A program made the translations under genes and the position numbers. Shown here in pieces: positions 1 to 64,000 of a stretch of 64,000 bases of DNA (within the stretch, counting starts at the first letter, position 1; each line of letters begins with the position of its first letter). The notes under the pieces were generated by a model that did not search any database, was not told the origin of the DNA, and saw only the letters and a list, made by a program, of their open reading frames with translations. The DNA lies in NCBI GenBank assembly GCA_963829525.1, contig CAWHIJ010000003.1:1536001-1600000 (forward strand), read 5' to 3'. Source of the DNA: an uncultured Actinomycetota bacterium (GTDB lineage: Bacteria; Actinomycetota; Actinomycetes; JAHEKZ01).

Positions 1-249
1 GCTGACGTGGGTGAGTGGCTCGGCCGGGGTTTGGCGAGCCTGGTGGCGATCTTGGACCCTGAGATCGTCGTTGTCGGTGGGGGAGTCAGCGAGTCCGGCG
101 ACCTACTGCTCGATCCCGCTCGCCGTCAGCTGTCGGAGTCGGTGACCGGGGCCGGACGGCGTCCGCTGCCCGCTGTCGTGGCGGCCACGCTTGGCAACGA
201 GGCCGGCGTGGTCGGGGCCGCGATGCTGGCCCGCACTCACAGTTTGTAG
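1..249 (+). CDS. glk: ROK-family glucokinase, C-terminal part (5' truncated by window)
   Basis: LDPEIVVVGGGVSE and LGNEAGVVGAA are ROK C-terminal motifs; position upstream of the EEP/esterase/plsC block matches actinobacterial glucokinase synteny. Confidence 0.8.
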   Translation, partial: ADVGEWLGRGLASLVAILDPEIVVVGGGVSESGDLLLDPARRQLSESVTGAGRRPLPAVVAATLGNEAGVVGAAMLARTHSL

Positions 250-319
250 TGATCTATCACTCTCCGTAGTTCCGATCATCTGATCGGTTCGACCATGGGG
301 GATCTGGCTCAGCAAATCT

Positions 320-346
320 TAAGCGGCTGGACGATCCTGCCGATGG
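320..346 (+). promoter_or_regulatory. Putative sigma-28 (WhiG/FliA-type) promoter of the first tad pair
   Basis: TAAG (320-323)-N15-GCCGATGG (339-346), close to the TAAA-N15-GCCGATAA consensus; 44 nt before ATG 391. Confidence 0.5.
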
Positions 347-390
347 CGCCTGTGGGACGGGTGCCGTAGGGCTCCCGCGCGGAGGGAGTC

Positions 391-909
391 ATGAAGCGAC
401 TGCGACCGACGATTCGAGGAAGATCCGACGGCGGGGCGACCGCTGTCGAGTTCGCCCTCGTCGTTCCCATTCTTCTGGTGCTGGTCTTCGGGATCATCGA
501 CTACGGACTCTGGTTCTCCGACTCACTGTCCTCGCGTCAAGGGGTGCGTGAGGCCGCGCGGCAAGGAGTGGTTGCGAACTTCGGTGATACGACCAGCTGT
601 GGGCTCAGTGGGGCATCAGGCGACTCGAACTCCCGCGCCCTCATGTGCACGGCGCAGAACCGAATCGGTGGCATCGCAGGCGAACCGGCCATCAAGGTGT
701 CGGCTCCGGAAGGCTGGGTTCGCGGCAAGCCGCTTATTGTGTGTGCGCAGATGAAAGGAGGAGCCGGCACCGGGCTTGTCCCGCTGCCCAATGACCGCAT
801 CATCCGCACTGAAGTGCAGATGGCCATCGAGCAGGCTCCGCCCGGTACCGCCTTCATCGGCGGCTCCGAGTCACCTCCCGCCGGTGCGAACTGGGACTGG
901 TGCGGATGA
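391..909 (+). CDS. tadE: TadE-family Flp/Tad minor pilin
   Basis: Basic leader, then G|ATAVEFALVVPILLVLVFGIIDYG (prepilin site with Glu+5), REAARQG motif; RBS GGAGGGAG upstream. Confidence 0.85.
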   Translation: MKRLRPTIRGRSDGGATAVEFALVVPILLVLVFGIIDYGLWFSDSLSSRQGVREAARQGVVANFGDTTSCGLSGASGDSNSRALMCTAQNRIGGIAGEPAIKVSAPEGWVRGKPLIVCAQMKGGAGTGLVPLPNDRIIRTEVQMAIEQAPPGTAFIGGSESPPAGANWDWCG

Positions 910-2278
910 TGGGCAGACTGCGCGACGAAGGTGGGGCAGTAGCGGTCCTCACGGCGCTTCTGGCTGTCGTGCTTCTCAGCATGGCGGCATTGGTGGTTGA
1001 CCTCGGTATAGCCAGGGACAGTCGCCGCCAAGCGCAGAACACCGCCGACTCCGCGGCCCTGGCTGCCGCTAACGCGCTGTATGCCACGCGTGCTCCGAAT
1101 CTGAACCAGCCCGGCGACTTCGTCGCTGCCGTGAATGCAGCCAAGCGATACGCGGCTGAGAACTACGGGACGACCGAAGCTGAGTGGCGCGGCTGCTCAA
1201 CAGACCAGGCGCTCGACTATCAGAATCCCGGGACTTGGACGAACTGCATCACCTTCGACTCCTTTCTCTATCCCAGGCAGGTCCTGATCGTCGTTCCGGT
1301 GCGTGAGCAGCCGGTCTTCTTCGGTGGCGTTGTCGGGTACGAGGGTGCTCGATCGGCGCACTGGCGCAGGCGCGGCTCGACCCGGGAGGTCGCCGCGTGT
1401 GCACCTTCTGCGTTTTGGGTGACGACGTGAACGTGATCCAGAACGGCAACGTCAACGTCACCGGCGGCAACATGTGGTTCAACGGCGACGTCGCCATGGG
1501 GCCTAACGGAGTTCGGCGAACTCCAGCTCCGGGAACTGTTGTTGGTGATGACGGTTCGACTTTCGTAGATGGTGGCAACATCTACGTGTCCGGCGCGATC
1601 ACTAGCAACTGCACCAAGGTCCAGGGCGGTGGTGCACAGGTCGGTCAGCCGCGGGTTGTTGACCCACTCGCAGCGCAGGTGTTGCCGTTCGTCACGCAGA
1701 GCGCGTTGGTGGGAAAGACGGTCAGTCCCTGCTCGGGTGGCCCCGGGATCTATGGCGACGTCAATCTTCGGCCAGGTACTTGCACGCTCATTCCGGGTCT
1801 CTACGTGTTCACCGGAAAGTTGGATCTGGCTGGTGGGGCGACGCTAATCGGCAACGGGGTCACCTTCTACTTCACCTGCGGTGAGGGGACGGTGCCGCGG
1901 GCGTGCAACTCACCCGGTGAGGACGGCGGCCGGATCGACTCCACGGGTACGCCCGAGTACCAGTTGACAGCCCCGCCTCTGCGCTCCACGCACCCCACGG
2001 TCGCGTCCGAGCTCTACGGCTACTCGCTCGTGTTCGATCGCTACAACACGTCAGTGCAGCGACTCCGAGGAAATACGAACTCGTTCGTCTCGGGAACGAT
2101 CTACGGCGTGAATGCGACCTTGGACATCGGCGGAACGGCGGGCAGCACGACGCCGTTCAGTTCCTGGGTGGTCATCGGAACCTTGAAGATGAACGGTTCG
2201 CCAGCGAGCCTGACCGTCAACTTCGACGCGTCGAAGAACGCCAAGGCAAGTGAAGGCGCACGCGGGTTGGTGCGGTAG
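906..2278 (+). CDS. TadG-like pilus tip/assembly protein with Cys/Gly-rich beta-type C-terminal domain (apparent frameshift near 1350)
   Basis: G|AVAVLTALLAVVLLSMAALVVDLG..AQNTADSAALAAA Tad N-terminus; ATGA overlap with tadE stop; reading continues in ORF 1397..2278 after a single-base shift. Confidence 0.75.
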
Positions 2279-2301
2279 GGCTCGTTCTGTCGGTCTTGGC
2301 G

Positions 2302-3406
2302 CTACTTCCAGAGCTGGGCGCTCAGGATCGCATTCTTGCAGTTCGATGCGGTGAAGTTGCAGGTTAACCCGCTGCCGGAGTAGCCGGTGGTGTAGTCGAC
2401 GTAGCGGTACTGGATGAATCGGACCGCGTTCGGTCGAGCGTTGATGTAGGGAGCAGCCTTCACCGGGTCGTAGCAGCTGCCGAACTTGTACTTGGTGCGA
2501 TCAAGGTAGTACCCGCACACCTTCGCGCTGACGAAAGCCCACGACGGTGAACCGGCCGTTGCTACCCGGTCCCGATCCTGGCGTATAGCCGCTGACGACC
2601 GGGAAGAGCACGACCTGGTCCACAATCGAGTCAAGCTGCGTTTGGACAGGTGCCAGGTTGTTGCCGGGGTCACCAGGAACCACGGGTGGCGACACGGATA
2701 CGGGCTTGGGATACCCGTTCTGCGTCCAGTCCTGAATGTCTCCGGTGGGGTTTGAGCCACCATCGAAATCCACGATCCCCCAGTTGCCGGCGGCCGTTGA
2801 GTTGCAGAGTCCAATCTTGTTGTCCAGGTCCATGACGAACGTCTCGCCAGGTGTTGCCTTTGCCTGGTCGACGACGCTGTTGCAGGCGGCGTAGGGACGC
2901 AGCCCGCTAACGGAGAGCAGCGGGACGACGGCGGCAGTTGCCGATCGCTTCGGTGCGATGCTCGAGATGTTGGCGACACCACCGAAGAAGACCGGGAGGT
3001 CACGGCTGTTGTCGACGCGGACTTCGACCCGACTGTCGCCAATGCATGTGATGACCACGGAATCGACGTTGGAGTTACCGCTCAAGTCGTTGGCGGCATT
3101 GGTGGAGTTGGCTGCGCCTTCGGCCGCTGCTTGCGCGGCTGCTCGCTGGCTGGCTGTCCACCCCGCACATCCTTGACCCCCTCCAAGAATCGGCAGGCCG
3201 CCGGACTTCGCGACCGCAACGGCTCGGGCCGCGTCGAGGGCGGCCGAGTCGGCGGCAACAGAGAGCTGTCGCTTGACGGCGTAGGCATTGCCCAAGTCGA
3301 CGGCGAAGGCGGCCATCAAGACGAGGAGCACGGACAAGAGCGCGACGATCACCGCGACGGCACCATCGTCTCTCGGTTGGCGGATGGCTCTTAGTTGAAC
3401 TCGCAC
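2302..3406 (-). CDS. Second TadG-like pilus tip/assembly protein (apparent +1 error near 2535)
   Basis: DDG|AVAVIVALLSVLLVLMAAFAVDLG..QLSVAADSAALDAA; GNWGIVDFDGG and VLFPV..FTVVGF motifs; removing one T from GGCTTTCGTC joins the frame of ORF 2302..3042 (VSAKVCGYY...). Confidence 0.75.
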
Positions 3407-3900
3407 TTGTACACCGCCTTGGATGTCAAGGTGAACTGATTCGGGAGCCCTGGGACCGGCAAGGGAAGAATTAGCTTTGCCGGGTAGGTGGCGGTGACCA
3501 CGATGCTCTGCTGGGCATTGGTCGTTGCGTTGATCGAGCCGGTGCACACCGCTGGCGAGGTACTGGCCGGGTTGTTCCCCGTCCCGCATGGTGTGGTTGA
3601 GGCCGACCGCACGACCTTGACGTTGATGTCAGTGGTGGCCATGGCGATGGCAGGCCCCGTCGAGTTGCGGACGCCGGAAACGACACCCGCGCATGACTTC
3701 TCGAATGACGTTGAACCTTCCACAACCGCGAGTCGGGCGCCTTGGCGGACTCCGTTGTTCAGGGCGAGCTGCTGCGCGAAGAGGGTGCCGTAGGAGATGA
3801 TGCCGAACGCAAGAATGAGCAGAATCGGGAGTACCAGAGCGAACTCGACGGCGGACGCGCCGTCGTCACGTCGCCTCCGCGGCCTGAGGCGAGCGATCAT
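3391..3900 (-). CDS. tadE: Second TadE-family minor pilin
   Basis: MIARLRPRRRRDDG|ASAVEFALVLPILLILAFGIISYG, RQGARLA motif, C-terminal Cys; AAGGGGG RBS before ATG 3900. Confidence 0.85.
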   Translation of the reverse strand: MIARLRPRRRRDDGASAVEFALVLPILLILAFGIISYGTLFAQQLALNNGVRQGARLAVVEGSTSFEKSCAGVVSGVRNSTGPAIAMATTDINVKVVRSASTTPCGTGNNPASTSPAVCTGSINATTNAQQSIVVTATYPAKLILPLPVPGLPNQFTLTSKAVYKCEFN

Positions 3901-4017
3901 GGGTCCCCCTTGCGGGCGGCGTTCGCCCATCCGGACTATCAAGGTCTTACCGAAAGTGTCCACTGGACCGGGGACCTGCGACAGGATACTCCCCATGTTC
4001 ACCCGGTTGGAGGACAG

Positions 4018-4701
4018 TTGCGACGGCCGCTTCGCCTGATGACCTGGAACGTTCGCTCGCTGCGCGACGATCGGGCAGCCGTCATCCGGGTCTTGAGAAC
4101 CTGCGCCCCAGATGTCCTGTTTGTGCAGGAGGCGCCTCGCTTCCTGAGGGCCCAGTCCAAGCTGGCGGCCCTCGCCCGTGAGGCGGGACTTGTCGTCGCT
4201 GCAGGCGGGCGACCCGCGGCAGGCGTCGCCCTGCTCACCACCCTCCGGGTGGACGTCGACGCCCCCGCCAGCCACCTCCTCACCAAGACCTGGCGCCTGC
4301 ACCAGAGGGGCCTCGCCATGGCTCGACTGAGCCTCGGAGACCTCTCGTTCGTCGCCGGGTCACTGCATCTTGGCCTCGACGGCGCCGAGCGCCGGCGGCA
4401 TGCGTCCGAGATCGCCCACCTCCTCGGAACGGGCGATTCGGTGATCGCTGGCGACTTCAACGAGGGCTCGACCGGCCCGGCCCGGCGGGCCCTCGCATCC
4501 GGCCGACACGACGTCGGGGCGGCACAGGACTTGCCGACCTTCTCGACGTCGGCGCCTCGACGGCGGATCGACACGATCCTGGTTCCAACCGATTGGCAGG
4601 TGACACCCGTCTCACCCCTCGAAATACTGCATGAATCGGACCTTGTCGTCGCCACGGATCACCGACCGGTGATCGCCGATGTGGTGGGCTGGGCCCGGTA
4701 G
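4018..4701 (+). CDS. Endonuclease/exonuclease/phosphatase family protein
   Basis: MTWNV, VQEAP, HLGL, AGDFNE, RIDTI, TDHRPV motifs; TTG start after GGAGG. Confidence 0.85.
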   Translation: MRRPLRLMTWNVRSLRDDRAAVIRVLRTCAPDVLFVQEAPRFLRAQSKLAALAREAGLVVAAGGRPAAGVALLTTLRVDVDAPASHLLTKTWRLHQRGLAMARLSLGDLSFVAGSLHLGLDGAERRRHASEIAHLLGTGDSVIAGDFNEGSTGPARRALASGRHDVGAAQDLPTFSTSAPRRRIDTILVPTDWQVTPVSPLEILHESDLVVATDHRPVIADVVGWAR

Positions 4702-4760
4702 CCCGACACTGGGGTCATCGCGTGGGGTCACATCGCTACGGGGGCGAAGGGACGAGACTG

Positions 4761-6077
4761 GTGCCGGACAGTTTTGCCGAGCGGGTTGCGCGAGTGCCAC
4801 CGCGCCTGTTGCTGCCCCACGGCAGCACGACCCCAGAGCGCCTCACCCTTGTGGACGCGCTCGCGCTTCCGGACGCCGTTCCCGCCTGCTGGCTCGTCCT
4901 CGCCACCGACGACGAAGACGGCAGCCACATCCTGCCGCTTGTCGATGATGGGCAGCAGCCTCGTCGGGCAAGGGCCGGTGATGGGTGGGCGACCGCCTTG
5001 GTGGCCCTGGGTCTGCACCCGAACGGCGAGCGCGGGTGGCAGGTCAGGGTGGTCGAACCGTTGGACGCCGCAACGTTGCAAGGGTCGCTCATCGAGGAAC
5101 CGATGTCGTCATCGTCGTGGCACGAGTCGCTCGAGGTCGCAGGCGCCTTCCGCATCCGGATCGTGCTGCGCCCTGACCGTCTGAGCGCACCGTCGCCACA
5201 ACCATGGCGTCACATTGGTCACACCGCCCCTGACCTGGTCGACGGCGGCCGCTTCGACGTGGCGTGGAGCTCGCCGGACGAAGCGCGCTCACTGTCCTCT
5301 GCCGTGCTCGTGGCCGACGTTGCCTCCGAGACGTCGGTGGCCGAGGTGCTCAACCGCGAGGCGACCCGGCACTTGCGCGGCTCCGACACCGCCAACAGCA
5401 CCCTTGCCCTGGCCACCATGCTCGGTGAGACGTTGGCCAGGGCACACCACGCACTCGCAACCCCATCACCGGAGCTGCCAGAACCTTTGACGGTCATGGA
5501 CGCGGACGGGGCAGCGCTCTTGGACCGACGAGTGAAGGACGTGCTGTCTGAAGCGGTCGTGCTGACCGAACCAGATGTTCGCGAGACCCTGCACGCGCAC
5601 ATGGTCGATTTGCGAGGCTCGTTCGCCGAGCTGGCGTTCGCGACGGGTGCCTGGGTGTTACCGGCTGTGCCACTGGGCAGCCTGGAGCAGTTCCTGGTCC
5701 GCAGCGACCGGCTGGTCCTCGACCCGTTGGCGGTTCGTGCTGCTGAGGGACCGCACCTGGCGGTGATGGACGTCGCCCGGCTGCTCCGCGAAGTCACCCA
5801 TGTTGCGCACGGCGCGTTGCGTCGCATGGTCGGCGGCGGCGAACACGTGCCGGCTGAGCGCGTCCCGACGTGGGTGGGTGCTGTGCGCGAGACCATCCTG
5901 GAACGCTACGAGGCAACTCTGATCGCCTATGGGCAGGCGCCCCTGCTCGACGCCCGGCTGCTGCGTGCCTTCGAGATCGAGGCGGAGTGCCGAGCCCTCA
6001 TCTACGCATCGCGCGAGCTGCCGACGTGGAGCTCGGTACCCGATGCCGGGCTGGTCGAGCTGCTGAGCCACTGGTGA
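4761..6077 (+). CDS. Maltokinase/actinobacterial glucosamine-kinase-fold protein, catalytic motifs degenerate
   Basis: LGETLARAHHALA, DVARLLREVTHV and LLRAFEIEAECRALIYAS..LPTW..VPD resemble this family; no HGD or IDF motif; start uncertain (4722 or 4761). Confidence 0.55.
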   Translation: MPDSFAERVARVPPRLLLPHGSTTPERLTLVDALALPDAVPACWLVLATDDEDGSHILPLVDDGQQPRRARAGDGWATALVALGLHPNGERGWQVRVVEPLDAATLQGSLIEEPMSSSSWHESLEVAGAFRIRIVLRPDRLSAPSPQPWRHIGHTAPDLVDGGRFDVAWSSPDEARSLSSAVLVADVASETSVAEVLNREATRHLRGSDTANSTLALATMLGETLARAHHALATPSPELPEPLTVMDADGAALLDRRVKDVLSEAVVLTEPDVRETLHAHMVDLRGSFAELAFATGAWVLPAVPLGSLEQFLVRSDRLVLDPLAVRAAEGPHLAVMDVARLLREVTHVAHGALRRMVGGGEHVPAERVPTWVGAVRETILERYEATLIAYGQAPLLDARLLRAFEIEAECRALIYASRELPTWSSVPDAGLVELLSHW

Positions 6078-6105
6078 AAGCGGCCAACGACCCTGGGTCG
6101 GTCAC

Positions 6106-6513
6106 GTGAGGGGAGTCAGGGCTCCGGGTGCCTGGGCCTTCCTGGCAGGGTTTCTCACCGTTGCCGGGCTCATGCACTTTGTCGCACCGCAGTTCTACCG
6201 CCCGCTCATCCCCGAACCCCTGGGGGACCCCGATCCATGGGTTTACGGCTCCGGCGTCGCCGAGATAGCTGTCGGACTCGCACTGATCCCGAGGAAGACC
6301 CGGCGTCCGGCTGCGCTCTGCGCCGCGGCGCTCTTCGTTCTGGTGTTTCCCGGCAACCTGCAGATGGCATGGGACGCGCGCGATGACACCACGGTGCGTC
6401 AGGTGGCGACGCTGGCACGGCTTCCGCTGCAGGCCGTGCTGATCTGGTGGGCACTGCGTGTGGCGAAGAACGCTAAGGCCAGCCTGGGGCTTGCAGAGAG
6501 CGGGAGCGGCTAG
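6106..6513 (+). CDS. DoxX-like membrane protein
   Basis: AGLMHFVAPQFYRPLIP, SGVAEIAVG, VFPGNLQMA, RLPLQ motifs. Confidence 0.75.
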   Translation: MRGVRAPGAWAFLAGFLTVAGLMHFVAPQFYRPLIPEPLGDPDPWVYGSGVAEIAVGLALIPRKTRRPAALCAAALFVLVFPGNLQMAWDARDDTTVRQVATLARLPLQAVLIWWALRVAKNAKASLGLAESGSG

Positions 6514-7019
6514 ACCACGGCGCCGTCGTCGGGGCCATCGTCGATGCGCGGGCCCGGCCGCAGTCGAGACACCAGCGTTCCGAACCCGGCCAGGAAGGCG
6601 ACGACCAGTGCGATCCCCGTCAGCCCGTCGACGCCCCAGCCGATGATGGGCAGCACGATTGCCAGGATCGGCGCGCCCAACGCACCCGCCCACGCCCAGC
6701 GCCCCACCTTGTCGCCCTTGGGCAGGGGAGGTGGCGGCGGGGGCACGTAGTGGCCCTCGTCCTCCTGAGGCGGCTCGGACGGAGGCTCGGCCTGCGGGAT
6801 CCGGATGTCGTCCCACTCCGACCATTCGGTCCGGGGAGTGCGCTGTGGGGTCGGCGCCGCTGGTGGCGGCGTGGGGTCCGCAGACGTGTTCTCGGCCTCT
6901 GGCCAGGGTGCGGTGGATGCGGCAGTGCCGGGACGGTCGATGTTGGCGACGATCTCGTCGAAGGCTGCATCGATCGCATGCGTCTCGTCGGGCTCTTCGT
7001 CGTCGGGCGAGGTGGTCAC
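6510..7019 (-). CDS. Conserved actinobacterial membrane protein (acidic N-terminus, YVPPPPPPLP, two TM helices)
   Basis: DAAFDEIVA, EGHYVPPPPPPLP, C-terminal DDGAVV; GTGA overlap with the esterase stop. Confidence 0.7.
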   Translation of the reverse strand: MTTSPDDEEPDETHAIDAAFDEIVANIDRPGTAASTAPWPEAENTSADPTPPPAAPTPQRTPRTEWSEWDDIRIPQAEPPSEPPQEDEGHYVPPPPPPLPKGDKVGRWAWAGALGAPILAIVLPIIGWGVDGLTGIALVVAFLAGFGTLVSRLRPGPRIDDGPDDGAVV

Positions 7020-7831
7020 GGCTGCAGCCCCGTGGCGTCCCACGCAGTTGCCTCGTGCGTCGTGATCCGCTGCACGAAGGCCAGGCTCTGCTCGAAGATG
7101 AGCGGAGCGTCGTTGTCGAGGGTTGCAACGTGATAGCTGTCGTGCAGCGGGATGAATGTCACATCGCGTGAGCTGACGCCTTGCACGATCTCGACAGAGT
7201 TGCTTGGCTCGACGACGTGGTCGTCGTCGCTGCCGAAAGCGATCATCGGACAGCTGATCTCGGCCAGCCGGGGAGCGACTTCCTGCCACAGCTCGGTCAG
7301 CGAGTACAGCGGCTGCAGCGGCACACGCGCGTATGCCAGTTCGTCCTGCCCCGGCTTCTTGATGTCGTTGCGGATACCGGCAATCGTTGGCAGCACGTGA
7401 CGCAGGATCGGCAGCGCCCTCAGCGCAGGGTTTCGCGAGTGCACCGAGGCATTGACGACCGCGATCCCGGAGACCAGCCGTGGGTGCTCGAGCGCGAGCT
7501 TCAAGGTGAGGGTGCCGCCCATCGAAAGCCCCATGACGAACACGCGGTCGCAGGCGTCAGCGAGCTCGAGCAGCTCACGCTCGAGACACGCGTACCAGTC
7601 CGGCCAACGAGTGATTTGCATCTGCTGCCACTCGGTTCCGTGGCCGGGCAGCAGTGGCAGGCGAACTGACAGGCCGGCGGACGCTAGATGCTCGGCCCAC
7701 GGACGCAGGGAGGCCGGCGATCCGGTGAATCCGTGGCACAGCAGGACGCCGACCGATCCGCCGGCGTGACGGAACGGCTCGGTGCCGGGGTGTGGGACCA
7801 CGGGTGCTCCTGGGGTTAGCGACTCCCTCAT
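7016..7831 (-). CDS. Alpha/beta-fold carboxylesterase
   Basis: LCHGFTGSP, GLSMGG nucleophile elbow, DHVV, SYHVATLD catalytic His. Confidence 0.9.
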   Translation of the reverse strand: MRESLTPGAPVVPHPGTEPFRHAGGSVGVLLCHGFTGSPASLRPWAEHLASAGLSVRLPLLPGHGTEWQQMQITRWPDWYACLERELLELADACDRVFVMGLSMGGTLTLKLALEHPRLVSGIAVVNASVHSRNPALRALPILRHVLPTIAGIRNDIKKPGQDELAYARVPLQPLYSLTELWQEVAPRLAEISCPMIAFGSDDDHVVEPSNSVEIVQGVSSRDVTFIPLHDSYHVATLDNDAPLIFEQSLAFVQRITTHEATAWDATGLQP

Positions 7832-8004
7832 CGTGGCACGTCGAGACTCGTCTCGGCACGGCACGGTGAGCCGGCAGGTGGTAGGGACCCCGGTTAGACA
7901 TTGCCGGGCAGGGGTAAGGATCAATAGGCTGGCCTGTCTAGCAACCCTCCGCACCCGCCTGGGTGCGCCTGACTGCAGCAGCTCACGAACGGGAAGGAAC
8001 AGCG

Positions 8005-8733
8005 TTGCTCTACTGGCTGATCAAGTACGTGTTCGTCGGCTGGTGGCTGCGCCTTCTCTTCCGTCCTTGGGTTCAGGGCATCGAGAACATCCCTGCGGAT
8101 GGCCCCGCGATCCTTGCGAGCAACCACCTGTCGTTCTCCGACTCGGTGTTCTTGCCGTTGATGGTCGACCGGCACATCACTTTCTTGGCCAAGAGCGACT
8201 ACTTCACCGGCAAGGGCATCAAGGGGCGGCTGATCGCCTGGTTCATGTCCGGCGTCGAGCAGGTTCCGGTCGACCGAACCGGTGGACGCGCCAGCGAGGC
8301 GGCGATCTACACGGGCCTGCGGATCCTCGGTGAGGACAAGCTGCTCGGCATCTATCCGGAGGGCACCCGGTCTCCGGACGGCCGGCTCTACCGAGGAAAG
8401 ACGGGCGTCGCGCGCATGGCGCTCGAGGCCAAGGCGCCGATCATCCCGGTCGCGATGATCAATACGCGCGAGGTTCAGCCGCCTGGGAAGCTCATACCCC
8501 GGTTGGGGCGGATCGGCATCCGGATAGGAACGCCGCTCGACTTCTCGCGCTACGAGGGCATGGAGGACGACCGCTTCGTCCTGAGGTCGGTCACCGACGA
8601 GCTCATGTACGAGCTGATGGAGCTCTCGGGCCAGGAGTACGTCGACGTCTATGCGTCGCGGGCAAAGTCACCGCCTCCTGCAGCCGTCCCGCCCGAGGAG
8701 GCCGGCGACCGCGCGGCCGTCCCAGCCGCCTGA
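8005..8733 (+). CDS. plsC: 1-acyl-sn-glycerol-3-phosphate (lysophospholipid) acyltransferase
   Basis: ASNHLSFSDS (HX4D), FLAK, YPEGTRS motifs; TTG start after GAAGGA. Confidence 0.9.
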   Translation: MLYWLIKYVFVGWWLRLLFRPWVQGIENIPADGPAILASNHLSFSDSVFLPLMVDRHITFLAKSDYFTGKGIKGRLIAWFMSGVEQVPVDRTGGRASEAAIYTGLRILGEDKLLGIYPEGTRSPDGRLYRGKTGVARMALEAKAPIIPVAMINTREVQPPGKLIPRLGRIGIRIGTPLDFSRYEGMEDDRFVLRSVTDELMYELMELSGQEYVDVYASRAKSPPPAAVPPEEAGDRAAVPAA

Positions 8734-8796
8734 CCCGGTAGATGCTGGACCCTGGCGACGCGTGACCCTCGCGCCGAGCGACTTTGACTCGGGGAG

Positions 8797-8839
8797 ACGA
8801 ATATCGTGATCAAGTGACGTGCTAGGTACGAAATTCGTA
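8797..8839. promoter_or_regulatory. Two palindromic operator-like boxes (candidate Lrp/AsnC sites)
   Basis: ACGA-ATA-TCGT (8797-8807) and TACGAA-A-TTCGTA (8827-8839), centres 31 bp apart, upstream of the aminotransferase-AsnC pair. Confidence 0.45.
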
Positions 8840-8909
8840 GCGATGACTCTTTCCTCGCCTCCGAGATCGGCCTAACGTGGCGATGTCCGTCCACCGTGAG
8901 GAGCCCCGC

Positions 8910-10331
8910 ATGACCGCCGAGCTGGCCACCGCCTTTGAACTGCCCAACATCGTCACCGAGCTGCCTGGCCCGCGCAGCCGGGAGTGGTTCGCTCGCGCAG
9001 ACAGGCACTTGACCGGCGCCATGGTTGACCACTCGATCGTGCCGTTCGTCGAGGCCGCCAAACGGGGGTCGCTGATCGTCGATGTCGACGGCAACACGTT
9101 CGCCGACCACATGTCTGCCTGGGGTGCGTCCCCATTCGGTCCGACGCCAGAGCGCATCAAGCGCGTGATGGAAGAGACGTGGGACCGCCACGGGATGCAG
9201 ATCAGCGGCTGGATTCAGAGCACACCGGTGCTTGAGCTCAACGAACTTATGGTCGAGGTGGCACCTGGCCGGCTCAACCGTGTCGAGTACTCAGTGACAG
9301 GGACATTGGCGGTCGAAGGCGCCGTGAAACTCATGCGCGAAGCGACCGGACGTCCACTGATCCTCACGTTTGGCGGCCAGTATCACGGTGAGTCCACCTA
9401 CCTGACCGCTGGACTCTCCAGCGACCTGTCGAACGTCACCGCCGGCAGCGCGCAGTACGTCTCCGGCGTCGTCACCATCCCGTTCCCCAATCGGTTCCGC
9501 TCGCCGTTCGCCAAGGGTCCGGGTCCGTTCGACGACACCGCGGTGCTCGACTACTTGGAGGACTACCTGCTGGTGCAGCAGGTGCATCCAGGGCAGGTGG
9601 CCGGCGTCATGATCGAGCCCGTGCTCGGCGAAGGAGGCATCCACGCGCCGAGCCAGGCGTTCTGGGACCGGCTCGGCGCCATGTGCAAGAAGTGGGGCTG
9701 GCTGCTGTGCCTCGACGAGGTGCAGACGTGCATGGGGCGCTGCGGTGAGATGTTCGCGTTCGAGATCTGGGACGGCATCGACCCCGACCTCGTCTTGCTG
9801 GGCAAGTCTTTTTGCGCTGGTGGGCAGCCGATCGCCGGGCTGCTGGGCACCGACGCAGTGATGAAGGACACCGAGCTGCACCTCGGAAGCACGTACGGCT
9901 TCGTCCCGGCAGCCGCTGCCGCGGCTGCTGAGGGCATCCGGATCATCCAGGAGGAAGGCGTCCTGGATAACGTCCGTGAGCTCGAGCGCGTCTTCCTGGA
10001 GGAGATGACACCTCTGGTGGCGCGCGTCGAGCAGGTCGGTGACGCCAGGGCGTCAGGTGCGCTCGCTGCTCTGGAGTTCGTCAAGGACAAGGCGTCCAAC
10101 GCGCCCGCTCCGTCGTTCCAGTACGCGGTGTACGAGGCCGCTCTAAGACGCGGCGTCCTCGGGATCACGCAACGCGGCAAGTGGCATTACCGGCTGCAGC
10201 CGGCGCTGACGATGCCACCAGAGTTCTTCCGCGACAGCTGCCGCCGCATCATCGACGCGGTGGACGAGGTTGCGGCGAACCCGCCTGTGGAGGGCCACGT
10301 GCTCGACACTGTCGCGGAGTCCTACCGCTAG
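8910..10331 (+). CDS. Class III PLP-dependent aminotransferase (GABA/diamine aminotransferase-like)
   Basis: TGTLAVEGAVK, YHG, IEPVLGEGG, DEVQTCMGRCG, DLVLLGKS (PLP Lys); GAGGAG RBS. Confidence 0.85.
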   Translation: MTAELATAFELPNIVTELPGPRSREWFARADRHLTGAMVDHSIVPFVEAAKRGSLIVDVDGNTFADHMSAWGASPFGPTPERIKRVMEETWDRHGMQISGWIQSTPVLELNELMVEVAPGRLNRVEYSVTGTLAVEGAVKLMREATGRPLILTFGGQYHGESTYLTAGLSSDLSNVTAGSAQYVSGVVTIPFPNRFRSPFAKGPGPFDDTAVLDYLEDYLLVQQVHPGQVAGVMIEPVLGEGGIHAPSQAFWDRLGAMCKKWGWLLCLDEVQTCMGRCGEMFAFEIWDGIDPDLVLLGKSFCAGGQPIAGLLGTDAVMKDTELHLGSTYGFVPAAAAAAAEGIRIIQEEGVLDNVRELERVFLEEMTPLVARVEQVGDARASGALAALEFVKDKASNAPAPSFQYAVYEAALRRGVLGITQRGKWHYRLQPALTMPPEFFRDSCRRIIDAVDEVAANPPVEGHVLDTVAESYR

Positions 10332-10828
10332 TGGTCGATGGCGGGTCGGCGTCCGACAGTGGCTCGTCGGGAGTCTCCCAGGTCGACGACACCGACGTCG
10401 CGATCATGACCGCGCTGCAGGAGGACGGCCGGCGACCTTTCACCGAAATCGCGCGCTCCCTAGGTTTGTCCGAGGGCACGGTGCGACAACGCGTCGCGCG
10501 GCTCCAACGACTCGGCATCGTGCAGATCGTGGGAGTCATCAACCCTTCGCGACTTGGCATGCGTCGTCTGGTGATCGGCGTTCAGGTGCGCGGGAAGCCG
10601 GTCTCTGGTGTTGAGAAGGCGATCCGTGAGTTCCCAGAGGTCGACTACGTCGCGGTGAGTACCGGCGGGTACGACATGGTGCTGATGGCAGCGTGCCGCG
10701 ATGACGACCACGTGCTCGATCTCGTCAGCGAGCGGCTGCGCAAGATTGTGGGCGTCGACGGTCTCGACGTGATCACCGTCTTGAAGGAGACCAAGGACGC
10801 CTACCGGTACTTCGGCGCCATCAACTGA
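10331..10828 (+). CDS. Lrp/AsnC family transcriptional regulator
   Basis: DDTDVAIMTALQEDGRRPFTEIARSLGLSEGTVRQRVARL HTH; TGGYD motif; start approximate. Confidence 0.9.
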   Translation: MVDGGSASDSGSSGVSQVDDTDVAIMTALQEDGRRPFTEIARSLGLSEGTVRQRVARLQRLGIVQIVGVINPSRLGMRRLVIGVQVRGKPVSGVEKAIREFPEVDYVAVSTGGYDMVLMAACRDDDHVLDLVSERLRKIVGVDGLDVITVLKETKDAYRYFGAIN

Positions 10829-10838
10829 CCGCCACCGC

Positions 10839-12318
10839 TCAGGTTTCCAGCGCCCAGCCCTTGGCACGTTCGACGGCAGCCCGCCAGAGCCGGTGCGCGT
10901 TCTCGTCGCGCCGCCCAGGGGCGAACGTTCGCTCGATGCGGCGCTTTCCGACCAGTTCATCCTGGGACGCCCAGATGCCCGAACCCAGCCCAGCGAGGAA
11001 CGCAGCCCCTAGCCCGGTGGTCTCGATCATCTCTGGACGTAGCACCGGGACGCCCAGCTGGTCGGCTTGCAGCTGGCAGAGCAGGTCGCTGGCGCTGGCA
11101 CCGCCGTCGACGGCCAGAGTGGGTAGCGATACCGAGGCCTCGGCAACCATGAGGTCGACGACGTCGCGCACCTGGAAGGCGATGGCGTCCAATGTGGCTC
11201 TTGCCAGGTGGGCGGCCGTCGTTCCCCTGGTGATGCCAACGATGACTCCGCGGGCGGACGGATCCCAGTCTGGTGCGCCCAGCCCAGCCAGGGCCGGAAC
11301 GAACACCACACCGCCGGCATCGGGGACGGAGCCGGCCAGGTCGTTCACCTGGTGGGCGGCCTCGATGACCCCCAGGCCGTCCCGCAGCCACTGGATCGCC
11401 GCCCCGGTGACGAAGACGGAGCCCTCCAGGGCATACGTCAACGTGCCGTCCGGTGCGCCGACAGCCACGGTGGTGAGCAGCCCAGCGTGGGAGTCGACGG
11501 CTTGGCTGCCGGTGTTGACCAGCACGAAGGAACCGGTGCCGTAGGTGCACTTGGCGTCGCCCGGCGCGAAGGCGCACTGGCCGAAGAGCGCAGCCTGCTG
11601 GTCGCCCGCGATCCCGGAGATGGGAACGTCCAGACCGAGGAAGCAGCTCGGATCTGTGCGTCCAAGCTCCCCATAGGACGCGACAACGGTGGGCAACGCA
11701 TCCATGGGGACTCCGAAGAGTGCGCAGAGGTCCGCAGACCAAGCGCCACCGTGTATGTCGAAGAGCAGCGTCCGTGACGCGTTGGACACGTCGGTGATGT
11801 GGTGCAAGCCGCGGCCCATGCGCGCGACGAGGTAGGAGTCGATCGTTCCGATGGCCGTACGGCCAGCGGTGACACCCGCCCAGATGTCAGGTTCGTTGTT
11901 CTGGATCCATGCGAGCTTGGTCGCCGAGAAGTACGGGTCCAGGCGCAGTCCGGTGGTGCTGCGGACTATGCGCTCGTGACCGTCCTGCCGAAGCTGCTCG
12001 CACATGCCGGACGTCCGGCGGTCCTGCCAGACGATCGCCGGACGCGGTGAGCTCGAGCGTCTCGCGATCCCACAGGACCACGGTCTCGCGTTGGTTGGTG
12101 ATCCCGACACAGGTCGGTGTCGATGGGGCGTCCGCCAGAGCATCCCGGGCCGCGTCAAGGGACGCCGTCCAGATCTCGTCGGGGAAGTGCTCGACCCAGC
12201 CGGACTGCGGGAAGTGCTGAGGGAACTCTCGATAGCCACGGGACTGCACAGCGGTGTCAGTTCCCACTACCAGGGCGGTAACTCCGGTGGTACCCGCGTC
12301 GATGACCAGGACTGACAT
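10839..12318 (-). CDS. glpK: Glycerol kinase (apparent frameshift near 12050)
   Basis: IDAGTT, GITNQRET, AIVWQDRRT, DPYFSATK, GDQQAALFG, KCTYGTGSF, VDGGA; split over ORFs 11887..12495 and 10839..12239. Confidence 0.9.
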
Positions 12319-12412
12319 GCCCAAAACCCTAGGGTAGGGAGGTGGCGGTGGCACGGTCGTGCGGCCGATGTGAGGCAGGCTGCCGCCTGCGTGACGAGTG
12401 AAGGAGAAGACC

Positions 12413-13438
12413 ATGCGTGTCGGCGTCCTGACCGGTGGGGGAGACGCCCCCGGGCTCAACTGCGTGATCAGGGCTGTGGTGCGGCGCGGCGTCACCGACT
12501 ACGGCATGGACTTCGTCGGTTTCGCCGATGGATGGCTCGGGCCGCTGACCGGCAAGACGAAGCCGCTGGACATCAACGCCGTCCGGGGCATCCTTCCTCG
12601 AGGCGGAACGATTCTCGGCTCGTCACGCACCAACCCGCTCAAGCAGGAAGGCGGCCTGGACGCCGTGCGCGCCACGATCGCCGACTTGGGCGTCGACGCC
12701 CTGGTCGTCATCGGCGGCGAAGACACGCTCGGTGTCGCGGCCAAGCTCTACGAGGCCGGTGTGAAGGTCGTCGGCGTCCCGAAGACGATCGACAACGACC
12801 TCGCCTGCACCGACGTCACGTTCGGTTTCGACACTGCCGTTCAGATCGCCACCGATGCCATCGACCGGCTGCACACCACGGCGGAGTCTCACAAACGCGC
12901 GCTCGTCCTGGAAGTCATGGGGCGACATGCGGGGTGGATCGCGCTTCACTCCGGAATGGCAGGGGGGGCGAACGTCATTCTCATCCCCGAGCAGAACTTC
13001 GACATGGATGAGGTAGTCGGGTGGGTCGAGGCACGTTTCGAGCGTGGCTTCGCGCCGATCATCGTCGTTGCCGAGGGGGCGGTGCCCAAAGGCGGAGACA
13101 TGGTGCTCAAGGACGGCGCGACGGACGCTTTCGGTCATGTGCGGCTGTCGGGCATCGCCGACTGGCTGGCCCGCGAGCTCGAGAAGCGCACGGGGCATGA
13201 GGCGCGCACGACGGTGCTCGGCTACGTGCAGCGCGGCGGCACACCGACGGCGCGCGACCGGGTGCTGGCCACGCGTTTCGGGATCCGGGCGATCGACGCC
13301 GTCCGAGACGGCGATTTCGGGCAGATGGCGGCTCTGCGGGGCAACGACATCGTGCTGGTGCCCCTCGCCGACGCCGTGGCCCAGCTGAAGACCGTCCCGC
13401 CTGAGCTCTACGACGAGGCGAAGGACTTCTTCGGCTGA
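12413..13438 (+). CDS. pfkA: 6-phosphofructokinase (actinobacterial group III type)
   Basis: TGGGDAPGLN, GGEDT, PKTIDND, EVMGRHAG, LGYVQRGG; AAGGAG RBS. Confidence 0.95.
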   Translation: MRVGVLTGGGDAPGLNCVIRAVVRRGVTDYGMDFVGFADGWLGPLTGKTKPLDINAVRGILPRGGTILGSSRTNPLKQEGGLDAVRATIADLGVDALVVIGGEDTLGVAAKLYEAGVKVVGVPKTIDNDLACTDVTFGFDTAVQIATDAIDRLHTTAESHKRALVLEVMGRHAGWIALHSGMAGGANVILIPEQNFDMDEVVGWVEARFERGFAPIIVVAEGAVPKGGDMVLKDGATDAFGHVRLSGIADWLARELEKRTGHEARTTVLGYVQRGGTPTARDRVLATRFGIRAIDAVRDGDFGQMAALRGNDIVLVPLADAVAQLKTVPPELYDEAKDFFG

Positions 13439-13455
13439 GCTCGCCGCCGATCGCC

Positions 13456-13480
13456 ACGTCTGGCCCTCAGGGCCACGTTT
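13456..13480 (+). terminator. Possible hairpin terminator after pfkA
   Basis: TGGCCC-TCA-GGGCCA stem with flanking ACGT pairing, followed by a short T run. Confidence 0.3.
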
Positions 13481-13532
13481 GGTCGCGCCAAGGGGCTCAA
13501 CGCAGCGAGCCCTGGCGCTTCCGTACCCTTGA

Positions 13533-14864
<1,332 letters not shown>

Positions 14865-14964
14865 CGTGTCGAGTGCGATTGCCGCACTTAACATGGCGGG
14901 CCCATTGTCACTTCTCTTGCGGTGCTCACGAAGGCCAGACTGGGTCTGTGAGAGTGGAGTTTCC

Positions 14965-15570
14965 ATGACACAGCCGCAGAACGCCGACGCCCTCCGAGCA
15001 GCACACGAACGTCTGAGGCGCGACAAGGCAGCAGAGATCGAACTCAGGTCGGTCGATCAGTTGCTCGACGCCAGCGGCACCCAGCCGTCAGGCGTCGCCG
15101 TGCTGGCAGGAGTCCTCGATTCGGCACTGCGGCTTCCAGACGTCCTCACCATCCGCATCGTGCTACCTGAGCTGACTGACGTCCACGAAACTGAGATTGC
15201 CGCCTTCCGGGACCACTGCCGAGCGCAGGCGGACGCGGATTGGCGTGCTGCGATGGCCCTTCGGCAGGGAGGACTCCGTGAGATCCCACGGGCGCTCGTG
15301 TACTCGGTCATGGCGGCGACGGTGGGTGTCGCGAGCGGCTACCTGGCAGAAGGTGTCGACGGCACGCTCGTGACGGTGCTCCTCTACGCCATGGCGTTCG
15401 TTGCTGTGATCGCGGCGTGGACGATCGGCTGGGCACCGATCGAGCAGGCACTCTTCGACTGGCGTGCCCCTGGCCACTCGGCGTCGGTGTACGCGCTGAT
15501 GGCCCACGCGCACATCGAGGTCATTGAGGGGCCACGGGAGGTCGACGGTGCGGTAGCGCTCGGCGGCTGA
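14965..15570 (+). CDS. Hypothetical membrane protein with two C-terminal TM helices
   Basis: Open frame, GGAG RBS, hydrophobic segments, W..GW.PIE..LFDW motif; function not recognised. Confidence 0.6.
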   Translation: MTQPQNADALRAAHERLRRDKAAEIELRSVDQLLDASGTQPSGVAVLAGVLDSALRLPDVLTIRIVLPELTDVHETEIAAFRDHCRAQADADWRAAMALRQGGLREIPRALVYSVMAATVGVASGYLAEGVDGTLVTVLLYAMAFVAVIAAWTIGWAPIEQALFDWRAPGHSASVYALMAHAHIEVIEGPREVDGAVALGG

Positions 15571-15632
15571 GGCTCACATCAACCACTGCCGTGTCCGAAT
15601 CCCGCTAGTGGCGGCGCCCGCTGCGGGGTTGG

Positions 15633-17099
15633 ATGGTCTCCATGAGCCCTACCACCGCCGCGGTCACGCTGCCCGGCCATGACGCCGAGTCGCTCTACCG
15701 TGCGGTTGCCTCGAGGGACCGGCGGTTCGACGGACGGTTCGTGCTCGGCGTGACCTCGACGGGGATCTACTGCCGACCGTCGTGCCCAGCGCGCACGCCC
15801 AAGCGCGAGAACGTCCGCTACTTTGCGCTGCCCGCCGCGGCGGTGGCCGCTGGTTTCCGCGCCTGTCGACGGTGTCGTCCTGATCGGGTGTCACCCCGCC
15901 CCCACATCGCCGACGAGACTGGTCTCGTGGAGCGTGCCCTCACACTGATCGGACAAGGGGTCGTCGACGACGCGGGCGTCGCGGGTCTGGCGGAGCGGCT
16001 GTCGGTGAGTGAGCGTCACCTACACCGACTGCTGATGTCGTCGGTGGGTGCCGGTGCGCTGGGGCTGGCGCAGGCACGCCGCGCGCAGGCAGCCCGAACG
16101 CTGCTGGAGCAGACGCCCCTGCGCGTGACCGACGTGGCCTTCGCAGCCGGTTTCGGTAGCCTCCGCCAGTTCAACGACGTCATCCGCGCCGAGTACGGCG
16201 CGAGCCCGACTGAGCTGCGCCAGCGACCGGCTAAGCCCGACCGGCCAGCGGACGCGGGCTCGCTCGCGCTGCGGCTACCCGTGACGGTGCCGTGGGACGG
16301 CGCGCGCCTGTTGGCGTTCCTTGGGTCACGAGCGGTGGACGGCGTGGAGGCCCACGACGGCCGCCGCTACGTGCGCACGCTGGCCACCCCTGCTGGAGCA
16401 GCGATGCTCGCGCTCGAGCCCGGCGACGACGCGGTACACGTGCAAGTCACGGCGTACGACCTCGGCGCCATCGGTCCGGCGATGGTGGCCGTGCGCCGAC
16501 TCTGCGACCTGGCCGCTGACATCGAAGCCATTGAGTCTGGGCTGGACGCGGTGCCGGCGCTCGCTGCCTTGGTGCGCGCCCGGCCGGGTCTGCGGGTGCC
16601 CGGAGCCGTCGACGGCTGGGAGATCCTGGTGCGCGCGATCGTCGGACAGCAGGTCTCGGTCGCGGCGGCAAGGACTCTGCTCGGCCGGATCGTGGAGCGG
16701 TGCGGACCACCGGTTGGTGATGCTGCTCAGGGAGCGGTTACGCGGCTCTTCCCATCGGCCACTGAGGTCGCAGCTGGAGATCTGAGCGGTCTTGGGTTGA
16801 CCGGCCGCCGGGCGGCATCGCTTGAGGCAGCGGCCGAGGCGGCTGCGTCGGATGAGCTGCTACTGGAACCGGGGGATGACCTGCACGAGGCACGGCGCCG
16901 ACTGATGACACTACCGGGCGTAGGTCCCTGGACGGCCGAGTACGTGGCGCTGCGAGCACTGGCCGACCCCGATGCCTGGCCGGAAACCGACTTGGTGCTG
17001 GCGCGAGCGGCGTCCGGAATCGATATCGAACGGCTGCGCCCCTGGCGGGCGTACGCCGCAGTGCACCTCTGGACCCGATACAGCGAGGAGACGGCATGA
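15633..17099 (+). CDS. alkA: Ada-AlkA fusion: Ada Zn domain, AraC HTH and DNA-3-methyladenine glycosylase II
   Basis: TGIYCRPSC..GFRACRRC, AFAAGFGSLRQFN, AIVGQQVS, LPGVGPWTA HhH, WRPWR-like RPWRAYA. Confidence 0.93.
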   Translation: MVSMSPTTAAVTLPGHDAESLYRAVASRDRRFDGRFVLGVTSTGIYCRPSCPARTPKRENVRYFALPAAAVAAGFRACRRCRPDRVSPRPHIADETGLVERALTLIGQGVVDDAGVAGLAERLSVSERHLHRLLMSSVGAGALGLAQARRAQAARTLLEQTPLRVTDVAFAAGFGSLRQFNDVIRAEYGASPTELRQRPAKPDRPADAGSLALRLPVTVPWDGARLLAFLGSRAVDGVEAHDGRRYVRTLATPAGAAMLALEPGDDAVHVQVTAYDLGAIGPAMVAVRRLCDLAADIEAIESGLDAVPALAALVRARPGLRVPGAVDGWEILVRAIVGQQVSVAAARTLLGRIVERCGPPVGDAAQGAVTRLFPSATEVAAGDLSGLGLTGRRAASLEAAAEAAASDELLLEPGDDLHEARRRLMTLPGVGPWTAEYVALRALADPDAWPETDLVLARAASGIDIERLRPWRAYAAVHLWTRYSEETA

Positions 17100-17593
17100 G
17101 CCTGCGTGGGTGGACGATCGAGACGTCTTTGGCGCCCTGGAGCGTCGTGGTGGACGGTGATGTGGTGGTGGCGTCCGGCTTCTGCTCGCTCGAGCAGCTT
17201 GGCGAACGGTTACCGGGCGGCGCGGAGACGTTGTCGCGAGCAGATGCCACCGGGGTGGTCGCGGCAGCGGCCCGGGCCTACTTGGCCGGGGACGCAGGTG
17301 CGCTGGACGCTGTGGCGGTTCGCCAGCCGGGCGGAGAATTCCAGCAGCAGGCGTGGGCGGTGATGCGGGAAATTCCGGCTGGGCAGACTTGGTCGTACGC
17401 CGACATAGCGACGAAGGCGGGGCGACCTTCGGCGACTCGGGCGGCCGGGACTGCGTGCGCGCGGAACCTGGTGGCGCCGTTCGTTCCATGTCACCGGGTT
17501 GTGCGGTCGGATGGGTCTTTGGGCGGCTATGCCTATGGGCTCCCAGTGAAGCGGTGGCTGTTGGCGCTGGAGGGCGACTCGGCGGGAAACTAG
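17096..17593 (+). CDS. ogt: Methylated-DNA--protein-cysteine methyltransferase
   Basis: FQQQAW..IPAGQTWSY, VPCHRVV active site, GGYAYG; ATGA overlap with alkA. Confidence 0.93.
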   Translation: MSLRGWTIETSLAPWSVVVDGDVVVASGFCSLEQLGERLPGGAETLSRADATGVVAAAARAYLAGDAGALDAVAVRQPGGEFQQQAWAVMREIPAGQTWSYADIATKAGRPSATRAAGTACARNLVAPFVPCHRVVRSDGSLGGYAYGLPVKRWLLALEGDSAGN

Positions 17594-18462
17594 CGGAGGG
17601 ACTTCAGCAGCGCTACGTCGGCAGCGTGTTCTGCCTCGTTGCCGGGGGTCTCGATGACGAGCGGGACCTGTTGCATCGTCGGATGGGCCAACAGGGTGCG
17701 GAACGGCTCAGCGCCGACATGACCGGAGCCGATTGCGGTGTGGCGGTCCTTCTTGGCACCGGCGACATCCATCGAGTCGTTGGCGTGGATCAGCCCAATC
17801 GGCACGGTGCCGCGCACCTTGTCGAGGTGGTCGAGGAAGTCGTTCATCCCGCCGTCTGCCGAGAGGTCGTGACCGGCGGCGAAGAAGTGGCAGGTGTCGA
17901 CGCAGACCCCGAGGCGTGGGTGGTGCTCGAGCCAGTGCAGGTATTCGTCGAGCTCATCCAGCGTCGAGCAGAGCGACTGGCCCTGCCCCGCGGTCGGTTC
18001 GAGCAGAACCGGGGGAGCGTCGTCGGGCAAGGCATCGAGGATTGGCAGCAGGAGGTCGCGGGTCTGCACCATCGCCTCGTCGTACCGGTCCTTCGCAACC
18101 GCCGACCCGGTGTGCACGACGACGCCGCGCGCACCTATTACTCGGGCACGCTCGACGGTGTGCGCCAGTGATGTCGCCGACTTCTCGGCAATGGCCACGT
18201 CAGGGCTGCCGAGGTTTATCAGGAACGACGCGTGGACGTACGCGGGGAGCCGACCGGTGACGACGTCGCGGAAGGCGGCATCCTGCAGCGGGTCACCCTT
18301 CGCCGCCGCCCACCCGCGCGGATTGGTGACGAAGACCTGAACGCACTCGGCGCCGATCTCGTCGGCGTAGGCGAGTCCACGTTTGGCCAAGCCACCGCTG
18401 GTCGGAACATGGGCGCCGACCGGGGGACCGGATGCACACGTCGTCTTCGAACGCCGCCTCAT
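17590..18462 (-). CDS. nfo: Endonuclease IV
   Basis: GAHV, QVFVTNPRGW, HASFLINL, LLEPTAG, DTCHFFAAG, HANDS, DRH, IETP; TGATG coupling with the kinase stop. Confidence 0.9.
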   Translation of the reverse strand: MRRRSKTTCASGPPVGAHVPTSGGLAKRGLAYADEIGAECVQVFVTNPRGWAAAKGDPLQDAAFRDVVTGRLPAYVHASFLINLGSPDVAIAEKSATSLAHTVERARVIGARGVVVHTGSAVAKDRYDEAMVQTRDLLLPILDALPDDAPPVLLEPTAGQGQSLCSTLDELDEYLHWLEHHPRLGVCVDTCHFFAAGHDLSADGGMNDFLDHLDKVRGTVPIGLIHANDSMDVAGAKKDRHTAIGSGHVGAEPFRTLLAHPTMQQVPLVIETPGNEAEHAADVALLKSLR

Positions 18463-20393
18463 CAGACCAAGCCGAGCTCGACGACGCTGCCCTTGGGAGC
18501 CTGGCTGCCGCCCTCGGGGTCCTGCGTTGCGACGCGGTTCAGCGGGCTGACGCCGAACAGGTCGTAGGTCTTGTACGCGAAGCCAGCGGCTTCGAGTTTG
18601 GCGATAGCTTCCTCCAGAGGCATGTCTACGACATCGGGGACCTCGACGAGCGGTGGTCCGAGCGACACGACGACCGAGACCGTGCTGCCCTGCTGGACAC
18701 TCGCTCCGGCAGCCGGGTCCTGGCTGATGACTGCGCCGACCGGCACCTTGTTGCTGTACTCCTCGCCGCTCTGGTCATACTCGAGATTCTGCTTGCCGAG
18801 CTGGTCCTGAGCGCTGCCGGTGGAGTCTCCCACCAGGTTGGGCACCGTCACCGGAGGGAGTCCCTTACTCACCACGAGATCGACGCGCGTGTCTGGTCGT
18901 ACCGAGGTGCCGGCCTCTGGCTTGGCATTCATGACAATGCCCGTCTCGACCGTGTCGGAGAACTTACGCGTGATGTCTCCCACCGCAAGATTGCGTTGTT
19001 TGATCTGCTGCTTGGCGTCCTCGAGCGCTTGGCCGACCACATTCGGGACGTCGTAACGCTCAGGACCCTTCGACACGACCAGGGTCACCGTGCTGCCGGA
19101 CGGCACCTCCGCGCCCTGCTCCGGGTCGCTGCTGATGACCTGACCAGCCTTGACGATCTCGCTGTACTTCTCGTCACCGAACTTGACGTCGAGTCCCTCG
19201 GACTCCAGCTGCGATTGGGCCGCCTGTGCGGTGAGCCCTGTGACGCGTGGCACCGTCGTGTTGCGTCCGTCCCCGATCCACCAGGCGAAGGCACCGGCAG
19301 CAATGGTGAGCGCGAGCACGACGGCAAGTGCCACGAGGCCCCGTCGACGACTGCGCTTGCGGTACGCCTCGGGGTCGAGTGCCTGGTCGCTTGCTTTCGA
19401 AGTGGCTTCGCTGGGTGCTGGCGGCGTCGGCGCGCCGACCGGTATGGCGGCATCGGCCGTAGGTGTCACCGCCGTGTCGTGCGTCGCAGCCGCCACGCCT
19501 ACCGGGATGGGCACCACCATCGTCTGTTGCAGGTCAACGGGCGTGGCCGACTTCGGGACGGTGCGCACCAGCAGCAGGAGCGCAGCGGCATCTGCCGGAC
19601 GCTGGTTCGGGTCGCGCTGAGTGGCCGCCAGGACGACGTCGTCGAGCAGGTTGCTGACTCCGGGGCTGAACTCCGATGGGGTAGGCACGTCCTCATTCAC
19701 GTGCCGGTAGGCGACAGAGATCGCCTCGTCTCCGGTGAACGGTGGGGCGCCGGTGAGCATCTCGAAGAGGACGATGCCTGCGGAGTAGACGTCGGAGCGT
19801 TCATCGGAGACGCCCGGCTTGACCTGCTCTGGCGACAGGTACGCGACGGTTCCGAGCAAGAGCCCAGAAGTGATGTGTTGGGTGGATGAAGTGTTCGTCG
19901 CGCGAGCTAGACCGAAGTCAGTGACGTAGACGTGGCCGTCGTCGCCGATCAGGACATTCTCTGGTTTGACGTCGCGGTGCACGACGCTTTCGGCGTGCGC
20001 TGCCGCGAGGGCCTGCAGAACGGGGTCGATGACGGCAAGCGCCTCGTCGACGGGGAGGCGCTTACGCTCGTTCAGGACGTCGCGCAGCGTCCGGCTCGGA
20101 ACGTACTCCATCGCGAGGAAGATGACTCCGCCATCTTGGCCCTGGTCGAACACCTTGACGATGTGACGGTTGGACAGCCTGGCGGCGGCACGGGCCTCGC
20201 GGGTGAAGCGGGCGACGAAGTCGGGGTCCTCGGCGAACGACGGGTGCATGACCTTCAGCGCGATGGTGCGGTCAAGCCGGGTGTCGGTCGCCCGATAGAC
20301 GGTGGCCATACCACCGCGCGCAACCTGCTCGTCGACGCGGTACCGCTCGTCGACAAGTCGCCCGATCAGCGGGTCGCCACCGTCAGAGTTCAC
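18462..20393 (-). CDS. pknL: Stk1-type Ser/Thr protein kinase with TM helix and four PASTA domains (PknL position)
   Basis: ARGGMATVY, IALKVM, HRDVKPEN, DFGLA, YLSPE; four VP-initiated repeats, three ending VS(K/L)G; neighbour of the Rv2175c-like gene. Confidence 0.85.
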   Translation of the reverse strand: MNSDGGDPLIGRLVDERYRVDEQVARGGMATVYRATDTRLDRTIALKVMHPSFAEDPDFVARFTREARAAARLSNRHIVKVFDQGQDGGVIFLAMEYVPSRTLRDVLNERKRLPVDEALAVIDPVLQALAAAHAESVVHRDVKPENVLIGDDGHVYVTDFGLARATNTSSTQHITSGLLLGTVAYLSPEQVKPGVSDERSDVYSAGIVLFEMLTGAPPFTGDEAISVAYRHVNEDVPTPSEFSPGVSNLLDDVVLAATQRDPNQRPADAAALLLLVRTVPKSATPVDLQQTMVVPIPVGVAAATHDTAVTPTADAAIPVGAPTPPAPSEATSKASDQALDPEAYRKRSRRRGLVALAVVLALTIAAGAFAWWIGDGRNTTVPRVTGLTAQAAQSQLESEGLDVKFGDEKYSEIVKAGQVISSDPEQGAEVPSGSTVTLVVSKGPERYDVPNVVGQALEDAKQQIKQRNLAVGDITRKFSDTVETGIVMNAKPEAGTSVRPDTRVDLVVSKGLPPVTVPNLVGDSTGSAQDQLGKQNLEYDQSGEEYSNKVPVGAVISQDPAAGASVQQGSTVSVVVSLGPPLVEVPDVVDMPLEEAIAKLEAAGFAYKTYDLFGVSPLNRVATQDPEGGSQAPKGSVVELGLV

Positions 20394-20528
20394 AACACGC
20401 GAGTTTACGTTCGGGAGTGCGGCAGGCCCGGCATCTGGAGCGTGTGCCGCCGCTGTTCTGCGGTGACCTGGCTCACCCCGCGACCCGCTCGCTGACTCAT
20501 CAGTCAGTGAACCCACTAGCATGCCGGG

Positions 20529-21692
20529 ATGAAGAGGATCGTGATCGTCGGAGGCGGGCTTGCCGGTTTCGAGTCGGCAAGGGCGTTACGGAGCCAGGGG
20601 TTCGGCGGCGAGGTGGTGATGCTCGCGGCTGAGCAGGAACCCCCCTATGACCGGCCGCCACTGTCGAAGGACTTCTTGGCCTGGCGCGACGTCTCCCTTC
20701 ACTTCGATATGGCCCCGGTGCCCGACATCGACATCCGCCTGGGCACACCGGCGACGGGCCTGGAGGCTGGATCGGTGCTGACCGCCGACGGTCGCCTCGA
20801 CTGCGACGGGGTGGTGGTTGCGGTCGGATCCACTCCCGTTGCACTCCCTGGGACGACGACGTTACGGACGCTTGGCGACGCGCACATGCTGCGCGACTCA
20901 TTGGAGATGGGCGCCGAGGTGGCCATCATCGGCGCCGGATGGATCGGTGCCGAAGTCGCGTCTGCCGCCGCTGAGAACGGCTGCTCGGTCACCGTCTACG
21001 AAGCGGCTGACTCTCCGCTGTCGGCCGCTCTGCCGAAGGACCTAGGGATGCGCACGGTCCAGTGGTACGAGCAGCTGGGGATTTCGCTGCGCTTGGGCGA
21101 GAGGGTTGATGACGTGACCGCTCTCGGTGCCGACGTCGTGCTGGCCGGGCTCGGAGCGCGTCCAGCGACCGAGGTCCTTACTGACAGCGATCTCGAGCTG
21201 CGGACCGAGGACGGCGCGGTCGTGGTCGACGACCGGATGCGGTCGTCGATGCCCGGAGTCGTGGCGGTGGGTGACTGCGCGGCCTGGTGGTCGGCGCGGT
21301 ACGACACCCGGTTGCGGGTGGAGCACTGGGACGCCGCACTCCACGCGCCGGCGGTGGCTGCCGCGGTGCTGCTGGCCGGCGACAAGGCCGATGCCGACGT
21401 GGAGCCGTACAACCCGGTGCCGTACTTCTGGTCAGACCAGTTCGGTCACACGATCCAGTACGCGGGCCATCGCTCGGCGTCTGATCGACGGGTCGACCGC
21501 TGCGTGGAGGGCGACTGGGCGGTCGGGTGGTTCCGCGACGCCGAAGGTGGCCCACAGTTGACGGCTCTGGCCGTCGTGGACCGACCGCGCGACCTCACGC
21601 AGGCCCGGCGGCTCATGACGGCGGGGACGGCGATCGACCCGGAGAAGTTTGCCGACGCGTCCGTCCCGGTCAAGGCCTGCACCCTGGGGTGA
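20529..21692 (+). CDS. FAD/NAD-dependent ferredoxin reductase-like oxidoreductase
   Basis: GGGLAG, PYDRPPLSK, GAGWIGAE, AVGDCA, VEHW, PYFWSDQF. Confidence 0.9.
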   Translation: MKRIVIVGGGLAGFESARALRSQGFGGEVVMLAAEQEPPYDRPPLSKDFLAWRDVSLHFDMAPVPDIDIRLGTPATGLEAGSVLTADGRLDCDGVVVAVGSTPVALPGTTTLRTLGDAHMLRDSLEMGAEVAIIGAGWIGAEVASAAAENGCSVTVYEAADSPLSAALPKDLGMRTVQWYEQLGISLRLGERVDDVTALGADVVLAGLGARPATEVLTDSDLELRTEDGAVVVDDRMRSSMPGVVAVGDCAAWWSARYDTRLRVEHWDAALHAPAVAAAVLLAGDKADADVEPYNPVPYFWSDQFGHTIQYAGHRSASDRRVDRCVEGDWAVGWFRDAEGGPQLTALAVVDRPRDLTQARRLMTAGTAIDPEKFADASVPVKACTLG

Positions 21693-21723
21693 GATCGAGT
21701 CATCGACGTGGCAGGGTGAGCGG

Positions 21724-22110
21724 GTGAGCACCCGAGCAAGCATCGACACCCCAGTCACCTCCGACGTGGATGAGCTGGTCGGTGAGTGGCTGACAGTGCC
21801 CGATCTCGCTGAGGCCCTGGGCATCGACGTGGTCAACGTTCGCCAGTACCTCAAGGATGGGCACCTGATCAGTGTTCGCCGCGGTGATCGTGCGGTCATC
21901 AGTGTTCCAGCCGCATTCGTGCAAGACGGCATCGTCGTCAAGAAGATCCCCGGACTGCTTACCTTGCTGCGGGACGCCGGCTACGACGAGAACGAGTCGA
22001 TGCGGTGGATCTTCACCTCCGACGACTCCTTGCCGGGAACCCCCATGCAGGCGCTGCTCGACAACCGGCACACCGAGGTACGCAGACGCGCTCAGTCGCT
22101 GGCCTTCTGA
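21724..22110 (+). CDS. Rv2175c-family DNA-binding protein
   Basis: WLTVPDLAEALG HTH, GLLTLLRDAGY, HTEVRRRAQSLAF C-terminus. Confidence 0.85.
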   Translation: MSTRASIDTPVTSDVDELVGEWLTVPDLAEALGIDVVNVRQYLKDGHLISVRRGDRAVISVPAAFVQDGIVVKKIPGLLTLLRDAGYDENESMRWIFTSDDSLPGTPMQALLDNRHTEVRRRAQSLAF

Positions 22111-22112
22111 CC

Positions 22113-22472
22113 GTGCAGCAGTTCGCGTACTTCGGCGTCCTCCTTTTCATCGTGGTGGGGAGCGGCTGGCTCGAGCTCGGGCTGAGAACCAATGTGCTGC
22201 GTCGGTGGCGCAGGTTCGTTCTGTCGGTTGCGCCGGTGCTCATGCTGTTCCTGTTGTGGGATGCCTACGCCATTGCCTCAGAGCACTGGAACTTCGATCA
22301 GGAGCGGACCACCGGTGTGACGATCGGAGCCGGGATCCCCATCGAAGAGCTGGTGTTCTTCATCGTCGTCCCGTTCGCTGCCGTCCTTACCCTCGAGGCG
22401 GTGCGCTCGGTGCGCGGTTGGTCCGTCGGCGATGAGCCACCGGGGGATTCGGCGTCGGGGGCTTCGCAATGA
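22113..22472 (+). CDS. crtYc: Heterodimeric lycopene cyclase subunit (CrtYc-like)
   Basis: FLLWDAYAI..HWNF, IPIEELVFF motif. Confidence 0.8.
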   Translation: MQQFAYFGVLLFIVVGSGWLELGLRTNVLRRWRRFVLSVAPVLMLFLLWDAYAIASEHWNFDQERTTGVTIGAGIPIEELVFFIVVPFAAVLTLEAVRSVRGWSVGDEPPGDSASGASQ

Positions 22473-22858
22473 CGTACACGCAGCTGGCACTGTTGGGGGT
22501 CGGGCTCACCGTGGTTCTCGACCTCATGGTGTTGCGCACGCGGTTGCTGCTGCGGCGTACCTTCTGGGTGGCGTACGGGATCGTCGTCTTCTTCCAGCTT
22601 GCGACGAACGGCGTCCTCACCGGTTTCGAGATCGTTCGGTACTCCGGCGATGCCATCATCGGGACGGATTCGCCGACCTTCCTTGGCGACGGCCGCATCG
22701 CCTACGCTCCGATCGAGGATCTGCTCTTCGGCTTCGCTCTCGTGGTGCAGACGCTCATCTGGTGGGTGTGGTGGGGCCGCCGAGGTGTTCAGTACCGACC
22801 GCTTGCTGGCCCGCCGGTCTGGCGGCGCCGTCGAGGCGCGTCAGGCGCGGACAACTGA
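22469..22858 (+). CDS. crtYd: Heterodimeric lycopene cyclase subunit (CrtYd-like)
   Basis: MTYT, FQLATNGVLT, APIEDLLFGF motif; ATGA overlap. Confidence 0.8.
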   Translation: MTYTQLALLGVGLTVVLDLMVLRTRLLLRRTFWVAYGIVVFFQLATNGVLTGFEIVRYSGDAIIGTDSPTFLGDGRIAYAPIEDLLFGFALVVQTLIWWVWWGRRGVQYRPLAGPPVWRRRRGASGADN

Positions 22859-22894
22859 CACCCTCTGAGGTGGCGTCATGACCACGTCACCCGA

Positions 22895-23800
22895 TCATCG
22901 GGCACGGACGGCGCGGAACCACGCGGGGAGCGCCACCTGGACGCGGCGTGGCACTGACACGGTGGCCCTTTCGGTGAACACCTGGTAGTCGATGCTCTCG
23001 ACGGCGTCGGCGATTCCGCAGTAGAGGATGCGGGCGGCGTCGATGCAGGGCTGGCTGTCCGGCGAGAGCAGTGCGATGCCGGGGCGGGACGCCTGCTCGA
23101 GCCGCCGCACCCTGGCGATCTCGAACTTCAGCAGCTCGCGTACCGGCTCGGTGACGACCCGGCGCTCGAGATCTCGGCGGGTCAGCCCGAACTGTGAGAG
23201 GTCCGCAATCGGCATATAGAGGCGACCGCGGTCGAGGTCCTCACCGATGTCGCGGATGAAGTTGGCCAGCTGGAAGGCGACCCCCAGGTCCATGGCGTAG
23301 TCGTAGGCGGCGTCCGAACTCGGTTCGAGGATCGGCACCATCTGCAGGCCGATGACGGCTGCTGATCCGTAGACGTACTCGTAGAGGGCGTCGTAGTCGG
23401 CGTACTCGGTGACCGTGAGGTCCATGGCCATCGAGTGAAGGAACGCCTCGAAGTGCGCGCGCGGGATGTTCCAGCGCTGCACCGTGTCGACCACCGCGCG
23501 GCAGATGGGGTCGTCACTGTGGCCGGCATCAAGATCAACCAGGAACTTCGCCCCCCACTCGTGCAACAGCGTTGTCTTCTGCTCATCGGTGAGGGTGCTT
23601 GCCAGATCATCGACGATCTCGTCGGCGTACCGTGCGAAACCGTAGAGTGCATGCACGTAGGGACGCTTAGCCGGAGGCAAGAGCAGGGTGGCCAGGTAGT
23701 ACGTCTTGCCGTGGGCGGCATTGAGCCGTCGGCACGCCTCGTACGACTCACGGAGGTGCGGATCGAACACTCCCGCAGCGTCCAACTCACGTTCGCTCAC
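22895..23800 (-). CDS. crtB: Phytoene synthase
   Basis: HGKTYYLAT, ARYADEIVDD, FQLANFIRDIGED..RGRLYMP. Confidence 0.93.
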   Translation of the reverse strand: MSERELDAAGVFDPHLRESYEACRRLNAAHGKTYYLATLLLPPAKRPYVHALYGFARYADEIVDDLASTLTDEQKTTLLHEWGAKFLVDLDAGHSDDPICRAVVDTVQRWNIPRAHFEAFLHSMAMDLTVTEYADYDALYEYVYGSAAVIGLQMVPILEPSSDAAYDYAMDLGVAFQLANFIRDIGEDLDRGRLYMPIADLSQFGLTRRDLERRVVTEPVRELLKFEIARVRRLEQASRPGIALLSPDSQPCIDAARILYCGIADAVESIDYQVFTERATVSVPRRVQVALPAWFRAVRAR

Positions 23801-23921
23801 GGCGACATCCTGCCTCACCGGGTTCGCACCTGGCGGGCGACGGTGCGAGTAGGTTGGGGGGTGAAGGAGTCTCAGGGGAGCGGCGGGGAATGTCCGTCGC
23901 AATGCGGGAAGGGTGAGGGCG

Positions 23922-24422
23922 ATGAGCACGGAGTCGACGGAAGAGCCGGTCGACATCAACGACCCTGAGCTTTTCGGATCGCTCGAGGACGACGAGGTGC
24001 CGGCTGCGGTGCAGGAAGCCTTCGACGGCCGAAGGGGAGTCCATCTCCTTGAAACTGAGCCCGGACCGGTGCGGCGTGAGGCCACTGAGCACGACTGGCA
24101 TACGGTCACTTTGGACACTTTGGGCGTGGACGACCGCGAGGGGTTTGTCGCTGCTCTGTCCGAATGTTTTGACCTGTCCGGCCTCGGCGCTGGTTCGTGG
24201 GACGTGCTCGATCAGCACCTGCGCGCACTCGACCTCGACGAGCCGAACGGGCTCCTCATCTGCTGGGACGGTTGGGGCTCCTTCGCAGAAGCCGACCCGG
24301 ACAGTTTCGAGATGGCGATCGAGATCTTCCAGGACGCCTGCATCGCTTGGCAGTACGACAAGTTCCAAGCGGCGGTGCTGCTCGTCGGCGACGGCCCTGA
24401 GACCGACGTCCCGTCCTGGTGA
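23922..24422 (+). CDS. Barstar-family (RNase inhibitor-like) acidic protein
   Basis: F..ALSECFDL..LGAGSWDVLDQHLRAL..LLICWDG matches the barstar FG.NWDAL.D.L pattern; very acidic. Confidence 0.65.
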   Translation: MSTESTEEPVDINDPELFGSLEDDEVPAAVQEAFDGRRGVHLLETEPGPVRREATEHDWHTVTLDTLGVDDREGFVAALSECFDLSGLGAGSWDVLDQHLRALDLDEPNGLLICWDGWGSFAEADPDSFEMAIEIFQDACIAWQYDKFQAAVLLVGDGPETDVPSW

Positions 24423-24426
24423 TGTT

Positions 24427-25926
24427 TCAGCGTAAGGCGCGCGAGCGGTAGTTCGGATCGGGTCCGGTGATCCGTTCGGCGGCCAGGCGCCCAGAGATCA
24501 GCACCATGGGGACGCCGACACCTGGCGTTGTGCCAGACCCGGCGAACACGACGTTCTCTCCCCACAGGTTCTTCGGTCGGAATGGACCGGTCTGAAGGAA
24601 CGAGTGCGCCGACGCGAACGGCGAACCATCAGCCATGCCCTGACGTTCCCAGTCGACCGGGTCGATGATGTGCTCGACTTCCACGGCGTCGCTGAAGCCG
24701 ACGTAGCCGCGCTCCTCGAGGACGGCGAGGACATGGTCGCGGTACCCCTCACGCTCCACCGCCCAATCGATGTCGGCAGAGGTGTTCGGCGTCGGGAAGA
24801 AGACGTAGTAGATCTGGCGTCCGTCGGGCGCCAGTGACGGGTCGGAGTGTGTCGGGTTGGACACCAGAAAGCTTGGGTCGCTCATCAGTTCGCCGCGGTC
24901 GATGAGTTCATCGAAGACACCGCGCCACGAGCGGCCAAAGTGGATGTTGTGGTGCGCGACCTTGGCGTACGACGCTGACGAACCGGCGAGCATCAGGAAG
25001 CAGGAGGGGGAGTAGCGCAGACGGCGCACCGTCCATGGCTCCTCACCGAGCAGCTCACGCATAGCCACGGGGAGGTCAGGGTTGACGACGACGGCGTCGC
25101 AAGGAATGCGATCTCCGTCCGCGGTGTGAACAGCCACCGCTCGCGCACCGCGGCGTTCGATGTGGATCGCTTCTGTGCTGTAACGGAAGTCGACCCCGTG
25201 CTTGCTCGCCGCCGCAGCCATCGCCTCGGGGACGGCGTGCATGCCGCCGTCCGGCGCGTAGACGCCGGCGACGGAGTCCATGTACGCGATCACGCAGTAC
25301 AGAGCCATTGCGTCGAATGGTGACATTCCTGCGTACATGGCCTGGAACGACAGGACGCGTTGCGTCCGAGGGTCCTTGAGGTACTGCTCGACCTTCGGCG
25401 CCATCCTGCGAAAACCCCCGAGTGCGGCGAGTCGGGCCAGGTTTGGCGTCAGCAGGTCGAACGGTGAGTCGATGTTGCGGTCGATGAAGTCGGTCATTTC
25501 ATACCGGTAGAGCTGGGTGACGAACTCAACGTAGCGGCGGTAACCGCCCGCTTCTTCGGGTCCGCAGACCTGCCGGATCTCCTCGATCATCGCGGCTGGG
25601 TCCAGCTTCACGTCCAGAGATGAACCGTCGGCGTACCAGGCGCGGTAGAGAGGGTCGATGGGACGCAGCGTGAGCCAGTCGTCCATGTCCTCGCCGACGC
25701 AGTCGAATGCATCGGCGATGAGGTCGGGCATCGTCAGCACCGTTGGGCCATTGTCGAAGTGATAGCCCGCGTCGGCGATGACGCCGGCACGTCCTCCTGG
25801 AACTGCCGCTCGCTCGATGACGGTCACCTGGCGGCCGGCTCCGGCAAGGCGAAGTGCCGCCGAAAGCCCGGCCAGCCCGGCTCCGATGACGACGACATGG
25901 TCGGTTCGACCGCGAACGGTGCGCAT
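24427..25926 (-). CDS. crtI: Phytoene desaturase
   Basis: MRTVRGRTDHVVVIGAGLAGL, FDNGPTVLTMP, FLQTGPFRP, GSGTTPGVGVPMVLISG. Confidence 0.92.
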   Translation of the reverse strand: MRTVRGRTDHVVVIGAGLAGLSAALRLAGAGRQVTVIERAAVPGGRAGVIADAGYHFDNGPTVLTMPDLIADAFDCVGEDMDDWLTLRPIDPLYRAWYADGSSLDVKLDPAAMIEEIRQVCGPEEAGGYRRYVEFVTQLYRYEMTDFIDRNIDSPFDLLTPNLARLAALGGFRRMAPKVEQYLKDPRTQRVLSFQAMYAGMSPFDAMALYCVIAYMDSVAGVYAPDGGMHAVPEAMAAAASKHGVDFRYSTEAIHIERRGARAVAVHTADGDRIPCDAVVVNPDLPVAMRELLGEEPWTVRRLRYSPSCFLMLAGSSASYAKVAHHNIHFGRSWRGVFDELIDRGELMSDPSFLVSNPTHSDPSLAPDGRQIYYVFFPTPNTSADIDWAVEREGYRDHVLAVLEERGYVGFSDAVEVEHIIDPVDWERQGMADGSPFASAHSFLQTGPFRPKNLWGENVVFAGSGTTPGVGVPMVLISGRLAAERITGPDPNYRSRALR

Positions 25927-25930
25927 GGGC

Positions 25931-26999
25931 CTACCCCTCCCGCCGAGTAGCGGCGAAGGTGAGGTCGTCCAGGACCCCATGGGCAGGTTGGGGCAGCAGG
26001 GTCAGAGCTCGGTGTGACTCGTCCACGAGCGAGATGATGAGCTCTTCGACGAATGTCAGCGCGCCGGTCTCCTCGATCAGGCCGCGCAGTTCGTCGACGC
26101 CGGCGGCCGTCAGGTGCGGGTCGCCCAGGTGACGGTGCAGAAGTGCCAGTTGCGAGGGGCTGCTTCGCTCGTCCGCGACGGCGATGAGCACGGTGCGCTT
26201 TCCCTCACGCAGATCGTCGCCGGCTGGTTTTCCCGTAACGGCTGGGTCACCGAAGACGCCGAGGACGTCGTCGCGCAGCTGAAAGGCCTCGCCCAGCGGG
26301 ATGCCATAGGCGCTGTACTGCGTGAGGAGCTCGGGTGGGGCTCCGGCCAATGTGGCGCCGAGATGAAGGGGGCCCTCTACGGTGTACTTGGCAGCCTTGT
26401 AACCGAGCAACCCGAAGAGCCCGCTCGACCGATCCGCCACCCCTCGCCTGCTCGAGCAGGTCGAGATACTGGCCGGCCATCAGCTCGGTACGCATCCGGT
26501 CATAGACGGGTTTGGCTCGCACCAGGGCGTCCTGCGGAAGAGCTGCAGAGAAGAGCATCTCGTCGGCCCAGGTGAGGGTGAGGTCACCCAGCAGGATCGC
26601 AGCGCCCGTCCCGAACGACTCCGGTGAACCGACCCACTGAGCGCTGCGGTGCAGACCCGCAAACTTCCGATGCGCGCTCGGATGGCCGCGTCGGGTATCG
26701 GAGTCGTCCATGACGTCGTCGTGGATCAGCGCGCAGGCCTGGAGGAACTCAAGTGCTGCGACCGCTCGGATGATCTCGGTGCAGTCATCACCGCCGGCTC
26801 CGCGCCACCCCCAGTACGCGAAGGCGGGGCGCAGCCGCTTGCCGCCCGCGAGAAGGGTGCGGGCGGCGTCCAGGATGGGGAGCAGCTCTTCCCCAACGGC
26901 GTCGAGCACCGGCTGTTGGCTTTCGAGGAAAGCCTCGAGCTCTTTGTGCACGCGGACGCGGAGGTCTTCAGCATCGAGCGGAGAGCGCTGCGAGGACAT
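25931..26999 (-). CDS. crtE: Geranylgeranyl diphosphate synthase (apparent +1 error near 26402)
   Basis: GGKRLRP, LIHDDVMDDSDTRRG (FARM), GQYLD, then YKAAKYT and FQLRDDVLG in the next frame. Confidence 0.9.
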
Positions 27000-27061
27000 A
27001 CCGGCGAGGCTATCTGCCCACTCGCGCGCTTGCAGCCCGAGGCCAGTTCCACCCGCTCGCT

Positions 27062-27085
27062 CAGTCGCACACCCAGTCGCACACC
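27062..27085. repeat. 12-bp tandem duplication CAGTCGCACACC x2
   Basis: Read directly in the intergenic spacer between crtE and the second desaturase. Confidence 0.85.
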
Positions 27086-27104
27086 CGGCTGCCCGCTCGG
27101 GTCC

Positions 27105-28607
27105 TCAGGCGGGGCCGATCAGATCGGCCACGATCGCTGCCGACATTCCCACGAGGGGTAGCCCACCGCCCGGGTGCGCCGAACCCCCGACCAGGAAGAG
27201 GCCAGGAACCGGCGAGCGGTTGGCAGCCCTGAGGAACGCAGCCCTCGCCCCGTTGCTGGATGTGCCGTAGATGGACCCTCCCGGTGAGCGGGTGGTGCGC
27301 TCGAGGTCTGCCGGCGTCCGGACCTCCGACCACAGCAGGCGTGGCCGGACGTCGTAGCCGCGCGCTGCGAGGACATCGAGGATGCGTTCGCGGTACTCGC
27401 TCACGAGGTCGAGGTCACTCCAGTCCACGCCTCCGGCTGGATCGTGGCGTGGTGCGTTGACGAGCACGAACCACGCCTCGTGTTCGTCGTCGGGGCGCAT
27501 CAGCGTGTCGTCGGGAGCGCAGAGGTAGATCGTCGGATCGTCGACCGGACGGGGCGTACGGCCGAAGATCGAGTCGAACTCGGCGTCGTAGTCGGAGGGG
27601 AAGAGCACATTGTGGTGCAGCAGTCCTGGGGTGCGGCCCCGGACCGCCAACAGCATCACGAAACCGGCGAGGGATGGTGTTGCCCTCTTCAAGCGACGAA
27701 GTGGAGCACTTGCAGCCTTGTCGTCGAGCAGCTCTGCGTACAGGTGCCGGGCATCGGCGTCGGACACCACAACATCGGCGTTGATCGGTTCGCCGGAAGC
27801 AAGCGTTACCCCACTCACCCGGTTCGCATCGGTGTGGATGCGCGCAACGTCGGCACCGAAGCGGAAGGTGATGCCGCGGTCGCGACACCGCTGATACAAC
27901 GCATCGGCGAGCCCACCGATGCCCCCTCCGATGTGCCAGGCGCCAAAGGTCTGTTCGACGAAGGGGATGACGGCGAGGGCGGCCGGAGCCTTTCGAGGGT
28001 CCGAGCCGGTGTAAGTGGCGTACCGGTCGAGAAGCGTGACCAGGCGGGGGTCGTCGAAGTACTCGTTTCCAAGGCCACGAAGCGTCTTCCAGGGTGCCAC
28101 GGTCCGCAGGTCCGACCACTTCCGAAGGTGTGGCAGCAGGTCTCGCGGTCCGTTGAGCGGTGACTCGAGGAAGGGCACCCGCGTTGCTGACCATAAGTCC
28201 GCCGATCGCCTGCTGAAACGCTTCCAATCGTCCTCGGCAGAACTACCTAGCGCCGCACCGAGTGCAGCAGCAACTCGATTGCTGTTGCTACCAGGAAGAA
28301 CGGCGTTGACGCCGTCAGCCCAGCGGTAGCAGAAGGCTGGGTCCAAGCCTTGCAGATCGACGTTCTCCTCCAGCGCTGCGCCCTTTCGGCGGATGGGCGT
28401 CTTGAGGAAGAGGTCGCGGTAGACGGCGGGCAGCGTGAGCAGTGATGGCCCGGTGTCGAACGCGAATCCGTCCCGCCGGTACGTCTCGACCTTGCCTCCT
28501 GCACGTTCAGATTGCTCGAGGACCGTGACGTCATGCCCCTGGGCAGAGAGGCGCGCGGCGGCGGCCATGCCGCCCATGCCTGCACCTATCACCACCACCG
28601 AAGCCAC
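27105..28607 (-). CDS. Second CrtI-family desaturase (CrtD-like carotenoid 3,4-desaturase candidate)
   Basis: VVIGAGMGG, FDTGPSLLTLP, RYATYTGSDP, GGSIYG, GGSAHPGGGLPLVGMS; clustered with cruF/crtA/GT2. Confidence 0.8.
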   Translation of the reverse strand: MASVVVIGAGMGGMAAAARLSAQGHDVTVLEQSERAGGKVETYRRDGFAFDTGPSLLTLPAVYRDLFLKTPIRRKGAALEENVDLQGLDPAFCYRWADGVNAVLPGSNSNRVAAALGAALGSSAEDDWKRFSRRSADLWSATRVPFLESPLNGPRDLLPHLRKWSDLRTVAPWKTLRGLGNEYFDDPRLVTLLDRYATYTGSDPRKAPAALAVIPFVEQTFGAWHIGGGIGGLADALYQRCRDRGITFRFGADVARIHTDANRVSGVTLASGEPINADVVVSDADARHLYAELLDDKAASAPLRRLKRATPSLAGFVMLLAVRGRTPGLLHHNVLFPSDYDAEFDSIFGRTPRPVDDPTIYLCAPDDTLMRPDDEHEAWFVLVNAPRHDPAGGVDWSDLDLVSEYRERILDVLAARGYDVRPRLLWSEVRTPADLERTTRSPGGSIYGTSSNGARAAFLRAANRSPVPGLFLVGGSAHPGGGLPLVGMSAAIVADLIGPA

Positions 28608-28640
28608 GTCGGGAGCGTACGGGTGGCTAGTGTCGGCGGC

Positions 28641-30095
28641 ATGACCAACCCTGAAGACCCACTCGGTCTGCGCGACGACGCACCGCTGCTCGATGGCTGG
28701 CTCGCCTACCGAGCCAGTAGTCCTGTGCCATTCGGGACACCGGGCCACAAGCAGCGTCTTGACCTTGTCGGGGCAGTGGTGCGCGACGACATCCCGCTCT
28801 ACGGCGGCGTCGACACCATCCGCCAACAGGCGGGAGCCATCGCGGAGGCCGACCGTCGCCTCGCCCGCGCCTGGGGCGCGGACTGGGGCCGGATCTCTGT
28901 CGGTGGATCGACGCATGGCAACCAGACGTTGATGCTGGCTCTATGTCGTCCCGGCGACACCGTTGTCGTGACGCGGACACTGCATCGCTCGCTCTTGCTC
29001 GGCATGGTGCTGGCCGGCGTCACACCCGTGTGGGTACGACCAGACGTCGATCCCACGACGGGCCTGCCAACGCACGTGCCAGTGGACCGGGTGCAGGCCG
29101 CGCTCGCTGCGCACCCGGAGGCTAAGGCCGTCTTCCTCGTCGAGCCGACCTACGTCGGGACCGTTTCCGACGTCGCCGCGCACGCTGCGGTCGCCCACGC
29201 CCAGGGTGTGCCACTCGTCGTCGACCAGGCGTGGGGCGCGTACTTCGGATTCCACCCTGACCTGCCACGCCATGCACTCCAGGCTGGTGCGGACGCGCTG
29301 GTCACGAGCGCCCACAAGACCCTTCCCGCCTACACGCAGGCTGCGCTCGTGCTGGCCCGCAACGAGCGGATCGATCCCCACCGCCTCGACCGAGCATTCG
29401 ACGCGACGGCCACCACAAGTCCCTCCGGCACGATCGCGGCGAGCGCAGACGCCGCCCGTGCACTCTTGGAGCGCGACGGGGAGCGGCTGCTCGGCCATCT
29501 GATCCGGATCGTCGATCATGCACGCGACCGGCTACGCGAGGTTCCTGGACTGGTCCTGCTCGACGATGTCGTCGACCGCTCGGTCATCCTCGACCGCGTC
29601 AAGTTGGCGATCAATGTGTCGGCGACGGGCGCAACCGGGCTCGCTGTTGAGGAAGACCTCATCAAGGCCGGCATGCCGGTGGAGCTGGCTGATCGCGACA
29701 CCGTTGTACCCATCATCTCGATCAACGATGACCAGAGCTCGGTCGATGCCTTCATTGACGGAGTCATCGCGTCGATCGAGCGCCAACGAAGCCAATCCCG
29801 TCCGGTGCTGCCGTCGATCTCGTGGACTGTCGAACCCGACGTCGTACTGTCACCGCGCGACGCCTACTTCGCCGCGCACGAGACCGTGCCGGCGACCGAC
29901 GCGGTTGGGCTGGTGTCGGCTGAGCTTGTGGCTCCGTACCCGCCAGGTATCCCTGTGCTCGCACCAGGAGAACGCATCACTTCGGCCGCCGTTGAAGGGC
30001 TGCGCGACGCGATGGGCGACGGGACGCAGATCCGCTACGCCGCCGATCCGACGCTGGCCACCTTCCAGGTCGTCGCAACCCCCGACAACGTGTGA
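28641..30095 (+). CDS. Orn/Lys/Arg decarboxylase, PLP fold type I
   Basis: TPGHK, GGSTHGN, HRSLL, VDQAWG, SAHKTLP (PLP Lys), TTSPS, PYPPGIP. Confidence 0.88.
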   Translation: MTNPEDPLGLRDDAPLLDGWLAYRASSPVPFGTPGHKQRLDLVGAVVRDDIPLYGGVDTIRQQAGAIAEADRRLARAWGADWGRISVGGSTHGNQTLMLALCRPGDTVVVTRTLHRSLLLGMVLAGVTPVWVRPDVDPTTGLPTHVPVDRVQAALAAHPEAKAVFLVEPTYVGTVSDVAAHAAVAHAQGVPLVVDQAWGAYFGFHPDLPRHALQAGADALVTSAHKTLPAYTQAALVLARNERIDPHRLDRAFDATATTSPSGTIAASADAARALLERDGERLLGHLIRIVDHARDRLREVPGLVLLDDVVDRSVILDRVKLAINVSATGATGLAVEEDLIKAGMPVELADRDTVVPIISINDDQSSVDAFIDGVIASIERQRSQSRPVLPSISWTVEPDVVLSPRDAYFAAHETVPATDAVGLVSAELVAPYPPGIPVLAPGERITSAAVEGLRDAMGDGTQIRYAADPTLATFQVVATPDNV

Positions 30096-30158
30096 GCGCG
30101 CTGGGGCTATACCCCCCGTGATCTAACACAATGCGCAGGGGGACGAGTGGGGCGCGGG

Positions 30159-31277
30159 TCAGGGGAGGGGGCGTGACTTCCAGGTGAGTGTGCCGCGCCG
30201 CCGTCCGACCCATGAACGGGCCGTCAGATAGCTGAAGCCAAGCACTGAAACGGGGTGCAGCAACGAGTCGGGCCACACCCGTCCGCCGACGCGGTGCGCT
30301 ACCAGCGCACGTCCGCTGACCGCACCTGCGTACCCAATCGCACCGAGCCGAGAACCGAGGAGTGCAGCGACCGGTGGAACCACATAGGCAAGCACCACGA
30401 GAGAGATGAAGGCCATCGCGCCAACAGGTGATCCCGTCGCCGACCAGAGCGACTTGCTGTACCCGTCGCGCAGGTCCCCCCAGCCGTCATACATGCGGCA
30501 GGTGGCGACGTCTGTTCCGTCGGCGAGCGAACCGCGGCGCCCGACGCGCTTGAGCTGCTGGAACAGGGCCACATCGTCCAGGACCTCACCACGGATGCCT
30601 GCATGTCCGCCGATGGTGTCGTAGGCATCGCGCGTGATGGCGAGCAGCTGACCGTTGGCCGCAACCAACGATGGTCGTGGACTCCGTTCGGCAAGGCCGA
30701 GGGGCAGCAGGGTTGACCATGACCACTGCAGCAGCGGCTGGACGATGCGCTCGGCCCAGGTGACCGAGATCTGTCGTGGGTACGGGCTTACGGCGTCGAC
30801 CGCCCCCGACTCCAGTAGCTTCAGCATCCGTGCCACGGCATTTGGCGCAAGCGTGACATCGGCATCGACGAAGACAAGCACCCGGCCGGTCGCCTTCTCC
30901 GCCAACTGGTTGCAGGCCCAGGTTTTGCCCAGCCAGCCAGCTGGCGGTTCGGCCTCGCTACGCGTCAGATGGACGCGGGGATCCTCGAGGTGGTGGCGGA
31001 CGACGGCTTCGGTGCTGTCGCTGGAGCGATCGTCGAGCACGAGGATCTCAAGATCGGGAACGTCCACCTGCGTACGTAACGAAGCAAGACAGTGGCCGAT
31101 TGTCGCCGCTTCGTTGCGGGCAGGCACCAACAGCGATACCCGAGGTCCGCTCCTGCCCGAAGCCTCCGGAAGCACCCGAAGCTGCCGCAGGTTCCACCAG
31201 CTGTGCGCCGCGCCGGCGACTGCCAGCGCCGACCCACCTGCGACCAGGGCTCTGGCGATCTGGCGTGCTCGGCTCAT
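30159..31277 (-). CDS. GT2 glycosyltransferase (carotenoid glycosyltransferase, CruG/CrtQ-like)
   Basis: VPARNE, DDRSSD, GWLGKTWAC, FVDADV, ANGQ, CRMY, TWKSR. Confidence 0.85.
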   Translation of the reverse strand: MSRARQIARALVAGGSALAVAGAAHSWWNLRQLRVLPEASGRSGPRVSLLVPARNEAATIGHCLASLRTQVDVPDLEILVLDDRSSDSTEAVVRHHLEDPRVHLTRSEAEPPAGWLGKTWACNQLAEKATGRVLVFVDADVTLAPNAVARMLKLLESGAVDAVSPYPRQISVTWAERIVQPLLQWSWSTLLPLGLAERSPRPSLVAANGQLLAITRDAYDTIGGHAGIRGEVLDDVALFQQLKRVGRRGSLADGTDVATCRMYDGWGDLRDGYSKSLWSATGSPVGAMAFISLVVLAYVVPPVAALLGSRLGAIGYAGAVSGRALVAHRVGGRVWPDSLLHPVSVLGFSYLTARSWVGRRRGTLTWKSRPLP

Positions 31278-32068
31278 CCGCGGTCGACCCAGAGTCGCCA
31301 GACGAGCGGCAACGCGACAAGGCCCATCGCGAGACCTCCGACGATCGCGGGGCCAGGTCTTTCGAAGAAGGCGGCACTCGCCAGCACAGACGACGCATAG
31401 ACCCACAGATACATCGTGGCGGGCTGTGCAGGTGAGGCTCGGCGGGCCGGGATGGCGAGCAGGACGAGCCCGATGACCAGGCCGACGCCGAACCATCCTG
31501 CGTAGTTCACCAACGGGATATCGGGGATGCCCGGAAGGTCAGGTGACGTGGTCATCCATCGCCAGGCACCGAGCTCGACCATCATCGGGTCGAGGAAGAA
31601 GTCCCACGCCATGAGCGACCAGGCCGTCACCACCGGAACCAGCCAACGTGCACGTGTCACCACGGTGGACGCCGCGACGTACGCGGGATACGCCATCATC
31701 GCCCAGGCAAGCGGGACCACCGCGGGGACGCCACCGAGCAACGGTCCAAGAGCATCGGTGTACTCGTACTCGCCGAACGGAACGCCTGTCGTCGACCCAA
31801 TCCGTTCGGCCCCCCATCCGATCGCCGGAACGACGACGCCGACGAGGATGAACCCGCGCAAGCGGTGGTACGCGGACGCGTGGGTCACCGAGGCCAGGTA
31901 GAAGACGACGACCGTGGACGCAGCGAGGCTCGCCCGCTGGTCGTCTCCGGCGAGAGGGAACGCGATCTGCAGGGCGATGGTCGCCACAGCGAGGAACCAG
32001 CCGACAGCAACCGCGACCGGTGCTGCCTGCTCGGCAGGGGCCGGTCCGGTGTATGTACGAAGACTCAT
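31274..32068 (-). CDS. cruF: Carotenoid 1,2-hydratase, CruF family
   Basis: E..G..TGVPFGEYEY, VP..VPLAW, WDFFLDP, IPLVNYAGW. Confidence 0.82.
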   Translation of the reverse strand: MSLRTYTGPAPAEQAAPVAVAVGWFLAVATIALQIAFPLAGDDQRASLAASTVVVFYLASVTHASAYHRLRGFILVGVVVPAIGWGAERIGSTTGVPFGEYEYTDALGPLLGGVPAVVPLAWAMMAYPAYVAASTVVTRARWLVPVVTAWSLMAWDFFLDPMMVELGAWRWMTTSPDLPGIPDIPLVNYAGWFGVGLVIGLVLLAIPARRASPAQPATMYLWVYASSVLASAAFFERPGPAIVGGLAMGLVALPLVWRLWVDRG

Positions 32069-32652
32069 GGTTCCTCAGCTGCCCGACCTTGTTGTCGGGA
32101 GCGACGGTATCGGGCGATCGCTTTCCAAAAGAGGACGACCACCACGATACCCAGGGCCAGGAGAACGAAAGCGATCGCTGCCGCAACCCAGGGGGCAATG
32201 AAGGCAAGCACAGTGACGATGAATACAGCGACGTCCTCGAGCAAGCTGACAATGATGTTGCTCACCGGTTCGGGGGAGGTGTTCACCGCCACGCGGGTGC
32301 CGGTCTTGGTCAGATGTGCAGCCAGAGCCGTGGTGCCGCCGAGGCCGGCGAGAACCGCCTGCTGCAACGTCGTGGCATCACCGGATATCAGCAATGAGAG
32401 TGCAACGCCGGCGACCGGACGAATCGCGGTGTTGACGGCGTCCCACGTCGAGTCAAGGTAGGCGGTCTTGTCGACGACGAAGTCGATGGCCGTAAGGACG
32501 GCTGCAGCTATCAGGACGTCGGTGCGCATCAGCGCGTCTGGCACAGGAGCATCACCGATGCGCCCGGCGATGCCGGTCAGCAGAACGACGAGATACGGGT
32601 TGATACCACTGGCCCAGCCGCTGGTGAAGACGAGCGGAATCAGCTCGGCCAT
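32065..32652 (-). CDS. DUF4126-family membrane protein
   Basis: SGWASGINPY, DK..YLDSTWD, NTSPEPVSN..SLLED; TGATG-coupled to the crtA-like stop. Confidence 0.8.
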   Translation of the reverse strand: MAELIPLVFTSGWASGINPYLVVLLTGIAGRIGDAPVPDALMRTDVLIAAAVLTAIDFVVDKTAYLDSTWDAVNTAIRPVAGVALSLLISGDATTLQQAVLAGLGGTTALAAHLTKTGTRVAVNTSPEPVSNIIVSLLEDVAVFIVTVLAFIAPWVAAAIAFVLLALGIVVVVLFWKAIARYRRSRQQGRAAEEP

Positions 32653-33383
32653 CACATCACCGGCAACGGAGCGCCGTCGATCGTGCCGTCGATGGCCAGA
32701 ATGCTGAAGCGGGCGAAGAGCTCTTCGGCGAACCACCCGGTGTCGCGGGTGCGTGCAATTGCTTCTCGGTGGCCGGGGCTCTCGTAGGCGAACTGCCGGA
32801 TCGCGTCGGCATCACGCCAGATGCTGAAGGTTCCCTGGAGCCCTATCGGAGCTTCGCCGATGCCCTTGGACCAGATCAGGCCGTTGGAGTGCGACACGGC
32901 GGATGCGGCCTCTGGCACCGACCGCCAGAAGTCCCTCAGCTGTTGGGGTCGGATCCGAGCTCTGGTGATCGAGGCGACCGGTCCGTCGTTGGTCGGTGGT
33001 GCCGCAGGTGTCGAGCCGAACGGCTGCTGCTTCGACCAGCGACCCATGCTCGAGAGCGGTCTCATGGTGATGTGCAGGCGTTCGGTGGCCGCGGCGTCCC
33101 AGCGTCGGAGGACGCGGGAGCGCTCGAACGTGACGGCGGCGTGCGGGGTGTCCCAGCAGGTGAGGAGAGCCCAGTGGTGCGGGTCGGCGTCCTGAGGGGC
33201 GAAGGTCCTGCCACTCCCGGTGCCAAGGAGCTTGGCGAAGGTGAGCCCGGGATACCCACGCAGGCGGAACCGGTCGACGGCAAGCCGTCCTACGGCCGAG
33301 GCGATACCGGCCCTCGGCACGGTCCAAATGTGCAGGCCGACCACTGCGGGGGTTGGCTCAGCGGTGAGGCCGGATGTGGACAT
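32652..33383 (-). CDS. crtA: CrtA-like (spheroidene monooxygenase family) carotenoid 2-oxygenase/hydroxylase
   Basis: PGLTFAKLLGTGSG..F, GRW, ITRARI, GIGEAPIGLQGTFSIW, FAY..H, WFAEELFARF. Confidence 0.8.
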   Translation of the reverse strand: MSTSGLTAEPTPAVVGLHIWTVPRAGIASAVGRLAVDRFRLRGYPGLTFAKLLGTGSGRTFAPQDADPHHWALLTCWDTPHAAVTFERSRVLRRWDAAATERLHITMRPLSSMGRWSKQQPFGSTPAAPPTNDGPVASITRARIRPQQLRDFWRSVPEAASAVSHSNGLIWSKGIGEAPIGLQGTFSIWRDADAIRQFAYESPGHREAIARTRDTGWFAEELFARFSILAIDGTIDGAPLPVM

Positions 33384-33414
33384 GGGTCGACCTTAGGGCG
33401 CCGAATCGAGGGGG

Positions 33415-33443
33415 TTGACGTCGGACGTGGTGAGGGGTTTACT
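33415..33443 (+). promoter_or_regulatory. Putative sigma-70-type promoter of the SOS cassette
   Basis: TTGACG (33415-33420)-N17-TTTACT (33438-33443), 9 nt upstream of the SOS box. Confidence 0.45.
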
Positions 33444-33452
33444 AGAGCTTAT

Positions 33453-33468
33453 TCGAACACATGTTCGA
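33453..33468. promoter_or_regulatory. LexA operator (actinobacterial SOS box)
   Basis: TCGAAC-ACAT-GTTCGA, exact match to TCGAAC-N4-GTTCGA, upstream of dnaE2/dinB. Confidence 0.92.
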
Positions 33469-33540
33469 ACCTGAGCCGGTCGGGTGGGGTGCTGACCTCG
33501 ACCCTCACCGCCCGCCCGACCGGCTCCCCGGCTTCCTGGT

Positions 33541-33564
33541 CCAACTGATGGACCAACTGATGGC
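33541..33564. repeat. 12-bp tandem duplication CCAACTGATGG(A/C) x2
   Basis: Read directly in the 5' leader of the SOS cassette. Confidence 0.8.
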
Positions 33565-33587
33565 TCGACCTGACAGGAGACAGCCCG

Positions 33588-33923
33588 ATGCGACGGATCG
33601 ACGAGTCGATTGAGTCGTTGACTCCCGTTGCTAGCGGTGAGACGGCGCCGCTGGCCTTCCGGTGGCGCGGCCGACGCTATGTCGTCGGAGCGGTATTGGC
33701 GCACTGGGTCGAGACGGGTGCGTGGTGGCGTCGGGTCGCATCGCGCCCCAGCTCCGGCTTCGATGAGCTGCCCGACCCCGAGCGGTGGCTCTGGCGGGTC
33801 GAGGCGTGCCGCGGGGCACAGACCGGAGTTTTCGACCTTTGCCTGGAAGTCGACAACCGTCCCGACGAGAGCTCCTGTGATCGCGGTCCAGCGCGCTGGT
33901 CCTTGTATGCGATCTACGACTGA
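33588..33923 (+). CDS. DUF6504-like small protein
   Basis: PLAFRWRGRRYVVGAVLAHWVETGAWW..WRVEA..GVFDL..WSLYAIYD pattern; AGGAG RBS. Confidence 0.8.
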   Translation: MRRIDESIESLTPVASGETAPLAFRWRGRRYVVGAVLAHWVETGAWWRRVASRPSSGFDELPDPERWLWRVEACRGAQTGVFDLCLEVDNRPDESSCDRGPARWSLYAIYD

Positions 33924-33976
33924 CCACCCGACTGACCACCCGACTGACCTACCGACTGACCTACCGACTGACCTAC
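33917..33976. repeat. Five tandem 12-bp units: CGACTGACCACC x2, then CGACTGACCTAC x3
   Basis: Read directly; the first unit contains the DUF6504 stop codon. Confidence 0.92.
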
Positions 33977-33993
33977 CTGAAGGGATGGCCCCC

Positions 33994-34437
33994 ATGTCCA
34001 TCGACTTGTCCGTCGACCACGCCATCGCTCGACGAACCCCTCGGGGGTCGTCGGCTGGGGTCCTCGACCTGCTTGCTGCTGCGCACCGCGGCCTCACCGA
34101 GGCGGTGCTCGAGCCACGGGCCAGTCGCCGCTACGCCGTCGCCCACCTGGCGGCGCTCCGGGCGGCTGCCGCCGTGCTGGCCACCCGTGCTCGTCCGACC
34201 GGCCGCCGTGGCCCGCGCAGCGCCTGGGATCTTCTCGGCCAGGCTGCCCCCGAGCTTGCTGAGTGGGCGGCTTTCTTCGCCGCTGGCGCCGGCAAGCGGG
34301 CGGCGGCCGAGGCTGGCCTGGACGCGGTCACGCCCCGGGAGGCCGACGACCTGCTCCGGGACGTTGAAACCTTCCTAGCGCTGGCCGAGACCACCGTCGG
34401 TGTCCCACACCAGACCTCGCTGCCCCGTGTCAGCTGA
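33994..34437 (+). CDS. SAV_6107-family HEPN-domain protein
   Basis: RYAVAHLAALRAAAAVLA.RA, SAWDLL..APELAEWAAFFA.GA.KRAAAEAG, READDLLRD..FL; start 33985 or 33994. Confidence 0.82.
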   Translation: MSIDLSVDHAIARRTPRGSSAGVLDLLAAAHRGLTEAVLEPRASRRYAVAHLAALRAAAAVLATRARPTGRRGPRSAWDLLGQAAPELAEWAAFFAAGAGKRAAAEAGLDAVTPREADDLLRDVETFLALAETTVGVPHQTSLPRVS

Positions 34438-34462
34438 CGAACCGGTGTCAGCTGACGACCCG
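34427..34462. repeat. 18-bp tandem duplication GTGTCAGCTGACGA(A/C)CCG x2, each copy containing the palindrome GTCAGCTGAC
   Basis: Read directly; spans the HEPN stop codon and the spacer before dnaE2. Confidence 0.88.
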
Positions 34463-34485
34463 CGCCCTGTTCGGGTCTGCTCTCG

Positions 34486-37400
34486 GTGACCGGCTCTTCT
34501 TCTTTTCCACACCTGCATGTCGCCTCCGGCTGGTCGCTGCGTCACGGCGCATCCAGCCCAGAGGCGCTCGTCTCCGTCGCGGCTGACCGCGGCCTCGCCG
34601 TTCTCGGTCTGACCGACCGCGATGGTGTCCGTGGCGCTGTGCGTTTTGCCCGCGCCACCCTCGCCGCCGGGATCGCTCCGGTCTTCGGCGCCGACCTCGC
34701 CCTCGCGCCACCCCCGAACCCGGGACGTGCCCCCGAGCGAGCTCGTCGTACGCCGGTTCGAGGAGGCCGCACTCGTGACCTCCGACTGCCCAGGGTCACG
34801 GTGCTGGCGCGTGGCCCGCATGGCTGGGCGGCGCTCTGTCGCCTGGTCTCCGCTGCCCATGCCCAAGCCGAGGCAGCCGGACGTCGGGGGTACCCGACGG
34901 TCGACGCCGACCTGGTCGCTCACTACGCGGCCGAAGGTGCCTTGGTGGTGCTGCTCGGTCCCGACTCCGACGTCGGTCGGATGCTGGCAAGGCGTCGCCC
35001 CGACCTCGCGACGCTGGCGTGGCAGAGATGGCGAGACCGCATCCCTGCGCTGTGGTGCGAAGTGGTCAACCATCGTGGCGCTGACCCGGTTGGTCGGTCG
35101 GCGCCGTTCGCCGGTCGGATGCTCGGATGGGCGCACGAGCAGCAGGCAGACACCTTGCTGTCCAACGCGGTTCGCTACGCCCGTCGCGAGGACGCCCCGG
35201 TCGCCGACGTGCTCGACGCCGCACGTCAGCTGGTTCCGCTTGACCTGCGCCACATCGATCGTCGCACCGGCGAGGGCTACCTGAAGTCGTCATCACAGAT
35301 GGCCGAGATCGCCGCCGAGGTCGCTCGTCTGTCCGGCGTCGGCACCGAGCGCTCCACCAGCCGCGCGTTGCTCGCCGCCACTGAACGGCTCGCGCAGCAG
35401 TGTGTCCTGTCCCCAGTGGCCGACCTCGGTCTCGGCTCGGTGCACTTTCCCGAGCTCGAGGTGGTCGACCCGACCGCTGCCGTGGCCGGACGTGCGCCCG
35501 ATGCCGTGCTGCGTGAGCGGTGCGCAGCCCGTTGGTCGGCCCGCGAGCTGCCGACCGGCGGGCAGGCCGGACGCGAGGCGCGCGACCGTCTGGAGCACGA
35601 GCTCGGCATCATCGCCAGCCTTGGCTACGCCACCTACTTCCTCACCGTCGCCGACGTCGTCGACCTGATCCGCTCGATGCAGATTCGGGTTGCCGCACGT
35701 GGTTCGGGTGCTGGGTCACTGGTTACCTACCTACTCGGAATCTCAGGGGTCGATCCGGTTCGGCACGACCTTCTCTTCGAAAGGTTCCTCTCTCCGCTTC
35801 GCCAGGCGCTGCCCGACATCGACATCGACGTCGAGTCAGCGCGGCGCCTTGAGATCTACACTCAGATCTTCGAGCGCTTCGGCACTGCTCGCGTCGCTTG
35901 TGTCTCCATGGCCGATACCTACCGCGTCCGGCACGCGATTCGTGATGTCGGTGCGGCGCTTGGTCTGCCGCCCTCTGAGATCGACATGATCGCGAAGGCG
36001 TTCCCACACATTCGCGCCAAGGACGCGCAGAACGCTTTGCGTGAGCTGCCAGAGCTGCGGGCCAGCCGGATCGCCGACGACCCGCGGATGACGTTGCTCT
36101 TCTCGCTCGTCGAGCGTCTCGACGGTTTGCCGCGTCACCTCGCACTGCACCCGTGTGGCGTTCTGCTCTCCGACGCCACGCTGCTCGATCGCACACCGGT
36201 CGAGCAGAGCGCGATGGGTTTTGCCATGAGCCAGTTCGACAAGGACGACGTCGAGCACCTTGGCCTACTCAAGCTCGATGTCCTCGGCATCCGCATGCAG
36301 TCGGCGATGGCCTATGCCCTTGACGAGATCGAACGGGTCGACGGCCCGCAGCAGCGCCCTGACCTCGACAGCGTGCCGTTCGACGACCTGGCGACCTTCG
36401 ACCTCATCCGTTCCACGCACACCCTTGGGTGCTTTCAGATCGAGTCACCTGGTCAGCGTGAGCTGGTCGGCAAGTTCGCCCCCGAAACCTTCGACGATCT
36501 CATCATCGACATCTCGCTCTTCCGTCCCGGTCCGGTGAAGTCCGACATGGTCCGGCCCTTTCTCCATGCACGACATGGCTGGGCTGAGCCGCAGTACCTG
36601 CACCCCGACCTTGAGCCGGTACTGCGCTCCACCTACGGCGTTGTCGTCTTCCACGAGCAGGTGATCGACATGTTGCATGTCATCGCCGGGTGCTCCCGGG
36701 CCGAAGGTGACGAGAAGCGGAGGGCCCTCGGTGATCCCGATGGCCAGGCTGAGACGCGCGAGTGGTTCTATCGCTGTGCCCGAATGCGTGGGTACGACCT
36801 GCCGACAATCGAACGCATCTGGGATGTCCTGCGTGCGTTCGCCTCCTTCGGGTTCTGTAAGGCACACGCTGCAGCTTTTGCGCTGCCGACCTACCAGTCG
36901 GCGTGGCTCAAGACGCACCACACGGCTGGCTTCCTCGCTGGCGTCCTCACCCACGATCCCGGCATGTACCCGAAGCGGTTGATCCTCGACGACGCCCGAC
37001 AGTTCGGCGTCACCGTTTTGCCGCTCGACGTCAACGCATCCCGGACCGGCTATCGGGTCGAGCGGGTCGAGGTGGTCGACCCCGCTGACGCCCCTGCGCC
37101 GCCGCCCCGCACTCTCCCCGTCGCCGACTCCACGACCAGCCGGGCGCGCGGCGTCCTTGACCATCCGGCGCTTCCGGATGCCAGCGGTTACGGCATCCGC
37201 ATCGCGCTCGCCGAGGTCAAAGGAATCAGTGACGCCGAGGTCGAGCGGATCATTGCCGGGCAGCCTTTTCGTTCACTCACCGATTTCTGGCACCGCGCTG
37301 CCGTCTCGCGTCCGGTCGTCGAGCGGTTGGTGCTCGCCGGAGCCTTCGACAGGCTGCACGGCATCGACCTCACTCTTCCCGCTGCATCGGCGCGACGCCG

Positions 37401-38265
37401 GATCACCCGCCGAGACCTGCTGCTGGCAGTCGCTGAGCTCGACCGTTGGACCGCGATGCCCACGTTCCGTCGGGCCAAGTCTGGAGCTCGGCCTTCAGCA
37501 GTGGCCGGACCGGGCACCCAGCTCTCCTTCCCGCTCGGCCCCAGCGACGAGCAGGTGGCCCCCTCCGGTCTGCCGGAGATGACTGGCGCTGAGCAGGTCA
37601 GGGCAGAGCTCGACGTCCTCGGTCTGGACGCCAGCCGCCATGTCGTTGACTTCTACACCCCGTTGCTGCGTTCGCTCGACGTCGTGCGCTCCCGCGACCT
37701 GCTCACCTGTCGCTCGCGCAGCGAGATCTTGGTCGCGGGTGTGAAGGTGGCCACTCAGACACCGCCGATCCGTTCCGGCCGACGGGTCGTCTTCGTCACC
37801 CTCGACGACGCCACCGGCCCGGTCGATGCGACCTTCTTCGAAGATGCTCAAGGCCCCTATGCCGCGACGCTCTTCCACTCGTGGCTCCTGCTGATCCGGG
37901 GTGAGATACGCCGGACCGGTCCTCGGGGCGTCTCACTGCGTGCCACAGGGTGCTGGGAGCTTTCTGGTCTGTACGACCTGTGGCAGCGCAGTGGCACCGC
38001 CGCCATCCACGAGGTGCTCGACACGCCACCTCTGCTCAGCCCCTTGGGCACTAGCGCCGAGGAGGTGCAAGCTCCGGCTGGTCCGGCCCTGGTGGAGCCA
38101 GCCGGAATCACGGCTGGGGGAATGGGACGACGGCGTGTCCTGGTCCACCCCAGCGGCTTCCGCCAGTCGCCGTACGCAGACGTCCGCCCGGCAGGTGATG
38201 ACGTGAACCGCGGCACACCACCGCGCAAGCTCTGGCACTCCAGTCCAGGGAGCTCAGGTGGCTGA
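34486..38265 (+). CDS. dnaE2: Error-prone DNA polymerase III alpha subunit (DnaE2, actinomycete LWHSSPGS-tail type)
   Basis: PHP HLHVASGWS..LTDRDG, ARGSGAGS, PDIDIDVE, KLDVLG, FGFCKAHAAAF, OB fold QTPPIRSGRRVVFVTLDD. Confidence 0.92.
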   Translation: MTGSSSFPHLHVASGWSLRHGASSPEALVSVAADRGLAVLGLTDRDGVRGAVRFARATLAAGIAPVFGADLALAPPPNPGRAPERARRTPVRGGRTRDLRLPRVTVLARGPHGWAALCRLVSAAHAQAEAAGRRGYPTVDADLVAHYAAEGALVVLLGPDSDVGRMLARRRPDLATLAWQRWRDRIPALWCEVVNHRGADPVGRSAPFAGRMLGWAHEQQADTLLSNAVRYARREDAPVADVLDAARQLVPLDLRHIDRRTGEGYLKSSSQMAEIAAEVARLSGVGTERSTSRALLAATERLAQQCVLSPVADLGLGSVHFPELEVVDPTAAVAGRAPDAVLRERCAARWSARELPTGGQAGREARDRLEHELGIIASLGYATYFLTVADVVDLIRSMQIRVAARGSGAGSLVTYLLGISGVDPVRHDLLFERFLSPLRQALPDIDIDVESARRLEIYTQIFERFGTARVACVSMADTYRVRHAIRDVGAALGLPPSEIDMIAKAFPHIRAKDAQNALRELPELRASRIADDPRMTLLFSLVERLDGLPRHLALHPCGVLLSDATLLDRTPVEQSAMGFAMSQFDKDDVEHLGLLKLDVLGIRMQSAMAYALDEIERVDGPQQRPDLDSVPFDDLATFDLIRSTHTLGCFQIESPGQRELVGKFAPETFDDLIIDISLFRPGPVKSDMVRPFLHARHGWAEPQYLHPDLEPVLRSTYGVVVFHEQVIDMLHVIAGCSRAEGDEKRRALGDPDGQAETREWFYRCARMRGYDLPTIERIWDVLRAFASFGFCKAHAAAFALPTYQSAWLKTHHTAGFLAGVLTHDPGMYPKRLILDDARQFGVTVLPLDVNASRTGYRVERVEVVDPADAPAPPPRTLPVADSTTSRARGVLDHPALPDASGYGIRIALAEVKGISDAEVERIIAGQPFRSLTDFWHRAAVSRPVVERLVLAGAFDRLHGIDLTLPAASARRRITRRDLLLAVAELDRWTAMPTFRRAKSGARPSAVAGPGTQLSFPLGPSDEQVAPSGLPEMTGAEQVRAELDVLGLDASRHVVDFYTPLLRSLDVVRSRDLLTCRSRSEILVAGVKVATQTPPIRSGRRVVFVTLDDATGPVDATFFEDAQGPYAATLFHSWLLLIRGEIRRTGPRGVSLRATGCWELSGLYDLWQRSGTAAIHEVLDTPPLLSPLGTSAEEVQAPAGPALVEPAGITAGGMGRRRVLVHPSGFRQSPYADVRPAGDDVNRGTPPRKLWHSSPGSSGG

Positions 38266-38277
38266 GAGGATGCCCTG

Positions 38278-39534
38278 GTGAGCAGGCAACAGCTCGGGCG
38301 TGGCATGGACGGCGGTGACCAGCCCGCCAGTGTCACCTCGCGCCGCGAGGTGGCCGATGACACCGGCTGCGACGTCCTGCATGTCGACATGGACGCGTTC
38401 TACGCATCGGTCGAACTGCTTCGCCACCCTGAGCTTGTCGGCACTCCCGTTGTCGTCGCAGGGGGAGGCACCCGCGGAGTCGTCCTGTCGGCCACATACG
38501 AGGCCCGTGCGCTCGGCGTCCACTCAGCGATGCCGACGTCACGTGCCCGCCGCCTGTGTCCCAACGCCACTTTCCTTGCGCCACACCATGAGGACTACGC
38601 GCGCATTTCATCGGGTGTCATGGCGATCTTCGGATCGGTCACTCCTGTCGTAGAGCCGCTCAGCCTCGATGAGGCCTTCCTCGACGTGCGTGGTGCGCAA
38701 CGAAGGCTCGGGTCACCGGCTGAGATCGGTGAGCTGATCCGTACCAAGGTCCAGGACGAACAGGGCATCACCTGTTCGGTCGGCGTCGCATCCACCAAGT
38801 TCGTCGCCAAGCTCGCCTCGGGGCGGTGCAAGCCCGATGGTCTGCTCGTCGTCCCAGCCGACAAGGTCATCGACTTCCTCCACCCACTCCAAATAGGCGC
38901 CCTGTGGGGAGTCGGTGACAAGACCGAAGAGGCATTGCACCGTCTTGGGCTGCGCACAGTCGCAGATCTGGCGAATACACCGATAGGAACGCTCGAACGC
39001 GCTATCGGCCCAGCTGCTGGACGGCACCTGTGGGAGCTGGCGTGGGGGCGCGATGAGCGCAGTGTCGTCGCCGATACCCAGGAGAAGAGCATCGGCAGGG
39101 ACCGTACCTTCGAGACCGACGTTGACGACGTCGAGGTGGTCTACCGCGAACTGCTGGCCCTCTCGCAGACGGTGGCGCGAGCACTCCGGGGCCGCGAGCT
39201 CGCCGGGAGGACGATCGCGATCCGGGTGCGGTTTGCCGACTTCACCACGATCACCCGCTCGCGCACCTTGGCGCATCCGACCGATGTCGCCCGTGACATC
39301 TACGCAACGGTTGTTGCCCTCTTCGACGCCCTCGGGCTTGATCGAGCTCGACTGCGCCTCGTGGGCGTTCGGGTGGAGGGCTTGGTCGACGGGTCGACCG
39401 TCGCCCACCAACTCACCTTCGACGAGCGCCCCGAAGCTTGGCGCGAAGCTGAGCGGGCCTCTGACCGGGCCGCCGACCGGTTCGGCCGAGGGGTGGTCCG
39501 CCCGGCAAGCCTGGTCGAGTCGCCCGACCCCTGA
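38278..39534 (+). CDS. dinB: DNA polymerase IV (Y family)
   Basis: HVDMDAFYASVE, YEAR, SLDEAFLD, KFVAKLAS..KPDG, LWGVG, RLVGV, C-terminal QLTF clamp-type motif. Confidence 0.95.
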   Translation: MSRQQLGRGMDGGDQPASVTSRREVADDTGCDVLHVDMDAFYASVELLRHPELVGTPVVVAGGGTRGVVLSATYEARALGVHSAMPTSRARRLCPNATFLAPHHEDYARISSGVMAIFGSVTPVVEPLSLDEAFLDVRGAQRRLGSPAEIGELIRTKVQDEQGITCSVGVASTKFVAKLASGRCKPDGLLVVPADKVIDFLHPLQIGALWGVGDKTEEALHRLGLRTVADLANTPIGTLERAIGPAAGRHLWELAWGRDERSVVADTQEKSIGRDRTFETDVDDVEVVYRELLALSQTVARALRGRELAGRTIAIRVRFADFTTITRSRTLAHPTDVARDIYATVVALFDALGLDRARLRLVGVRVEGLVDGSTVAHQLTFDERPEAWREAERASDRAADRFGRGVVRPASLVESPDP

Positions 39535-39548
39535 TGGAGCCAGCTGGG

Positions 39549-39577
39549 CTCCAGACGATCATGGGCTGTGCCGATGA
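39549..39577 (+). promoter_or_regulatory. Possible sigma-28/WhiG-type promoter upstream of the DUF3040 gene
   Basis: CTCCAG-N15-GCCGATGA. Confidence 0.35.
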
Positions 39578-39725
39578 ACAAACGGTCACAGTCATTGCCG
39601 GTGATTTGCCGGTGGAGTTTCGCACTGGCGTCCGGGGACCTATCCTGGACGGGAGGGACGACCAGTTTCCCTCGTCCTCGGGTGAGCCCGGGGACGAACT
39701 GTGGTAGTCCAGCGAGGAGGAGGCC

Positions 39726-40104
39726 ATGCCGCTCTCTGAGCACGAGCAGCGCCTGCTCGAGCAGATGGAGCGTCAGCTCTACGCCGACGACCCCAAGTTG
39801 GCATCGACGCTTCGCGGAAGTGGTCGGTCGCTGCGTTCTCGACACCGGCTTGTCCTTGGTGCCCTGGGCGTAGTCCTTGGTCTGGCCGTGTTGGTTGCCG
39901 GAGTTGCGTCTCAGTTCTGGCCCGTCGGCGTGGCTGGCTTCCTCGTCATGCTGGGCGGCGGCTGGTGGGCGAGTACCGGTTGGCAAGGTGCGACGCGCAA
40001 CGCCTCTGCGGCGCCGCAGCAGTCACCAGAAGAGCTCACAACGCTCGGGATTCATGAACCGCATAGAAGAGCGCTGGGATCGCCGTCGCGACGGCGACCA
40101 GTAG
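39726..40104 (+). CDS. DUF3040-family membrane protein (apparent frameshift near 40000)
   Basis: MPLSEHEQRLLEQMERQLYADDPKLA, two TM helices; conserved tail SGFMNRIEERWDRRR lies in the frame of ORF 39877..40104; GAGGAGG RBS. Confidence 0.88.
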
Positions 40105-42617
40105 CCGAGCTGCAGCACGCACCGCACGGCCTTCTGCTTGGCGGCCCCGTCCACTTGGTATGGCCTGGTCCACTTGGTCTTATCCGGTTGGCGCTTGCTG
40201 ACGTGACTTCGGCGTTCGCCAGTGCTGCCAGCGATCGGCCAGCCACTCGGCTGCGTGGTTCCGCCGTCGGCAAGGGCCAAGCGTCCAGAGGTGGGCCACC
40301 AGATGGCCCGACGTCGGTCGCGGGGGGAGATAGCCGCGTACAGGTCGCCACGGATGTCGCCGGCCAGCTGCTCTGATCTGTCCGGGACGGTCAGCGCGGT
40401 CGGCGGAACCGCGGTAGCGCAAGAACTCGACCCAGCGAGCCAACTGGCGCAGCTGTGCCGCTCGGGTGGGGCTGAGCCCACCTCGGGTCGGAATACGCTC
40501 GGCCAGATCGCGTGGCGTCTCGGTCGGCAGTGGACGCAGGTCGACATCGGTCGCCGCGTCGAGGACTTCCGCCCAGGCCGCGAGTATCGCGCTGTCGATT
40601 GACCCAGCATGGCGCCACCGTGACCGACGAACCATGACCGACGCCGCCTTGGGCGCGGCGATGGCGGCACCGCCCACCGCGATGACGAAGCAGCCACAGC
40701 AGGACCGTCGAGCCGTTGCCTTGCTCGGTGTCGGTGGCGGCCGAGCTCGACCCGATCGACTGGCCGCCTCGGTTGGCTCTGAGTCACCTCACGAGGTCGG
40801 GCGTCGTCCACCGCCGTTGCTGAGAGATCCGCCGCCGCGGCGGCAGAACCACACCACCGCCATCGTCGCGCCTCCACCCGGGTTGGCGGTGCTTGTCTTC
40901 TTGGGGTACGGGTGCCCAGCTCGGCGTAGCTCCACCATCGCCACCCCCTGGTGTGGGCTCGAAGCGGACCCAGCCCACGCCTTCGAACCACAGCTCGGGC
41001 CAGGCGTGCGCGTCGTGCGTCGTGACGACCCAGGTGCCGTCGTCGTCCTGTTCGCCGGGGGTGAATCCGACCTGCACCCGGGACGGGATGTCAAGGCTTC
41101 GGGCCATCAGCGCCATCGTCGCTGCGAACTGCTCGCAATATCCGCTGCGGTCTCGCAGGAAGTCTTCTAGTGCATCTGTGGCGTTTCCTTCCACCGTGTC
41201 GAGGCTGTAGGTGAAGTTGGTGCGGAACCAGTTCTGCAGCGCAAGCGCGCGGCCGTAGTCAGTCGTTGCGTCGGCGGTGACGTCCTCGGCCAGTGGAGTC
41301 AGTCGCTCCTCGATGCCGTCGGGGAGGTCGAGCCATTGGTAGAGGCGAGTTGTTGACCGATGGGTCCGCCGGGGGTGCTGCCTGCAACTGCTCGATGGTG
41401 GGCGTGATCTCCAGAGCGGTCGCGGTGTACTCCTGACCAAAAGCCGAGCCCTCCTCCTCGGCGCTGAAGACGTCGAAGGTCTGCTCGTCCCACCTCCAGT
41501 CGCCTGCGATATCGACCTTGGTGACCGGATAGGGGAGTGGCAGTCGGGGGGTGTCGAGAGCCCCGACGGTGATGTCGTAGCTCACCGGCGTCCGCGCGAT
41601 TGCGTCGGAGAGCCCAGGGGGGCTCGGTAGACCCGCCGGAGGCCTGTTGGTCGCTGCCCGCTGCCATTTCCTCGAGCGTCCAGGTCGTGCCATTGAACTT
41701 GTCGAGGGTGGCGATGCGCAGGTACTGAGGCGTCTGGGCCGCAGTTGTGTAGAAGAGGACCGCGCTGTCGTCCTGTTGAGTCAGATTGCGCTGCAGGTCG
41801 GTGATCGGGTTGATCGTGACGACGGTGCGGGCACTTGGTGACGACGCACCGCTGCCGTCACCCCCACTGCCGTCACCAGAGCCGCCACCGAACCTGCCGT
41901 CGCCGAGGCTGGGAAGAATCACCGGGACGATGACGGCAACGGTGAGCGCTGCGGCACCCAGCCTGCGGCCCGTGCCGCCCACGGAATGCACCTTCCCGTC
42001 GGCTCCGCCATCGATAGGCCGACCCCAGCGGGACAGTTCGACACGCCCGTCCTCAAGCAGGAGCAGCAACCAGCCAATGCCTGCCGCCAGGAACAACGGC
42101 CACGGGACGCCGTCAGGCAGCACCGTTGCCGGCACGAGGTAGAGCGTTAGCAGGGGGATGCCGGCGAGTGCCGCACGTCGACCACTGACCGCAATGGCAT
42201 CGACCGCCCAGGCGATGAGCGCCACGCCACTGACCACGAGGAACTGAATCCCTGCCGTGGCGGTCACCGGCGCGGTCTCCTGCGTGATCACGGTGTTTCC
42301 GTCACGTGCGAGATCGGCGAACACTCGCCAACGTCGCCATCTGGGAGGATCGCCGAACGCCGCGGTGTCTCTGGCGAAGAGCAGCGTCAGCAGCAGCAGC
42401 AGGCCACACGCCCTGCGCAGCCACGACCACCCATGTGGGGAGACCGAGGGCCCGGCCGGCAGCTCCGATCACCGCGACTGTTGCGATGGCGATCACCGAC
42501 ATGGCGAACCACGGACCGGTGAGCGTGGGGGAGAGCGCGAATGTCGTCAGCAGCGACGGCGACAGCGGCGGCCAGGGTGGGACGTAGCTGGTGCGACAAG
42601 TTTGCTCGCCTGCTCAT
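40023..42617 (-). CDS. Membrane transglutaminase-like protein (TgpA/DUF3488 type); several apparent frameshifts, 3' end uncertain
   Basis: TM-rich N-terminal half, YLRIATLD, catalytic GYCEQFAATMALMARSLDIPSRV..GF and HAWPELWF..GWVRFEPTP, spread over several frames. Confidence 0.8.
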
Positions 42618-43897
42618 GCCGGCACCTCAGAGCCGATGGTGGCCGAGCCGGAGAACCCTCCGGAGAAACCGAGGTGGGCCCAGACGTCGACCGAGGAGCT
42701 GGCCGCGGCCGCAGCGGTACGACCGCCCACCCGGCTGCCGCCAGCAGTGCCCAGGCGTCGGCGGTGTCGGCGGAGCGTGCTCTCGCGCCATGACGCGGTG
42801 TCGAGGGTGACTGCGACCGTTGTGCCCATGCCGTGTCTGGCTCGCGCGAGCTGGTCGGCTTCCTTGACGGTGATCGCGCCGAGGACGATCACTACCAGCC
42901 CGTCACTGCCGTGGCGGACCGAGGCGGTGAGTGAGTGGATGCTCGCCGAACGTGAGGGCTGCGCTACTGCAAGGGCGTCAAGCAACATGCCGGTCGGGTC
43001 GCTGCTCGCACCGTCGTCGACGGCGCTCTTGGTCGTGAGCTCGTGCCCGTCGGCGACCAAGCGCACCGCGTAGCCGCGATGTGAAAGGTGCATTCCGATC
43101 GAGGCGGCGGCACCGACGGCACGTTCGAACGATCCCGACAGCGACTCGCCGACGTGGGCGGTCTGGCGATCATCGAGAATCACCGTTGCGCGGCTCTCCC
43201 ATGGCTGCTCCTCCCTGCGGACCATGAGCGCGCCAGACCGAGCCGTTGCGCGCCAATGCACTCGACGTAGCTCGTCGCCGTGTCGGTACTCGCGAACCGC
43301 GACATCGTCCTCTCCGGCGGCGGCGATCGAGCGGGCTCGGCTCTCACCGGTGCCCGACCAGTCGCCGGAGAGAGGAACGGAGGGGAGTGGTTCGACACGC
43401 GGCGTGACCAGCAGGTGGCGCTGTCCACTGAACGACCGGTCGAGCTGGCAGAAGCCGAACGGGTCGGTCAGCCGCACCGACAGTGGGCCGATGGGGTATC
43501 GCCCCCGTCGGTCGGCGTGCACCGTGTAGCTGACTGATCTCACGCTGAGCGGAGCCAGACGATCGACGACGAAGCGAGGCCGAGGGCCGAGGGCGGGGGG
43601 CACCGTGTCCTCGACCATGAGCAGCCCGGTGGGGAGGTGGGCGACGTTCTCCAGTCGCACGGTCACTGTGGCGGACTCGCCGGCCGGTGTCCGCGAGGGC
43701 TCAACGGTGCGGTCGGACGCGAGCCGGAAGCGAGTACGCGCGACGCTGGCAGCGGCCAGCAGGGGCAGTGCACTCGCCAGCAGGCCGACACGCATGATGT
43801 CTTGCTGGTCGAGCATCGCGGCGAGGACAAAGGCGGTCAGACCCGCCGCCAGCAGTGCCCGACCACGGGGGGTAAGCCCTGCTAGTGCGGCGCGCAC
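42614..43897 (-). CDS. DUF58-domain protein (C-terminus probably affected by indels)
   Basis: GLTPRGR, RRGRYPIGP, DPFG, VREYRHGDELRRVHWRATAR..LMVRREE, FERAV. Confidence 0.88.
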   Translation of the reverse strand: MRAALAGLTPRGRALLAAGLTAFVLAAMLDQQDIMRVGLLASALPLLAAASVARTRFRLASDRTVEPSRTPAGESATVTVRLENVAHLPTGLLMVEDTVPPALGPRPRFVVDRLAPLSVRSVSYTVHADRRGRYPIGPLSVRLTDPFGFCQLDRSFSGQRHLLVTPRVEPLPSVPLSGDWSGTGESRARSIAAAGEDDVAVREYRHGDELRRVHWRATARSGALMVRREEQPWESRATVILDDRQTAHVGESLSGSFERAVGAAASIGMHLSHRGYAVRLVADGHELTTKSAVDDGASSDPTGMLLDALAVAQPSRSASIHSLTASVRHGSDGLVVIVLGAITVKEADQLARARHGMGTTVAVTLDTASWRESTLRRHRRRLGTAGGSRVGGRTAAAAASSSVDVWAHLGFSGGFSGSATIGSEVPA

Positions 43898-43898
43898 G

Positions 43899-44896
43899 TC
43901 AGCCGGCCGGTATCGCCGTGCTGTCGACCAACGACTCCACGACCGAGACGCTGGTGCGTCGCGCGATCTGGGCCTCAGCAGTCAGCAGGAGACGATGGGC
44001 CAGAACCGGAACAGCCAGCGAGCGGACGTCGTCGGGAAGGACGAAGTCGCGGTCGTCGAGTGCTGCAGACGCCTTGGCCGCTCGGATCAGCTGGAGCGTG
44101 GCTCGCGGTGACGCACCCAATCTGAGGTCAGGGTGGCGTCGTGATGCGATGACTAGGTCGACTGCGTACCGGTGTACCTCGGTGCTGACGTGCAGGTCGC
44201 GGACCTGGTCGATCAGCGCCTGCGACGTCGGATGCCGTGGCCACGGGAACGATGTCATCAAGTGGGCGACCTGCACCGTGCACGGCGAGCATTTCCATCT
44301 CGGCCGTCCGGTCGGGATAGCCCATCGACAGTCGCGCCATGAAACGGTCCCGTTGCGCCTCTGGCAGCGGGTAGGTGCCCTCCATCTCGATGGGGTTCTG
44401 GGTCGCCACCACCATGAAGGGCGTCGCCAGTGGGTACGTCGCACCGTCGACGGTGACCTGGTGCTCCTCCATCGCCTCGAGCAGTGCCGACTGCGTCTTG
44501 GGTGACGCGCGGTTGATCTCGTCGCCGATCACGATGTTGGCGAAGACCGCTCCCGGACGGAACTCGAAGTCGCGCGTCTCCTGATTGAAGACGCTGACCC
44601 CGGTGATGTCGCTGGGCAGCAGGTCGGGAGTGAACTGGATGCGGCGAACGGTGCAGTCGAGTGCTCGGGCCAGTGACTTGGCCAGCATCGTCTTGCCGAC
44701 GCCAGGCACGTCTTCGATCAGCAGGTGCCCTTCGGCCAGCAGCGTGACCAGGGCAAGGCGGATGGCGTCTGGTTTGCCTTCGATGACGCCCGCAACAGCG
44801 TCGCCGATCTTGGCGCCGCGAGCAGACACCCCTGGCGCTTCGGGTGGAATCGCCCGCCTCTGCCGGTGAGTGCGCTGAGCCGTCGACCGCGGTCAT
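43899..44896 (-). CDS. moxR: MoxR-family AAA+ ATPase (apparent frameshifts near 44830 and 44220)
   Basis: [63 protein letters not shown]; start uncertain. Confidence 0.88.
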
Positions 44897-45091
44897 GGCA
44901 CATCCATGGAAACGGGGTGACGGCACCGGGCCTCCTGTGGGTCGGCGGCGAACTTGCGGGACACCTCGGGATCAAGGTCTCCAGCGTAAGCCGCGCGAGG
45001 GGTAGCGGCTCGCCTCAAATCCGCCGCTCCACTTCACCCCACCGCGATGATCTGCGATTTTTCCTCTTAAGCAATCAACATACAGGTCGAT

Positions 45092-45135
45092 GTGGTTGAC
45101 GGTGGGGGAAAGTGGAGTATGGTGGCGCATCGTGG
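45092..45135 (+). promoter_or_regulatory. MraZ-type direct repeats overlapping the dcw promoter
   Basis: GTGG at 45092, 45102, 45112, 45122 and 45132 (exact 10-bp phasing), overlapping TTGACG-N16-TATGGT. Confidence 0.8.
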
Positions 45136-45163
45136 GTCACAGCGGAGAGGGGAGGCGGAGCCG

Positions 45164-45592
45164 GTGTTCTTGGGAACGCACTACCCCAAGCTCGACGACA
45201 AGGGACGCCTCTTCCTGCCGGCCAAGTTCCGCGAGCCCCTCCAGGGGGGGCTGGTGATCACCAAAGGGCAGGAGCACTCGCTCTTCGTCTTCCCCCGCGA
45301 GGACTTCTTCGACCTCGCCCGCCGCTTCGAGAGCGCTCCTTTGTCGAGCAAGGGTGCCCGCGACTACGTCCGAGTTCTGCTGTCCGGCGCTTCCGACGAG
45401 CTCCCCGACCGCCAGGGCCGCATCACGATTCCCCCGACCCTGCGCGAGTACGCCGGGCTGAGCAAGGAGTGCGTCGTCATCGGTGCGGGCGCTCGGGTAG
45501 AGATCTGGGACTCAGCCCGATGGACGGACTACCTCGGTGCGAGTGAGGGTGCGTACGCCGACCTCGCCGAGGAGGTGCTGCCCGGCATCTGA
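45164..45592 (+). CDS. mraZ: Division/cell wall cluster transcriptional repressor MraZ
   Basis: FLGTHYPKLDDKGRLFLPAKFR, DRQGRITIP, RVEIWD. Confidence 0.95.
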   Translation: MFLGTHYPKLDDKGRLFLPAKFREPLQGGLVITKGQEHSLFVFPREDFFDLARRFESAPLSSKGARDYVRVLLSGASDELPDRQGRITIPPTLREYAGLSKECVVIGAGARVEIWDSARWTDYLGASEGAYADLAEEVLPGI

Positions 45593-45611
45593 TCCCACCG
45601 TCCCTGCGGCG

Positions 45612-45698
45612 TGGTCTTCCGCCGCTCTGCTTCCTGTCGGGTTGTTCCTGGCGCACTTCCCCGGTGCCAGGCCCCGAAGCCGGAGCGGAGGAAGACCA
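45612..45698 (+). ncRNA. mraW RNA motif-like long hairpin
   Basis: Extended stem TGGTCTTCC..CCTGGCGC / GTGCCAGG..GGAAGACCA closing a loop ACTTCCCCG; position between mraZ and mraW(rsmH) and the CUUCCCC loop match the actinobacterial mraW motif. Confidence 0.75.
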
Positions 45699-45744
45699 GG
45701 CCAACAGGGCCGAACGATCTCTCGCCAGTCCCACAACAGCTCTT

Positions 45745-45790
45745 TCAGTCCGATCGAGTCCAGTCCAGCCCTATTCAGTCCAGTCCAGCC
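45745..45790. repeat. Imperfect CAGTC pentamer array including AGTCCAGTCCAGCC x2
   Basis: Read directly downstream of the hairpin. Confidence 0.6.
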
Positions 45791-45808
45791 GCACGTGAAG
45801 GGTCGAGC

Positions 45809-46015
45809 ATGAGTGGCACGTTTGGCGTCAACCCGGTCCGCGAGGTCGGTGTCGGTGGCGTGTCGCGGCTCGTGCGGTCGGTGCCTGGATGCGTCGGGAC
45901 GCTACGACGCCGCGGAGGTCTCACGGTGCCGGTCGCGGTTCCGGTTGCGATCGCCGTCACCGTGACCGTCGTATGGATGACGGTCACAGTCGCGGGTATA
46001 TGGATCGCCGCATGA
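45809..46015 (+). CDS. Candidate 68-aa Val/Thr-rich small protein, stop overlapping the rsmH start
   Basis: ATG after GAAGGG, hydrophobic C-terminus [33 protein letters not shown] overlap with rsmH. Confidence 0.35.
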
Positions 46016-46959
46016 GCGAGCCGACCCACGCCCCGGTGATGTGTGACCGGGTCGTAGCGTTGCTCGCCCCGGCGTTGCAACAGCCTGGCTCGGTCCTGGT
46101 GGACGCCACGGTCGGCCTCGGTGGACATAGCGGTGCGCTGTTGCGCACCTGCCCTCAGGCGCGGCTGGTCGGGATCGACCGTGACCCAGGGGCCCTGGCC
46201 ATCGCCGGCGCCCGCCTGGCCGATGTTGCCGAGCGCACCACCTTGGTCCACGCGGTCTATGACCAGATCCCACAGGTCCTCTCCGATCTGGGTTTGGCGG
46301 GCCTTCCGAGCGTTCACGGTGTGCTCCTCGACCTCGGTGTCTCTTCCATGCAGCTCGACCAGAGGGCGCGCGGGTTCGCCTACTCCTACAACGCCCCCCT
46401 GGACATGCGAATGGACCCGACGGCTGGGCTGACCGCCGCTGATGTCGTGAACGAGTACAGCGTCGCTGAGCTCGCACGCGTCCTACGTGAGTACGGCGAA
46501 GAGCGTTTCGCAACGCGCATCGCACGCGTGATTGCTGAGCGCCGTCCCTTGGCAACGAGCTCCGAGCTGGTGGATGCGATTCGCGAGGCCATTCCAGCGC
46601 CGGCACAACGCACCGGTGGGCACCCGGCCAAACGCACGTTTCAGGCGCTGCGGATCGAGGTGAACGACGAGCTGGGTGCGCTCCGTCGCGCACTCCCGGC
46701 AGCGATCGACGCGCTGGTCGTTCACGGCCGCGTCGTTGTCATGTCGTACCAATCGCTTGAGGACCGCATCGCCAAACGAGCCATTGCCGAGTACCTCGTT
46801 GACGATGTGCCGGCCGATCTACCGGTTCCAGGACGGGGCCCCGAGCTCACCCTGCTGACCCGGGGTGCCGAGCGTCCGACCAGCGCCGAGGTCGCGGCGA
46901 ATCCCAGGGCCGCATCGGCACGGGTACGGGCAGCTGAGCGACTCAGGGAGGCGGCATGA
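46012..46959 (+). CDS. rsmH: 16S rRNA m4C1402 methyltransferase
   Basis: [55 protein letters not shown]. Confidence 0.96.
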
Positions 46960-47537
46960 GTACCGCCACAGCCACACCTCGATCGGGAAGCCCATCGAAA
47001 CGAGGTGCGACACCGAGGCGGCGCCCCGTCAGTCGCCCTCCCGTCCGCGTCGTCGATGCGCCGGCTGTTCGACCGGCGCGAGCCCCGTTCGTTGTTCTGG
47101 TACTGGTTCTGCTCTCACTGGGACTCGGCGCGCTCCTTCTCCTGAACACTCTGCTGGCCCAGGGCTCGTTCACCCTGCACGAACTCGACGCAAAGGTGGC
47201 CAATCTGGCCGACCAGGAGCAGGCGCTGCAGCAGAAGGCGGCTGCGCTTGCCTCGCCCAAGCGGCTCACGCGGAGTGCGACCGAGCTTGGAATGGTGGCG
47301 TCGGTGAACCCCGCATTCCTGCGCGCCGAAGACGGCAAGGTTCTCGGCGCGCCGGTTCCGGCCGCGAGCCCACCCCCCGTGGTTGGATCAGAAACCAGCA
47401 CAGCAACGGCGCAGGTCAACGAGAACTCGCAGGCTTCCCAGGACAAGCAGTCTCAGAAGTCGGAGAAGCCTCAGCAGTCTCAGCAGGATGACCAGACACA
47501 GCAGAACGACGCAGGCAACGGAGGGGCAGATCGGTGA
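46956..47537 (+). CDS. ftsL: Cell division protein FtsL-like, with Gln-rich tail
   Basis: TM helix, [14 protein letters not shown], coiled coil, ELGMV; located between rsmH and ftsI. Confidence 0.75.
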
Positions 47538-49318
47538 CGCAGGCACGACGGCCCGCGCCAGCGACTCGGGGCTCGGCTCGCCCGGTTCGGACTCAGCGGC
47601 AAAAGCGCGCCGACCCCCGCCGCCGTCTGGTGACCGTTGGAGTCCTCGTGGCGATGGTGATGTCCCTCTTCGCAGGACGGCTCTTGCAACTGCAGGGAGT
47701 CGAGGCCGCTGCCTACGCTGCCACTGCCGAGGCCGAGCGGCTGCGAACCGTCTCGATCCCCGCGACCCGTGGGGCGATCACCGACGCCAACGGCATCGCC
47801 TTGGCCACCACGGTCGACGCGGTCAACGTCACAGCCGACCAGACACAGATCGCCGATCCCCTGGCTGTTGCGGCTGCGCTCGCGCCAGTCCTCAATGAGC
47901 CGATCAAGACCATCGCGAACAGGGTCGACGGCGACCTGCGCTTTGCCTACGTCGCCAAGGAGATCACGCCGAAGAAGTGGGACGAGATTGCTGCGCTGCG
48001 ACTTCCGGGCATCTACAGCGAGCCGACGGCCAAGCGGGTGTACCCGCAAGGCTCTCTCGGCGCTGCCCTGCTGGGATTCGTCGGAAGCGACGGCCACGGG
48101 TTGGAGGGTTTGGAGTACAGCTGGGACAAAGCTCTGGCCGGCAAAGATGGGCAAGTGACCTATGAGTCCGCCGCCGGTGGCCGTCAGATTCCGAGTGCCG
48201 ACTCCGAGACTGAGGAGTCGGTGGCCGGCGTCGATGTTCAACTGACCATCGACCGAGACATCCAGTTCATCGCTGAGCGAGCCATTCGCGCCAAGGTCAA
48301 CCAGGCGGCGGCCGACAGTGGAACCGTGGTGGCGATGGACCCACGCACCGGCGAAGTCCTCGCGATGGCCACCTACCCTTCGCTCAACCCCAGCAACCCC
48401 ACCGCGGCTGCGGACGCTGATCGAGGGAACAGAGCAGTTACCGAGATCTACGAGCCTGGAAGTACGAGCAAGGTCATGACGATGGCGGCGGCCCTCGATG
48501 CCGGAGCGGTGACGCCGAATTCGAAGATCGAGGTACCGCCAATCCTCTATCGCGGTGGCGACGACTTCCACGACCACACGCCACACGGAACGCTGCACCT
48601 GACCGCAACCGGAGTCCTCGCCGAGTCGAGCAACATCGGGATGATCCTGATCGCCGAGAAGCTCGGCAACCAGGCGCTCTACACCTACCTGCGGAAGTTC
48701 GGCATAGGGTCGACCAGCGGATTGGACTTCCCCGGCGAGAGTGCCGGGATACTGCCGAATGTCGACGACTGGGGACCGACCAATGCGGCCACGATCGCCT
48801 TCGGCCAAGGACTTTCACTGAACGCGGTGCAATCGACGTCGGTGTTTGCCACGATTGCCAACAACGGAGTGCGCGTGGAACCGACTGTCGTCGCAGGGAC
48901 TACGGCTCCAGATGGTTCGTTCACCCCTGCTCCACCTCCCGAGCGCCATCGGGTGATAAGCGCTCAGAGCGCGACCACCCTTCGAGAGATGATGGAGACC
49001 GTCGTCTCTGATGAGGGCACGGCACCGATGGCGCAGATCCCTGGATATCGGGTGGCAGGCAAGACCGGCACCGCCGAGAGAGTCGACGAGAGCTGCGGCT
49101 GCTACCGGGGATTCACGGCCTCTTTCATCGGGTTTGCCCCTGCTGACAAGCCTGCCATCGTTGTCTCAGTCACCCTGCAGGACCCGAAGAACGACCACTA
49201 CGGCGGAGTGCTCGGGGGACCTGTCTTCAAACGGGTCACATCGTTTGCGTTGCAGACCGGGCATGTTCCGCCAACGCCGAGTTCGGCGCCCTCCATGCGG
49301 CTGACTTACCGCCCCTGA
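47534..49318 (+). CDS. ftsI: Division-specific penicillin-binding protein (class B)
   Basis: RGAITD, YEPGSTSK (SxxK), SSN, KTGT motifs. Confidence 0.93.
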   Translation: MTQARRPAPATRGSARPVRTQRQKRADPRRRLVTVGVLVAMVMSLFAGRLLQLQGVEAAAYAATAEAERLRTVSIPATRGAITDANGIALATTVDAVNVTADQTQIADPLAVAAALAPVLNEPIKTIANRVDGDLRFAYVAKEITPKKWDEIAALRLPGIYSEPTAKRVYPQGSLGAALLGFVGSDGHGLEGLEYSWDKALAGKDGQVTYESAAGGRQIPSADSETEESVAGVDVQLTIDRDIQFIAERAIRAKVNQAAADSGTVVAMDPRTGEVLAMATYPSLNPSNPTAAADADRGNRAVTEIYEPGSTSKVMTMAAALDAGAVTPNSKIEVPPILYRGGDDFHDHTPHGTLHLTATGVLAESSNIGMILIAEKLGNQALYTYLRKFGIGSTSGLDFPGESAGILPNVDDWGPTNAATIAFGQGLSLNAVQSTSVFATIANNGVRVEPTVVAGTTAPDGSFTPAPPPERHRVISAQSATTLREMMETVVSDEGTAPMAQIPGYRVAGKTGTAERVDESCGCYRGFTASFIGFAPADKPAIVVSVTLQDPKNDHYGGVLGGPVFKRVTSFALQTGHVPPTPSSAPSMRLTYRP

Positions 49319-49333
49319 AAACGGTCTTCGGCC

Positions 49334-50875
49334 ATGTCCACCAACGCGACTCGTGCCCCTCGGCCGACTCCCCGGCCGATCCCACTCAGCGACGTTTGTG
49401 CTGCCTTGTCAGTCGACCCAGGGTTGGTCGGGGACATAGTGGTCACCGGGGTAACGGTCGACTCTCGCGATGTACGCCCAGGAGACCTTTTCGTGGCGCT
49501 CTCCGGGGAGCACGCACATGGCGCCACCTTTGCGTCACAGGCTGCCGCGTCGGGGGCGGTGGCCGCGGCCACGGACGAGGCCGGTGCCTCGCTGATCGGG
49601 TCGTTGCTGCCTTGCCTTGTGGTCGATGACCTCCGCAACCGGACCGGCCAGCTCGCTGCCGAGATCTACCACCGACCCGCCGACGAGTTGCTGCTGCTCG
49701 GTGTGACCGGGACCAACGGCAAGACCACAACGACCTACCTCCTCGAGTCAGGGCTGAGAGCGGCCGGGCATCGGACCGGCATGATTGGAACGGTCGCCAC
49801 GCTGATCGATGGTGAAGCGTTCGAAACGGTGCGGACGACGCCCGAGGCCCCAGAGCTGCACGCCTTGCTTGCGGTGATGCGCGAACGTGGAGTCACTGCG
49901 GTGGCGATGGAGGTCTCCAGCCATGCGTTGGCGATGCGGCGGGTAGACGGTTGCCGCTTCGACGTCGCGGGCTTCACCCAGCTGGCGGTCGACCACCTGG
50001 ATTTCCATGGAAGTGAAGAGGCATACTTCGCCGCCAAGCAGATGCTGTTCGAGCCTTCGCGGAGCAAGGCCGCCGTGATCGCTATCGAAGACGCCGGAGG
50101 GCGGCGCATGGCGAAGGCGGCGCGAACTCCCTCGGTCACGGTCGGGACGAGCCCTTCGGCCGACTGGAGGATCGCAGACGTCCGCGAACGTCGTGGCGGA
50201 GGGTATGAGTACACGTTGTCCCCTCCGCAGGGCCCCGTTCACGTTGGTCAGGTGCGGCTCATGGGTCGTTTCAACGTGGCGAACGCTGCGCTGGCACAGG
50301 TGATGCTCATGGTGGCCGGCATCGATCCTGTCGCAGCCGCAAGTGGAGTGGAGAAGTGCCGAGGAGTTCCGGGTCGAATGGAGCGGATCGGGCCAGATGA
50401 GGTTGCTTTGGTTGTGGACTATGCGCATACCGCCGATGCGCTGGGCCGGGCGATCGATGCAGTGACCCCCGATGGCGGTGGTCAGGTCATTGTCGTGTTC
50501 GGGTGTGGCGGAGACCGCGACCCAGGTAAGCGCGAACCAATGGGAGCGGTGGCCGCTGCCCGTGCTGCCATCGTTGTGGTGACCGATGACAACCCACGCT
50601 CGGAGCGTCCTGAGCTCATCCGGCAGGCTGTCCTTGCTGGCACCGAACAGGTGCCGGCCTCAGAACGTGCCGAGGTGATCGAGGTTGACGGCCGTAGGGC
50701 TGCCCTGGATCTGGCGGTCAGCCGGGCGCGACCGGGGGACGTCGTCCTCGTTGCTGGCAAGGGTCATGAAACGGGGCAGGAGGTCGGATCGGTGGTCATG
50801 CCCTTCGACGACCGAGTTGAGGTACTCGCCGCGTGGGTCGGCATTCACGGAGCGACGGCTGGGGGTCAGGAGTGA
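49334..50875 (+). CDS. murE: UDP-MurNAc-dipeptide--diaminopimelate ligase
   Basis: [33 protein letters not shown] (DAP-type), AGKGHE. Confidence 0.95.
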   Translation: MSTNATRAPRPTPRPIPLSDVCAALSVDPGLVGDIVVTGVTVDSRDVRPGDLFVALSGEHAHGATFASQAAASGAVAAATDEAGASLIGSLLPCLVVDDLRNRTGQLAAEIYHRPADELLLLGVTGTNGKTTTTYLLESGLRAAGHRTGMIGTVATLIDGEAFETVRTTPEAPELHALLAVMRERGVTAVAMEVSSHALAMRRVDGCRFDVAGFTQLAVDHLDFHGSEEAYFAAKQMLFEPSRSKAAVIAIEDAGGRRMAKAARTPSVTVGTSPSADWRIADVRERRGGGYEYTLSPPQGPVHVGQVRLMGRFNVANAALAQVMLMVAGIDPVAAASGVEKCRGVPGRMERIGPDEVALVVDYAHTADALGRAIDAVTPDGGGQVIVVFGCGGDRDPGKREPMGAVAAARAAIVVVTDDNPRSERPELIRQAVLAGTEQVPASERAEVIEVDGRRAALDLAVSRARPGDVVLVAGKGHETGQEVGSVVMPFDDRVEVLAAWVGIHGATAGGQE

Positions 50876-52257
50876 TTCCGACGAGCCTCATCGATATTGC
50901 AGAGGCCGTCGGTGGACAGCTGGTGAGCGTCGCTGACCCCACAGCTGTGGTCGTGCACGTGTGTTCAGACACCCGCGACGTCATTCCCGGCAGCCTCTTT
51001 GTGGCGCTTGAGGGGACGCGCGTTGATGGCCACGACTTCGCCGAAGCCGCGGTGGCCTCTGGTGCGGTAGCGGTCCTTGGCTCCCGACCATCCGGATCAC
51101 CCATGATCGTGGTCCCCGACGTGCTTGTCGCACTTGGCCAGCTGGCAAGATTTCACATCGACCGACTCACCGACACGACGGTGATCGGGGTCACCGGGTC
51201 GGTAGGCAAGACCACGGCGAAGGATCTGATCGCGTCGGTGTTGGAGACCGATGGGCCCACGATCTCACCGCCTGGATCGTTCAACAACGAGCTTGGGCTG
51301 CCACTGACCGTGCTGTCGGCCGATCAAGACACGCGGTACCTCGTGTTGGAGATGGGTGCTCGGGGGCTGGGCCACATCGAGTACCTCTGTTCGATCGCGC
51401 CACCCGACGTGGGGGTTGAGCTCGTGGTGGGCACCGCCCACCTCAGCGAGTTCGGCAGCCGGGCGGCCATCGCCAACGCGAAGGCCGAGCTCGTCCGGGC
51501 ACTGCCTCCTGGCGGAACGGCGGTGCTGAATGCCGATGACGCCCTGGTTCAGAAGATGGCCGGTGAAACGGCGGCTGCTGTGACGTGGTTCGGCCAGCGC
51601 CATGGCGCGCAGGTCAGCGCCGAGGGCCTCTCCTTCGACACGTTGGACCGGGCCAGGTTCACCTTGCGCACACCGGTCGGTTCGGCGCTGGTCGAAATGC
51701 AGTTCGTGGGTGGTCACGCCCTACCGAACGCGCTTGCCGCGGCCGCCGTCGGCTGGTCGTTGGGTATGGACACCGACGCGATCGCCAGGGCACTCTCTTC
51801 GGCCACACCTCGTAGCAAGTGGCGCATGGAGGTAACCGAGCGTTCCGATGGGCTGATCGTCATCAACGATGCGTACAACGCCAGTCCTGAGGCGGTGCGG
51901 GCAGCACTCAAGTCGCTCAAGCAGATTGCTGGCAATCGACGCAGCTGGGCGGTTCTCGGCGAGATGCTCGAGCTCGGTGACCAATCTGGAGCCGAACACG
52001 ATGCCATCGGACGCCTCGTCGTGCGCTTGGATGTGCAACGGTTAGTCGTCGTCGGAGAAGGCGCCAAGCCTATGCACCTGGCTGCTGGGCTCGAAGGGTC
52101 GTGGGGACGGGAGTCCATGTTCGTTCCAGATGTCGCGGGCGCGATGGCGATCTTGCACGAAGAGGTGCGTCCGGACGACGTGGTCCTCGTGAAGGCGTCC
52201 AGGGCTGCGGGCCTCGAGGTTGTCGCTGCTGAGCTCTTGGGCGGAGACGTCGAATGA
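50872..52257 (+). CDS. murF: UDP-MurNAc-tripeptide--D-Ala-D-Ala ligase
   Basis: TGSVGKTT, FNNELGLP, LEMG, NDAYNASP, LGEMLELG, LVKASR. Confidence 0.95.
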   Translation: MIPTSLIDIAEAVGGQLVSVADPTAVVVHVCSDTRDVIPGSLFVALEGTRVDGHDFAEAAVASGAVAVLGSRPSGSPMIVVPDVLVALGQLARFHIDRLTDTTVIGVTGSVGKTTAKDLIASVLETDGPTISPPGSFNNELGLPLTVLSADQDTRYLVLEMGARGLGHIEYLCSIAPPDVGVELVVGTAHLSEFGSRAAIANAKAELVRALPPGGTAVLNADDALVQKMAGETAAAVTWFGQRHGAQVSAEGLSFDTLDRARFTLRTPVGSALVEMQFVGGHALPNALAAAAVGWSLGMDTDAIARALSSATPRSKWRMEVTERSDGLIVINDAYNASPEAVRAALKSLKQIAGNRRSWAVLGEMLELGDQSGAEHDAIGRLVVRLDVQRLVVVGEGAKPMHLAAGLEGSWGRESMFVPDVAGAMAILHEEVRPDDVVLVKASRAAGLEVVAAELLGGDVE

Positions 52258-53339
52258 GGCTAGTGCTGGTCGCGGTCATCGTCAGCCTCGTCATCGGGTT
52301 CGTGGTGACCCCCTTGTGGGCCAAGTGGCTGAGCACCCGGGGCTACGCCCAATCCATCCGCGACGCCGAGGAGCTGGGCTACGCCGTCCCCGACCACGCA
52401 GGCAAACGGGGCACACCGTCCATGGGTGGCGTTGTCATCGTCGCCGGAACAGTCGTGAGCTACGCGGCCGCTCACCTCATCGCCGGTAGTGGTCCGAGCG
52501 CGGCGGCGATGCTCGTGTTGTTCCTCATGGTGGGTCTGGCATCCGTCGGATTCGCCGACGACTACATCAAGATTTTTCGGAGACGGTCGACCGGACTGCG
52601 GGTCAAGACCAAGCTCATCGGACAGGCCGCCGTAGCGATTGTCTTTGCGCTTCTCGCCCTGCAATTCCCCAGTGTTGAAGGGCTGACACCTGCTACGCAG
52701 TACATCTCGTTTGTTCGTGACACTGCCGTCTTCTTGCCGATTGGCATCTATGTCCTGTGGGTCTGGTTCATGGTGGCGGCCACTTCCAACGCGGTTAACC
52801 TCTCCGACGGGCTCGACGGGCTCGCCACCGGAGCGGCTTCGATGGTGTTCGGCGCGTACGTGACTGTGGGCCTGTGGCAGTACAACCAGAGATGCGCTGA
52901 TAGTCGTGCTTCCGAACTGCTACGAGGTGCGGAATCCCCTCGATCTGGCTGTCGTCGCAGCTGGAGTCATGGGTTCGTGCTTCGGGTTCCTCTGGTGGAA
53001 CACGTCACCAGCTCGCATCTTCATGGGGGACACGGGATCACTTGGCTCTCGGCGGCGCCATGGCCGGCATCGCGATCTGCACCCAGACCGAGCTGCTGCT
53101 TCCGGTGATGGCTGGCCTGTTCGTGGCCATCACTGCGTCGGTCATCATCCAGATCGCCTCGTTCAAGACGACGGGGAAGACGAGTCTTCCTGATGTCCCC
53201 GATCCAGCACCACTTCGAGATCAAGGGCTGGCCCGAGGTCCAGATCGTCACCAGATTCTGGATCATCTCCGGTCTCTTCACCGGAGCCGGTTTCATGCTC
53301 TTCTACACCGAGTGGCTCGGTGGGGGCGGCATCGGGTGA
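52254..53339 (+). CDS. mraY: Phospho-MurNAc-pentapeptide transferase (apparent frameshifts near 52900, 53040, 53180)
   Basis: [44 protein letters not shown] across successive frames. Confidence 0.92.
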
Positions 53340-54793
53340 CCGCCTCGTCTGCTGTCTCCGAGTGGCTACGGGCGGCCGACCGAGCAGCCGACTGGTCAGG
53401 CGTCCGCGCGTGTGTCGTTGGCCTCGGAAAGAGCGGGTTCGCAGCAGCTGACGCCTTGCTGCGAGTGGGCGCGCGAGTCGAGGTCGTCGAGGCCGGTGAG
53501 GCGTCGAGATCAGGCTCACTGACAGGAGCGGGCCCAGATCCTCCAGACTCTGGGAGCAGCAGGTCCGGCTGGGTGTCCGCGGCGACGCCGGGATCGAGTG
53601 CGACCTCCTGGTCCCCTCTCCGGGCATCCCCCCGCACCATCGTTGGATCACAGGTGCCAGGGCCGGGACCATCTGGAGCGGCGAGCAGCTTGCCTGGAAC
53701 CTGCGCGTCTCCACCGTTCCGTGGCTCACCCTCACCGGAACCAACGGCAAGACGACCACGACCCAGCTGCTTGATGCAATGCTCAGAACAGCAGGTCTGC
53801 GGAGCCTTGCCGCCGGCAACATCGGGGTGCCCCTCGTAGAAGCTGTCTTCGCCGAGCCGCAGCCGGAGGTGCTGGTCGTCGAGCTGTCCAGCTTCCAGCT
53901 GCACTTCACCGAGACGGTCTCAGCGCACTCGTCGGCACTGCTCAACATTGCCGAGGACCACCTTGACTGGCATGGCTCATTCGACGCCTACATCGCCGAC
54001 AAGTCCAAGATCTTCACCAGGGTCGAGCACACCGTCGTCTACAACCATGACGATTCGCGCACAGAGGCGCTGGCCGAGGCTGCCGACGTGATGGAGGGCT
54101 GCCGTGCGGTCGGTTTCACCCTCGGTGTTCCTGGACGGGCGATGTTGGGTGTTGTCGACGGAGTCCTGGTCGACCGCGCCTATGGCGCCAACCGCGCCAC
54201 GCATGCTGAGCCGATCGTCGATGTTGACGCGCTTGCGATGGCCGGAGCGCATAACGTCCGCAACGTGTTGGCAGCAGCGGCACTGGCGCGATCGTTTGGA
54301 GTAGCTATCGCTGACGTACGTTCTGGGGCGCATTGGATTTGAGGTCGACGCTCATCGGGGCGAGCTTGTGGGGACCTTCGGCGATGTGCGATTCGTAGAT
54401 GACTCAAAGGCGACCAACGTGCTGGCCGCAGACGTGGCTCTTGCCGCGGCCAGCGGGCAGGTGGTGTGGATCGCGGGGGGACTGGCCAAAGGGGGCTCCT
54501 TCGATGCCCTTGTGCAGCGGCACCGGTCCAAGCTTCGCGCCGTGGTGCTCTTAGGCACTGACCGCTCGCTGATCGCCCAGGCACTCGCGCGACACGCGCC
54601 CGAGGTCCCGGTGATCGAGGTGCCGGACGGGGAGACTGAGCCTATGACTGACGCTGTTCGGATTTCGGCCTCGGTGGCCCAGCCGCACGACACCGTGCTG
54701 CTCGCTCCGGCGTGCGCGTCCATGGACCAGTTCTCCGACTACCAGGCCAGGGGTCAAGCTTTCAGTTCAGCCGCGGCCCGGCTCCGCCGCTGA
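53336..54793 (+). CDS. murD: UDP-MurNAc-L-Ala--D-Glu ligase (several apparent frameshifts)
   Basis: [52 protein letters not shown]. Confidence 0.92.
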
Positions 54794-54803
54794 CGGATTA
54801 GGC

Positions 54804-56044
54804 ATGACCGTCACTTCCCCTCCCGCTTCCTCGACCCACCGGTCGGGGTTTGGTGCGTCACGTCCGCTCCGCGATCGGCAAGCCGTTGGCGCCGTATTAC
54901 CTGATTCTCGGCAGCACGGTGATGCTCACCGCACTTGGTTTGGTCATGGTGCTGTCCGCTTCCAGCGTCGAGTCGTACGCGGCCAGCGGGAACTCGTGGG
55001 CGATTGCTCAGCGCCAGGCGATGTGGGTGGTCATCGGGGTCCCCGCACTCGTTCGTGGCCAGCAGGCTCCCCACGTCGTGGTTCCGGCGGCTGGCGTTGC
55101 CCATCTTGGTTCTGTCGATCGTGCTGCTGGTCCTGGTTCTCGTCCCAGGCATCGGTGTCAGCGTAAACGGGAACCAGAACTGGATCGAGATCGGCGGCTC
55201 CTTCCGCATTCAGCCAGCGGAGGCGGCGAAGTTCGCACTGGTGCTGTGGGCTGCCGATCTGCTCACCCGAAAGCGCAAGCTGCTGCATCAGAACAAGCAT
55301 CTGCTGATTCCACTCATGCCGGTGGCCGCTGTCATCATCGGCTTGGTGTTGCTCGGGGGAGACCTTGGCACGTCGCTGATCCTCATGGCCATCGTCGCCG
55401 GAATGCTCTTCATCGCTGGTGCGCCTCTTCGGGTCTTCCTGGGGCTCGGTGCCCCAGCACTCGCCCTGATCTTGTTCATGACGTTTCAACGCAGCGCCCG
55501 ACTGTCTCGACTGCAGTCGTTCCTCGACCCGATGGCCGACTACCAGGGGACCGGTTGGCAGGCCGCTCACAGCATGTTCGCCCTCGCCTCCGGCGGTTGG
55601 TGGGGCGTGGGACTTGGTGCCAGCCGCGAGAAGTGGGGAAGCCTTCCTGAGGCCCATACCGACTTCATCTTCGCGATCATCGGCGAAGAGCTCGGCCTCG
55701 TCGGAACTCTGACCGTCCTCCTGCTCTTCGGAGCCATGATCCTCGGGGCACTGCGCATCGCCCTTGCCACAGACGACCTTTTCGTACGCTTTGCTGCGGG
55801 GGGAATCGTGGTCTGGATCGGGGTACAGATGGTGATCAACATCGGCGGTGTGCTGAGCGTGCTGCCGATCACCGGGGTGCCGCTGCCCTTGGTCTCCTAC
55901 GGTGGGTCGGCCCTGCTGGCCACCATGTTCGCGCTCGGGATGTTGCTTGCATTCGCCCGGAACCTGCCAGGTGCCCGAGAGGCGTTGAGCGAGCGTCGTG
56001 CAGCCAGGTGGCGTCCGCGGCTTCCTGGGGCGCGGACTCGGTGA
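54804..56044 (+). CDS. ftsW: SEDS-family peptidoglycan polymerase FtsW (apparent frameshifts near 54840 and 55050)
   Basis: GLVMVLSASS, QPAEAAK, GDLGT, LPEAHTDFIFAIIGEELG, TGVPLPLVSYGGS. Confidence 0.93.
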
Positions 56045-57162
56045 GCACGCCAGACGGCGCCCCGTCGGGACCGCTGCGGGTCCTTCTCGCAGGGGGCGGC
56101 ACGGCGGGACACGTCGAACCATCGTTAGCGCTGGCCGACGCCTTGCTTCGCCGCCATCCGGACGCCGTCGTGACGGCACTGGGAACTGATTCTGGGTTGG
56201 AGACGACCCTCGTTCCTGCTCGCGGGATCGAGGTGCGTCTGATTCCGAAGGTCACGATGCCCCGCGCGGACCTGCGACGCTGGTTCGCAGTTCCGACTGG
56301 AGTCTGGTCGGCTGTGCGGGCCACCACGTCGGTTATCGCCGAGGTCAGCCCCGATGTCGTTGTCGGCTTCGGTGGCTACGTGGCCCTCCCTGCCTACCTC
56401 GCGTCGCGTCGTGCTGGGATCCCGTACGTCGTGCACGAGGCCAATGCGCGCCCAGGGGTCGCCAATCGGATCGGGGCGCGCTTCACGCCGCATGTGGCGG
56501 TGAGCGCGCCATCTACCGTCGCATCCTTGCCCCATGCGGTTCTCGTCGGAATTCCGTTGCGGCGCAGTATCGCCGCACTCGACCGGGTCGCGCTTCGCCC
56601 TAAGGCCAGACTCACGTTCGGGCTCGACGCCGACCGGCCGACCGTCCTTGTCTTCGGCGGTTCGCAGGGTGCCAGGACCATCAACGCTGCCATGCAGGGT
56701 GCGGCCCGCTACCTGTTGAACGCCGGTATCCAGGTCCTGCACGCGGCGGGTCCGTCCAACACAGTGGAGGTGGACCGCCACGAAGGTGACCCCCCGTACG
56801 TTGTCGTCCCATATCTCGACCGGATGGACTTGGCCTACGCGGCTGCCGACCTGGTACTGGGACGGTCTGGTGCGATGACGTGCGCCGAGCTGGCTGCTGT
56901 CGGCCTCCCAGCCGTCTTCGTGCCCTACCCACACAGCAACGGTGAGCAGGCAGTAAACGCCCAGCCGCTGGTGGATGTCGGCGCGGGACTCTTGATCCGG
57001 GACGAAGACCTCTCTGCGACGGTCGTTGAGCACGTCGTCGGCGAGCTCGTCCTTGACCACGATCGCCTGGAACAGATGGGCAAGGCGGCCGAGTCCTTGG
57101 GCGCTCGTGACGCCGATGAACGACTGACCGACATGGTTCTGCAGGCGGCAGGTCGATCATGA
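56041..57162 (+). CDS. murG: Lipid II GlcNAc transferase
   Basis: AGGGTAGHVEP, GFGGYV, HEANARPG, GGSQGA, RSGAMT, EQAVNA. Confidence 0.95.
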   Translation: MSTPDGAPSGPLRVLLAGGGTAGHVEPSLALADALLRRHPDAVVTALGTDSGLETTLVPARGIEVRLIPKVTMPRADLRRWFAVPTGVWSAVRATTSVIAEVSPDVVVGFGGYVALPAYLASRRAGIPYVVHEANARPGVANRIGARFTPHVAVSAPSTVASLPHAVLVGIPLRRSIAALDRVALRPKARLTFGLDADRPTVLVFGGSQGARTINAAMQGAARYLLNAGIQVLHAAGPSNTVEVDRHEGDPPYVVVPYLDRMDLAYAAADLVLGRSGAMTCAELAAVGLPAVFVPYPHSNGEQAVNAQPLVDVGAGLLIRDEDLSATVVEHVVGELVLDHDRLEQMGKAAESLGARDADERLTDMVLQAAGRS

Positions 57163-58601
57163 TCGACTATCCACCTGCCACCGCTGGACCACAGCTGGCC
57201 GAGCTGGGGCGAGTGCATCTGATCGGGGTGGCCGGTGCCGGGATGTCAGCACTCACACGGATGCTGTGCTCACGTGGCGTCCCGGTCACCGGGAGCGAAC
57301 TACGCGACTCGCGCATCGTTGCCTCACTTCGAGCAGTGGGGGCTGTCGTCCACTTCGGCCAGACGCCCGACTCGCTTCCACAGACAGACACGGTCATCGT
57401 GTCGACGGCGATCAGAGACTCCAACCCCGAACTCGTGGCAGCGCGGGAACGTGGCATCCGGGTTCTGCACAGAGCCGAAGCCCTTGCTTATTGCATGCGG
57501 GGGTACCAGTCGGTCGTCGTGTCCGGCACCCACGGAAAGACGACGACCACGTCGATGGCAGCCGTTGCCCTTCAGCATTGCGGAGCCGACCCCTCGTACT
57601 ACATCGGTGCCCAGCTCAACGAAACCGGCACGAACGCCCACGCGGGAACTGGATCGGTATTCGTCGCTGAGTCTGATGAGAGCGATGGGTCCTTCCTCGT
57701 CCTTGAGCCGCTCGTCGCTGTTGTCACCAACGTCGAGGCCGATCACCTCGACTACTGGGGTGACGCGCCGGCGGTGGAGGCCGGGTTCTGTCAGTTCGTC
57801 TCCAGGGTTCCGCAGCAGGGCGCGGTGATCGCCTGCGCCGATGACCCCGGCGCGGCGCGGGTGGCGGACTTCGCTCGCAAGAGTGGCCGACGCGTTGTCA
57901 CCTATGGCACCAGTGCTGGAGCAGATATCCGCATCACCGACGTCGAGCTCGACGCCACCGGGTCATGGTTTCGACCGGTGGTCAAGGGCCGACGTCTCCC
58001 CGATGTCTCATTGAAGATCGTCGGGATGCACAACGTGCTGAATGCGACCGCGGCTCTGGCCGTGACCCTAGAAGTTGGAGTCGGCGTTCCGGACGCCGTC
58101 GAGGGTTTGGCGCAGTACAGCGGTGCCCGTCGCCGGTTCGAGTTCAAGGGCGAGGCGAACGGGGTCAGGGTGTACGACGACTACGCCCACCACCACACCG
58201 AGCTTCGAGCTACTCTCACCGCGGCCCGGCAGATCGCCGATGGTGGCCGGATCATCGTCGCATTCCAACCGCTGCGGTTTACCCGCACCGCGGAGTTTCA
58301 CCGCGAGCTCGGAGACGCGCTAGGGCTCGCTGACGACGTTCTGGTGATGGAGGTCTACGGCTCCAACGAAGAGCCCATCCCCGGTGCCACAGGAGCGCTG
58401 GTGGCCGCTGGCGTCCCCTTGCCCGCAGACCATGTGTGCTTCGAGCCGTCCTTCTCGGCCGTTCCGGATTGGCTGGTATCCCGGGCCGAGCCGGGAGATC
58501 TCGTCCTGACACTCGGCGACGGAATCGTCACCACGCTCGGCCCGGAAATTGTCGAGTTGCTTCGACACCGCGCGGAACAGCGATCGGCTCCAATGCCATG
58601 A
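57159..58601 (+). CDS. murC: UDP-MurNAc--amino acid ligase MurC
   Basis: GVAGAGMS, GTHGKTTTT, ESDESDGSF, EADHLD, RRRFE, DDYAHH. Confidence 0.93.
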   Translation: MIDYPPATAGPQLAELGRVHLIGVAGAGMSALTRMLCSRGVPVTGSELRDSRIVASLRAVGAVVHFGQTPDSLPQTDTVIVSTAIRDSNPELVAARERGIRVLHRAEALAYCMRGYQSVVVSGTHGKTTTTSMAAVALQHCGADPSYYIGAQLNETGTNAHAGTGSVFVAESDESDGSFLVLEPLVAVVTNVEADHLDYWGDAPAVEAGFCQFVSRVPQQGAVIACADDPGAARVADFARKSGRRVVTYGTSAGADIRITDVELDATGSWFRPVVKGRRLPDVSLKIVGMHNVLNATAALAVTLEVGVGVPDAVEGLAQYSGARRRFEFKGEANGVRVYDDYAHHHTELRATLTAARQIADGGRIIVAFQPLRFTRTAEFHRELGDALGLADDVLVMEVYGSNEEPIPGATGALVAAGVPLPADHVCFEPSFSAVPDWLVSRAEPGDLVLTLGDGIVTTLGPEIVELLRHRAEQRSAPMP

Positions 58602-59326
58602 GTCCAGCAGCGATGAGATGGGTCAGAAGACCGTGGGTCTGGTTGGCCGTTGCACTTTGCATTGCTCTCAGTTCAGCCGCGACCCTGCGGTTCGCTCCCG
58701 CTTTCCAGGTCGACCAGGTCGAGGTGCTGGGCAATGGCCAGGTGTCAGCGGACGACGTGATTGCAGCGGCGAACGTGTCAGACAGCACCCCGATGGTGGC
58801 CCTTCCTATCGATGAGATCGAGTCGCGGGTTGAGTCACTTGACGCCGTGGCCGCTGCGCGCGTGGTGCGCGACTGGCCGGACCGCGTCGAGATCGTCATT
58901 CGTGAGAGGCGGGCCGTCGGCTATGTCGAGAGCGCCAACGGCTTCGGGCTCGTCGGCTCAGACGGCTCGATCTACCGTGAGCAGGACGAGGCACCCAAAG
59001 GCCTCCCTCAGTTGCCCGCGATTACCGAGCGATCCGCGCAAGTTGGTGACTCCTACTCCGACGCTGCCGGCGAAGCAGAGAACGCAGCGTTCGCTGTCGC
59101 AGCTGGCATCCCGAACTCGTTGCGGCGTGCTCTTGTCACCATCAGCGCCACTGGTACCAGGACCGTTCAGCTGACCTTCGCCGACGGAGTTGTCGTGAAG
59201 TGGGGGTCCTCGGGGTCACCGGAGGAGAAGGCAACCGTCGTCAATGCCCTTCGCGAACGGCAAGGGTGGGGGAGCACGTTCACCGTCGTGGACGTCACCG
59301 CACCTGAGGCTCCCGCGCTGAGCTGA
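58598..59326 (+). CDS. ftsQ: Cell division protein FtsQ/DivIB
   Basis: TM helix, POTRA (VEVLGN..RDWPDRVEIVIRER), VKWG..EKA, DVTAPEAP; located before ftsZ. Confidence 0.88.
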   Translation: MSPAAMRWVRRPWVWLAVALCIALSSAATLRFAPAFQVDQVEVLGNGQVSADDVIAAANVSDSTPMVALPIDEIESRVESLDAVAAARVVRDWPDRVEIVIRERRAVGYVESANGFGLVGSDGSIYREQDEAPKGLPQLPAITERSAQVGDSYSDAAGEAENAAFAVAAGIPNSLRRALVTISATGTRTVQLTFADGVVVKWGSSGSPEEKATVVNALRERQGWGSTFTVVDVTAPEAPALS

Positions 59327-59538
59327 CCTGTGCTGAGCGTGACCTGTGCCGTGCCGAAAGCAGAGGCCAGCTGAAGCAGGTGATCGGCAGAGCGACACGC
59401 CGCGAGGTTGACGATCGCGAGCCCCTCCCGTACGTTGCTCCGCGTCCCTGAAGTTGACATAACGTTATACGTCTACTAAAGGGTGAGAGTTGGAGTCGTC
59501 CGCCCCGCGGACGCGACGAGAGAGGCGTCACAAAGACC

Positions 59539-60711
59539 ATGGCTGCTCCGCAGAACTACCTGGCCGTCATCAAGGTGGTGGGCATCGGTGGTGGCGGTGT
59601 CAATGCCATCAACCGGATGATCGAGGTCGGCCTCAAAGGGGTCGAGTTCATCGCGATCAACACCGATGCCCAGGCACTCTTGATGAGTGATGCCGACGTC
59701 AAGCTCGACATCGGTCGTGAGCTCACCCGCGGTCTCGGTGCTGGCGCTGACCCAGAGGTCGGGCGCCGAGCTGCTGAAGATCACCGCACCGAGATTGAAG
59801 AGGTGCTCAAAGGTGCCGACATGGTCTTTGTCACCGCTGGCGAGGGCGGTGGAACCGGAACCGGTGGTGCACCGATCGTGGCGGAGGTCGCCCGTGCAAT
59901 CGGCGCGCTGACGATTGGCGTGGTCACCCGACCTTTCGGCTTCGAGGGGCGTCGTCGTGCGCAACAGGCCGATACCGGCATCGACGAACTGCGCGCCGAG
60001 GTCGACACGCTCATCGTGATTCCCAACGACCGGTTGCTGTCGATCAGCGATCGCGCCGTCAGCGTTCTGGATGCCTTCAAGTCAGCTGACCATGTGTTGA
60101 TGTCCGGAGTGCAAGGGATCACCGACCTCATCACCACCCCAGGGTTGATCAACCTCGACTTCGCTGACGTCAAGTCCGTGATGCAAGGCGCAGGAACCGC
60201 GTTGATGGGTATTGGTAACGCACGTGGTGACGACCGCGCCATCGCCGCAGCTGAGACCGCGATCTCCAGCCCATTGCTCGAGGCATCCATCGACGGAGCA
60301 CGAGGCGTCCTTCTTTCGGTCTCCGGTGGCTCCGATCTGGGGTTGTTCGAGATCAATGAGGCAGCTCGCATGGTGGCCGAGTCGGCCCACCCCGAGGCGA
60401 ACATCATCTTTGGTGCCGTCATCGACGACGCTCTCGGTGACGAGGTGCGAGTCACCGTCATTGCCGCCGGCTTCGACGGAGGTCAGCCCGGAAAGCCTAA
60501 AGTCACCGCCCGCAAGACCGACGATCTCGTCGCCCCCGAGCTGTCGGCGTCGGCCGGCGAGGTCAACGCCGAGGCGTCTGCCGCGCCAGATGAGCCGGCC
60601 GCAGCAACAGACGACCAGTACATCGAGCTGCCGGAGCGCAAAGCTCCACGAACCATCGTCTTTGATGACTCGTCAGCTGACGACCTGGACGTCCCAGACT
60701 TCTTGAAGTAG
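59539..60711 (+). CDS. ftsZ: Cell division protein FtsZ
   Basis: [24 protein letters not shown]-terminal LDVPDFLK. Confidence 0.98.
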
Positions 60712-60713
60712 CG

Positions 60714-61424
60714 ATGGTCACCGAGCACCGCCGGCAAGAGATTGCTGCCGGCCTCGCGGCGGCGCGCGAGCGCATTGCCGCTGCTGAGGTCGCGGCTGGC
60801 CGCGCTGCTGGATCGGTTTCGCTGGTAGTGGTCACCAAGACTTTCCCAGCCGACGACGTCGCTGTGCTCGCAGATCTTGGCATCCGGCACGTTGGCGAGA
60901 ACCGCGACCAGGAGGCCAAGCCGAAGGCCGAGGCGCTCCAGGGCTCCGGCTTGGTTTGGCACTTCATCGGCCAGCTGCAGACGAACAAGGCCCGCTCGGT
61001 AGCCGGGTATGCCGATGTCGTTGAGTCAGTGGACCGGGTCAAACTGGTCGGGGCGCTGAGCCGAGCGGCTTCCGAGCTCGGTAACCCAGACCGTCGGCTT
61101 CGTTGCCTGGTGCAGGTCTGTCTCGATGACCAACCCGGCCGTGGCGGCGCCCAGCCCGGGCAGGTGGCTGAGATCGCCGCCTTGATTGCCGGTTCGCCTG
61201 GGCTGACGTTGGGCGGAGTGATGGCCGTTGCGCCACTCGAGGCGGACCCCGATGTCGCGTTTGCCCGGCTTGCGGATGTGGCCGGCGAGGTGCGCTCGGA
61301 TCATCCACAGGCCGAAGTGGTCTCGGCCGGCATGAGCGGCGATCTCGAAGCGGCCGTCCGACACGGCGCGACACAAGTGCGGCTCGGGAGCGCGGTCCTC
61401 GGGCACCGCCCTCCTGTCCGGTAG
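60714..61424 (+). CDS. yggS: YggS-family PLP homeostasis protein
   Basis: [36 protein letters not shown]. Confidence 0.93.
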
Positions 61425-61488
61425 CGTGCACCTGACGGCTGATGGTCCCGGAGAGGACCGAGCCACTAGAGACGAAGGGGTCGGGCGT

Positions 61489-61983
61489 ATGGCCGGCGCA
61501 ATGCGCAAGATGGCTGTGTATCTCGGATTGGTCGAGAACGAGGACCAGTACGACGAGTACGACAGCTACGACCGCCAGCATGACCAGCGGGACTACGACG
61601 AGCGCACTCGCCAGCTCCATGCGGTCCGAGATGACGAACCGGCGTCGAGCCGGTCGGGCAACTCCGCGGGCGTGTCGCGCGCCCCTGTCCCTCCTGCGGC
61701 CTCTGCCTCACGAATCACCACCCTTCACCCGCGCACGTACAACGACGCAAGGGCGATCGGCGAGCAGTTCCGCGACGGCACACCGGTCATCATGAATCTC
61801 AGCGAGATGGACGATGGGGACGCCAAGCGGATCGTCGACTTTGCTGCGGGGCTCTCCTTTGGGCTGCACGGGACTCTTGAGCGCGTGACGCAGAAGGTCT
61901 TCCTGCTATCACCGGCCAACGTGGTGGTGACCGCCGAGGAGAAAGCGCAACTGGCACAAGGCGGTTTCTTCAACCAGAGCTGA
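61489..61983 (+). CDS. sepF: Cell division protein SepF
   Basis: [45 protein letters not shown]. Confidence 0.95.
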
Positions 61984-61994
61984 CTCGCTGCGTT

Positions 61995-62291
61995 ATGGCT
62001 ATCGTTTTTGAAGTCCTTCTGCTTGTGCTGTGGCTGTTCTTGCTGACCCTGATTGCCAGGGTGGTGATTGACCTGCTGCAGATCTTTGCCCGCGATTTCC
62101 GGCCCAGCGGTCTAGTTCTTGTTCTCTTCGAGGCAGTCTTCACCGTGACCGACCCGCCTTTGCGGGCGTTGCGCAGGTTCATCCCGCCGGTACGGCTCGG
62201 AGCAGTCTCCTTCGACTTGGCGATTCTCGTGCTCTTCATCGGCACGCAGGTGCTGATCATGGTGGTCGGCAAGGTTGCGGCTGGGGTGTGA
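61995..62291 (+). CDS. yggT: YggT-family membrane protein (SepG/YlmG)
   Basis: TVTDPPLRALRRFIPPVRLG..FDL. Confidence 0.9.
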   Translation: MAIVFEVLLLVLWLFLLTLIARVVIDLLQIFARDFRPSGLVLVLFEAVFTVTDPPLRALRRFIPPVRLGAVSFDLAILVLFIGTQVLIMVVGKVAAGV

Positions 62292-62371
62292 GGGCGTCTC
62301 GTGGTGCCAGTAGTGCCTGTGACGGATGTGACGCTAGTGTTCTGTGTGATCTGCAAGCCTGAGGAGAACTG

Positions 62372-63262
62372 ATGCCGCTGACTGCCGACGATGTCAACAA
62401 CGTCGTCTTCCAGACGTCGACGAAGCGCAAGGCTGGATATGACGAGGACGAAGTTGACGCCTTCTTGGACCAGGTCGCCGCTGAGCTGACACGGCTCACC
62501 GCAGAAAACGATTCGCTGCGTGCCCAGCTTGCGACCCGCCCAGCCGCAGGTGCTGCTCCCGTGGCCCCCGTAGTGGCTGCGCCGGTGGCTGCTGTGCCGC
62601 CCTCATCTGGAGCTGAGCAGGCAGCCCGGGTGCTGGCCGCAGCCGAACGAACTGCTGACGACGTCGTGGCGTCAGCGCGCTCCGAAGCCGACACCATGTT
62701 GGCAACTGCGCGGAGCAGGGCCGACAACGCCGAACGTGAGGCCGTGACCAAGCACCAGGCGACCATGGCCAGCCTGGCTGGCGAGCGCTCAGCGCTGGAG
62801 AAGCAGGTCGACGAACTGCGCTCGTTCGAGCGTGAGTACCGGACCAGGCTGAAGTCATACCTGGAGCAGCAGCTGCGTGACCTGACCTCCCGCTCCGAGA
62901 CCGGCGGTGCGCAAGCGGCCGCAACAGCTGCGACTGCGACTGCGACCCCACCGCAGCGTCCCGCCTCCGGCGCGGTTGCGCCGCAGGCCCAGCCGCAACA
63001 ACCGCCGGTGCAGCGGCCCCCGGCGGCCCAGCCGCAGGCACAGCCGCCGGCCCAGCCGCAGGCACAGCCGCAGGCCCAGCCGCCAGTGCCGCCGCAGCAA
63101 CCGCCTGTACAAGCGCCGGCCCAGCCGCAGGCACAACCGCCAGTGCCGCCGCAGCAACCGCCTGTACAAGCGCCGGCGCAACCGCCAGCCCCGCCACGTC
63201 CAGCCCAGAGTGTGCCACCTGCTGGACCACCGAGCTCTCCGCCTGCTCAACCACGTCCGTAG
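62372..63262 (+). CDS. divIVA: DivIVA/Wag31 polar growth protein with Pro/Gln-rich tail
   Basis: MPLTADDV, GYDEDEVDAFLD, LRSFEREYRTRLKSYLE. Confidence 0.93.
   Translation: MPLTADDVNNVVFQTSTKRKAGYDEDEVDAFLDQVAAELTRLTAENDSLRAQLATRPAAGAAPVAPVVAAPVAAVPPSSGAEQAARVLAAAERTADDVVASARSEADTMLATARSRADNAEREAVTKHQATMASLAGERSALEKQVDELRSFEREYRTRLKSYLEQQLRDLTSRSETGGAQAAATAATATATPPQRPASGAVAPQAQPQQPPVQRPPAAQPQAQPPAQPQAQPQAQPPVPPQQPPVQAPAQPQAQPPVPPQQPPVQAPAQPPAPPRPAQSVPPAGPPSSPPAQPRP
63077..63190 (+). repeat. 57-bp in-frame tandem duplication (QPPVPPQQPPVQAPAQP(Q/P)A) in the divIVA tail
   Basis: Near-identical units start at 63077 and 63134. Confidence 0.85.
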
Positions 63263-63306
63263 GAAGCCAGGACCGCTTTGCAGGTGGATGCTCACTGAGC
63301 ACAAAC

Positions 63307-63336
63307 GAGGACCCCGGCCAGGTGGCCGGGGTCCTC
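63307..63336. terminator. Hairpin between convergent divIVA and the downstream gene (probable bidirectional terminator)
   Basis: Perfect 14-bp inverted repeat GAGGACCCCGGCCA / TGGCCGGGGTCCTC. Confidence 0.75.
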
Positions 63337-63353
63337 TGTCGTCGGGGTCCTGC

Positions 63354-63824
63354 TCAGATACGGCGACGGAACGGGTCGCGTGGCGGTGGCGCGGGCATCG
63401 AGATACGCGCACCGTCGATGGGGATGCCGGTCAGGCCAAGCACCTTCGTCAAGACCGAGAGGGTGGTCTCGCCAGCACCAATTCCATTCTCGGTGACCAT
63501 GGCGCGGTAGATCGTGACGTAGTGCTTCACCGGGGTGTCATAGGTCCAGTCGACGGAGCCGAGGTGCACCGACTCGCCGGGGCCTTGCTCTGGGCTCAGC
63601 CAGGGGCGGTCCCAGACCTGGATGCCAGTCGGGCTCACACAGAAGATGCCACCCATGGTGATGTCATGCTGTTTGGCGGTCTCGATCAGCTGACGACTCT
63701 CCCGCTCAGCAAGAACGAGTGCAGGACGGACGTTGCTGGCGAGCGCAGGAACGGCGACGGCATTGGCCTTGAGCCGTACCTGGGGGAGCGAAGCTGAGTT
63801 TGTGGCGGCGATGGGTTGCACCAT
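63354..63824 (-). CDS. Hypothetical protein (156 aa)
   Basis: GGAGG RBS before ATG, mixed alpha/beta-looking sequence (IQVWDRPW, LGSVDWTYDTP), upstream promoter-like motif. Confidence 0.7.
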   Translation of the reverse strand: MVQPIAATNSASLPQVRLKANAVAVPALASNVRPALVLAERESRQLIETAKQHDITMGGIFCVSPTGIQVWDRPWLSPEQGPGESVHLGSVDWTYDTPVKHYVTIYRAMVTENGIGAGETTLSVLTKVLGLTGIPIDGARISMPAPPPRDPFRRRI

Positions 63825-63882
63825 GGCTGTCCTCCGTGTGCTGCCGTCCGGCGGTGTCGCGGTTGCGACAGCCGTTGATTGG

Positions 63883-63910
63883 GTATCGGCTCGTCGACCC
63901 ACGCACTTGG
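63883..63910 (-). promoter_or_regulatory. Putative sigma-28 (WhiG/FliA-type) promoter
   Basis: Minus strand CCAAG-N15-GCCGATAC, 58 nt upstream of ATG 63824. Confidence 0.55.
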
Positions 63911-63963
63911 TTACTCCATTTGGGTGATTCTGGTAACGCTGCCCTGTCGGGGGATCAAGGGCT

Positions 63964-63994
63964 GAGGTGCCCCAACCGAGGTGCCCCAGCCGAG
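63964..63994. repeat. 14-bp tandem duplication GAGGTGCCCCA(A/G)CC x2
   Basis: Read directly at the window end. Confidence 0.8.
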
Positions 63995-64000
63995 ATGAGA

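Follow-up and report, generated by a model that had tools for sequence, protein, structure and literature searches.

A predicted SOS-regulated DnaE2B–ImuB-C–DinB polymerase unit with an embedded HEPN-family gene in an uncultured actinobacterium

Gene layout and LexA box

The stretch of DNA analysed here (the window, 64 kb from an uncultured Actinomycetota bacterium) carries an SOS box followed by four plus-strand genes, g1 to g4, which encode a DUF6504 protein, a HEPN_SAV_6107 protein, a DnaE-type polymerase, and DinB. DnaE2-based mutasomes bring about damage-induced mutation, drug resistance included, in many bacteria. The features of the locus are as follows.

33453–33468, no strand: predicted LexA (SOS) box TCGAACACATGTTCGA, 120 bp upstream of g1
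33588–33923, plus strand: g1, DUF6504, 111 aa (Pfam PF20114, E 1.3e-17, 64.4 bits against a cut-off of 24.2)
33917–33977, no strand: 12-bp tandem repeat, 5.1 copies (Tandem Repeats Finder score 87)
33994–34437, plus strand: g2, HEPN_SAV_6107, 147 aa (Pfam PF18726, E 3.3e-33, 114.6 bits)
34486–38265, plus strand: g3, DnaE2-type C-family polymerase, 1259 aa (Pfam PHP, DNA_pol3_alpha, finger, HHH_6, and OB)
38278–39534, plus strand: g4, DinB / Pol IV-type Y-family polymerase, 418 aa (Pfam IMS, IMS_HHH, and IMS_C)
39726–40376, plus strand: DUF3040 gene, marking the conserved downstream end of the block (Pfam E 9.3e-30)

Downstream of g1 the spacers measure 61–70 bp (g1–g2), 48 bp (g2–g3), and 12 bp (g3–g4), the start of g2 being more likely the ATG at 33994 (147 aa, with GAAGGGA 8 nt upstream) than the alternative at 33985 (150 aa). 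The sole terminator-like site falls within g2, compared with an average of 2.9 sites in shuffled sequences. The tandem repeat covers the g1 stop codon and the g1–g2 spacer.

The box forms the core of an 18-bp palindrome, TTCGAACACATGTTCGAA, at 33452–33469. TCGAAC-N4-GTTCGA is the consensus LexA box of actinobacteria, and the box at 33453–33468 is its one perfect match in the 64 kb; when up to one mismatch is allowed there are two matches, against 0.28 expected. The GAAC-N4-RTTY box quoted in PMC3273824 agrees with this consensus. For comparison we assembled 80 loci from other genomes, all found via the HEPN gene and taken with ~9-kb flanks; locus tallies are HMM matches on all ORFs. Of the 80 loci, 60 have a perfect box at the corresponding upstream site and three more have one slightly farther upstream; the 1.25 Mb of loci hold 69 perfect boxes, 60 of them inside the 56 kb of upstream windows and nine outside. 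The perfect SOS box that the initial annotation had placed ahead of the genes is confirmed. A single LexA-controlled g1–g4 transcript is suggested by the box and its conservation, by the short spacers, and by the lack of terminators. The description of the unit as LexA-box-preceded and operon-like is supported, with LexA binding and co-transcription as predictions from the DNA.

The polymerases and the DUF6504 protein

The g3 protein scores under both NCBIfam cut-offs (636.5 against 939 for the error-prone model and 626.7 against 1002 for DnaE). It is 46.4% identical to a Streptomyces plasmid DnaE2 and 49.9% identical to a Nonomuraea DnaE2, compared with 30.6–31.9% for three imuB-linked DnaE2 proteins, and it ends in LWHSSPGSSGG, which is common to the Streptomyces plasmid and Nonomuraea proteins, and not in SRDFR. 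By pairwise identity and C-terminal motif, g3 belongs to DnaE2B and not to the ImuA/ImuB-linked DnaE2A clade. Its PDIDID (D444/D446/D448) and KLD (D598) motifs are invariant in all 22 aligned orthologues, and a QLxLxL-type motif, QLSFPL at residue 1012, is kept in 33 of 35.

The g4 protein scores 380 bits against NCBIfam NF003015 (cut-off 367) and carries conserved DMDAF and SLDEA motifs, with DMD present in 46/46 orthologues and LDE in 45/46, so that it is apparently a catalytically active polymerase. The initial annotation had described an intact DnaE2-type polymerase and a catalytically intact DinB, and the orthologue alignments bear out both. In the tail of g4, QLTF precedes ASDRAADRFGRGVVRPAS; every one of the 45 orthologues whose sequence extends to the C-terminus retains this stretch, which fits the RecA-NT-like strings of Table S4 in PMC6511836, for example SVDAIRSRFGHSSIVRAS, with ALAQIDKQFGKGSVMRLG given for RecA. 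Pfam DUF4113, a model of the RecA-NT motif, does not match the DinB tail.

Neither ImuA nor ImuB was found in the window, as had been claimed. Among the 59 other predicted window proteins, Pfam searches detected neither RecA nor LexA nor a further IMS domain, and phmmer with two queries from one of the surveyed loci (L066), its ImuB and its putative ImuA′, matched only g4 across the 64 kb (36.4 bits). The only IMS protein of the window is therefore the apparently active DinB, and the composition is not that of a canonical ImuA-ImuB-DnaE2 system. Among the surveyed loci, no imuA or imuB lies within ~9 kb of any of the 49 DnaE2B loci, and the same two queries have homologues only in L059, L066, L069, L078, and L079.

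The C-terminal domain of ImuB (ImuB-C) is the module reported to contact DnaE2. In a profile–profile alignment, DUF6504 and the ImuB C-terminus are collinear over 69 columns, and DUF6504 shares the C-terminal end W-x-x-x-A-[IL]-Y-D with the ImuB proteins of the five loci just named. Comparison of 104 DUF6504 sequences with 138 ImuB C-termini by hhalign gave a score of 27.0 (P 4.7e-4); the reversed profile scored 14.5, and the best of 200 column shuffles, at least two of which were entered as 0, scored 21.1, with none reaching 27.0. The score is modest, and the HHalign probability is only 33%. In HMM-versus-sequence searches, the best real match of the ImuB-C HMM to DUF6504 (9.3 bits) lies below the best shuffled match (14.7 bits), and Pfam PF20114 has no match at E ≤ 1 in three ImuB proteins. 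On the strength of the collinear alignment and the hhalign result, DUF6504 is a free-standing homologue of ImuB-C and not a new accessory factor, and g1 is likely a DnaE2-binding adaptor. It follows that the unit, without a full-length ImuB, would nevertheless possess the DnaE2-binding part of ImuB; the initial picture of an ImuB-independent system with two uncharacterised accessory proteins is not supported.

The AF2 model of g1 is all-beta (pLDDT 81) and has no PDB fold match at E ≤ 0.001; PMC12926913 describes ImuB-C as likewise all-beta without a PDB relative. Searched against PDB sequences, the DUF6504 profile matched nothing but repeats in designed Kelch proteins, which are spurious, and the ESM Atlas gave DUF6504 clusters only, with no lead beyond them. 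Homologues of near-equal length number 106. Ten matches are to longer proteins, none of which has a Y-family domain, so that ImuB was not reached by that route; three combine HEPN with DUF6504, one of them also with PHP, and these fusions are probably read-through gene calls. DUF6504 is present at all 47 DnaE2B loci whose upstream DNA is present. In Nonomuraea (L002) it directly adjoins DnaE2B, with no HEPN gene between. A tblastn search of plasmids missed this Nonomuraea DUF6504, which an HMM found, and the tblastn plasmid negatives for DUF6504 and HEPN are therefore weak. The same search gave one match on a Thermaerobacter plasmid, in an uninformative neighbourhood.

The HEPN gene and its neighbourhoods

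Pfam and the fold both place g2 clearly in the HEPN family SAV_6107 listed in the 2013 HEPN survey (PMC3710099), and it has at least 5561 homologous clusters. Its AF2 model is a helical bundle (pLDDT 86), for which the best PDB fold matches, all to HEPN domains, are 2hsb (probability 1.00, TM 0.52/0.59), 1wol, and the HEPN toxins 7ae6 and 7ae8. The last helix reads READDLLRD (R118-EADDLL-R125-D) and contains no histidine, so that this helix lacks the canonical Rx4-6H motif; g2 is unlikely to be an HEPN RNase of the canonical kind. The 2013 survey enters SAV_6107 as ‘No’ in a column that, judged from neighbouring rows, apparently denotes motif conservation (PMC3710099). An earlier helix of g2 holds an invariant R49-x4-H54.

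Half of the surveyed loci (40/80) have the order DUF6504-HEPN-DnaE2B-(methyltransferase)-DinB, and the proposed neighbourhood survey thus recovers the four genes in the order of the window. In six further loci DUF6504-HEPN-DnaE2B occurs and DinB was not seen: five of these end at a contig boundary downstream, and the sixth, L026, has no dinB in its flank. Three have HEPN-DnaE2B, two ending at a contig boundary upstream and one, L058, with only a weak DUF6504 match. The remaining arrangements are DUF6504-HEPN-DinB without DnaE2 (three loci), HEPN-DinB only (seven), HEPN without a polymerase gene (16), and HEPN beside an imuA′-imuB-dnaE2 cassette (five). A TLS polymerase gene lies on the same strand within ~9 kb of HEPN in 64 of the 80 loci, a methyltransferase gene is present in 50, and DUF3040 lies downstream of HEPN in 58. 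Modestobacter and Klenkia are among the related loci, and Nocardioidaceae are represented only by a MAG (L081).

A perfect SOS box precedes HEPN in seven to eight of the 16 loci without a nearby polymerase gene and in all five that adjoin a canonical mutasome cassette. HEPN thus persists, often with its own box, where DnaE2 and DUF6504 are lacking, which tells against its proposed role as a mutasome accessory; co-conservation of the two small genes with DnaE2B holds for DUF6504 and fails for HEPN. In four Streptomyces loci, HEPN lies away from dnaE2, beside methyltransferase and DUF3040 genes and without an SOS box. At L001, the only dnaE2 locus of a Streptomyces plasmid that was examined, no HEPN gene was seen, and tblastn of HEPN against the plasmid collection gave no match, although the low-complexity filter may hide the Ala-rich HEPN. 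A complex prediction of DnaE2 residues 1–340 with DUF6504 and HEPN, the latter as the scored partner, gave 0.00 and 0.00 against a mark of 0.32, run without controls, a result that counts neither for nor against binding. From the gene contexts, HEPN appears to be an SOS gene that resides in a conserved chromosomal block, and at most a candidate subunit of the mutasome. The 2013 survey gives neither gene context nor function for SAV_6107 (PMC3710099), as opposed to the link to an SOS box and polymerases seen here, and a connection of HEPN with the damage response appears to be unreported. A widespread and highly conserved HEPN-fold gene can now be flagged as a likely SOS gene.

Proposed mechanism and alternatives

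Operons without ImuA and ImuB in which a Y-family polymerase accompanies DnaE2 and a standalone ImuB-C were described on computational grounds in PMC3765255 (2013), PMC6511836 (2019), and PMC12926913 (2026), the last of which reports DnaE2B in genomes without imuA/imuB. The fourth DnaE2B group of PMC12926913, ‘DnaE2B-[ImuB-C]-PolY-RecA’ (e.g. Tessaracoccus lapidicaptus), is actinobacterial like the window and comprises DnaE2B, an apparently active PolY, a standalone ImuB-C, and RecA; AlphaFold support is given for such modules as complexes. The unit of the window resembles this group in that imuA/imuB are absent nearby, but has HEPN between ImuB-C and DnaE2; neither the main text of that paper nor the part of its supplement consulted mentions HEPN. 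The four-gene unit had been put forward as possibly uncharacterised; it appears instead to be of an already predicted type, with the HEPN context as the apparently unreported part.

The unit shares with the mycobacterial ImuA′-ImuB-DnaE2 mutasome SOS control and the joining of a DnaE2-type polymerase to an ImuB-C module and to a Y-family protein, which here has a clamp-type motif and a putative RecA-NT-type one. Unlike that mutasome, it has ImuB-C as a separate 111-aa protein, keeps the catalytic residues in its Y-family member, and has no ImuA′; its DnaE2B is 31–32% identical to imuB-linked DnaE2 and differs from it in the C-terminal end. In Streptomyces dnaE2-dinB2, as here, a Y-family gene directly follows a DnaE2B-type gene and there is an SOS box; that operon is induced by UV (~6-fold) and MMS, and deletion of dnaE2 in S. 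coelicolor, the closest relative studied, left UV survival and UV mutagenesis unchanged, which speaks against the operon reading given below (PMC3273824). The DinB2 of Streptomyces, however, is inactive and ImuB-C is missing (PMC6511836, PMC12926913), and in the Y-family gene of the Streptomyces plasmid the IMS domain is without its N-terminal half. Geobacter lexA-imuB-C-polY likewise has a standalone ImuB-C and an active Y-family polymerase on one damage-induced transcript, but is proteobacterial, includes lexA, and has neither DnaE2 nor HEPN (PMC6511836).

We consider it probable that the unit is an SOS-regulated translesion or mutagenic polymerase operon of the DnaE2B-[ImuB-C]-PolY(-RecA) type. 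LexA would sit on the palindrome at 33453–33468, and its RecA-stimulated cleavage after damage would derepress the single g1–g4 transcript. The beta-domain of g1 may dock on DnaE2B, as modelled for ImuB-C on the DnaE2 PHP domain, a contact suggested by homology and strict co-occurrence. The intact DinB, given its beta-clamp-type motif and RecA-NT-like tail, could bind both the clamp and RecA, standing in for the dead ImuB and for ImuA, and the conserved QLxLxL-type motif of DnaE2B suggests that this polymerase may reach the clamp unaided by ImuB. Together, g1, g3, and g4 would insert opposite lesions and then extend. The HEPN protein would be made from the common transcript here, yet belong to a separate SOS gene of the chromosomal block. 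Action of DnaE2 without ImuA/ImuB has so far been a purely computational proposal, of which the window is a clean, intact example; the strict tie of DUF6504 to DnaE2B, together with the clamp-type motif of DnaE2B itself, makes the proposal testable in cultivable Actinobacteria.

A possible though less convincing account is that these are independent neighbouring SOS genes in an old syntenic block upstream of dcw, with DinB acting alone as Pol IV, DnaE2B and ImuB-C forming a separate enzyme, and HEPN doing something else. The block HEPN-(DnaE2B)-methyltransferase-(DinB)-DUF3040 is indeed kept with or without polymerases, as the loci that lack DnaE2 or any polymerase gene illustrate; the methyltransferase gene parts DnaE2B from DinB in most loci; and the unit adjoins TgpA/DUF58/MoxR and dcw (cell-division) genes in the window. 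The AlphaFold support for module complexes (PMC12926913), the gap of just 12 bp between DnaE2B and DinB in this lineage, and the conserved DinB tail motifs nevertheless favour a jointly acting operon.

For HEPN, we regard it as doubtful that the protein is an unrecognised LexA-regulon member working with TLS polymerases, as a regulator or adaptor of DnaE2B/ImuB-C/DinB or of a neighbouring ImuA′B-DnaE2; were it so, ‘DnaE2B-[ImuB-C]-PolY-RecA’ would gain a fifth, HEPN-fold component. It seems similarly unlikely that HEPN forms a genuine part of the DnaE2B mutasome, whether as a regulatory or as a structural subunit, gating fork access for example. HEPN does share the SOS box, shows very strong conservation (47 columns are invariant among 25 sequences), adjoins the canonical cassette in the five loci noted above, and lies between DUF6504 and DnaE2B in 49/49 sampled DnaE2B loci, but retrieval of all 80 loci through HEPN guarantees its presence there. 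Moreover, in 31 of the 80 loci HEPN occurs in the absence of DnaE2B or DUF6504, the Nonomuraea and Streptomyces plasmid arrangements lack it at this position, and its conservation, far above that of DUF6504, suggests a different, housekeeping partner.

That the operon is instead, as first read, a mutasome of an entirely new kind, independent of ImuB and equipped with two novel accessory proteins, is very improbable: the window does lack imuA and imuB and our literature search found no mention of DUF6504, but DUF6504 is identified above as ImuB-C and the module type is already published. Many HEPN proteins are RNase toxins, and the fold search returned HEPN toxins of MNT-HEPN pairs (probability 0.7–0.9). 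A DUF6504–HEPN toxin–antitoxin or defence pair lying upstream of the polymerases by chance is still scarcely credible, given the missing Rx4-6H in the last HEPN helix, the absence of an adjacent nucleotidyltransferase (MNT) gene, the ‘No’ apparently entered for motif conservation in PMC3710099, the chromosomal, fixed, and syntenic locus, and the occurrence of HEPN without DUF6504 in at least 26 of the 80 loci, DUF6504 following DnaE2B instead.

The operon and its chromosomal setting

The 64-kb window (G+C ~66%) contains a single perfect match to TCGAAC-N4-GTTCGA, at 33453-33468, and two sites when up to one mismatch is allowed, against 0.28 expected. The perfect site is followed, after 120 bp, by four genes on the + strand, all separated by short spacers:

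33453-33468, SOS box TCGAACACATGTTCGA, lying within a perfect 18-bp palindrome
33588-33923, + strand, g1, 111 aa, Pfam DUF6504 (E 1.3e-17)
33985/33994-34437, + strand, g2, 150/147 aa, Pfam HEPN_SAV_6107 (E 3.3e-33)
34486-38265, + strand, g3, 1259 aa, full set of Pfam DnaE domains
38278-39534, + strand, g4, 418 aa, Pfam IMS domain set

For g2, the ATG at 33994, with GAAGGGA 8 nt upstream, is the likelier start over 33985. No NCBIfam model matches g1 or g2. In the same collection g4 is recognized as DNA polymerase IV (380 bits vs. a cut-off of 367), and g3 stays under the cut-offs of both the "error-prone DNA polymerase" (636.5 vs. 939) and the DnaE model (626.7 vs. 1002). The only terminator-like hairpin in the operon lies inside g2, which is fewer than expected from shuffled sequence. 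The four genes would form a single transcript, presumably under the control of LexA. The initial annotation had described the box, the four co-oriented genes, their families, catalytic motifs, and spacers, and proves correct in all of these points. Two repeats were also observed: a 12-bp tandem repeat (5.1 copies, 33917-33977) spanning the g1 stop codon and the g1-g2 spacer, and an 18-bp repeat (two copies, 34427-34462) spanning the g2 stop codon.

According to a Pfam scan of 59 other predicted proteins of the window, the operon is located in an ordinary chromosomal region, with Tad pilus genes, an Ada-AlkA/Ogt pair, a PASTA kinase, and carotenoid genes upstream, and DUF3040, TgpA, DUF58, and MoxR downstream, followed by the dcw (cell-division) cluster from mraZ to ftsZ/sepF. 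The scan found no second Y-family gene, recA, or lexA among these proteins, and when ImuB and the putative ImuA' from a locus carrying the canonical cassette (L066) were used as queries against the window, g4 was the sole match (36.4 bits), so that the reported lack of ImuA and ImuB in the window is borne out. A second DNA-damage system is present at 15633-17590, in which an O6-methylguanine methyltransferase gene comes after one for an Ada-AlkA fusion regulator/glycosylase. A number of genes appear split or shortened (40787-42324, 53779-54790, 52254-53105, 44131-44829, and 25934-26440): TgpA is spread over two ORFs that overlap in different frames, a murD-like ligase is likewise divided between two ORFs, and MraY, MoxR, and a polyprenyl synthase are short. 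These are either assembly frameshifts or pseudogenes.

Two polymerases and a putative standalone ImuB-C

A 2026 survey (PMC12926913) defines, in its accessible text, a DnaE2B clade from genomes without imuA/imuB, and reports one actinobacterial group linked to a PolY that appears active, a standalone ImuB-C, and RecA. The operon is a real finding, but belongs to a type of module that has already been predicted in published work, and its suggested novelty as a unit is not supported. We assign g3 to DnaE2B because the same text places Streptomyces coelicolor DnaE2 in that clade. Its identity is 46-50% to the DnaE2 proteins of a Streptomyces plasmid (L001) and Nonomuraea (L002), and only 31-32% to the imuB-linked DnaE2 proteins of three other loci (L059, L066, and L079). 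The C-termini divide likewise: g3 ends in ...LWHSSPGSSGG, near-identical to the plasmid and Nonomuraea ends (consensus ...LWH[SA]SPGS[SP]G), vs. ...SRDFR in the three imuB-linked proteins. The tail (37990-38262) has no Pfam match. The catalytic PDIDID and KLD motifs are kept, and are invariant in 22/22 orthologues. At residue 1012, g3 reads QLSFPL, and QL[AST][LF]xL recurs in 33 of 35 orthologues; we take this to be a hexapeptide-type beta-clamp-binding motif, through which DnaE2B could reach the clamp without ImuB. Experimental data on DnaE2B come from S. coelicolor only and count against a mutagenic role: the operon is UV-induced, yet deletion of dnaE2 left UV killing and mutagenesis unchanged, according to the accessible text of PMC3273824.

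The DinB protein, g4, is likewise catalytically intact, with DMD kept in 46/46 orthologues and DE in 45/46. Its tail, QLTF and then ...ASDRAADRFGRGVVRPAS, is retained by every orthologue whose sequence runs to the C-terminus (45/45), and fits the RecA-NT-like strings tabulated in the PMC6511836 supplement. Pfam DUF4113 gives no match to it.

The ImuB-C domain was defined by Aravind et al. in 2013 (PMC3765255), who also report short standalone versions of it encoded in operons with DinB, DnaE2, or UmuC, and ImuA-less variants were described by Timinskas and Venclovas in 2019 (PMC6511836). Pfam DUF6504 (PF20114) is named neither in the accessible portions of these two papers and PMC12926913 nor in the literature searched. 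For comparison with g1, we used the ImuB C-termini from canonical imuA'-imuB-dnaE2 cassettes in five fetched loci. The patterns are collinear (...V..W.GPWP..ERWW vs. ...V..VLAHWVETGAWW, then ...ARFQ... vs. ...WRVEA...), and both end in W-x-x-x-A-[IL]-Y-D. From 809 matches, 150 diverse ImuB-C-bearing proteins were picked, and hhalign of a 138-sequence ImuB-C profile against a 104-sequence DUF6504 profile gave a score of 27.0 (P 4.7e-4) over 69 collinear columns, compared to 14.5 with the DUF6504 alignment reversed and a maximum of 21.1 in 200 column shuffles (at least two of them counted as zero). Two weaker tests gave no signal: PF20114 matches none of three ImuB proteins at E<=1, and DUF6504 sequences score no better than shuffled controls against an ImuB-C HMM. 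For g1, AF2 predicts an all-beta fold (pLDDT 81) that has no PDB relative in a fold search, in agreement with the description of ImuB-C in the accessible text of PMC12926913. The comparisons point, at moderate strength, to homology, and we regard g1 with moderate confidence as a standalone ImuB-C. In two Pseudonocardia-type loci, short ORFs located between the box and HEPN (L036:188-514 and L029:4394-4849; scores of only 8.0 and 12.7 bits) resemble highly divergent ImuB-C/DUF6504 genes.

Distribution of the unit across related loci

One genome per species was scanned with the HEPN alignment, and the best 80 of at least 582 relatives were retained as loci; since they were picked as best HEPN matches, the sample is skewed towards relatives of the window and contains HEPN in every locus.

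Gene arrangements in the 80 HEPN loci, classed by HMM matches on all ORFs; counts are raw loci, ignoring shared ancestry
DUF6504-HEPN-DnaE2B-DinB, in that order: 40
DUF6504-HEPN-DnaE2B, no DinB within the flank: 1
DUF6504-HEPN-DnaE2B, contig end downstream: 5
HEPN-DnaE2B: 3 (upstream DNA missing in two; weak DUF6504 match in one, 48.6 bits with a wider HMM)
DUF6504-HEPN-DinB without DnaE2: 3
HEPN-DinB: 7
HEPN, no polymerase gene within ~9 kb: 16
HEPN beside an imuA'-imuB-dnaE2 cassette: 5

Loci that appear to begin with HEPN may be over-counted because of the divergent DUF6504-like ORFs that precede it in L036 and L029. In 60/80 loci, the first gene is immediately preceded by a perfect SOS box, and in three more the box is slightly further upstream; the locus DNA (1.25 Mb) contains 69 perfect boxes in total, 60 of them within the 56 kb of upstream windows. 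By class, such a box precedes 36/40 full units, 7/16 HEPN-only loci, and 5/5 loci beside a canonical cassette, and none of the four Streptomyces loci. The four full units without one comprise two with a contig end upstream, one with a one-mismatch box, and one without a box. The canonical cassettes adjoin HEPN directly, upstream in L059, L066, and L069 and downstream in L078 and L079; in the first three, the cassette is preceded by a second perfect box, ~5.9 kb upstream of HEPN.

DUF6504 behaves as a partner of the polymerase, as it is present in 47/47 DnaE2B loci with upstream DNA available and, in Nonomuraea, adjoins DnaE2B at a locus without HEPN. HEPN persists where polymerases are absent, and hence acts like an SOS gene that is resident in a conserved block of the chromosome, rather than a dedicated subunit. 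A class I SAM methyltransferase gene, absent from the window and its lineage, is also part of this block, as it follows HEPN or DnaE2B in 50/80 loci (L006-L082, e.g., L012:13544-14293), and DUF3040 ends the block in 58/80.

The HEPN protein and a model for the module

In the proposed mechanism, DUF6504 would bind the PHP domain of DnaE2B, DinB would dock on both the clamp and RecA, and the three proteins would bypass lesions jointly. Both small proteins had initially been called uncharacterised, but DUF6504 appears to be the known ImuB-C domain. For the SAV_6107 family of HEPN, the accessible text of the 2013 HEPN survey (PMC3710099) gives no gene context. HEPN is strongly conserved (47 invariant columns in 25 sequences) and is modelled as a confident helical bundle (pLDDT 86), whose best PDB matches are HEPN domains. 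The Rx4-6H RNase motif is absent from its last helix, which reads READDLLRD, and the SAV_6107 row of the survey has "No" in what, judging from neighbouring rows, is the motif-conservation column; an invariant R49-x4-H54 is found in an earlier helix. Within the literature searched, SAV_6107 occurs in a single paper, and HEPN is not mentioned jointly with LexA and DnaE2, or with "SOS box" and LexA. The SOS box of HEPN and its persistent neighbourhood of translesion polymerases appear to be unreported, and are what remains most interesting in the finding.

In Conexibacter woesei, the available part of PMC6511836 Table S4 lists iPolY->ImuB-C->{1}->DnaE2, with one unnamed gene between ImuB-C and DnaE2, the position of HEPN in the window. 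Finally, four loci (L060, L064, L067, and L080) have a HEPN_SAV_6107 copy elsewhere, beside a BldD-like regulator and the pyr operon, with a two-mismatch box only.
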